From: Eledone cirrhosa
Taxonomy: Eukaryota
Assembly: GCA_964016885.1 (NCBI GenBank)
Contig: OZ024746.1
Span: forward strand, 50,964,001-51,028,000
Reading direction: 5' to 3'
DNA length: 64,000 nucleotides
Shown: positions 1 to 64,000 of the stretch, in pieces
Layout of the letters: every line of letters starts with the position of its first letter
Numbering within the stretch: the stretch's first letter is position 1
The notes under the pieces: model-generated
The model's input: the letters and a program-made list of their open reading frames with translations, nothing else
Told to the model about the DNA's origin: nothing
Database searches by the model: none
Made by a program: the position numbers and the translations under genes

Positions 1-430
1 ATGTAGAATTATTGTATGTAATCTTACCGCGTAATGTAGCTCAACTTTTTCCAATATATGGTATGTTGCCTTCATGTAAGCCGTAATTACACACGTCCGA
101 TTATCGGACACTGACCACAACGGTCGCCATTATGTATGATCTTCTTTAAAAGATGTATGTATGTATGTATGTATGTATGTATGTATGTATGTATGTATGT
201 ATGTATGTATGTATGTATGTATGTATACGTACATACATATATGTATACAGACGTACAGTAGTATGTATATATATACACATACATGCACACATATATATAT
301 GCACGTATCGGTTTACCGAACATTTATTATAATGCTCGGTTTGTTTGTTTGTAAACAAACAAACAGCCCGAATTACGCCGTACAGTGTTTAGGCAACCAC
401 GTCACCTTTTTGTTCAACACTGACACAGGA

Positions 431-473
431 ACGATGTACTAGTTTCAAGCTTATTAGCTATCGTCAGCATCGT
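431..473 (-). ncRNA. Minimal type I hammerhead motif (inverted copy of 701-743)
   Basis: Exact reverse complement of 701-743. Confidence 0.8.
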
Positions 474-700
474 ATACCTTCCTGCCAGATGGTTGAACGT
501 CTGAAAGTATATACTTTCCTTATGCATATTAACGGCTGAGCAGCCTAATTTGCATATCGAGTGAGTTCAGTCGGCCGGGCGCACCGAAAACGATAAATGG
601 AATAGAATGAAACGAAATTTCATTTCTCACTCTTAGTACGGCACTTATGCATAAGGAAAGTATATACTTTCAAACGTTCAACCATCTGGCAGGAAGGTAT

Positions 701-743
701 ACGATGCTGACGATAGCTAATAAGCTTGAAACTAGTACATCGT
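701..743 (+). ncRNA. Minimal type I hammerhead ribozyme motif
   Basis: acgatg-CTGACGA-tagctaataagctt-GAAA-ctag-TA-catcgt: helix I acgatg/catcgt, helix II agct/agct, palindromic helix III. Confidence 0.8.
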
Positions 744-952
744 TCCTGTGTCAGTGTTGAACAAAAAGGTGACGTGGTTGCCTAAACACTGTACGGTGTA
801 ATTCGGGCTGTTTGTTTGTTTACAAACAAACAAACCGAGCACTATAATAAATGTTCGGTAAACCGATACGTGCATATATATATGTGTGCATGTATGTATA
901 TATATACATACCACTTTACGTCTGTATATATATATGTACGTATACATACATA

Positions 953-1087
<135 letters not shown>

Positions 1088-1196
1088 AATTAGTATATCT
1101 ACTCACATAAATATACAGATGCATACCTATGCCAGCAAATATATAGGTTTTGTCTTAGTAACTTTGTGGTTCAATGCATGGGGATGCAGAACAATA

Positions 1197-1587
<391 letters not shown>

Positions 1588-1689
1588 ATATATATGTATA
1601 TATATGTATATATATGTATATATATATATAAATACATATATTATTCAAAATATTAATAAATGAATACGTTCACATAATCAAAATATATG

Positions 1690-1751
1690 TTTTATTATAT
1701 ATATTTCGGAGGTACTGTGCTGTTTTTTCAGTACGCCCTCATCAGATAAAA
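1690..1751 (-). ncRNA. Type I hammerhead motif
   Basis: Minus strand: ttttat-CTGATGA-gggcgtactg...cagtacctcc-GAAA-tatata-TA-ataaaa. Confidence 0.72.
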
Positions 1752-2120
1752 TATATGAATTGATAACTGTCTTGATGGTTCAATTCCAGTCTTGGTAGTG
1801 ATTTATTACAACAAATCTCAATATTTATATACACAAATAATAACATGATAAACTTAAATATGATGAAGAAGAGGATGGTCGGGTCCTCGGCGACTAAACC
1901 GGCAATCCCACCTAGTTTACTTGGTGAGGATGGTGATTTTGGACACCCTGCAGGACAAAAAACAAAACCTGACAAAGAGCGGAAGAACTCATAAGAGTCA
2001 ACGGCCATCCAAAAGTGTGTAAATGTGTTTATACACATGTACATATGTATGTATATGTATATGTGTATATACATGCGCGGGGACGTAGAAATAGTCGGGC
2101 TTGACACCCAATCCCGCGGT

Positions 2121-2432
2121 TAAACCACTGGGAGTGAAGGACCTTTAGCCTTTGTCAGGGCATTCTTCTAGGAGAAGGGAACTCAGGAAACTGCGATAAC
2201 TCTGATATAAAACCTGCAGCTCAGTAGTTACCGATGATGTTGATCTTTTCTTCTTTTCGGGTTATAGCTACTGTCGCTCAGAGAGTGGGATTGGCTCAGT
2301 GCACAGTCTTTCCTCACTTTAAAAAATATCTTCACGCACAGGCATTGCACGATAGAATTAATTAATAATTATTAATAATGGTATATCGTACCATACTCGT
2401 ATATACCATACTCGATAACCAGGGGGCAGCCA
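2121..2432 (+). repeat. Dispersed repeat of unknown class, second copy at 12880-13378
   Basis: Shared TAAACCACTGGGAG...GGCATTGYACGATAGAATTAATTAATAAT. The second copy is interrupted by a SINE. Confidence 0.8.
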
Positions 2433-2505
2433 TTATGTATGTTTGGATGTTTCTATGCATGCATGTAGGCATGTATGTATGTATTTATCATTCGTTAATC
2501 TACAG

Positions 2506-2813
2506 CAGAGGTTCTCAAAGTGGGCACTACCACCCTCCAAGGGAGGGGGGCATTGAGAAGGTCGGGGGGGGGGGGGGGTAAGATGATATAATAGTTTGTT
2601 AAATATCAAATGATACATATATATAAATATATAATATTTATTTATACATAGTATATATTATATTATTTAGTATATATAAATGATTTTATTTATTATATAT
2701 TATTTACAATTTGCGTATAGGCACGTCTCTCTGGAAATAGAGCTGGAGAAGGGGGCTGGGTGTATTACGAGTCCCTGAGCGGGGTGGTGGCCAAAAAACT
2801 TTGAGAACCTCTG
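2506..2813. mobile_element. Non-autonomous hAT (Charlie-like) MITE
   Basis: 16-bp TIR CAGAGGTTCTCAAAGT / ACTTTGAGAACCTCTG. 8-bp TSD ATCTACAG / ATCTAGAG (7/8 match, NTCTAGAN-type). Confidence 0.85.
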
Positions 2814-2820
2814 ATCTAGA

Positions 2821-3830
2821 GAATGCCTTAACAGGATTTCTCGCTCTGCAATCAATCAAGTGCTCAAGAAACTAGGTGTAGAAAAATTGCGAGCGATGTA
2901 AAAACCATGTATAGTCACGTGAGAGTTAGCGATGAGAGTTGTTTTAATTCCTTCATTTTCCTCTGGTTTTCATTGTTCTCCACACTATAACAGAAGTTTA
3001 AGACTGGTTGCTTATGGGAACTGCTGTATGCTGATGACATAATCCATAAAGCTGATTCTATTGAAGATTTATAGGCGAAATTCTAAACATGGAAGCATAA
3101 CCTGGAATCAAATGTCTGAAAGTAACTTTTTTTCAAAAATTAATCTTAATAAGTAGGAAAGAAGGCCGCACTCTGATACTCTCATGGAAATGGCGTTGCT
3201 CGATATGTCGAAAAGGAGTGGTCAAAAATGGATACACAAGAGATATACTGACATTACAGGCAGTTAAACAGGGAGGGTAGATTTTGTATGTAACAGATGC
3301 ACAGGAGAAATATGAACTAAGAACACACGTAAAATAAATTCGCTCAATTGTTTGGCTTTTGTCAGCGTCCTAATCTGCGATAGAGGAAGGTACTCCAAAA
3401 ACATAGTGGCTAGAGTAAGAATCATCTGGAAGAATTTCAGGGAACTATTACCTCTTTTGGTAACAAGAGTAGATTTGTGAGGGAACTGCGGTGGTACATA
3501 GCAATGAAACAGAGGACTTGGTGGCAAATGGTTTGCGAAGTCTTGAAAGAAATTAAGCGAGTATCCCTCTGAGGTTGTGTAATATTATAATAATGGTTTG
3601 AGAGAAAAAAAAGTATCAGAAGAATTAGGATGTGCGCAGGAACGACGACTGCACTGACACGGGTATATGATACGTATGGAAGATGACAACTGTATAAAGA
3701 AATGCATAGAAATTTCATTGGTTGGCACTTGGGATGAAGTAGTGAATCTCACAAGGAAAATGACAAAGGACCGCGCAGAATGGGGATATGTGGTACTAGA
3801 AATGACCCACCAGAATAAGTAAGACGTTAA
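2821..3830 (+). mobile_element. Decayed RTE-like LINE, RT and C-terminal region
   Basis: TGCLWELLYADDI at ~3003-3041 and IVARVRIIWKNFRELLPLLVTR at ~3403, with many stops and frameshifts. Confidence 0.72.
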
Positions 3831-4502
3831 ATTTGCCCCTATTAACTCCCACATTTCTTAAGGTTTACTTTTTTTATAGACTCCATTCATCTATAATTGC
3901 AACCATATAGCAGGATGTGACATTAGACCCTTCTATATCTGATCCCCTCACTCATCATTCTTTGTTAATGTTCTATCCATCACTGTTCCTTTTCACTCTC
4001 TAAAACCTTACGTCCCACTTCTTCAAGACTGCTCTATTTCATGCGACCACAATTACCATACGTTTCTCTTCCATCTTAAGTCCCAGCTTCACTCAAGGAC
4101 ACGTCTACCTTTGGAAAGGACAACCTTACCAGTATTTGTGCGGCTACGAACTGCACTCAGTACTCTCCGTGAAGCGATTGACTTTTTAACCGGTAACAAC
4201 ATATAAGGGAAGGCTCTTGTGTAAGTATATGACCTGTTAACGTTACTGGAGTTGGGGCCATGACAAAATGCTCTCTATGTAAGATGTTAGGAAGGGCATT
4301 AACTCACATACACTCTCCCATCATATGTTATATTACACACATACACACACACATATATATGGAAGTTCGCTTAGCAGCTACAGGGCTCTGGGTTGAGTCA
4401 CACTGCGAGGCACTTAGTATATACTACTATAGTAATGGGCTGATCAATTCCTTGTGAGAATTTAGTATTAAACAGTAGAAGCTCGTCGTATATATATATA
4501 AA

Positions 4503-4645
<143 letters not shown>

Positions 4646-4745
4646 CAAAAGATGTCAACATGAATGGACCTGTTATTTTTATCTAAAGACATTTTTTCCA
4701 ATTCCATCCGGCCCGTCCCCTCAATCTATTTTATTTCTCATTATT

Positions 4746-4781
4746 TCTTCTGATGAAGGACTAGCGTCCGAAACGTTAAGA
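4746..4781 (+). ncRNA. Minimal type I hammerhead motif
   Basis: tctt-CTGATGA-aggactagcgtcc-GAAA-cg-TT-aaga: helix II GGAC/GTCC. Confidence 0.8.
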
Positions 4782-4867
4782 CCCTGTTTCTGCTATATCA
4801 AGCGTTAACCTAATATATACCTTCCATATACTGTACCGATTGTGTTTTTATTTCTGTTTACCTTTTA

Positions 4868-4940
<73 letters not shown>

Positions 4941-4946
<6 letters not shown>

Positions 4947-5506
4947 GACGTAAAATAATAAAATTATAAAAATTAACTTACTTACTAAAATTTCACTCCA
5001 ACTAATTAGTTTCTGAAAGGGAATAAACATGGTTTTCGAATGGAACACATGGAGAATGCCTTTCGTCATCAGGAAGTCAATTCTCAGCTAAGTTCCCAGG
5101 CGATGCGTGAACACAGGGAACTTATACAAGAATAATTCAGTGGATGGAAAAAAGCAAACGTGGACTAAATTCCAAGACATTGAAAAAATCACTGCCTACT
5201 TGGTCGGTGGCAAATTCAAAAAATTCAATCACGTGACATCGAGGTTAATCAGTGAGGAGTAGGGTGTTAAGAAGACAGTAGCCGAACTATTACTATGAAC
5301 TATAGTAGCAGTTTTGTCAAATTTTTGCTCAACAAAATAATTTGGAGATAATTATAAAGAATTAGTATATCTACCAACATATATATACAGATGCATACCC
5401 ATGCTAGCAAATATATAGGTTTTGTCTTAGTAACTTTGTGGTTCAATGCAAGGGGATGCAGAACAATTATATGAAAGACGTAAAATAAGAAAATTATAAA
5501 AATTAA

Positions 5507-5510
<4 letters not shown>
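4941..5510 (-). mobile_element. Non-coding 530-bp unit with ~40-bp terminal direct repeat and a hammerhead (4995-5077); pLTR- or retrozyme-like
   Basis: ATGAAAGACGTAAAATAA occurs at 4941 and 5471. The unit is flanked by (TA)n. Minus strand: acttc-CTGATGA-cgaaagg...cctttca-GAAA-ctaattag-TT-ggagt. Confidence 0.65.
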
Positions 5511-5579
<69 letters not shown>

Positions 5580-5839
5580 CGATAATGTTTCTAGGTTGTC
5601 TCCCTTGATTTTTAAAAACCAGAATTAGTCGTTTAGTTTACATATTGAGACCCAACCCATCCAATTTATTTTATAACGTATGGGATTTCTTGTAATGTTC
5701 TTTTTTGTCATGTATAATGTTTTTTAATGTCTAAAGAAAATTAATTATCACAGGAATGCTTCCACTTAAAATAAAATTTTGCCTGAGATAGATTAGCAAA
5801 ATTTAAAAAGCGGGCGAACAATGAAGCCTCATTTCTTTT

Positions 5840-6440
5840 GATCAGAACCTGGGAAGATGGTCTCTGCACGAAGCTTGTGTGACATTTGCTGTATGGGAGG
5901 TGGCTCCATCCTGTTGGAAGGTCCACAGATAAACATTGCCAACATAATTAGTTGCAGAAGCATGCATAGGCTCCAGAATACTGTTTATGTAAGATTGGGA
6001 GCTGATTTTTGTCCTTTCTTCCACAAAAATGAGAGAAGACCGCCAACATGATGCAACAGCATCCAGACCATATCAGAAGCTGGTTTCATTGCATGGAATA
6101 CAGATCTTGAGTCAACACTGATTGCTGATGCTTTCTTTTCAATGACTCGATCAATTCTTCGGTTTGTCTGATCAACAGAGAAAATCTTTTCATCTCTCCA
6201 GACAATTTCCCCCTCAATACCACGTTTCATTTCTTTTAGTAAATTCTTGCTTCTCTCTAGCCTTTTATATTTTGTCTTTTCAGAAAGAGTTTGTCTTTTC
6301 TGAAGGGCGAAGGAAGAAATTCACACGTCATCATTTATGATCCTTTTCATTGTTCTAGGTCTTACTCCGGACCAATTTTGCCATTTTTCTCATGGCCCTA
6401 TTCGGATTTCTTCTTATCCTTTCTCGAACAACTTTAATGA
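5840..6440 (-). mobile_element. Decayed Tc1/mariner-superfamily transposase (maT/DD37D-like)
   Basis: IVWRDEKIFSV (first catalytic D) and WTFQQDGATSHTANVTQ (second D) lie in different frames. Confidence 0.78.
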
Positions 6441-6523
6441 GAGTAGGAGTCTGTTCAACCGATGTCGGAGATTGCTCAACGTATAATAAAGTGTGTTTTA
6501 AAATCCGGAGAAAATATGAAGAA

Positions 6524-7608
6524 GAAGTTTATGAAACGGAAATGCGGGTATAAAGAATTTATTAGGTAACAATTGTTTCTATAGTGTATGGGTTACCTAT
6601 ACCTCGCTATTTGTATAATATAAAAATATTATCATAAATCGTAGGTACACTGTAAGAAAACACACCATGTCGTCAGACCTTTGTAGTAGAATGATATGAA
6701 AATATTTTATACACTAGATATAAGAGAAAGAAGGAGGTAGGAAGGGAAGAGGAAGAGGGAAGCGAGTAAAGGGGAGGGAGTCTTAGGATTTAAGACTGTC
6801 AGAGTAGTAGAGATTGTAAGGAGAAAATGCTTTGACAGCAGTTAGCTTAATGAGGCGTGTTAGGGTTGGCGGGGGAAGTAAATTCTTCTAGTGGTGTTGT
6901 TTGGACAAAATTTAGTTAAAGGGGTCAAAGTAGTATAGAATTACAGACAAGTTATTGGGGCTATTATAGTAGCAGGTTATTTCTAAAGGAGTCCAAAAAA
7001 CAGTGTTTAGTACTATTATTATAGAAAGCCATATCGTGTGTATAAACATATAAAACAGAAATTTGCAAACGGTGGTGTAAAAAGGTAACATTACATGCAT
7101 TTAAAAAAAGAAAAGGTCGTTTTCAAACGATGGTTACAGTAAAGTGAACGTTCAATTTTGCTGTTCAAAAGTTTGTTTTCCGACGTTAAAATGCAGTATA
7201 TCTCCATATTGTATAATTTACAGAATTGATGATTTTGCTTATATGCAGGCGCAGCTGCAATAATTTGCCAATCAAGGGAGAATGCTTGATTATTCCTCCG
7301 AAGCTGCCAGGCTTTATCGGCGAGGGTTGTTACGGAGCGCATTTTCTCATGCCTGATCGAAGATAGATGTTGGTATAGGCGAGCTTTGAAAGATGTTGCG
7401 GTACATCCGACGTAATACCATTTGTTGGTATTTTCATATCATTCTACTACAAAGGTCTGACGACATGGTGTGTTTTCTTACAGTGTAGCTACGATTTATG
7501 ATAATATTTTTATATTATACAAATAGCGAGGTATAGGTAACCCATACACTATAGAAACAATTGTTACCTAATAAATTCTTTATACCCGCATTTCCGTTTC
7601 ATAAACTT
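6524..7608 (-). mobile_element. 5'-truncated Penelope-like element: GIY-YIG C-terminus flanked by inverted pLTRs
   Basis: 7091-7438 minus strand reads YENTNKWYYVGCTATSFKARLYQH...TTLADKAWQL...CKLYNME...LLNSKIERSLYCNH. Inverted arms at 6524-6703 / 7429-7608. Confidence 0.85.
7453..7569 (+). ncRNA. Hammerhead motif with a long helix II insertion (inverted copy at 6564-6680)
   Basis: aggt-CTGACGA-catggtgtg...tacactata-GAAA-caattg-TT-acct. Confidence 0.6.
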
Positions 7609-7789
7609 ATTCTTTATATATATATATATATATACATTTACATATATATATATAGAGAGAGAGAAAGAGAGAGGGAAAGAGAGAGATATATATATGAGTA
7701 CATTTTATATAGTGACACACACACACACACACACAAACACACACATGGTGACGCACCAACAAACTCATAGTGATACAGGCATTAAATTT

Positions 7790-8105
7790 CATACATATCG
7801 AAGACCCACTTCGGCCACGAATGACCATGTGATTTGCACCTAGAAAGTTTCCCTCCGAGGCACAAGTGCGTGTGTGTCCGAGCGAGGTTGTTTGAGGAAG
7901 ACCAACAGTCGCCCATGTTGTCCAAGGAAAAGGCTACGGTCAATACAGCTTGGCACCAGTGACGTCGCAGCTCATGTTTACAGCTGGAAAAGCGTGAAAT
8001 AAAGTGTCTTGCTGAAGGACACAACACATCACCCGGTCCGAGAATCGCACTCACAACCTTTCGATTGCAAGCCCAATGTTCTAACCACTAAGCCATACGC
8101 CTTCA
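7790..8105 (-). mobile_element. tRNA-derived SINE (family B)
   Basis: Minus strand head GGCGTATGGCTTAGTGGTTAGA (A box), then a degenerate B box, then TTGTGTCCTTCAGCAAGACACTT. Confidence 0.7.
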
Positions 8106-8295
8106 CACATTAACACACACATTAATACATATACAGTAACAAAACACACTGTGATACAAACACAACAACACACACCAACACACACGTATAGACAGTACCG
8201 CATGCACACACATTAATACATATACAGTACGAAGTACACAATGACACATACCAACACACACAGAATGACACACACTCACACAAAATTACATACAC

Positions 8296-8531
8296 GAAGA
8301 AGAAGAAGAAGAAGAAGAAGAAGAAGAAGAAGAAGAAGAAGAAGAAGAAGAAGAAGAAGAAGAAGAAGAAGAAGAAGAGGGAAGAAGAAGAAGGAGAATA
8401 AGTGGAAGGAGTAGAAGAAGAAGGAATAAGAAGTGGAAGAAGAAGAAGAAGAAGAAGAAGAAGAAGAAGAAGAAGAAGAAGAAGAAGAAGAAGAAGAAGA
8501 AGATGATTAAGAAGGAGAAGAAGAAGAAGAT

Positions 8532-8562
<31 letters not shown>

Positions 8563-9080
8563 AAGAAGAAGAAGAAGAAGAAGAAGAAGAAGAAGAAGAA
8601 ATAGTAGAAGAGGAAGAAGTAGTAGTAGAAGAAGAAGTAGAAGAAGTGGGAAGAAGAAGAAGTAGAAGAAGAGAAAGGAGAGGAAGAAGTAGAAGAAGAA
8701 GAAGAAGAAGTGGGAAGAAGAAGAAGAACTAGAAGAAGTGGGAAGAAGAAGTAGTAATAGTAGTAGTAGAAGAAGAAAAAGAAAAAAAGAAGAAGAAGAA
8801 GAAGAAGGAGGAGAAGAAGAAGGAGAAGAAGAAGAAGGAGGAGAAGAAGAAGAAGAAGAAGAAGAAGAAGAAGAAGAAGAAGAAGAAGAAGAAAGAAAAA
8901 GAAGAAGAGGAAGAAGAAGAAGGAGAGGGAAGAAGAAGAAGAACAAGAAGAAGAAGGAGAAGTAGAAGAAGACGAAGAAGGAGAGGGAAGAAGAAGAAGA
9001 AGAACAAGAAGAGGAAGAAGTAGAAGAAGACGAAGAAGAAGAAGAAGAAGTAGGAGAGGGAAGAAGAAGAAGAAGAAGAA
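8296..9080 (+). repeat. (GAA)n-rich polypurine tract
   Basis: Direct reading: ~780 bp of pure and degenerate GAA. Confidence 0.97.
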
Positions 9081-9246
9081 TGAAAGGCAAAGTCAACCTC
9101 GGCGGGATTTGAACTCAGATCGTAAAGGGACGTAACTATGCTGGAAAGCATGGCGTCCGACCCTCTACCGATACTGCCAATCCACTGCCCTATAATAATA
9201 ATAATAATTGTTTCTACTTTTGGCACAAGGCCAGCAATTACCCAGT
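9079..9246 (-). mobile_element. tRNA-derived SINE family A: head fragment plus the tail of a second copy
   Basis: ATGAAAGGCAAAGTCAACCTCGGCGGGATTTGAACTCAG (B box GAGTTCAAATCC on the minus strand). Confidence 0.8.
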
Positions 9247-9247
9247 G

Positions 9248-9650
9248 TCCACAAGGGCCGACATGTAGGGGACAATACAAAGACAGGTACAGTGGGGGTT
9301 TACAATAAGGTCGAGTAAAAGTGCACAATGGCAAGACTAATTTAACAATGAAAATATAAAAATATAAAATAAACTATGCATAAATATAACAAAATAAATT
9401 CCCCGATAGGGGGTGGACGACCCTGGGGTAACTCGGGTACCCCACCAATCCTGAACCACCCTGCGCTTCTAGGGCACCCAGGGAGAGCACCCCTCTCCTC
9501 AAGTTAGCTAGCCTATAGGCGCATGGTCAGAGTAAGCCTATTCACACGAGCCATTCTCGCCACATTCACCCACCTTTTAGCAAAATGTACTGGGGGGGGG
9601 GGGGGGCAGCACTTCTCTCTCCACCCTCACCTTCCTTTCCAGGTGAAAAT
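9248..9650 (-). mobile_element. Possible 3' end of an L1/Tx1-like LINE
   Basis: Minus strand FHLERKVRVEREVL...F(AK)RW-like motif followed by UTR-like sequence. Recalled similarity only. Confidence 0.4.
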
Positions 9651-9839
9651 AATAATAAGAAGAGGATTAAGAAGAAGAAGAAGAAAGAAGTAGAAAAAGA
9701 AGGAGAAGAAGGAAGGGAAAGAGTGACTGTGGTAAAGGAGGGTTAAATATAAAAACCTGTATAATTTACAGAAACAACTAGAAAATAAATAACACCTGCA
9801 ACTGTCTCTTACTGTCTTTACAGTTGTTATTGTTGTTGT

Positions 9840-9893
<54 letters not shown>

Positions 9894-10064
9894 CATGTCT
9901 TGTTTCTGTTGCGACTGTCGCTGCTGCTGTTGTTGTCGCTGCTGTTGTGGTTGTTGTGGTGTTTGTTGTTATTGTTGTTGTCTCAGATGATATTTATCTG
10001 AATAGTCTCACACCTGGCAAAACAACGCCGACCATATCGTAACTGAATGTCGGAGAGAAACCAA

Positions 10065-10393
10065 CTATATACACACGAACATACACATATATATATATAC
10101 ATACATGCACACACACACGAACACAAACATATATATATATGCATACATACATACATGCACACACACACGCACACGAACACCACACTACACACACGCACAC
10201 GAACACCACACTACACACACACATATATATATATGTATATATGAAATGTGTGTATATATATATATATATATATGTGTATATATATGTACATGTATATATG
10301 TATGTATATATGTATGTATGTATGTACACACAGACATATATATATGTATATATGAAATGTGTATATATATATATATGTGTATATATATATGTG

Positions 10394-10427
<34 letters not shown>

Positions 10428-10514
10428 TGTATGTATGTATGTATGTATGTATGTATGTATGTACATACAGACATATTTATATGTATATATGAAATGTGTA
10501 TATATATATATGTG

Positions 10515-10571
<57 letters not shown>

Positions 10572-10637
10572 CATGTGTGTGTGTGGGAGAGAGTGTATGT
10601 ATGCATATATTTGTATATATACGTATATATATATGTT

Positions 10638-10685
<48 letters not shown>

Positions 10686-10755
10686 CATATATACATATGC
10701 ACATATATATATGTATGTATATATTTATATATATATATACACCACATATATATAC

Positions 10756-10799
<44 letters not shown>

Positions 10800-10865
10800 G
10801 CACATAAATGTATATATATATATACATACACACGCACACACAAACATACACACACACACACACAC

Positions 10866-10898
<33 letters not shown>
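10065..10898. repeat. Compound (TA)/(CA)/(TATG) microsatellite
   Basis: Direct reading. Confidence 0.95.
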
Positions 10899-11024
10899 GG
10901 AGTAAGTAAGACCCCGACGGCTGAGCTCAAGCCGTTTCGACGGCTAATTCTGTACTATTCTTGAGTACAGAATTAGCCGTCGAAACGGCTTGAGCTCAGC
11001 CGTCGGGGTCTTACTTACTCCTAT
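10896..11024. repeat. Perfect ~60-bp-arm hairpin
   Basis: TAGGAGTAAGTAAGACCCCGACGG...CTGTACT-attcttg-AGTACAG...CTTACTTACTCCTA. Confidence 0.92.
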
Positions 11025-11121
11025 TACCCACTCTACTACCCTAAGTATTGAGTACTTTGGTGCGTTATGGTCCACTTGGTTCCTTACCACTTTTCCCTCG
11101 CTATATATATATATATATATA

Positions 11122-12168
11122 TATTGTTATACTTTGGGAGGGTCATGTTGCCAATAAGAAACACACGCACCAGTTGCTTTCACTTCAATTTATTATATAT
11201 TTATAAATTTACAAATTTATAAATTTCTGGTTGGTTGGTTGGTTCCACAACCAGATAGTTGTTTATATATAGTCATAGTTCTTTCGTCACACACTCTGTG
11301 ACCTCTTCAGTGACTGGGCATTCCTTTCTTTGTTTCTGTGCCTCTCCTTTGTTCTGTCCTACGCCATTTTGTTTCTGTGTGTGTGTTGTGTGCTCAGTCT
11401 GCGCATGCGCCACATCCGGGTATCTGTGTGTGTTTATGTTCATTTATCTATTTGTTTATTTACATGTTACTGGTTGGTTGTTTGTTCTATGTGTGTGTGT
11501 GTTTTCATTTTGTTCTTAATTGTAAGTTGTGATGTTGCTGTTCCACTCATATTTTTTATTTAATTTTGGTTGTAATTCTTTTATGTTTATTGCCTAAACA
11601 TTGCGTCTTTTCTGTGTGTAGATTCTATTTTTATTTCTATGTTCTCTAATTTACCCTTGTGTTCTATCTTAGCATGTTGGTAGAGTACAGATGATTCTTT
11701 ATTATCTTGAAGGTCTCGCCAGTGTTCATTTATCCGTTCCCCTACACTACGAGCTGTCTCACCCATGTACACTATATTTTTGTCTCTACATTGTCCTTCA
11801 GTACATCTTATGCTATACACTACATTTCTAGTTTTACAGTTAATATGGGGGCTTATTTTACAGGTTATACATTTCTTATCTATACATGAGGGTCTTTGAA
11901 AAGGGTATGTCTTGCTAATAAGTGTTTTTACGGAGGTACCTGGAGAGGCACAGAAACAAAGAAAGGAATCCCCAGTCACTGAAGAGGTCACAGAGTGTGT
12001 GACGAAATAACTATGACTATATATAAACAACTATCTGGTTGTGGAACCAACCAACCAAACAGAAATTTATAAATTTGTAAATTTATAAATATATAATAAA
12101 TTGAAGTGAAAGCAACTGGTGCGTGTGTTTCTTATTGGCAACATGACCCTCCCAAAGTATAACAATAT
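11122..12168 (-). mobile_element. 5'-truncated Penelope-like element: GIY-YIG endonuclease fragment between inverted pLTRs
   Basis: CITC...NCKTRNVVYSIRC...C...YMGETARSVGERINEH (11587-11940). Inverted arms at 11122-11347 / 11942-12168. Confidence 0.92.
11974..12018 (+). ncRNA. Minimal hammerhead motif in pLTR (inverted copy at 11271-11315)
   Basis: agtca-CTGAAGA-ggtcacagagtgtgtgac-GAAA-taac-TA-tgact. Confidence 0.75.
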
Positions 12169-12234
12169 CGGTTTCAACACACGATTTCAGATAAAGAATC
12201 TTGCTAAACAAATTCAGAAACGAAATATATATAT

Positions 12235-12504
12235 ATATTTATTAAAATAACAGATTAAAGTTTAAGCAAAGAATCGCTGCTTTCACCCTTACCGGGATCT
12301 TCTGAAACTAACAAAGTCAATCTGTAAACGCAGAACTGTATATTTCAAAAAACGTTGCAACCAGAGGAAGACAGGAAGACGATACTTTGGTTCGTGGAAA
12401 CGTTCGCTGGCTAAGAACGGGAAAAAACGAATATAATACGTCATTAATAAGGGTGAAAGCAGCGATTCTTTGCTTAAACTTTAATCTGTTATTTTAATAA
12501 ATAT
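12235..12504. repeat. Inverted repeat with ~57-bp arms
   Basis: 12235-12291 is the reverse complement of 12448-12504. Confidence 0.88.
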
Positions 12505-12702
12505 TTGCTCTACGGTTCTTATATATTTGATATATATTTATCCTTATCGAGCCCTCTTTGGATTTTAGTCTTCAAATTTATTATTATTACTATATATATA
12601 TATATATCTGTGTGTGCGTGAGTGCTTGTGTTTCTGTTTGTGTGTATGTAGGTGTATGTGTAATTACATGCAAATATATCTGGATTTAAATATATGCATA
12701 CG

Positions 12703-12736
<34 letters not shown>

Positions 12737-13127
12737 CATAAACATAAGTGTGTATAAATATACATACATATACATACATATAACATAAGTGTGTATAAAT
12801 ATATTTGTAAATGTTTATATACATATCAGCACATACATAGATAATATATATTTGTATGTATGTATGTATATGTATATGTTAAACCACTGGGAGGGAAGGA
12901 CCCCTAGCCTTCGTCAGGGCATTCTTCTTGGAGAAGGCAACTCAAGAAACTGGGATAAATCCGATATAAAACCTGCGGCTCAGTAGTTACCGATGATGTT
13001 GATCTTTTCTTCTTTTCGGGTTATAGCTATTGTCGCTCAGAGAGTGGGATTGGCTCAGTGCCTTTCCTCATTTAAAAAATATCTTCACGCACAGGCATTG
13101 TACGATAGAATTAATTAATAATTATTA

Positions 13128-13323
13128 ATAATTGTTTCTACTTTTGGCACAAGGCCAGCAATTATGCCAGTGTATTACTGGTACTTTATTTTATCGACCC
13201 CATAAGGATGAAAGGCAAAGTTAACCTCGGCGGGATTTGAACTCAGACCATAAAGAGACATAACTCTTTTTTGCTGCAAAGCATGGCGTCCGACCCTCTC
13301 CCGATACTGCCAATCCACCACCT
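13128..13323 (-). mobile_element. SINE family A, full length
   Basis: AATTGTTTCTACTTTTGGCACAAGGCC...GCCAATCCAC, flanked by a TTAATAATT(A/C)TTAATAAT duplication. Confidence 0.85.
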
Positions 13324-13486
13324 TTAATAATTCTTAATAATGTGCAATGGCCATACTCGATGACGAAGGGGCAGCCATCATATATATATGTATGTATATA
13401 TTTATATATATTGTGAACAAGAAAGTTGACTAGACACTTTCTTGTTCACAAGTGCTTTTTTTTAGGCATCATATCATGTTACCTTA

Positions 13487-13553
13487 TTTTATCTGATGAG
13501 AAAGCAACTATCGTCCCAGGATGATATTTGTTTTTGAAATGTGCATAATAAAA
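13487..13553 (+). ncRNA. Type I hammerhead motif
   Basis: ttttat-CTGATGA-gaaagcaa...tttgttttt-GAAA-tgtgca-TA-ataaaa. Confidence 0.72.
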
Positions 13554-13584
13554 TATATGGAACTTTTTTAACCATCTTTTAATT

Positions 13585-13644
<60 letters not shown>

Positions 13645-13749
13645 CTTTCGGTTTGTTGGTTCACCTTTTTCTTTGACGGAGAGGTGGTAGTGCATTATAA
13701 GCCTTTGCCCCCTCACCAGATGTTCATTCGTAGATTCAGTTGCCACCAC

Positions 13750-14063
<314 letters not shown>

Positions 14064-14193
14064 TACAGTTCGCATGTAGCTGTCGAAACGGCTGGAGCTC
14101 AGGCTTCGGGGTCCTGAATCTTTTCATACATATATACATATATATACGTTAATCTCTATCTCGTTCTCGCTCTTTCACTCTCTCTCTCTGACG

Positions 14194-14272
<79 letters not shown>

Positions 14273-14529
14273 ATGGATGCAATAAAAACCTGTTAGACCA
14301 TTACTGACCAGAGTACTCGATATTTGTGGTAGTAGAGTGTGGTAATATGGCTCCTGCCGTTTCAACAGCTTGTTCCGAACTAGCTGTTGAAACGGCAGGA
14401 CTTCTTCATATTATATATCTATGTATGTATGTGTATATATCAATATCAATATATATTATATATAAAAGAAAATTTTCGCTCTACATGGCTGAATACAATA
14501 AATGTAATCTGAGTTTTTCGAATATTAAT

Positions 14530-14700
14530 AATTGTTTCTACTTTTGGCACAAGGCCATCAATTACCCAGTACATTACTGGTACTTTATTTTATCGACCCC
14601 GTAAGGATGAAAGACAAAGTTAACCTCGGCGGGATTTGAACTCAGATCGTAAAGGGACGTAACTACGCTGGAAAGCATGTCCGACCTGTCTACCAATACT
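14530..14700 (-). mobile_element. SINE family A with TSD GAATATTAATAA
   Basis: Matches the other family A copies. Duplication at 14520 and 14701. Confidence 0.85.
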
Positions 14701-14717
14701 GAATATTAATAATAACA

Positions 14718-14793
14718 TTCGATTCGTTTGCAATTATGCAAACAAGCCTCAATTTTATTTGAGGCTTGTTTGCATAATTGCAAACGAATCGAA
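14718..14793. repeat. Perfect hairpin with 35-bp arms
   Basis: TTCGATTCGTTTGCAATTATGCAAACAAGCCTCAA-ttttat-TTGAGGCTTG...GAATCGAA. Confidence 0.92.
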
Positions 14794-15494
14794 ATTCGAA
14801 AAACTCAGATTACAATATATAAATATACACTTTACTGAATTCATTCGCTTATTATAGGGTTCCCTCCCTTGCTGACTCCATGTGCGTTTAGTAACGGGTT
14901 GGGAGTCTCTATATTTCTGAACGTAATGCCTGTTGAGAAAGCAGCTTCCTCGTTCATCTCTTTACCAGAAGTCAAATATAATTTTTATGTGGGCCGACGG
15001 TAATTGATTATGGAACTGCAGAAACCCATAAAGCTAGATTTTAACATCTTTCTAGCGGGTCCGGGTAAGGTTTTACATTCATTTAATTTATTAATTTATT
15101 AATTCATTATTTGTTTGACCCGAATTTTCCTGGTCGTTTTTTCGGCTGTGGGAATGATTTTAAACATGGTCTCTATGTGTTGGTATTTTAACGATAGTTA
15201 TAGCTCTGGTTTACCCAAACTATTGAGCCCTCTGCCACACATTTCGAAGATTGTGTTTCGTGATTTCGTGGGCTGAGATTTCGATTCTCGATTATTTATT
15301 TATATATATATATATGAAAAGTTTTCAGGACCCCGACGTTCCGGTCATTTCGGCAACTAGATCCGAACTAGCTGTTGAAACGGCAGGAGCTCAGCCATCG
15401 TGGCCCCGACTCCTTCATATTACCCACTCTACTACCCCAAGTATCGAGTACTCTAGTAGGTTATGCTCCACCTGTTTATTTTTACCACATGCTA

Positions 15495-15547
<53 letters not shown>

Positions 15548-15552
<5 letters not shown>

Positions 15553-16392
15553 GAATAATCGAGAATCGGAAAAACAGCTCACGAATTAACGATAAACAAT
15601 ATCCGATATGTGTGGCAGAGGGCTCAATAATTTGGATAAATCAGAGCTATAACCATCGTTAAATTACCAACACATAGAGATTATGCCTAAAATCACCCGT
15701 ACAGCCGAAAAAGAACGACCAGGAAGATTCAGGTCACTCAAATAAAATATCAATAAATCAATAAATTAAATGAATGTAAAAAACTTACCCGGACCCGCTA
15801 GAAGGGTGTTAAATCTAGCTTCTTGGGTTTCTGCAATTCCTTAATCCATTCACTATCAGCCCACATAAAAAATATATAAGACTTCTAGAGAAGGACTGGA
15901 CGCGGAAGAGCTTTCTCAACGGGTTCCGTCCGATAATAAAGAAGGGACCCTTAGCCAGAAACGCACATGGTACCCAGCAAGGGAGATAACCTCTATATTA
16001 GCGAAAGATTTCGGTAATGTGCAAATTATGTAAGAATACAAAATATCACATATCGAATCAGAGTGCTCAACAGACATGTTAAAATAAACAGGAGCTATTC
16101 ATCAGTCAATAAGATCGACAAAAAATAATCAATAAAATTAACTGGTCAATAGCTAAGGTCTAGAGCTAAATATAGTAGAATAATCGAGAATCGGAAAAAC
16201 AGCTCATGAATTAACGATAAATAATATCCGATATGTGTGGCAGAAGGCTCAATAATTTGGATAAATCAGAGCTATAACCATCGTTAAATTACCAACACAT
16301 AGAGATTATGCCTAAAATCACCCGTACAGCCGAAAAAGAACGACCAGGAAGATTCGGGTCACTCAAATAAAATATCAAAAAATCAATAAATT
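15548..16392. mobile_element. Non-coding 625-bp unit with ~220-bp direct terminal repeats between (TA)n tracts; diverged inverted copy at ~14825-15295
   Basis: TAGTAGAATAATCGAGAATCGG occurs at 15548 and 16173. Confidence 0.75.
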
Positions 16393-16451
16393 AATATATA
16401 TATATATATATAAATTACACAATAATCAAAGTTATGTTCAAATCATTTTAT

Positions 16452-16498
16452 TGCTGACAATCGTTTCTTCCAAACTTTCGTTTGGAATCATCGGAGCA
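16452..16498 (-). ncRNA. Hammerhead motif with a core variant (CCGATGA)
   Basis: Minus strand: tgct-CCGATGA-ttccaaacgaaagtttggaa-GAAAC-gatt-GTC-agca. Confidence 0.6.
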
Positions 16499-16769
16499 CT
16501 AGCAATGTTTGTACATATAGTTAACCGCCTATTCAACTGAACAATCATATAGATACATGGATATTAATGCTGTCAACAACATTGTGCTGAGAATGGACAA
16601 TAAACAGAGACACGTGTATCGAACCCCAACCCTCTGTCTTACAATGTATCCCTGCTAGCATTTGTATCAGCTGTTAAGAAATATCGTAGTAATATTCTGT
16701 TTGATATTTTGGGACAGTAACTATAACACTAATTTCAAGCAAGCAAAGAATGATGACTGCACTAGTGAT

Positions 16770-16813
<44 letters not shown>

Positions 16814-16967
16814 GATATTGTATAATGGCCCTATAATTAGACGAAATAAATTGTCGTTATTTTACATCCTAGGTGTTGATTGTATAATTAAGCCTATATA
16901 AGTAAGATAGTAAGATAGTGTCGAAAGGACAGAAAAATCGTGTATACTCAGAATATACGTCCATTCA

Positions 16968-17032
<65 letters not shown>

Positions 17033-17078
17033 AAAATAACAGGAGGCTGGACTTGTGTAAATCCTTGAAAGGTTTATT

Positions 17079-17136
17079 ATACTATGATCATTTCACTGAC
17101 CGGGTTCCGTATGAATCCGGTGATATCATCAGGTAT
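17079..17136 (-). ncRNA. Type I hammerhead motif
   Basis: Minus strand: atac-CTGATGA-tatcaccgg...ccggtcagt-GAAA-tgatca-TA-gtat. Confidence 0.7.
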
Positions 17137-17241
17137 TCGAAATATAATAAATGAATGTAACAGATAAAATCCATGGGGCTGAAAATCATACACCCGAGGA
17201 CGACCGACCATCTAGCATCTTCCACTTTAGCCGGTCGCCCT

Positions 17242-17281
<40 letters not shown>

Positions 17282-17285
<4 letters not shown>

Positions 17286-17469
17286 TTGTTTCTACTTTTG
17301 GCACAAGACCAGCAATTAACCAGTACATTACTGGTACTTTATTTTATCGACCCCGTAAGGATGAAAGGCAAAGTTGACCTCGGCGGGATTTGGACTCAGA
17401 ATGGAAAGGGCCGTAACTCTATGCGTCAAAGCATGACGTCCGACCCTCTACCGATACTGCCAATCCACT
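17282..17469 (-). mobile_element. SINE family A
   Basis: Matches the other family A copies. Confidence 0.85.
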
Positions 17470-17861
17470 AGTGCAGTCATCATTCTTTGCTTGAAATTAG
17501 TGTTATACTTACTGTCCCAAAATATCAAACAGAATATTACTACGATATTTCTTAACAGCTGATACAAATGCTAGCAGGGCAGGAAGACATTGTAAGACAG
17601 AGGGTTGGGGTTCGATACACGTCTCTCTGTTTATTGTCCATTCTCAGCACAATGTTTTGTAATTGCATATTCTATGTTGAGAATAGTAGCAATATTTATA
17701 TTTTATAAATGCATTAATAAAGACATACAAATGCATACACACACACACACACATATATATATATGCATATTCATACATATATATGTAAATACATATGTAT
17801 GAATATATATATATATAAATCTCTCACACACACATACACACACACACATACACACACACAC

Positions 17862-17917
<56 letters not shown>

Positions 17918-17925
17918 TCATACAT

Positions 17926-17992
<67 letters not shown>

Positions 17993-18329
17993 AAAAAAAA
18001 AAAATATATATATGCAGAAACACAAATATTCACATACCTACCTACACACACGTCTCAGAGAAGTATAAATCAGTTTGTGAGTGAATAGCTTCGGTATCTT
18101 TGATGTCGGTGATCAATCGAGTGTGACATCCGTTAGTTTGTCTGATTGTCTATTGATCAGATTTCACTACGACAACAACGACTACAACAACAACAGCAAC
18201 AACAATAATACCAATAATAAAAGCAACAATATCAAAAACAACAACATCGACAACAACAACGATAACAAACGATGTCACCAGTAATAACAATATTTAGTGC
18301 AATAACAACATTGATAATAACTTCCATAA

Positions 18330-18542
18330 TGATTTCTAGTACAGGCACAAGGCCAGTAATTTGGACAGGGAAAAGGCGATTAAATCGAACCAGTGCATTA
18401 CTGGTACTTTATTTTATAGACCCCGTAAGGATAAAAGGCAAAGTTAACCTCGGCAGGATTTGAACTCAGACCATAAAGGGCCGTAACTCTTTGCTGCAAA
18501 TCATGGCGTCTGACCCTCTACCGATACTGCCAAACCCACCGG
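18330..18542 (-). mobile_element. SINE family A variant within AAC-rich sequence
   Basis: GGCACAAGGCCAG...CTGGTACTTTATTTTAT...GGATTTGAACTCAG. Confidence 0.8.
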
Positions 18543-18714
18543 CATTTAACAATAATGATCATTGTAACAACATCTACTTTAACACCAACAACAATAACAC
18601 CGACTGTAACAACATCATCATCAATAACAACAATAACATCAACTGTAATAGCAACAATAATAAATCTACTGTATTAACAGGAACAACTATTACAATAACT
18701 ACAATAACAACACC

Positions 18715-19140
18715 AACTCTCGGGTTTCCAATTATAAGCGGGTTAGAATAAGCGCGGGTGGGGCTTGGAATAAGCAGGGGCTAGGGTGAGGAGGGGTGAG
18801 GTGGGGTATAGAATAAGTGTTGGGGTGGGTCGGTAACTTTTGTTGGTTGTCTCCGATGATTTACAAAAAAAAAGAAACAGAATTAGTCGTTTAGTTTACA
18901 TATTGAGACCCCAACCTATCCTATTTTATAACCTATCGGATTTCTAGTAATGTACCTTTTTTCACGTATATAATGTTTTTTAATGTATAAAGAAAATAAA
19001 AATAAAATTTCGCCGGAGATAGATGAGCAAAATTTAGTAAGAGGGGTGGGTGGGGTTGGAATAAGTGCGGGGTGTGTGAAAGAAATCTGAAAAATTAATA
19101 AGCGGGGGAGGGGGGACTATTATTCCAGACCCCAGTGTAT
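18715..19140. repeat. Dispersed repeat, possibly a non-autonomous DNA transposon; partial copy at 5590-5815
   Basis: Shared AGAATTAGTCGTTTAGTTTACATATTGAGACCC... sequence, with weak terminal inverted similarity. Confidence 0.55.
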
Positions 19141-19182
19141 TGTAATATTAAATTGCTATCCTTTTACTTAACTTAGAAAGTA

Positions 19183-19740
19183 AAGGTAATGGATTGGTAG
19201 AATCGTTAGAGCATCGCAGAAAATGCTTTGCGGTATTTCTTTCGGTGCTTAATGTTGTGTGTTCAAATCCCAGCGAGGTGGGCTTTGTCTTTCATCTGTC
19301 CGGGGTCGATAAAATAAAGCATCAGTCAAGTATTGGGATCGATTTAATCAACTTTCCTCCCCCAACACAAATTGCTGACCATGTACCTATATCAGAGGTA
19401 GAGAGTCGGACGCCATGCTTTGTATCATAGAGTTACGCCCCTTTATGATCTGAGTTCAAATCCCGCCGAGGTTAACTTTGCCTTTCATCCTTACGGGGTC
19501 GATAAAATAAAGTACCAGTAATGCACTGGGCAATTGCTGGCCTTGTGCCAAAAGTAGAAACAATTATTTTAAATGGGTAATGGATCGGCTCTTAACGTTC
19601 TGAGTTCAAATCCTACCGACGTTAACTTTGCCTTGAAACATCTTGGAGTCGATAAAATAGAGTATCGATCAAGTACTAGGATCGATTTAATCGGTTTCCT
19701 CTCCTCATAAATTTACTAGCCTTGTCCTTAAACTAGAAAT
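19183..19740 (+). mobile_element. Three tandem SINE family A-related copies
   Basis: GTTCAAATCC B boxes at ~19261, 19454 and 19604, each followed by GTCGATAAAATA. Confidence 0.8.
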
Positions 19741-19758
19741 CTTTAATACTAGTTAATA

Positions 19759-20430
19759 CAGAGGTTCTCCAAGTTTTTTACCCCCCCCCCCTCACGGCCA
19801 CGTAATACCCTCAGCGTCCACACCCCTTTTTCCAGAGAGACCTGCCTACACGCAAATTGTAAATAATATATAATAAATAAAATCGCTAATTTATATATAA
19901 TAAATAATATATAATAAATAAAATCGTTAATTTATGTATAATAAATAATTGTTTCTACTTTAGGTACAAGGCCAGCAATTACCCAGTGCATTACTGGTAC
20001 TTTATTTTATCGACCCCGTAAGGATGAGAGGCAAAGTCAACCTCGGCGAGATTTGAACTCAGATCGTAAAGGTACGTAACTATGCTGGAAAGCATGGCGT
20101 CCGACCCTCTACCGATACTGCCAATCCACCGCCCTTTATGTATAATAAATAATATATGCTATAATATATACTAATATAAATATATATTATATATTTCTTA
20201 TTTTACTCAATTTATATATAATTGTTTCTACTTTTGGCACAAGGCCAGCAATTACCCAAGTGCGTGACTGGTACTTTATTTTATCGATCCTGTAAGGATG
20301 AAAGGCAAATTTAACCTCGGTGGGATTTGAACTCATACCATAAAGGGTCGTAACTCTATGCTGTAAAGCATGGCGTCCGACCTTCTACTGATACTGCATG
20401 TAGCATTTGATATACTATTATATCATCTCT
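19759..20430 (-). mobile_element. Second hAT MITE copy interrupted by two family A SINEs (19947-20134, 20220-20398)
   Basis: Starts CAGAGGTTCTC, and internal blocks are reverse complements of 2580-2740. 19-bp SINE TSD TTTATGTATAATAAATAAT at 19931 and 20135. Confidence 0.75.
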
Positions 20431-20751
20431 TTATGTTCTTCCCTCCATAACTCTTATGAACACTCGACCGTAGTCCGGGGTAATTATCTTGTATTTTTTT
20501 AGGGACTCCACGGTGGCGTATGAGAGTATCTTGAGATGTATATATATCGATCGACTTTTGTCACATCGGACCGATTAAACAATGTTTTCGTCGGTTTTTC
20601 CAGTTGCTAGTACTATCAATCGGTCGCAACTCCAAGTAGAAGACCCAGTCCTGGAATCGAACACACAACCTCAATTCTCTAACCACTCAGCCACACGCCT
20701 TCACACTCGGATGCTCTGTTGTTAAGATACTCAATTACTAATTTGTTACGG

Positions 20752-21010
20752 GTAGCGGCCAGATTAGTGGTAAGGGTGTTGGACCTACGATCATAATGTC
20801 GTGGGTTCGATTCCTGGATTGCGTGTTGTGTTCTTGAGCAAAGCACTTCATTTCACGTTGCTCCACTACTCAGCTGAAAATGACTACCAGCAATAGCTGA
20901 GGGTTTAACCCTGCGATGGACTGGCGTCCTGTCTAGTGAGGAGTCTTGTACACTCAGTTGCTTCACGCCATGAAACCGGGATAAGCACTGGCCAAATGAG
21001 CCTTCTGGTT
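20752..21010 (+). mobile_element. tRNA-derived SINE with a V/Meta-like central core
   Basis: TAGTGGTAAG A box, GGTTCGATTCC B box, CCCTGCGATGGACTGGCGTCC and GAAACCGGGATAAGC motifs. Confidence 0.7.
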
Positions 21011-21239
21011 TTAGACAGATTTTAGACTTTTAACGACCAGATTAGAAAATCTGGATGTGAATGAAGACATCTCACTCCCTCCGATACTTTAGGCGTCCAC
21101 CTTCGACAAGTGGTAGCCCGCATTTAGACCGACCTCCATGCGGTGTTACGCATTTATTACAATTTTATATTAACATTTGTTCGTTACTAATCTTTATCTA
21201 TATTTTTTATTAGGTATTATTTCACACGCACAAGGGGGT

Positions 21240-21401
21240 GTCCACTGGACTGATGCAAATGATTAAAAAATACAGATTTGAACAAAATAGACCGACAGTA
21301 GCCAGTGGGACCGTCTGTATACACATCCTATGAACGGGGCCTGTGGGGAACCTCCCACGTTAAATTTAAAGGAAAAGGTAACTTATTGATATATATCTAA
21401 A
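21240..21401 (+). mobile_element. Candidate 3' UTR remnant of an R2-type retrotransposon
   Basis: Non-rDNA unique sequence ending ...ATCTAAA joined precisely to TAGCCAAATG. Positional evidence only. No R2 ORF was recognised and the left boundary is arbitrary. Confidence 0.4.
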
Positions 21402-21510
21402 TAGCCAAATGCCTCGTCATCTAATTAATGACGCGCATGAACGGATCAACGAGATTCCCACTGTCCCTATCTTCTGTCTAGCAAAACCACAGCCAAGGGA
21501 ACGAGCTTGG
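21402..21510 (+). pseudogene. 28S rRNA fragment beginning at the R2 insertion site (lead-in plus first monomer)
   Basis: TAGCCAAATGCCTCGTCATCTAATTAATGACGCGCATGAACGGATCAACGAGATTCCCAC is near-identical to conserved 28S sequence immediately 3' of AAGG^TAGC. The expected upstream 28S (GACTCTCTTAAGG) is absent. Confidence 0.93.
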
Positions 21511-22106
21511 ACGGATCAACGAGATTGCCACTGTCCTTATCTACTGTCTAGCGAAACCACAGCCAAGGGAACGAGCTTGGGTTGATCAACGAGATTGCCA
21601 CTGTCCCTATCTTCTGTCTAACGAAACCACAGCCAAGCGAACGGGCTTGGACGGATCAACGAAATTACCTCTGTCCCGATCTACTGTCTTGCGAAACCAC
21701 AGCCAAGGGAATGAGCTTGGACGGATCAACGAGATTGCCACTGTCCATATCTACTGTCTAGAGAAACCACAGCCAAGGGAACGGGCTTGGACGGATCAAA
21801 GAGATTGCCACTGTCCCTATCTACTGTCTAGCGAAACCACAGCCAAGGAAACGGGCTTGGACGGATCAACGAGATTCCCACTGTCCATATCTACTGTCTA
21901 GCGAAACCACAGCCAGGGGAACGGGCTTGGACGGATCAACGAGATTCCCACTGTCCCTATCTACTGTCTAGCGAAACCACAACCAAGGGAACGAGCTTGC
22001 AAGGATCAACGAGATTGACACTGTCCCTATCTACTGTCTAGCGAAACCACAACCAAGGGAACGAGCTTGGACGGATTAACGAGATAGCCACTGTCCCTAT
22101 CTACTG

Positions 22107-22140
<34 letters not shown>

Positions 22141-22875
22141 GTGGATCAACGAGATTGCCACTGTCCCTATCTACTGTCTAGCGAAACCACAGCCAGGGGA
22201 ACGGGCTTGGGCGGATCAACGAGATTGCCACTGTCGCTATCTACAGTCTAGCGAAATCACAGCCAAGGGAACGGGCTTGGACGGATCAACGAGATTGCCA
22301 CTGTCCCTATCTGCTGTCTAGCTACACCACAGCCAAGGCAACCGGCTTGGACGGATCAACGAGATTGCCACTGTCCCTATCTACTGTCTAGAGAAATGAC
22401 AGCCAACGGAATGGGCTTGGACGGATCAACGAGATTGCCACTGTCCCTATCTACTGTCTAGCGAAACCACAGCAAGGGGAACAGTCTTGGACGGATCAAC
22501 GTGATTGCCACTGTCCCTATCTACAGTCTAGGGAAACCACAGCCAAGGGAAGGAACTTGGACGGATCAACGAGATTGCCACTGTCCCTATCTACTGTCTA
22601 GCGAAACCACAGCCAAGGGAACGAGCTTGGTTGATCAACGAGATTGCCACTGTCCCTATCTTCTGTCTAGCGAAACCACAGCCAAGCTAACGGGCTTGGA
22701 CGGATCAACGAGATTGCCTCTGTCCCTATCTACTGTCTTGCGAAACCACAGCCAAGGGAATGAGCTTGGACGGATCAACGAGATGGCCACTGTCTCTATC
22801 TACGGTCTAGCGAAACCACAGCCAAGGAAACGGGCTTGGACGGATCAACGAGATTCCCACTGTCCATATCTACTG

Positions 22876-22910
<35 letters not shown>

Positions 22911-24469
22911 CGGATCAACGAGTTTCCCACTGTCCCTATCTACTGTCTAGCGAAACCACAGCCAAGGGAACGAGCTTGCAAGGATCAACGAGATTGCCAC
23001 TGTCCCTATCTACTGTCTAGCGAAACCACAGCCAAGGGTACGAGGTTGGACGGATCAACGAGATTGCCACTGTCCCTATCGACTGTCTAGCGAAACCACA
23101 GCCAAGGGAACGAGCCTGGGTTGATCAACGAGTTTGCCACTGTCCCTATCTTCTGACTAGCGAAACCACAGCCAAACTAACGTGCTTGGACGGATCAACG
23201 AGACTGCCTCTGTCCATATCTACTTTCTTGCGAAATCACAGACAAGGAACCAGCTTGGACGGATCAACGAGATTGCCACTGTCCCTATCTACTGTCTAGC
23301 GAAATCACAGCCAAGGGAACAGGCTTGGACGGATCAACGAGATTGCCACTGTCCCTATCGACTGTCTAGTGAAAACACAGTCAAGGGAACGGTGTTGGGT
23401 GGATCAACGAGATTCCCACTGTCCCTATCTACTGTCTAGCAAAACTACAGCCTAGGCAACTGGCTTGGACGGATCAACGAGACTGCCACTGTCCCTATTT
23501 TCTGTCTAGTGAAACCACAGCCAAGCTAACGGGCTTGGACGGATCAACGAGATTGCCACTGTCCATATCTACTGTCTAGCGAAACCACAGCCAAGGAAAC
23601 GGGCTTGGACGGATCAACGAGATTGCCACTGTCGCTATCTACTGTCTAGCGAAACCACAGCCAAGGGAACGGGTTTGGGTGGATCAACGAGAATGCCACT
23701 GTCTCTATCTACTGTCTAGCGAAACCACAGCCAGGGGAACTGGCTTGGGCGGATCAACGAGATTGCCACTGTCCCTATCTACAGTCTCGCGAAATCACAG
23801 CTAAGGGAACAGGCTTGGACGGATCAACGAGATTGCCACTGTCCCTATCGACTGTCTAGTGAAAACACAGTGAAGGGAACGGTCTTGGGTGGATCAACGA
23901 GATTGCCACTGTCCCTATCTACTGTCTAGCAAAACCACAGCGAAGGGAACTGGCTTGGACGGATCAACGAGATTGCCACTGTCCCTATCTAGTGTCTAGC
24001 GAAACCACAGCCAAGGCAACTGGCTTGGACGGATCAACGAGATTGCCACTGTCCCTATCTACTGTCTAGCGAAACGACAGCCAACGGAACGGGCTTGGAC
24101 GGATCAACAAGATTGCCACTGTCCCTATCTACTGTCTAGCGAAACCACAGCAAAGGGAACGGTCTTGGACGGATCAACGTGATTGCCACTGTCCCTATCT
24201 ACTGTCTAGGGAAACCACAGCCAAGGGAACGGGCTTGGGTGGATCGACGAGATTGCCACTGTCCCTATCTACTGTCTAGCGAAACCACAGCAAAGGGAAT
24301 GAGCCTGGGTGGATCAACGAGATTGTCATTGTCCCTATCTACTGTCTAGCGAAACCACAGCCAAGGGAACGAGGTTAGACGGATCAAGGAGATGGCCACT
24401 GTCCCTATCTTCTGTCTAGCGAAACCACAGACAAGGGAACAAGATGGACGGATCAACGAGATTGCCACT

Positions 24470-24693
24470 GTCCCTATCTACTGTCTAGCGAAACTACAGC
24501 CAAGGGAACGGGCTTGGACGGATCAACGAGTTTTCCACTGTCCCTATCTTCTGTCTAGCGAAACCACAGCCAAGCTAACGGGCTTGGACGGATCAACGAG
24601 ATTGCCTCTGTCCCTATCTACTGTCTTGCGAAACCACAGCCAAGGGAATGAGCTTGGACGGATCAACGAGATAGCCACTGTCTCTATCTACTG

Positions 24694-24728
<35 letters not shown>

Positions 24729-25184
24729 CGGATCAACGAGTTTCCCACTGTCCCTATCTACTGTCTAGCGAAACCACAGCCAAGGGAACGAGCTTGGAAG
24801 GATCAACGAAGATTGCCACTGTCCCTATCTACTGTCTAGCGAAACCACAGCCAAGGGTACGTGGTTGGACGGATCAACGAGATTGCCACTGTCCCTATCT
24901 ACTGTCTAGCGAAACCACAGCCAAGGGAACGAGCTTGGGTTGATCAACGAGTTTGCCACTGTCCCTATCTTCTGACTAGGGAAACCACAGCCAAACTAAC
25001 GGGCTTGGACGGATCAACGAGATTGCCTCTGTCCCTATCTACTGTCTTGCGAAACCACAGCCAAGGGAATGAGCTTGGACGGATCAACGAGATGGCCACT
25101 GTGTCTATCTACGGTCTAGCGAAACCACAGCCAAGGAAACGGGCTTGGACGGATCAACGAGATTCCCACTGTCCATATCTACTG

Positions 25185-25219
<35 letters not shown>

Positions 25220-25883
25220 CGGATCAACGAGTTTCCCACTGTCCCTATCAAATGTCTAGCGAAACCACAGCCAAGGGAACGAGCTTGGAAGGATCAACGA
25301 GATTGCCACTGTCCCTATCTACTGTCTAGCGAAACCACATCGAAGGGTACGAGGTTGGACGGATCAACGAGATTGCCACTGTCCCTATCGACTGTCTAGC
25401 GAAACCACAGCCAAGGGAACGAGCCTGGGTTGATCAACGAGTTTGCCACTGTCCCTATCTTCGGACTAGCGAAACCACAGCCAAACTAACGGGCTTAGAC
25501 GGATCAACGAGACTGCCACTATCCATATCTACTTTCTTGCGAAACCACAGACAAGGAACCAGCTTGGACGGATCAACGAGATTGCCACTGTCCCTATCTA
25601 CTGTCTAGCGAAATCACAGCCAAGGGAACAGGCTTGGACGGATCAACGAGATTGTCACTGTCCCTATCGACTGTCTAGTGAAAACACAGTCAAGGGAACG
25701 GTGTTGGGTGGATCAACGAGATTCCCACTGTCCCTATCTACTGTCTAGCAAAACTACAGCCTAGGCAACTGGCTTGGACGGATCAACGAGACTGCCACTG
25801 TCCCTATCTACTGTCTAGCGAAACGACAGCCAACGGAACGGGCTTGGACGGATCAACGAGATTGCCAATGTCCCTATTTTCTG

Positions 25884-25917
<34 letters not shown>

Positions 25918-28900
25918 GTGGATCAACGAGAATGCCACTGTCCCTATCTACTGTCTAGCGAAACCACAGCCAGGGGAACTGGCTTGGGCGGATCAACGAG
26001 GTTGCCACTGTCCCTATCTACAGTCTCGCGAAATCACAGCTAAGGGAACAGGCTTGGACGGATCAACGAGATTGCTACTGTCCCTATCGACTGTCTAGTG
26101 AAAACACAGTGAAGGGAACGGTCTTGGGTGGATCAACGAGATTGCCACTGTCCCTATCTACTGTCTAGCGAAACTACAGCCAAGGGAACGGGCTTGGACG
26201 GATCAACGAGTTTTCCACTGTCCCTATCTACTGTCTAGCGAAGCCACAGCCAAGGCAACTGGCTTGGACGGATCAACGAGATTGCCACTGTCCCTATCTA
26301 CTCTCTAGCGAAACCACAGCCAAGGGAACGAGCTTGGATTGATCAAGGAGATGGCCACTGTCCCTATCTCTGTCTAGCGAAACCACAGACAAGGGAACGA
26401 GCTTGGACGGATCAAGGTGTTTGCCACTGTCCCTATCTACTGTCTAGCGAAACCACAGCTAAGGGAATGAGCTTGGGTGGATCAACAAGATTGCCATTGT
26501 CCCTATCTACTGTCTAGCGAAACCACAGCCAAGGTAACGAGCTTGGACGGATCAAGGAGATGGCCACTGTCCCTATCTTCTGTCTAGCTAAACCACAGAC
26601 AAGGAAACGAGCTTGGACGGATCAACGAGATTGCCACTGTCCCTATCTACTGTCTAGCGGAACCACAGCTAAGGGAATGAGCTTGGGTGAATCAACGAGA
26701 TTGCCATTGTCCCTATCTACTGTCTAGCGAAACCACAGCCAAGGGAACGAGCTTGGACGCATCAACGAGATTGCCTCCGTCCCTATCTACTGTCTAGCGA
26801 TCTACAGCCAAAGAACGAGCTTGGACGGATCAACGAGATTCCCACTGTCACTATCTACTGTCTAGCGAAATCATAGCCAAGGGAACGGGCTTGGACGGAT
26901 CAAAGAGTTTGACACTGTCCCTAACTACTGTCTAGCGAAACCACAACCAAGGGAACGGACTTAGGTGGATCCACGAGATTACCACTGTCCCTATCTACTG
27001 TCTAGCGAAACTAGAGCCAAGGAACGAGCTTGGACGGATCAACGAGATTGCCACTGTCCCTATCTACTGTCTAGCGAAACCACAGCCAGGGCAACTGGCT
27101 TGGACGGATCAACGAGATTGCCACTGTCCCTATCTACTGTCTAGCGAAACCACAGCAAAAGGAACGGGCTTGGACGGATCAACGAGATTGCCACTGTTTC
27201 TATCTACTGTCTAGCGAAATCACAGCCAAGGGAACAGGCTTGGACGGATCAACGAGATTGCCACTGTCCCTATCGACTGTCTAGTGAAAACACAGTCAAG
27301 GGAACGGTGTTGGGTGGATCAACGAGATTCCCACTGTCCCTATCTACTGTCTAGCAAAACTACAGCCTAGGCAACTGGCTTGGACGGATCAACGAGTCTG
27401 CCACTGTCCCTATCTACTGTCTAGCGAAACGACAGCCAACGGAACGGGCTTGGACGGATCAACGAGATTGCCAATGTCCCTCTCTTCTGTCTAGCGAAAC
27501 CACAGCCAAGCTAACGGGCTGGACGGATCAACGAGATTTCCACTGTCCATATCTACTGTCTAGCGAAACCACAGCCAAGGAAACGGGCTTGGACGGATCA
27601 ACGAGATTGCCACTGTCGCTATCTACTGTCTAGCGAAACCACAGCCAAGGGAACGGACATGGGTGGATCAATGAGAATGCCACTGTCCCTATCTACTGTC
27701 TAGCGAAACCACAGCCAAGGGAACAGGCTTGGACGGATCAACGAGATTGCCACTGTCCCTATCTACTGTCTATCGAAACCACAGCCAAGGCAACTGGCTT
27801 GGACGGATCAACGAGATTGCCACTGTCCCTATCTACTGTCTAGCGAAACGACAACCAACGGAACGGGCTTGGACGGATCAACGTGATTGCCACTGTCCCT
27901 ATCTACTGTCTAGGGAAACCACAGCCAAGGGAACGGGCTTGGCTGGATCGACGAGATTGCCACTGTCCCTATCTACTGTCTAGCGAAACCACAACAAAGG
28001 GAATGAGCCTGGGTGGATCAACGAGATTGTCATTGTCCCTATCTACTGTGTAGCGAAACCACAGCCAAGGGAACGAGGTTAGAAGGATCAAGGAGATGGC
28101 CAATCTCCCTATCTTCTGTCTAGCGAAACCACAGACAAGGGAACGAGATGGACGGATCAACGAGATTGCCACTGTCCCTATCTACTGTCTAGCGAAACTA
28201 CAGCCAAGGGAACGGGCTTGGACGGATCAACGAGTTTTCCACTGTCCCTATCTACTGTCTAGCGAAGCCACAGCCAAGGCAACTGGCTTGGTCGGATCAA
28301 CGAGATTGCCACTGTCCCTATCTACTGTCTAGCGAAACCACAGCCAAGGGAACGAGCTTGGACGGATCAAGGAGATGGCCACTGTCCCTATTTACTGTCT
28401 AGCTAAACCACAGACAAGGAAACGAGCTTGGACGGATCAACGAGATTGCCACTGTCCCTATCTACTGTCTAGCGAAACCACAGCTAAGGGAATGAGCTTG
28501 GGTGAATCAACGAGATTGCCATTGTCCCTATCTACTGTCTAGCGAAACCACAGCCAAGGGAACGAGCTTGGACGCATCAACGAGATTGCCTCCGTCCCTA
28601 TCTACTGTCTAGCGATCTACAGCCAAAGAACGAGCTTGGACGGATCAACGAGATTCCCACAGTCACTATCTACTGTCTAGCGAAATCATAGCCAAGGGAA
28701 CGGGCTTGGACGGATCAAAGAGTTTGACACTGTCCCTATTTACTGTCTAGCGAAACCACAAACAAGGGAACGGACTTAAGTGGATCCACGAGATTACCAC
28801 TGTCCCTATCTACTGTCTAGCGAAACTAGAGCCAAGGAACGAGCTTGGACGGATCAACGAGATTGCCACTGTCCCTATCTACTGTCTAGCGAAACCACAG

Positions 28901-30632
28901 CCAGGGCAACTGGCTTGGACGGATCAACGAGATTGCCACTGACCCTATCTACTGTCTAGCGAAACCACAGCAAAAGGAACGGGCTTGGACGGATCAACGA
29001 GATTGCCACTGTTTCTATCTACTGTCTAGCGAAATCACAGCCAAGGGAACAGGCTTGGACGGATCAACGAGTTTGCCACTGTCCCTATCGACTGTCTAGT
29101 GAAAACACAGTCAAGGGAACGGTGTTGGGTGGATCAACGAGATTCCCACTGTCCCTATCTACTGTCTAGCAAAACTACAGCCTAGGCAACTGGCTTGGAC
29201 GGATCAACGAGTCTGCCACTGTCCCTATCTACTGTCTAGCGAAACCACAGCCAAGGGAACAGGCTTGGACGGATCAACGAGATTGCCACTGTCCCTATCT
29301 ACTGTCTATCGAAACCACAGCCAAGGCAACTGGCTTGGACGGATCAACGAGATTGCCACTGTCCCTATCTACTGTCTAGCGAAACGACAACCAACGGAAC
29401 GGGCTTGGACGGATCAACGTGATTGCCACTGTCCCTATCTACTGTCTAGGGAGACCACAGCCAAGGGAACGGGCTTGGCTGGATCGACGAGATTGCCACT
29501 GTCCCTATCTACTGTCTCGCGAAACCACAACAAAGGGAATGAGCCTGGGTGGATCAACGAGATTGTCATTGTCCCTATCTACTGTCTAGCGAAACCACAG
29601 CCAAGGGAACGAGGTTAGACGGATCAAGGAGATGGCCAATCTCCCTATCTTCTGTCTAGCGAAACCACAGACAAGGGAACGAGATGGACGGATCAACGAG
29701 ATTGCCACTGTCCCTATCTACTGTCTAGCGAAACTACAGCCAAGGGGGAACAGGCTTGGACGGATCAACGAGTTTTCCACTGTCCCTATCTACTGTCTAG
29801 CGAAGCCACAGCCAAGGCAACTGGCTTGGACGGATCAAGGAGATTGCCACTGTCCCTATCTACTGTCTAGCGAAACCACAGCCAAGGGAACGAGCTTGGA
29901 CGGATCAAGGAGATGGCCACTGTCCCTATCTCTGTCTAGAGAAACCACAGACAAGGGAACGAGCTTGGACGGATCAACGAGATTGCCATTGTCCCTATCT
30001 ACTGTCTAGCGAAACCACAGCCAAGGTAACGAGCTTGGACGGATCAAGGAGATGGCCACTGTCCCTATCTTCTGTCTAGCTAAACCACAGACAAGGAAAC
30101 GAGCTTGGACGGATCAACGAGATTTCCACTGTCCCTATCTACTGTCTAGCGAAACCACAGCTAAGGGAATGAGCTTGGGTGAATCAACGAGATTGCCATT
30201 GTCCCTATCTACTGTCTAGCGAAACCACAGCCAAGGGAACGAGCTTGGACGCATCAACGAGATTGCCTCTGTCCCTATCTACAGTCTAGCGAAACCACAG
30301 CCAAGGTAACGGACTTAGGTGGATCAACGAGATTCCCACTGTCCCTATCTACTATCTAGCGATCTACAGCCAAAGAACGAGCTTGGACGGATCAAAGAGT
30401 TTGACACTGTCCCTATCTACTGTCTAGCGAAACTACAGCCAAGGGAACGGGCTTGGACGGATCAACGAGTTTTCCACTGTCCCTATCTTCTGTCTAGCGA
30501 AACCACAGCCAAGCTAACGGGCTTGGACGGATCAACGAGATTGCCTCTGTCCCTATCTACTGTCTTGCGAAACCACAGCCAAGGGAATGAGCTTGGACGG
30601 ATCAACGAGATGGCCACTGTCTCTATCTACTG

Positions 30633-30667
<35 letters not shown>

Positions 30668-31123
30668 CGGATCAACGAGTTTCCCACTGTCCCTATCTAC
30701 TGTCTAGCGAAACCACAGCCAAGGGAACGAGCTTGGAAGGATCAACGAAGATTGCCACTGTCCCTATCTACTGTCTAGCGAAACCACAGCCAAGGGTACG
30801 TGGTTGGACGGATCAACGAGATTGCCACTGTCCCTATCTACTGTCTAGCGAAACCACAGCCAAGGGAACGAGCTTGGGTTGATCAACGAGTTTGCCACTG
30901 TCCCTATCTTCTGACTAGGGAAACCACAGCCAAACTAACGGGCTTGGACGGATCAACGAGATTGCCTCTGTCCCTATCTACTGTCTTGCGAAACCACAGC
31001 CAAGGGAATGAGCTTGGACGGATCAACGAGATGGCCACTGTGTCTATCTACGGTCTAGCGAAACCACAGCCAAGGAAACGGGCTTGGACGGATCAACGAG
31101 ATTCCCACTGTCCATATCTACTG

Positions 31124-31158
<35 letters not shown>

Positions 31159-31822
31159 CGGATCAACGAGTTTCCCACTGTCCCTATCAAATGTCTAGCG
31201 AAACCACAGCCAAGGGAACGAGCTTGGAAGGATCAACGAGATTGCCACTGTCCCTATCTACTGTCTAGCGAAACCACATCCAAGGGTACGAGGTTGGACG
31301 GATCAACGAGATTGCCACTGTCCCTATCGACTGTCTAGCGAAACCACAGCCAAGGGAACGAGCCTGGGTTGATCAACGAGTTTGCCACTGTCCCTATCTT
31401 CGGACTAGCGAAACCACAGCCAAACTAACGGGCTTGGACGGATCAACGAGACTGCCACTATCCATATCTACTTTCTTGCGAAACCACAGACAAGGAACCA
31501 GCTTGGACGGATCAACGAGATTGCCACTGTCCCTATCTACTGTCTAGCGAAATCACAGCCAAGGGAACAGGCTTGGACGGATCAACGAGATTGTCACTGT
31601 CCCTATCGACTGTCTAGTGAAAACACAGTCAAGGGAACGGTGTTGGGTGGATCAACGAGATTCCCACTGTCCCTATCTACTGTCTAGCAAAACTACAGCC
31701 TAGGCAACTGGCTTGGACGGATCAACGAGACTGCCACTGTCCCTATCTACTGTCTAGGGAAACGACAGCCAACGGAACGGGCTTGGACGGATCAACGAGA
31801 TTGCCAATGTCCCTATTTTCTG

Positions 31823-31856
<34 letters not shown>

Positions 31857-34800
31857 GTGGATCAACGAGAATGCCACTGTCCCTATCTACTGTCTAGCGA
31901 AACCACAGCCAGGGGAACTGGCTTGGGCGGATCAACGAGGTTGCCACTGTCCCTATCTACAGTCTCGCGAAATCACAGCTAAGGGAACAGGCTTGGACGG
32001 ATCAACGAGATTGCTACTGTCCCTATCGACTGTCTAGTGAAAACACAGTGAAGGGAACGGTCTTGGGTGGATCAACGAGATTGCCACTGTCCCTATCTAC
32101 TGTCTAGCGAAACTACAGCCAAGGGAACGGGCTTGGACGGATCAACGAGTTTTCCACTGTCCCTATCTACTGTCTAGCGAAGCCACAGCCAAGGCAACTG
32201 GCTTGGACGGATCAACGAGATTGCCACTGTCCCTATCTACTCTCTAGCGAAACCACAGCCAAGGGAACGAGCTTGGATTGATCAAGGAGATGGCCACTGT
32301 CCCTATCTCTGTCTAGCGAAACCACAGACAAGGGAACGAGCTTGGACGGATCAAGGTGTTTGCCACTGTCCCTATCTACTGTCTAGCGAAACCACAGCTA
32401 AGGGAATGAGCTTGGGTGGATCAACAAGATTGCCATTGTCCCTATCTACTGTCTAGCGAAACCACAGCCAAGGTAACGAGCTTGGACGGATCAAGGAGAT
32501 GGCCACTGTCCCTATCTTCTGTCTAGCTAAACCACAGACAAGGAAACGAGCTTGGACGGATCAACGAGATTGCCACTGTCCCTATCTACTGTCTAGCGAA
32601 ACCACAGCTAAGGGAATGAGCTTGGGTGAATCAACGAGATTGCCATTGTCCCTATCTACTGTCTAGCGAAACCACAGCCAAGGGAACGAGCTTGGACGCA
32701 TCAACGAGATTGCCTCCGTCCCTATCTACTGTCTAGCGATCTACAGCCAAAGAACGAGCTTGGACGGATCAACGAGATTCCCACTGTCACTATCTACTGT
32801 CTAGCGAAATCATAGCCAAGGGAACGGGCTTGGACGGATCAAAGAGTTTGACACTGTCCCTAACTACTGTCTAGCGAAACCACAACCAAGGGAACGGACT
32901 TAGGTGGATCCACGAGATTACCACTGTCCCTATCTACTGTCTAGCGAAACTAGAGCCAAGGAACGAGCTTGGACGGATCAACGAGATTGCCACTGTCCCT
33001 ATCTACTGTCTAGCGAAACCACAGCCAGGGCAACTGGCTTGGACGGATCAACGAGATTGCCACTGTCCCTATCTACTGTCTAGCGAAACCACAGCAAAAG
33101 GAACGGGCTTGGACGGATCAACGAGATTGCCACTGTTTCTATCTACTGTCTAGCGAAATCACAGCCAAGGGAACAGGCTTGGACGGATCAACGAGATTGC
33201 CACTGTCCCTATCGACTGTCTAGTGAAAACACAGTCAAGGGAACGGTGTTGGGTGGATCAACGAGATTCCCACTGTCCCTATCTACTGTCTAGCAAAACT
33301 ACAGCCTAGGCAACTGGCTTGGACGGATCAACGAGTCTGCCACTGTCCCTATCTACTGTCTAGCGAAACGACAGCCAACGGAACGGGCTTGGACGGATCA
33401 ACGAGATTGCCAATGTCCCTCTCTTCTGTCTAGCGAAACCACAGCCAAGCTAACGGGCTGGACGGATCAACGAGATTGCCACTGTCCATATCTACTGTCT
33501 AGCGAAACCACAGCCAAGGAAACGGGCTTGGACGGATCAACGAGATTGCCACTGTCGCTATCTACTGTCTAGCGAAACCACAGCCAAGGGAACGGACATG
33601 GGTGGATCAATGAGAATGCCACTGTCCCTATCTACTGTCTAGCGAAACCACAGCCAAGGGAACAGGCTTGGACGGATCAACGAGATTGCCACTGTCCCTA
33701 TCTACTGTCTATCGAAACCACAGCCAAGGCAACTGGCTTGGACGGATCAACGAGATTGCCACTGTCCCTATCTACTGTCTAGCGAAACGACAACCAACGG
33801 AACGGGCTTGGACGGATCAACGTGATTGCCACTGTCCCTATCTACTGTCTAGGGAAACCACAGCCAAGGGAACGGGCTTGGCTGGATCGACGAGATTGCC
33901 ACTGTCCCTATCTACTGTCTAGCGAAACCACAACAAAGGGAATGAGCCTGGGTGGATCAACGAGATTGTCATTGTCCCTATCTACTGTCTAGCGAAACCA
34001 CAGCCAAGGGAACGAGGTTAGAAGGATCAAGGAGATGGCCAATCTCCCTATCTTCTGTCTAGCGAAACCACAGACAAGGGAACGAGATGGACGGATCAAC
34101 GAGATTGCCACTGTCCCTATCTACTGTCTAGCGAAACTACAGCCAAGGCAACTGGCTTGGTCGGATCAACGAGATTGCCACTGTCCCTATCTACTGTCTA
34201 GCGAAACCACAGCCAAGGGAACGAGCTTGGACGGATCAAGGAGATGGCCACTGTCCCTATCTACTGTCTAGCTAAACCACAGACAAGGAAACGAGCTTGG
34301 ACGGATCAACGAGATTGCCACTGTCCCTATCTACTGTCTAGCGAAACCACAGCTAAGGGAATGAGCTTGGGTGAATCAACGAGATTGCCATTGTCCCTAT
34401 CTACTGTCTAGCGAAACCACAGCCAAGGGAACGAGCTTGGACGCATCAACGAGATTGCCTCCGTCCCTATCTACTGTCTAGCGATCTACAGCCAAAGAAC
34501 GAGCTTGGACGGATCAACGAGATTCCCACAGTCACTATCTACTGTCTAGCGAAATCATAGCCAAGGGAACGGGCTTGGACGGATCAAAGAGTTTGACACT
34601 GTCCCTATTTACTGTCTAGCGAAACCACAAACAAGGGAACGGACTTAAGTGGATCCACGAGATTACCACTGTCCCTATCTACTGTCTAGCGAAACTAGAG
34701 CCAAGGAACGAGCTTGGACGGATCAACGAGATTGCCACTGTCCCTATCTACTGTCTAGCGAAACCACAGCCAGGGCAACTGGCTTGGACGGATCAACGAG

Positions 34801-36350
34801 ATTGCCACTGACCCTATCTACTGTCTAGCGAAACCACAGCAAAAGGAACGGGCTTGGACGGATCAACGAGATTGCCACTGTTTCTATCTACTGTCTAGCG
34901 AAATCACAGCCAAGGGAATGGTGTTGGGTGGATCAACGAGATTCCCACTGTCCCTATCTACTGTCTAGCAAAACTACAGCCTAGGCAACTGGCTTGGACG
35001 GATCAACGAGTTTGCCACTGTCCCTATCGACTGTCTAGTGAAAACACAGTCAAGGGAACGGTGTTGGGTGGATCAACGAGATTCCCACTGTCCCTATCTA
35101 CTGTCTAGCAAAACTACAGCCTAGGCAACTGGCTTGGACGGATCAACGAGTCTGCCACTGTCCCTATCTACTGTCTAGCGAAACCACAGCCAAGGGAACA
35201 GGCTTGGACGGATCAACGAGATTGCCACTGTCCCTATCTACTGTCTATCGAAACCACAGCCAAGGCAACTGGCTTGGACGGATCAACGAGATTGCCACTG
35301 TCCCTATCTACTGTCTAGCGAAACGACAACCAACGGAACGGGCTTGGACGGATCAACGTGATTGCCACTGTCCCTATCTACTGTCTAGGGAGACCACAGC
35401 CAAGGGAACGGGCTTGGCTGGATCGACGAGATTGCCACTGTCCCTATCTACTGTCTCGCGAAACCACAACAAAGGGAATGAGCCTGGGTGGATCAACGAG
35501 ATTGTCATTGTCCCTATCTACTGTCTAGCGAAACCACAGCCAAGGGAACGAGGTTAGACGGATCAAGGAGATGGCCAATCTCCCTATCTTCTGTCTAGCG
35601 AAACCACAGACAAGGGAACGAGATGGACGGATCAACGAGATTGCCACTGTCCCTATCTACTGTCTAGCGAAACTACAGCCAAGGGAACAGGCTTGGACGG
35701 ATCAACGAGTTTTCCACTGTCCCTATCTACTGTCTAGCGAAGCCACAGCCAAGGCAACTGGCTTGGACGGATCAAGGAGATTGCCACTGTCCCTATCTAC
35801 TGTCTAGCGAAACCACAGCCAAGGGAACGAGCTTGGACGGATCAAGGAGATGGCCACTGTCCCTATCTCTGTCTAGAGAAACCACAGACAAGGGAACGAG
35901 CTTGGACGGATCAACGAGATTGCCATTGTCCCTATCTACTGTCTAGCGAAACCACAGCCAAGGTAACGAGCTTGGACGGATCAAGGAGATGGCCACTGTC
36001 CCTATCTTCTGTCTAGCTAAACCACAGACAAGGAAACGAGCTTGGACGGATCAACGAGATTTCCACTGTCCCTATCTACTGTCTAGCGAAACCACAGCTA
36101 AGGGAATGAGCTTGGGTGAATCAACGAGATTGCCATTGTCCCTATCTACTGTCTAGCGAAACCACAGCCAAGGGAACGAGCTTGGACGCATCAACGAGAT
36201 TGCCTCTGTCCCTATCTACAGTCTAGCGAAACCACAGCCAAGGTAACGGACTTAGGTGGATCAACGAGATTCCCACTGTCCCTATCTACTATCTAGCGAT
36301 CTACAGCCAAAGAACGAGCTTGGACGGATCAAAGAGTTTGACACTGTCCC
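24470..36350 (+). repeat. Two tandem copies of a ~5,939-bp (~85-monomer) higher-order unit
   Basis: Identical or near-identical spurious ORFs recur at a 5,939 offset: 24861/30800, 27729/33668, 28096/34035, 29265/35204, 29632/35571. Confidence 0.9.
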
Positions 36351-36918
36351 TATCTACTGTCTAGCGAAACCACAACCAAGGGAACGGACTTAGGTGGATC
36401 CACGAGATTACCACTGTCCCTATCTACTGTCTAGCGAAACTAGAGCCTAGGAACGAGCTTGGACGGATCAACGAGATTGCCACTGTCCCTATCTACTGTC
36501 TAGCGAAACCACAGCCAGGGCAACTGGCTTGGACGGATCAACGAGATTGCCACTGTCCCTATCTACTGTCTAGCGAAACCACAGCAAAGGGAACGGGCTT
36601 GGACGGATCAACGAGATTGCCACTGTCCCTATCTACTGTCTAGCGAAACCACAGCTAAGGGAACGGTCTTGGACGGATCAACGTGATTACCACTGTCCGT
36701 ATCTACTGTCCTTGGAAACCGCAGACAAGAGAACGAACTTGGACGGATCAACGTGATTGCCACTGTCCCTATCTACTATCTAGGGAAACCACAGCCAAGG
36801 GAACGAACTTGGACGGATCAACGAGTTGCCACTGTCCCTATCTACTGTCTAGCGAAACTCCAGCCAAGGAACCAGCTTGGACGGATCAATGAGATTGCCA
36901 CTGTCCCTACCTATTGAG

Positions 36919-36950
<32 letters not shown>

Positions 36951-37799
36951 GTGGATCGACGAGATTGTCACTGTCCCTATCTACTGTCTAGCAAAACCAC
37001 AGCCAAGGGAACGGGCTTGGGTGTATCAACGAGATTGCCGCTGTCCCTATCTACTGTCTAGCGAAATCACAGCCAAGGGAACGAGGTTGGGTGGATCAAC
37101 GAGATTGCCACTGTCCCTATCTTCTGTCTAGTGAAAGCACAGCCAAGCTAACGGGCTTGGACGGATCAACGAGGTTGCCACTGTCCCTATCTACTGTCTA
37201 GCGAAACCACAGCCAAGGAAACGGGCTTGGACGGATCAACGAGATTGCCACTGTTCCTATCTACTGTCTAGCGAAACTACAGCCAAGGAACCAGTTTGGA
37301 CGGATCAACGAGATTGCCACTGTCCCTATCTACTGTCTAGCGAAACCACAGCTAAGGGAATGTGCTTGGGTGGATCAACAAGATTGCCATTGTCCCTATC
37401 TACTGTCTAGCGAAACCACAGCCAAGGTAACGAGCTTGGACGGATCAAGGAGATGGCCACTGTCCCTATCTTCTGTCTAGCTAAACCACAGACAAGGAAA
37501 CGAGCTTGGACGGATCAACGAGATTGCCATTGTCCCTATCTACTGTCTAGCGAAACCACAGCTAAGGGAATGAGCTTGGGTGAATCAACGAGATTGCCAT
37601 TGTCCCTATCTACTGTCTAGCGAAACCACAGCCAAGGGAACGAGCTTGGACGCATCAACGAGATTGCCTCTGTCCCTATCTACTGTCTAGCGAAACTACA
37701 GCCAAGGGAACGGGCTTGGACGGATCAACGAGTTTGTCACTGTCCCTATCTACAGTCTAGCGAAACCACAGCCAAGGGAACGGACTTAGGTGGATCAAC

Positions 37800-40700
37800 G
37801 AGATTCCCACTGTCCCTATCTACTATCTAGCGATCTACAGCCAAAGAACGAGCTTGGACGGATCGACGAGATTGCCACTGTTCCTATCGACTGTCTAGCG
37901 AAACCACAGCCAAGGGAATAGGCTTGGGCGGATCAACGAGATTCCCACTGTCCCTATCTACTGTCTAGCGAAACCACAGCAAAGGGAACGGGCTTGGACG
38001 GATCAACGAGATTGCCACTGTCCCTATCTACTGTCTAGCGAAACTACAGCCAAGGAACCAGCTTGGACGAATCAACGAGATTGCCACTGTCCCTATCTAC
38101 TGTCTAGCGAAACTACAGCCAAGGAACGAGCTTGGGCGGATCAACGAGATTGCCACTGTCCCTATCTACTGTCTAGCGAAACCACAGCTAAGGGAATGAG
38201 CTTGGGTGGATCAACAAGATTGCCATTGTCCCTATCTACTGTCTAGCGAAACCACAGCCAAGGTAACGAGCTTGGACGGATCAAGGAGATGGCCACTGTC
38301 CCTATCTTCTGTCTAGCTAAACCACAGACAAGGAAACGAGCTTGGACGGATCAACGAGATTGCCATTGTCCCTATATACTGTCTAGCGAAACCACAGCTA
38401 AGGGAATGAGCTTGGGTGAATCAACGAGATTACCTCTGTCCCTATCTACTGTCTAGCGAAACTACAGCCAAGGGAACGGGCTTGGACGGATCAAGGAGTT
38501 TGTCACTGTCCCTATCTACAGTCTAGCGAAACCACAGCCAAGGGAACGGACTTAGGTGGATCAACGAGATTCCCACTGTCCCTATCTACTGTCTAGCGAA
38601 ACCACAGCAAAGGGAACGGGCTTGGACGGATCAACGAGATTGCCACTGTCCCTATCTACTGTCTAGCGAAACCACAGCTAAGGGAACGGTCTTGGACGGA
38701 TCAACGTGATTACCACTGTCCCTATCTACTGTCCTTGGAAACCGCAGACAAGAGAACGAACTTGGACGGATCAACGTGATTGCCACTGTCCCTATCTACT
38801 ATCTAGGGAAACCACAGCCAAGGGAACGAACTTGGACGGATCAACGAGTTGCCACTGTCCCTATCTACTGTCTAGCGAAACTCCAGCCAAGGAACCAGCT
38901 TGGACGGATCAATGAGATTGCCACTGTCCCTATCTTCTGTCTAGTGAAAGCACAGCCAAGCTAACGGGCTTGGACGGATCAACGAGGTTGCCACTGTCCC
39001 TATCTACTGTCTAGCGAAACCACAGCCAAGGAAACGGGCTTGGACGGATCAACGAGATTGCCACTATCCCTATCTACTGTCTAGCGAAACTACAGTCAAG
39101 GAACCAGCTTGGACGGATCAACGAGATTGCCACTGTCCCTATCTATTGTCTAGCGAAACCACAACCAAGGGAACGGTCTTGGACGGATCAACGAGATTGC
39201 CACTGTCCCTATCTACTGTCTAGCGAAACTAAAGCCTAGGAACCAGCTTGGACGAGTCAACGAGATTGCCACTGTCCCTATCTACTGTCTAGCGAAACTA
39301 CAGCCAAGAAACGAGCTTGGACGGATGAACGAGATTGCCACTGTCCCTATCTACTGTCTAGCGAAACCACAGCCAAGGGAACGGGTTTGGGTGGATCGAC
39401 GAGATTGCCACTCTCACTATCTACTGTCTAGCGAAACCACAGCGAAGGGAACGGGCTTGGGTGGATCAACGAGATTGCCACTGTCCCTATCTACTGTCTA
39501 GCGAAACCACAGCCAAGGGTACGAGCTTGGACGGATCAAGGAGATGGCCACTGTCCCTATCTCTGTCTAGCGAAACCACAGACAAGGGAACGAGCTTAGA
39601 CTGATCAACGAGATTGCCACTGTCCCTATCTACTGTCTAGCGAAACCACAGCTAAGGGAATGAGCTTGGGTGAATCAACGAGATTGCCATTGTCCCTATC
39701 TACTGTCTAGCGAAACCACAGCCAAGGGAACGAGCTTGAACGGATCAAGGAGATGGCCACTGTCGCTATCTCTGTCTAGCGAAACCACAGACAAGGGAAC
39801 GAGCTTGGACGGATCAACGAGATTGCCACTGTCCCTATTTACTGTCTAGCGAAACCACAGCCAAGGGAACGGACTTAGGTGGATCAACGAGATTCCCACT
39901 GTCCCTATCTACTATCTAGCGATCTACAGCCAAAGAACGAGCTTGGACGGATCAACGAGATTGCCACTGTTCCCATCGACTGTCTAGCGAAACCACAGCA
40001 AAGGGAATAGGCTTGGGCGGATCAACGAGATTCCCACTGTCCCTATCTACTGTCTAGCGAAATCATAGCCAAGGGAACGAGCATGGACGGATCAAAGAGT
40101 TTGCCACTGTCCCTATCTACTGTCTAGCGAAACCACAGCCAAGGGAACGGACTTAGGTGGATCCACGAGATTACCACTGTCCCTATCTACTGTCTAGCGA
40201 AATTAGAGCCAAGGAACGAGCATGGACGGATCAACGAGATTGCCACTGTCCCTATCTACTGTCTAGCGAAACCACAGCCAGGGCAACTGGCTTGGACGGA
40301 TCAACGAGATTGCCACTGTCCCTATCTACTGTCTAGCGAAACCACAGCAAAGGGAACGGGCTTGGACGGATCAACGAGATTGCCACTGTCCCTATCTACT
40401 GTCTAGCGAAACCACAGCCAAGGTAACGGGTTTGGGTGGATCGACGAGATTGCCACTCTCACTATCTACTGTCTAGCGAAACCACAGCGAAGGGAACGGG
40501 CTTGGGTGGATCAACGAGATTGCCATTGTCCCTATCTACTGTATAGCGAAACCACAGCCAAGGGAACGAGCTTGGACGGATCAAGGAGATGGCCACTGTC
40601 CCTATCTCTGTCTAGCGAAACCACAGACAAGGGACCGAGCTTGGACGGATAAACGAGATTGCCACTGTCCCTATCTACTGTCTAGCGAAATCACAGCCAA

Positions 40701-40947
40701 CGGAACGGGCTTGGACGGATCAACGAGATTGCCACTGTCTAGCGAAACCACAGCAAAAGGAACGGTCTTGGACGGATCGTCGAGATTGCCAATGTCCCTA
40801 TCTACTGTCTAGCGAAACCACAGCTAAGGGAACGAGCTTGGACGGATCAAGGAGATGGCCACTGTCCCTATCTACTGTCTAGCGAAACCACAGCCAAGGG
40901 AACGAGTTTGGGTAGATCAACGAGATTGCCACTGTCCCTATCTACTG

Positions 40948-40982
<35 letters not shown>

Positions 40983-41494
40983 CGGATCAACGAGATTGCC
41001 ACTGTCCCTATCTACTGTCTAGCGAAACCACGGCCATGCGAACGGGCTTGGGTGGATCGACGAGATTGACACTGTCCCTATCTACGGTCTAGCGAAACTA
41101 CAGCCAAGGGAACGGGCTTGGGTGGATCAACGAGATTGCCACTGTCCCTATCTACTGTCTAGCGAAATCACAGCCAACGGAACGGGCTTGGACGGATCAA
41201 CGAGATTGCCACTGTCTAGCGAAACCACAGCAAAAGGAACGGTCTTGGACGGATCGTCGAGATTGCCAATGTCCCTATCTACTGTCTAGCGAAACCACAG
41301 CTAAGGGAACGAGCTTGGACGGATCAAGGAGATGGCCACTGTCCCTATCTACTGTCTAGCGAAACCACAGGCAAGGGAACGAGCTTGGACGGATCAACGA
41401 GATTGCCACTGTCCCTATTTACTTTCTAGCGAAACCACAGCCAAGGGAACGAGTTTGGGTAGATCAACGAGATTGCCACTGTCCCTATCTACTG

Positions 41495-41529
<35 letters not shown>

Positions 41530-42321
41530 CGGATCAACGAGATTGCCACTGTCCCTATCTACTGTCTAGCGAAACCACGGCCATGCGAACGGGCTTGGGT
41601 GGATCGACGAGATTGACACTGTCCCTATCTACGGTCTAGCGAAACTACAGCCAAGGGAACGGGCTTGGGTGGATCGACGAGATTGCCACTGTCCCTATCT
41701 AATGTCTAGAGAAACCACAGACAAGGGACCGAGCTTGGACGGATCAACGAGATTGCCACTGTCCCTATCTACTTTCTAGCGAAACCACAGCTAAGGGAAC
41801 GAGCTTGGACGGATCAAGGAGATAGGCCACTGTCCCTATCTTCTGTCTAGCGAAACTACAGCCAAGGAACGAGCTTGGACGGATCAACGAGATTGCCACG
41901 GTCCCTATTTACTGTCTAGCGAAACCACAGCGAAGGGAACGGGTTTGGGTGGATCGTCGAGATTGCCACTCTCCCTATCTACTGTCTAGCGAAACCACAG
42001 CGAAGGGAAAGGGCTTCGGTGGATCGACGAGATTGCCACTGTCTAGCGAAACCACGGCAAAGGGAACGGTCTTCGACGGATCGTCGAGATTGCCACTGTC
42101 CCTATCTACTGTCTAGCGAAACCACAACTAAGGGAACGAGCTTGGACGGATCAAGGAGATGGTCACTGTCCTTATCTTCTGTCTAGCGAAACCACAGACA
42201 AGGGAACGAGCTTGGACGGATCAACGAGATTGCCACTGTCCCTATCTACTTTCTAGCGAAACCACAGCCAAGGGAACGAGCTTGGGTGGATCAACGAGAT
42301 TGCCACTGTCCCTATCTACTG

Positions 42322-42356
<35 letters not shown>

Positions 42357-43434
42357 CGGATCAACGAGATTGCCACTGTCCCTATCAACTTTCTAGCGAA
42401 ACTACAGCCAAGTAACCAGCTTGGACGGATCAACGAGATTGCCATGTCCCTATCTACTGTTAGCGAAAGCACGGCTAAGCGAACGGGCTTGGGTGGGTCG
42501 ACGAGATTGTCACTGTCCTTATCTACGGTCTAGCGAAACTACAGCTAAGGGAACGAGTTTGGACGGATCAAGGAGATGGCCACTGTCCCTATCTTCTGTC
42601 TAGCGAAACTACAGCCAAGGAACGAGCTTGGACGGATCAACGAGATTGCCACTCTCTCTATCTACTGTCTAGCGAAACCACAGCGAAGGGAACGGGCTTC
42701 GGTGGATCGACGAGATTGCCACTCTCCCTATCTACGGTCTAGCGAAACTACAACCAAGGAACCAGCTTGGACGGATCAACGAGATTGCCACTGTCCCTAT
42801 CTACTGTCTAGCGAAACCACAGCCAAGTGAACTGGCTTGGGTGGATCGACGAGATTGCCACTCTCCCTATCTACGGTCTAGCGAAACCACAGCAGAGGGA
42901 ACGGGCTTGGGTGGATCGACGAGATTGCCACTCTCCCTATCTACGGTCTAGCGAAACTACAACCAAGGAACCAGCTTGGACGGATCAACGAGATTGCCAC
43001 TGTTCCTATCTACTGTCTAGCGAAACCACAGCCAAGTGAACTGGCTTGGGTGGATCGACGAGATTGCCACTCTCCCTATCTACGGTCTAGCGAAACCACA
43101 GCAGAGGGAACGGGCTTGGGTGGATCAACGAGATTGCCACTGTCCCTATCTACTGTCTATCGAAACCACAGCCAAGGAAACGGGCTTGGACGGATCAACG
43201 AGATTGCCACTGTCCCTATCTACTCTCTAGTGAAACCACAGCCAAGGAAACGGGCTTGGACGGATCAACGAGATTGCCACTGTCCCTAGCTACTGTCTAG
43301 CGAAACCACAGCCAAGGAAACGGGCTTGGACGGATCAACGAGATTGCCACTGTCCCTATCTACTGTCTAGCGAAACTACAGCCAAGGAATCAGCTTGGAC
43401 GGATCAACGAGATTGCCACTGTCCTTATCTATTG

Positions 43435-43469
<35 letters not shown>

Positions 43470-43643
43470 CGGATCAACGAGTTTGCCACTGTCCCTATCT
43501 ACTGTCTAGCGAAACTACAGCCAAGGAACCAGCTTGGACGGATCAACGAGATTGCCACTCTCCTTATCTACGGTCTAGCGAAACCACGGCCAAGGGAACG
43601 GGATTGGGTGGATTAACGAGATTGCCACTGCCCCTATCTACTT

Positions 43644-43677
<34 letters not shown>

Positions 43678-44272
43678 GTGGATCGACGAGATTGCCACTC
43701 TCCCTATCTACGGTCTAGCGAAACTACAGCCAAGGAACCATCTTGGACGCATCAACGAGATTGCCACTGTCCCTATCTACTGTCTAGCGAAATCACAGCC
43801 CAGTGAACTGGCTTGGGTGGATCGAAGAGATTGCCACTCTCCCTATCTACGGTCTAGCGAAATCACAGCCAAGGGAAGGGGCTTGGGTGGATCGACGAGA
43901 TCGCCACTCTCCTTATCTACGGGCTAGCGAAACCACAGCCAAGGGAACGAGCTTGGGTTGATCAACGAGATTGCCACTGTCCCTATCTTCCGACTAGCGA
44001 AACCACAGCCAAGCTAACGGGGTTGGACGGATCAACGAGATTGCCTCTGTCCCTCTCTACTCTCTTGCAAATCCACAGCCAAGGGAATGAGCTTGTACGG
44101 ATCAACGAGATTCCCACTGTCCATATCTACTGTCTAGCGAAACCACAGACAAGGGAACGGGCTAGGACGGATCAACGAGATTGCCACTGTCCCTATCTAC
44201 GGTCTAGCAAAGCCACAGCCATGGGGACGAGCTTGGACGGATCAACGAGATTGCCACTGTCCTTATCTATTG

Positions 44273-44307
<35 letters not shown>

Positions 44308-45316
44308 CGGATCAACGAGATTGCCACTGTCACAATCTACTGTCTAGCGAAACTAGAACCAAGGAACCAGCTTGGACGGATCAAGGAGATTGCCAGTCTT
44401 TATCTTCCGTCTAGCGATCCACAGCCAAGCTAACGGGCTTGGACGGATCAACGAGATTGCCACTGTCCCTATCTACTCTCTAACGAAACCACAGCCAAGG
44501 AAACGGGCTTGGACGGATCAACGAGATTGCCACTGTCGCTATCTACTGTCTAGCGAAACCACAGCCAAGGAAACGGGCTTGGACGGATCAACGAGATTGC
44601 CACTGTCCCTATCTACTGTCTAGCGAAGTTACAGCCATGGAACCAGCTTGGACGGATCAACGAGATTGCCACTGTCCTTATCTACTGTCTAGCGAAACCA
44701 CAGCCAAGGGAACGGTCTTGGGTGGATTAACGAGATTGCCACTGTCCCTATCTACTGTCTAGCAAAACCACAGAGAAGGGAACTGGCTGGACGGATCAAC
44801 GAGATTGCCACTTTCCCTATCTACTGTCTAGCGAAACCACAGCCAAGGCAACTGGCTTGGACGGATCAACGAGATTGCCACTGTCCCTATGTACTTTCTA
44901 AAGTAACGACAGCCAACGGAACGGGCTTGGACGGATCAACGTGATTGCCTCTGTCCCTATCTACTGTCTAGCGAAACCACAGCTAAGGGAATGAGCTTGG
45001 ACGGATCAATGAGATTGCCATTGTCCTTATGTACTTTCTAGAGAAATCACAGCGAAGGGAACGAGCATGTGTGGATCAACGAGATTGCCACTCTCCCTAT
45101 CTACTGTCTAGCGAAACCACAGCCAAGGCGACTGGCTTGGACGGATGAACGAGATTGCCACTGTCCCTATGTACTGTCTAACGTAACGACAGCCAACGGA
45201 ACGGGCTTGGGTGGTTCAACAAGATTACCACTGTCCCTATCTTCTGTCTAGCGAAACCACAGACAAGAGAACGAGCTTGGACGGATCAACGAGATTGCCA
45301 TTGTCCCTATCTACTG

Positions 45317-45351
<35 letters not shown>

Positions 45352-45747
45352 CGGATCAACGAGATTGCCACTGTCCCTATCTACTGTCTATCGAAACCAC
45401 AGCCAAGGGAATAGGCTTGGGCGGATCAACGAAATTACCACTGTCCCTATCTACTGTCTAGCGAAATCACAGCCAAGGGAACGGGCTTGGACGGATCAAC
45501 GAGTTTGCCACTGTCCCTATCTACTGTCCCTATCTTCTGTCTAGCGAAACCACAGCCAAGCTAACGCGCTTGGACGGATCAACGAGATTGCCACTGTCCC
45601 TATCTACTGTCTAGCGAAACCACAGCCAAGGAAAGGGGCTTGGACGGATCAACGAGATTGCCACCTTCCCTATCTACTGTCTAGCGAAACTCCAGCCAAG
45701 GAACCAGCTTGGACGGATCAACGAGATTGTCACTGTCCCATCTATTG

Positions 45748-45782
<35 letters not shown>

Positions 45783-45889
45783 CGGATCAACGAGATTGCC
45801 ACTGTCCCTATCTACTCTCTAGCGAAACTCCAGCCAAGGAACCAGCTTGGACGGATCAACGAGATTGCCACTGTCCCTATCTATTGTCA

Positions 45890-45920
<31 letters not shown>

Positions 45921-47004
45921 GTGGATCGACGAGATTGCCACTCTCCCTATCTACTCTCTAGCGAAACTACAGCCAAGGAACCAGCTTGGACGGATCAACG
46001 AGAGCGCCACTGTCCCTATCTACTGTCTAGCGAAACCACTGCCAAGGGAACGGGCTTGGGTGGATCAACGAGTTTGCCACTATCCCTATCTATTGTCTAA
46101 CGAAACCACAGCCAAGGAAACGGGCTTGGACGGATCAACGAGATTGCCACTGTCCTTATCTACTCTCTAGCGAAACCACAGCCAAGGAAACGGGCTTGGA
46201 CGGATCAACGAGATTGCCACTGTCCCTATCTACTCTCTAGCGAAACCACAGCCAAGGAAACGGGCTTGGACGGATCAACGAGATTGCCACTGTCCTTATC
46301 TACTGTCTAGCGAAACCACAGCCAAGGGAACGGTCTTGGGTGGATTAACGAGATTGCCACTGTCCCTATCTACTGTCTAGCAAAACCACAGAGAAGGGAA
46401 CTGGCTGGACGGATCAACGAGATTGCCACTGTCCCTATGTACTTTCTAACGTAACGACAGCCAACGGAACGGGCTTGGACGGATCAACGAGATTGCCACT
46501 GTCCCTATCTACTGTCTAGCGAAACCACAGCAAAGGGAACGGTCTTGGACGGATCAACGTGATTGCCTCTGTCCCTATCTACTGTCTAGCGAAACCACAG
46601 CTAAGGGAATGAGCTTGGACGGATCAACGAGATTGCCATTGTCCTTATGTACTTTCTAGAGAAATCACAGCGAAGGGAACGAGCATGTGTGGATCAACGA
46701 GATTGCCACTCTCCCTATCTACTGTCTAGCGAAACCACAGCCAAGGCAACTGGCTTGGACGGATCAACGAGATTGCCACTGTCCCTATGTACTGTCTAAC
46801 GTATCGACAGCCAACGGAACGGGCTTGGGTGGTTCAACAAGATTACCACTGTCCCTATCTTCCGTCTAGCGAAACCACAGACAAGAGAACGAGCTTGGAC
46901 GGATTAACGAGATTGCCATTGTCCCTATCTACTGTCTAGCGAAACTACAGCCAAGGGAACGAGCTTGGACGGATCAACGAGATTGCCATTGTCCCTATCT
47001 ACCG

Positions 47005-47039
<35 letters not shown>

Positions 47040-47504
47040 CGGATCAACGAGATTGCCACTGTCCCTATCTACTGTCTAGCGAAATCACAGCCAAGGGAAC
47101 GGGCTTGGACGGATCAACGAGTTTGCCACTGTCCTTATCTACTGTCCCTATCTTCTGTCTAGCGAAACCACAGCCAAGCTAACGCGCTTGGACGGATCAA
47201 CGAGATTGCCACTGTCCATATCTACTGTCTAGCGAAACCACAGCCAAGTAGACGGGCTTGGACGGATCAACGAGATTGCCACCTCCCCTATCTACTGTCT
47301 AGCGAAACTCCAGCCAAGGAACCAGCTTGGACGGATCAACGAGATTGTCACTGTCCCATCTATTGTCTAGCGAAATCACAGCCAAGGGAACGGGCTTGGA
47401 CGGATCAACGAGATTGCCACTGTCCCTATCTACTCTCTAGCGAAACTCCAGCCAAGGAACCAGCTTGGACGGATCAACAAGAGCGCAACTGTCCCTATCT
47501 ACTG

Positions 47505-47537
<33 letters not shown>

Positions 47538-47783
47538 TGTGGATCAACGAGTTTGCCACTATCCCTATCTATTGTCTAGCGAAACCACAGCCAACGAAAC
47601 GGGCTTGGACGGATCAACGAGATTGCCACTGTCCCTATCTACTGTCTAGCGAAACCACAGCCAAGGAAACGGGCTTGGACGGATCAACGAGATTGCCACT
47701 GTCCCTATCTACTGTCTAGCGAAACTACAGTCAAGGAATCAGCTTGGACGGATCAACGAGATTGCCACTGTCCTTATCTATTG

Positions 47784-47818
<35 letters not shown>

Positions 47819-47991
47819 CGGATCAACGAGATTGCCACTGTCCCTATCTACTGTCTAGCGAAACTACAGCCAAGGAACCAGCTTGGACGGATCAACGAGA
47901 TTGCCACTCTCCCTATCTACGGTCTAGCGAAACCACAGCCAAGGGAACGGGATTGGGTAGATTAACGAGATTACACTGCCCCTATCTACTG

Positions 47992-48025
<34 letters not shown>

Positions 48026-48342
48026 GTGGATCGACGAGATTGCCACTCTCCCTATCTACGGTCTAGCGAAACTACAGCCAAGGAACCAGCTTGGACGGAT
48101 CAACGAGATTGCCGTTGTCCCTATCTACTGTCTAGCGAAACCACAGCCAAGGAAACGGGCTTGGACGGATCAACGAGATTGCCACTGTCCCTATCTACTC
48201 TCTAGCGAAATCACAGCCAAGGGAACGGGCTTGGACGGATCAACGAGATTGCCACTGTCCCTATCTACTCTCTAGTGAAACTCCAGCCAAGGAACCAGCT
48301 TGGACGGATCAACGAGATTGCCACTGTCCCTATCTATTGTCA

Positions 48343-48373
<31 letters not shown>

Positions 48374-48478
48374 GTGGATCGACGAGATTGCCACTCTCCC
48401 TATCTACTCTCTAGCGAAACAACAGCCAAGGAACCAGCTTGGACGGATCAACGAGAGCGCAACTGTCGCTATCTACTC

Positions 48479-48512
<34 letters not shown>

Positions 48513-51500
48513 GTGGATCAACGAGTTTGCCACTATCCCTATCTATTGTCTAGCGAAACCACAGCCAAGGAAACGGGCTTGGACGGATCAACGAGATTGC
48601 CACTGTCCCTATCTACTATCTAGCTAAACCACAGCCAAAGAAACGGGCTTGGACGGATCAACGAGATTGCCACTGTCCCTATCTACTATCTAGCGATCTA
48701 CAGCCAAAGAACGAGCTTGGACGGATCGACGAGATTGCCACTGTTCCTATCGACTGTCTAGCGAAACCACAGCCAAGGGAATAGGCTTGGGCGGATCAAC
48801 GAGATTCCCACTGTCCCTATCTACTGTCTAGCGAAACCACAGCAAAGGGAACGGGCTTGGACGGATCAACGAGATTGCCACTGTCCCTATCTACTGTCTA
48901 GCGAAACTACAGCCAAGGAACCAGCTTGGACGAATCAACGAGATTGCCACTGTCCCTATCTACTGTCTAGCGAAACTACAGCCAAGGAACGAGCTTGGGC
49001 GGATCAACGAGATTGCCACTGTCCCTATCTACTGTCTAGCGAAACCACAGCTAAGGGAATGAGCTTGGGTGGATCAACAAGATTGCCATTGTCCCTATCT
49101 ACTGTCTAGCGAAACCACAGCCAAGGTAACGAGCTTGGACGGATCAAGGAGATGGCCACTGTCCCTATCTTCTGTCTAGCTAAACCACAGACAAGGAAAC
49201 GAGCTTGGACGGATCAACGAGATTGCCATTGTCCCTATCTACTGTCTAGCGAAACCACAGCTAAGGGAATGAGCTTGGGTGAATCAACGAGATTACCTCT
49301 GTCCCTATCTACTGTCTAGCGAAACTACAGCCAAGGGAACGGGCTTGGACGGATCAAGGAGTTTGTCACTGTCCCTATCTACAGTCTAGCGAAACCACAG
49401 CCAAGGGAACGGACTTAGGTGGATCAACGAGATTCCCACTGTCCCTATCTACTGTCTAGCGAAACCACAGCAAAGGGAACGGGCTTGGACGGATCAACGA
49501 GATTGCCACTGTCCCTATCTACTGTCTAGCGAAACCACAGCTAAGGGAACGGTCTTGGACGGATCAACGTGATTACCACTGTCCCTATCTACTGTCCTTG
49601 GAAACCGCAGACAAGAGAACGAACTTGGACGGATCAACGTGATTGCCACTGTCCCTATCTACTATCTAGGGAAACCACAGCCAAGGGAACGAACTTGGAC
49701 GGATCAACGAGTTGCCACTGTCCCTATCTACTGTCTAGCGAAACTCCAGCCAAGGAACCAGCTTGGACGGATCAATGAGATTGCCACTGTTCCTATCTTC
49801 TGTCTAGTGAAAGCACAGCCAAGCTAACGGGCTTGGACGGATCAACGAGGTTGCCACTGTCCCTATCTACTGTCTAGCGAAACCACAGCCAAGGAAACGG
49901 GCTTGGACGGATCAACGAGATTGCCACTATCCCTATCTACTGTCTAGCGAAACTACAGTCAAGGAACCAGCTTGGACGGATCAACGAGATTGCCACTGTC
50001 CCTATCTATTGTCTAGCGAAACCACAACCAAGGGAACGGTCTTGGACGGATCAACGAGATTGCCACTGTCCCTATCTACTGTCTAGCGAAACTAAAGCCA
50101 AGGAACCAGCTTGGACGAGTCAACGAGATTGCCACTGTCCCTATCTACTGTCTAGCGAAACTACAGCCAAGAAACGAGCTTGGACGGATGAACGAGATTG
50201 CCACTGTCCCTATCTACTGTCTAGCGAAACCACAGCCAAGGGAACGGGTTTGGGTGGATCGACGAGATTGCCACTCTCACTATCTACTGTCTAGCGAAAC
50301 CACAGCGAAGGGAACGGGCTTGGGTGGATCAACGAGATTGCCACTGTCCCTATCTACTGTCTAGCGAAACCACAGCCAAGGGAACGAGCTTGGACGGATC
50401 AAGGAGATGGCCACTGTCCCTATCTCTGTCTAGCGAAACCACAGACAAGGGAACGAGCTTGGACGGATCAACGAGATTGCCACTGTCCCTATCTACTGTC
50501 TAGCGAAACCACAGCTAAGGGAATGAGCTTGGGTGAATCAACGAGATTGCCATTGTCCCTATCTACTGTCTAGCGAAACCACAGCCAAGGGAACGAGCTT
50601 GAACGGATCAAGGAGATGGCCACTGTCGCTATCTCTGTCTAGCGAAACCACAGACAAGGGAACGAGCTTGGACGGATCAACGAGATTGCCACTGTCCCTA
50701 TTTACTGTCTAGCGAAACCACAGCCAAGGGAACGGACTTAGGTGGATCAACGAGATTCCCACTGTCCCTATCTACTATCTAGCGATCTACAGCCAAAGAA
50801 CGAGCTTGGACGGATCAACGAGATTGCCACTGTTCCCATCGACTGTCTAGCGAAACCACAGCAAAGGGAATAGGCTTGGGCGGATCAACGAGATTCCCAC
50901 TGTCCCTATCTACTGTCTAGCGAAATCATAGCCAAGGGAACGAGCATGGACGGATCAAAGAGTTTGCCACTGTCCCTATCTACTGTCTAGCGAAACCACA
51001 GCCAAGGGAACGGACTTAGGTGGATCCACGAGATTACCACTGTCCCTATCTACTGTCTAGCGAAATTAGAGCCAAGGAACGAGCATGGACGGATCAACGA
51101 GATTGCCACTGTCCCTATCTACTGTCTAGCGAAACCACAGCCAGGGCAACTGGCTTGGACGGATCAATGAGATTGCCACTGTCCGTATCTACTGTCTAGC
51201 GAAACCACAGCAAAGGGAACGGGCTTGGACGGATCAACGAGATTGCCACTGTCCCTATCTACTGTCTAGCGAAACCACAGCCAAGGGAACGGGTTTGGGT
51301 GGATCGACGAGATTGCCACTCTCACTATCTACTGTCTAGCGAAACCACAGCGAAGGGAACGGGCTTGGGTGGATCAACGAGATTGCCATTGTCCCTATCT
51401 ACTGTATAGCGAAACCACAGCCAAGGGAACGAGCTTGGACGGATCAAGGAGATGGCCACTGTCCCTATCTCTGTCTAGCGAAACCACAGACAAGGGACCG

Positions 51501-51880
51501 AGCTTGGACGGATAAACGAGATTGCCACTGTCCCTATCTACTGTCTAGCGAAATCACAGCCAACGGAACGGGCTTGGACGGATCAACGAGATTGCCACTG
51601 TCTAGCGAAACCACAGCAAAAGGAACGGTCTTGGACGGATCGTCGAGATTGCCAATGTCCCTATCTACTGTCTAGCGAAACCACAGCTAAGGGAACGAGC
51701 TTGGACGGATCAAGGAGATGGCCACTGTCCCTATCTACTGTCTAGCGAAACCACAGGCAAGGGAACGAGCTTGGACGGATCAACGAGATTGCCACTGTCC
51801 CTATTTACTTTCTAGCGAAACCACAGCCAAGGGAACGAGTTTGGGTAGATCAACGAGATTGCCACTGTCCCTATCTACTG

Positions 51881-51915
<35 letters not shown>

Positions 51916-52707
51916 CGGATCAACGAGATTGCCACTGTCCCTATCTACTGTCTAGCGAAACCACGGCCATGCGAACGGGCTTGGGTGGATCGACGAGATT
52001 GACACTGTCCCTATCTACGGTCTAGCGAAACTACAGCCAAGGGAACGGGCTTGGGTGGATCGACGAGATTGCCACTGTCCCTATCTAATGTCTAGAGAAA
52101 CCACAGACAAGGGACCGAGCTTGGACGGATCAACGAGATTGCCACTGTCCCTATCTACTTTCTAGCGAAACCACAGCTAAGGGAACGAGCTTGGACGGAT
52201 CAAGGAGATAGGCCACTGTCCCTATCTTCTGTCTAGCGAAACTACAGCCAAGGAACGAGCTTGGACGGATCAACGAGATTGCCACGGTCCCTATTTACTG
52301 TCTAGCGAAACCACAGCGAAGGGAACGGGTTTGGGTGGATCGTCGAGATTGCCACTCTCCCTATCTACTGTCTAGCGAAACCACAGCGAAGGGAAAGGGC
52401 TTCGGTGGATCGACGAGATTGCCACTGTCTAGCGAAACCACGGCAAAGGGAACGGTCTTCGACGTATCGTCGAGATTGCCACTGTCCCTATCTACTGTCT
52501 AGCGAAACCACAACTAAGGGAACGAGCTTGGACGGATCAAGGAGATGGTCACTGTCCTTATCTTCTGTCTAGCGAAACCACAGACAAGGGAACGAGCTTG
52601 GACGGATCAACGAGATTGCCACTGTCCCTATCTACTTTCTAGCGAAACCACAGCCAAGGGAACGAGCTTGGGTGGATCAACGAGATTGCCACTGTCCCTA
52701 TCTACTG

Positions 52708-52742
<35 letters not shown>

Positions 52743-53820
52743 CGGATCAACGAGATTGCCACTGTCCCTATCAACTTTCTAGCGAAACTACAGCCAAGTA
52801 ACCAGCTTGGACGGATCAACGAGATTGCCATGTCCCTATCTACTGTTAGCGAAAGCACGGCTAAGCGAACGGGCTTGGGTGGGTCGACGAGATTGTCACT
52901 GTCCTTATCTACGGTCTAGCGAAACTACAGCTAAGGGAACGAGCTTGGACGGATCAAGGAGATGGCCACTGTCCCTATCTTCTGTCTAGCGAAACTACAG
53001 CCAAGGAACGAGCTTGGACGGATCAACGAGATTGCCACTCTCTCTATCTACTGTCTAGCGAAACCACAGCGAAGGGAACGGGCTTCGGTGGATCGACGAG
53101 ATTGCCACTCTCCCTATCTACGGTCTAGCGAAACTACAACCAAGGAACCAGCTTGGACGGATCAACGAGATTGCCACTGTCCCTATCTACTGTCTAGCGA
53201 AACCACAGCCAAGTGAACTGGCTTGGGTGGATCGACGAGATTGCCACTCTCCCTATCTACGGTCTAGCGAAACCACAGCAGAGGGAACGGGCTTGGGTGG
53301 ATCGACGAGATTGCCACTCTCCCTATCTACGGTCTAGCGAAACTACAACCAAGGAACCAGCTTGGACGGATCAACGAGATTGCCACTGTTCCTATCTACT
53401 GTCTAGCGAAACCACAGCCAAGTGAACTGGCTTGGGTGGATCGACGAGATTGCCACTCTCCCTATCTACGGTCTAGCGAAACCACAGCAGAGGGAACGGG
53501 CTTGGGTGGATCAACGAGATTGCCACTGTCCCTATCTACTGTCTATCGAAACCACAGCCAAGGAAACGGGCTTGGACGGATCAACGAGATTGCCACTGTC
53601 CCTATCTACTCTCTAGCGAAACCACAGCCAAGGAAACGGGCTTGGACGGATCAACGAGATTGCCACTGTCCCTAGCTACTGTCTAGCGAAACCACAGCCA
53701 AGGAAACGGGCTTGGACGGATCAACGAGATTGCCACTGTCCCTATCTACTGTCTAGCGAAACTACAGCCAAGGAATCAGCTTGGACGGATCAACGAGATT
53801 GCCACTGTCCTTATCTATTG

Positions 53821-53855
<35 letters not shown>

Positions 53856-54029
53856 CGGATCAACGAGTTTGCCACTGTCCCTATCTACTGTCTAGCCAAA
53901 CTACAGCCAAGGAACCAGCTTGGACGGATCAACGAGATTGCCACTCTCCTTATCTACGGTCTAGCGAAACCACGGCCAAGGGAACGGGATTGGGTGGATT
54001 AACGAGATTGCCACTGCCCCTATCTACTT

Positions 54030-54063
<34 letters not shown>

Positions 54064-54797
54064 GTGGATCGACGAGATTGCCACTCTCCCAATCTACGGT
54101 CTAGCGAAACTACAGCCAAGGAACCAGCTTGGACGGATCAACGCGAGTGCCACTGTCCCTATCTACTCTCTAGCGAAACCACAACCAAGGGAACGGGCTT
54201 GGGTGGATCGACGAGATTGCCACTCTCCCTATCTACGGTCTAGCGAAACTACAACCAAGGAACCATCTTGGACGCATCAACGAGATTGCCACTGTCCCAA
54301 TCTACTGTCTAGCGAAATCACAGCCCAGTGAACTGGCTTGGGTGGATCGAAGAGATTGCCACTCTCCCTATCTACGGTCTAGCGAAATCACAGCCAAGGG
54401 AAGGGGCTTGGGTGGATCGACGAGATCGCCACTCTCCTTATCTACGGGCTAGCGAAACCACAGCCAAGGGAACGAGCTTGAGTTGATCAACGAGATTGCC
54501 ACTGTCCCTATCTTCCGACTAGCGAAACCACAGCCAAGCTAACGGGGTTGGACGGATCAACGAGATTGCCTCTGTCCCTCTCTACTCTCTTGCAAATCCA
54601 CAGCCAAGGGAATGAGCTTGTACGGATCAACGAGATTCCCACTATCCATATCTACTGTCTAGCGAAACCACAGACAAGGGAACGGGCTAGGACGGATCAA
54701 CGAGATTGCCACTGTCCCTATCTACGGTCTAGCAAAGCCACAGCCATGGGGACGAGCTTGGACGGATCAACGAGATTGCCACTGTCCTTATCTACTG

Positions 54798-54832
<35 letters not shown>

Positions 54833-55335
54833 CGGATGAACGAGATTGCCACTGTCACAATCTACTGTCTAGCGAAACTAGAACCAAGGAACCAGCTTGG
54901 ACGGATCAAGGAGATTGCCAGTCTTTATCTTCCGTCTAGCGATCCACAGCCAAGCTAACGGGCTTGGACGGATCAACGAGATTGCCACTGTCCCTATCTA
55001 CTCTCTAACGAAACCACAGCCAAGGAAACGGGCTTGGACGGATCAACGAGATTGCCACTGTCGCTATCTACTGTCTAGCGAAACCACAGCCAAGGAAACG
55101 GGCTTGGACGGATCAACGAGATTGCCACTGTCCCTATCTACTATCTAGCGAAGTTACAGCCATGGAACCAGCTTGGACGGATCAACGAGATTGCCACTGT
55201 CCTTATCTACTGTCTAGCGAAACCACAGCCAAGGGAACGGTCTTGGGTGGATTAACGAGATTGCCACTGTCCCTATCTACTGTCTAGCAAAACCACAGAG
55301 AAGGGAACTGGCTGGACGGATCAACGAGATTGCCA
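37800..55335 (+). repeat. ~7-kb block (37.8-44.8 kb) duplicated at 48.7-55.3 kb
   Basis: Matched variant monomers and ORFs at offsets 10,863 (38706/49569), 10,386 (42421/52807) and 10,525 (44023/54548). Confidence 0.88.
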
Positions 55336-55561
55336 CTGTCCCTATGTACTGTCTAACGTATCGACAGCCAACGGAACGGGCTTGGGTGGTTCAACAAGAT
55401 TACCACTGTCCCTATCTTCCGTCTAGCGAAACCACAGACAAGAGAACGAGCTTGGACGGATTAACGAGATTGCCATTGTCCCTATCTACTGTCTAGCGAA
55501 ACTACAGCCAAGGGAACGAGCTTGGACGGATCAACGAGATTGCCATTGTCCCTATCTACCG

Positions 55562-55596
<35 letters not shown>

Positions 55597-56185
55597 CGGA
55601 TCAACGAGATTGCCACTGTCCCTATCTACTGTCTAGCGAAATCACAGCCAAGGGAACGGGCTTGGACGGATCAACGAGTTTGCCACTGTCCCTATCTACT
55701 GTCCCTATCTTCTGTCTAGCGAAACCACAGCCAAGCTAACGCGCTTGGACGGATCAACGAGATTGCCACTGTCCATATCTACTGTCTAGCGAAACCACAG
55801 CCAAGTAGACGGGCTTGGACGGATCAACGAGATTGCCACCTTCCCTATCTACTGTCTAGCGAAACTCCAGCCAAGGAACCAGCTTGGACGGATCAACGAG
55901 ATTGTCACTGTTCCATCTATTGTCTAGCGAAATCACAGCCAAGGGAACGGGCTTGGACGGATCAACGAGATTGCCACTGTCCCTATCTACTCTCTAGCGA
56001 AACTCCAGCCAAGGAACCAGCTTGGACGGATCAACAAGAGCGCAACTGTCCCTATCTCCTGTCTAGCGAAACCACAGCCAAGGGAACGGGTTTGTGTGGA
56101 TCAACGAGTTTGCCACTATCCCTATCTATTGTCTAGCGAAACCACAGCCAACGAAACGGGCTTGGACGGATCAACGAGATTGCCA

Positions 56186-56221
<36 letters not shown>

Positions 56222-56410
56222 AGAAACGGGCTTGGACGGATCAACGAGATTGCCACTGTCCCTATCTACTGTCTAGCGAAACCACAGCCAAGGAAACGGG
56301 CTTGGACGGATCAACGAGATTGCCACTGTCCCTATCTACTGTCTAGCGAAACTACAGTCAAGGAAACAGCTTGGACGGATCAACGAGATTGCCACTGTCC
56401 TTATCTATTG

Positions 56411-56445
<35 letters not shown>

Positions 56446-56618
56446 CGGATCAACGAGATTGCCACTGTCCCTATCTACTGTCTAGCGAAACTACAGCCAA
56501 GGAACCAGCTTGGACGGATCAACGAGATTGCCACTCTCCCTATCTACGGTCTAGCGAAACCACAGCCAAGGGAACGGGATTGGGTAGATTAACGAGATTG
56601 CACTGCCCCTATCTACTG

Positions 56619-56652
<34 letters not shown>

Positions 56653-64000: not shown

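Follow-up and report, generated by a model that had tools for sequence, protein, structure and literature searches.

Satellites that arose from ribosomal DNA (rDNA) and were amplified independently of it are described in plants such as Vigna, where they derive from subrepeats of the 35S intergenic spacer (IGS) (PMC8724763). The site-specific retrotransposon R2 is also found away from its usual setting: in birds, R2 remnants are flanked by fragmented 28S or by non-rRNA DNA (PMC5035012), and Drosophila simulans has extra-rDNA R2 copies and a tandem array of an R1/R2 fusion (PMC2718515). R2-like elements that are not site-specific have been described (PMC7650587), as has a GGAAAAG hinge motif in the 3′ end of the A-clade elements R2Tg and R2Pm (PMC11601368). 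SINE28 is a mammalian SINE derived from 28S (PMC10946416), and in Inachis io both R2 and a spacer satellite are associated with rDNA (PMC10257491, PMC10946416). Mollusca are listed in PMC13188248, whose main text does not contain the words octopus or cephalopod; cephalopod R2 may be covered by its supplementary species tables. A literature search whose scope excluded most subscription journals returned no report of a satellite that arose at an R2 junction from the 28S core, nor of R2/28S in octopus.

The 64,000-nucleotide stretch of the Eledone cirrhosa genome analysed here (the window; G000:C6:50,964,001-51,028,000) contains a 70-bp satellite next to the remnant of an R2 element (Table 1). 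Unlike in the plant IGS satellites, the unit comes from the conserved coding core of 28S rather than from a spacer, it forms one array, and single-copy flanks on both sides as well as the R2 junction of the seed survive. Like the avian remnants, the locus combines a defunct R2 end and a piece of 28S at a place outside the rDNA array, but amplification of the neighbouring 28S is not reported in the part of the avian study that deals with these remnants, and the tandem unit of D. simulans is the element fusion itself. As in A-clade R2, to whose member R2Tg the ORF of the host element is closest, the 3′ end found in the window shows GGAAAAG after a hairpin, in the corresponding position, whereas the window holds a broken 3′ untranslated region (UTR) alone, with neither ORF nor 5′ end. 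In SINE28, 28S coding sequence likewise became repetitive, but it was dispersed by retroposition, while here it forms a single tandem array. Our preferred reading, to which we assign a probability of about 0.74, is that, within ~185 bp of 28S joined to an orphan R2 3′ UTR, a 70-bp segment was duplicated at a 7-bp repeat and grew at that site to 272 kb, R2 being a bystander.

Table 1. Positions of the R2 remnant, the 28S seed and the satellite in the window.
Feature	Position	Strand	Basis
Most upstream surviving R2 3′ UTR piece	20446..20502	+	Profile columns 404-468; E ~1 alone (weak)
SINE-like high-copy repeat fragments interrupting the UTR remnant	20519..20716		Very high depth in 4/4 runs; zero over 20420-20518
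Second R2 3′ UTR piece, ending in the left copy of the 9-bp target duplication (20759-20767)	20736..20767	+	Alignment to the C18 copy
5′-truncated SINE inside the R2 UTR	20768..21036	+	High-copy in reads; 9-bp target duplication
Main R2 3′ UTR piece, reaching the 3′ end of the element	21037..21401	+	L067 alignment, nhmmer, tree
Hairpin (21343-21358) and GGAAAAG hinge-like motif (21371-21377) of the R2 3′ end	21343..21377	+	Alignment
Single-copy 28S rRNA, +1 to +39 downstream of the R2 site	21402..21440	+	38/39 identical to host 28S; Rfam LSU match
70-bp satellite, 28S +40 to +109	21441..64000, on to G000:C6:51,257,536	+	609.6 copies in the window

The Junction at the R2 Insertion Site

Non-rDNA sequence stops at position 21401 and 28S begins at 21402. 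Measured against the uninterrupted 28S unit of the host (L044/L019), this start corresponds to position +1 of the R2 site. The first-pass annotation had described this junction and the lack of 28S upstream of it, and had proposed that an R2 3′ end with its downstream 28S lies outside the rDNA locus. Both points are confirmed by the sequence and by blastn, in which 71 kb of upstream DNA (21.4 kb within the window, 50 kb of contig) showed no rDNA; no 5′ junction with upstream 28S and no R2 5′ sequence were found in that interval either. Its further statement that the seed of the array starts at the R2 site is correct for the seed fragment but not for the amplified unit, which starts 39 bases later, at 21441. 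Rfam gave no match at its gathering threshold in the whole window. A 26-base pattern spanning the junction has 20 other exact matches in the genome, 17 directly after an R2 or R2-derived 3′ end, one after plain 28S and two after other sequence. The position of the junction is not a chance one, since such a large majority of these matches directly follow R2. An (A)n tail is absent at the R2/28S junction of the window, as it is from the R2 3′ ends of the host.

The junction or the array could be an artefact of assembly, or the similarity to R2 a product of chance. This would agree with the near absence of read depth over 21047-21400 and, more broadly, with the near-zero depth over the UTR in 4 of the 7 runs listed (20420-21400), where one reduced-representation run reached ~2-fold depth over a part. 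It is nevertheless a very improbable explanation: the contig is gap-free across 302 kb, 1,785 of 3,181 full-length monomers are distinct, all 50 words sampled from 20950-21440 are present in three runs of one sample (possibly the source sample, and so not independent), and the similarity to R2 is well above that of shuffled and background controls.

The Upstream DNA Is a Broken R2 3′ UTR

The DNA upstream of 21402 is an R2 3′ UTR, homologous to the R2 3′ UTRs of the host and ending at the R2 site, as the first-pass annotation had supposed. When 21040-21401 was searched against the 3.0-Gb genome only the locus itself matched, and relatives came from an R2 protein search and sensitive alignment. 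By this path and with profiles, the matches that the annotation had called for, to the 3′ ends of host elements inserted in 28S and encoding reverse transcriptase (RT) plus a restriction-like endonuclease, were obtained. Positions 21001-21401 are colinear with the UTR of copy L067 with a score of 89 (1,000 shuffles: mean 31, maximum 63; 206 background windows: maximum 42). A profile built from 19 host 3′ ends, the window being left out, matched only 21043-21210 and 21338-21386 in the 42.8 kb searched, and one richer in old copies matches 21050-21383 (nhmmer E 1.8e-14). The best-matching relatives belong to an old short-tailed R2 subfamily (scores 124, 103 and 97), with which the window UTR groups in a tree, on a long branch and with support of 98/97. 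No remnant of an R2 ORF was found by tblastn in 1-21401, and the RT matches 20+ kb away are only 22-31% identical.

Later insertions of repeats have broken up the UTR remnant. When these repeats are skipped, the joint profile score rises to 58.2 bits, compared to 42.1 for the core alone and to 45.9 at most in 100 random controls, and the match reaches ~20446. The second piece aligns best, among six relatives tried, to the C18 copy (local score 38; shuffle mean 19.6, none of 300 shuffles as high). The SINE is flanked at 20759 and 21037 by the 9-mer CCAGATTAG, which has no other occurrence on the + strand of 1-21401. The 3′ end of the element is essentially complete, because the tails of the old subfamily are equally short; a deletion of ~25 bases from the R2 end was considered and dropped, the tail being 23 nt in the window and 25-26 in that subfamily. 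Hairpin and hinge motif are conserved in the 16 aligned rows, 94.6% of whose cells pair, while no pair shows compensatory change in the R2 3′ module of these rows. Folding of the UTR end is not better than that of shuffled sequences (z 0.83), and the same holds for one to two satellite monomers.

The window UTR is 53-58% identical to the old-subfamily copies and to the C3 copy, while the adjoining 28S flanks are ~99% identical to present 28S. This mismatch counts against simple decay; we infer that the element of the window may represent a sub-lineage with no other assembled copy.

R2 Elements of the Host

The host has genuine R2 elements. Copy L031 carries an intact ORF of 1,214 amino acids with an RVT_1 domain, whose best PDB match is R2Tg (E 4.6e-142). 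A C-terminal R2 query has at least 87 matches in the genome (124 of 1,190 candidates scored). There are two main R2 families, A and B, accompanied by ~1.2-kb non-coding derivatives of B and by stacked insertions. Family B has three N-terminal zinc-finger motifs, and copies of it are found within 28S, with a junction on each side (L107). Many rDNA units that are nearly complete and carry R2 or SIDE inserts lie scattered over at least eight contigs. The ~1.2-kb derivatives, which have no ORF, occupy the R2 site in many assembled rDNA units (L035-L037, L041-L043, L045-L047), and plain 28S is seen at just one of 21 exact junction matches. R2-A, R2-B and non-coding derivatives are stacked head to tail over 30 kb at one 28S site (L103-L106, G000:C18:15.04-15.08 Mb), with further stacks at L102/L038 (C7:29.29 Mb) and L032. 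In L034:6430-7000 (G000:C3:72.18 Mb) the last ~570 bp of an R2-B UTR give way to unrelated GC-rich DNA running up to the 28S R2 site.

Some family-B copies are found outside rDNA and have no 28S flank: L113 (G000:C5:54.46 Mb), L112 (C18:32.77 Mb) and L109 (C1:380.63 Mb). L113 is a full-length R2-B with precise ends, ~95% identical to another copy. Ectopic copies of this type suggest that the target specificity of R2 is relaxed in this host.

The 70-bp Array

The array extends over 272,096 bp in fetched stretches that join without gaps, which corresponds to ~3,890 units by length (3,775 anchors were found). No R2 sequence is present in the unit, whose consensus departs from host 28S at one fixed and one polymorphic position out of 70. 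The 3,181 full-length monomers diverge from the consensus by 8.1% on average and from 28S by 9.4%, and none is identical to 28S. The array is a long head-to-tail run of an rDNA-homologous unit that lies outside functional rDNA and diverges from it, that is, an rDNA-derived satellite. C/G positions of 21441-64000 vary ~2.5 times more than A/T positions (0.087 vs 0.035) with no excess at CpG (0.085), a pattern found across the whole array.

At its far end, the array is followed by a short deletion, 34 bases of 28S (+137 to +170, 100% identical) and then host DNA. The 28S-like base at unit position 17 is present in 10% of the units of the first 20 kb and in 5-6% of those in the last two bins, compared to 0-1% at 121-241 kb. 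The array grew in place, as deduced from the single-copy 28S that flanks both ends in order and from the retention of the ancestral base mainly near the edges. The far-end 28S and the assembly of the array likewise bear out the earlier proposal that the 70 bp were amplified after the fragment had moved. The unit-junction pattern has 1,774 forward and 10 reverse matches genome-wide, all within this array, and no second array with this junction was found in the assembly by the exact pattern, which strongly diverged arrays would escape. The reverse matches fall in a 2-kb inversion (28 units) at G000:C6 ~51,215,200-51,217,200. Together with long near-identical blocks at spacings of 1-13 kb within the array, the inversion is a sign of ongoing unequal exchange. 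Further satellites, with 86-bp and 42-bp units, were present in 5 of 5 stretches sampled at 51.9-53.0 Mb of C6 (L087-L091), 0.6-1.7 Mb further on and close to the middle of C6, which suggests that this region of C6 is rich in satellites.

The repeat could also have expanded first in a unit that R2 had inactivated, inside a genuine rDNA array, or in a full dispersed unit, with the remainder of that unit deleted afterwards. The near-complete, insert-bearing rDNA units dispersed over the contigs offer a setting for such a course, and a second rDNA-derived satellite of this genome, on C28, does lie in hollowed-out rDNA units. We consider it distinctly improbable, as 71 kb of upstream DNA and 58 kb of downstream DNA past the 34-bp tail contain neither rDNA nor spacer nor R2 ORF sequence, and this despite flanking 28S pieces that are nearly unmutated.

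Unit Boundaries and Microhomology

The unit is bounded by the 7-bp direct repeat ACGGATC, which starts at +40 with a spacing of 70 and is the sole direct repeat of at least 7 bases wholly within the seed. Microhomology accounts for the boundaries of the unit but not for the expansion of this particular copy, because such repeats are common in 28S (118 of at least 7 bases in 5.1 kb). Among the units, 21 measure 57 bp and 7 measure 83 bp, lengths that, as read from the sequence, fit a 13-bp stretch lost or gained between the copies of an internal 6-bp repeat. The orphan on C15 carries the identical 13-bp deletion.

The Proposed Role of R2 in the Birth of the Satellite

At six other loci an R2 3′ end has just 50-265 bp of 28S after it and no 28S in forward orientation upstream. 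None of these orphans is amplified or has a duplication. Dispersed 28S pieces also start at arbitrary positions (41 matches, 23 of them near-full-length and 18 mostly partial). The satellite on C28 has a 317-bp mosaic unit of 18S pieces and of 28S -1620 to -1583, far from the R2 site, and no R2 was found in the 40 kb examined around it; the genome hence makes rDNA satellites without R2. This satellite is part of a macro-repeat of at least seven hollowed-out rDNA units (L197-L200, G000:C28:124.76-124.80 Mb).

The first-pass annotation had linked a site-specific retroelement to the birth of the satellite. Such a causal role is not supported, because the unit has no R2 sequence, the six orphans are unamplified and the second rDNA satellite is without R2. 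R2 is likely a bystander that marks the origin of the fragment rather than driving its amplification. That annotation had also proposed to check whether other arrays begin with the same junction, and had counted arrays beginning at arbitrary 28S positions against its view; by the exact unit-junction pattern there is no second array of this unit in the assembly, and the C28 satellite, remote from the R2 site, goes part of the way towards the contrary case.

In a causal scenario, a read-through R2-28S RNA would have been reverse transcribed at the present site, where a slip or jump of the RT at the 7-base repeat would have made the first 70-base duplication and seeded the array. The six short-tailed orphans and the full-length L113 with its precise ends outside rDNA are in line with it, as is L116:3963-7012 (G000:C11:6.27 Mb), an old 5′-truncated R2 whose 5′ part is inverted and takes in 28S -47 to -9, with 212 bp of 28S after the element. 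The layout of L116, at which no target duplication was found, resembles that produced by twin priming on an rRNA-R2 co-transcript template. Up to 14 nt of downstream 28S can accompany R1 at ectopic insertions (PMC2718515), a precedent for an RNA route. Avian A-clade R2, on the other hand, starts at the R2/28S boundary, apparently without copying rRNA tails of 3-20 nt (PMC11371274), and the clean, precise ectopic R2 copies of the host carry no 28S. Target duplications are absent from the window locus, whose 5′ end is eroded by later insertions, and from nine comparison loci. With no duplication in any of the six comparable orphans and an R2-free satellite on C28, we hold a causal RT slip to be unlikely. 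The wider proposal that retroposed R2-rRNA read-through transcripts scattered R2-tagged 28S pieces over at least seven loci, and that in one of them the RT step itself made the first 70-base duplication and so founded the 272-kb satellite, is in our view equally unlikely.

Route of the Fragment out of the rDNA

Arrival of the R2-28S piece at the DNA level, as an eroded dispersed rDNA copy or a captured fragment, stands at somewhat better than even odds. It is favoured by the many near-complete rDNA units dispersed in the genome, by the behaviour of avian A-clade R2, by the clean ectopic copies of the host, which lack 28S, and by the absence of target duplications here and at nine comparison loci, although those ectopic copies have none either. 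A retrocopy of an R2-rRNA co-transcript, at a little under even odds, is favoured by the existence of a class of R2 3′ ends with short 28S tails, by L116 and by the R1 precedent; a poly(A) tail, a hallmark of retrocopies, is absent at the window locus.

The preferred reading, in which R2 is a bystander, would comprise the following steps. R2 would have inserted into its 28S target by ordinary target-primed reverse transcription, and the R2-28S piece would then have come to its present site by DNA capture or erosion, or as a retrocopy. The first duplication of 70 bp would have been guided by microhomology, likely through slippage or unequal exchange, and large unequal exchanges may have followed in the satellite-rich region. 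We predict that the array is probably non-functional.

Significance and Other Features of the Window

The locus preserves, clearly and well, the birth of a satellite from 28S coding sequence in an R2-tagged orphan. The seed of a satellite is rarely retained, but here the parent 28S is present along with the single-copy flanks on both sides, the microhomology that defines the unit and sister orphans that did not amplify. The order and tempo of the expansion are thus directly testable. The ~3,890 near-28S copies would likely be mistaken for rDNA in FISH, R2 junction PCR and estimates of rDNA copy number. Should the retrocopy route prove true, 28S-derived repeats would have R2 co-transcripts as a source.

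Elsewhere in the window, minus-strand open frames at 5985-6320, 7091-7438 and 11587-12030 contain what we take, by eye, to be transposase-like and GIY-YIG/Penelope-type-like fragments.
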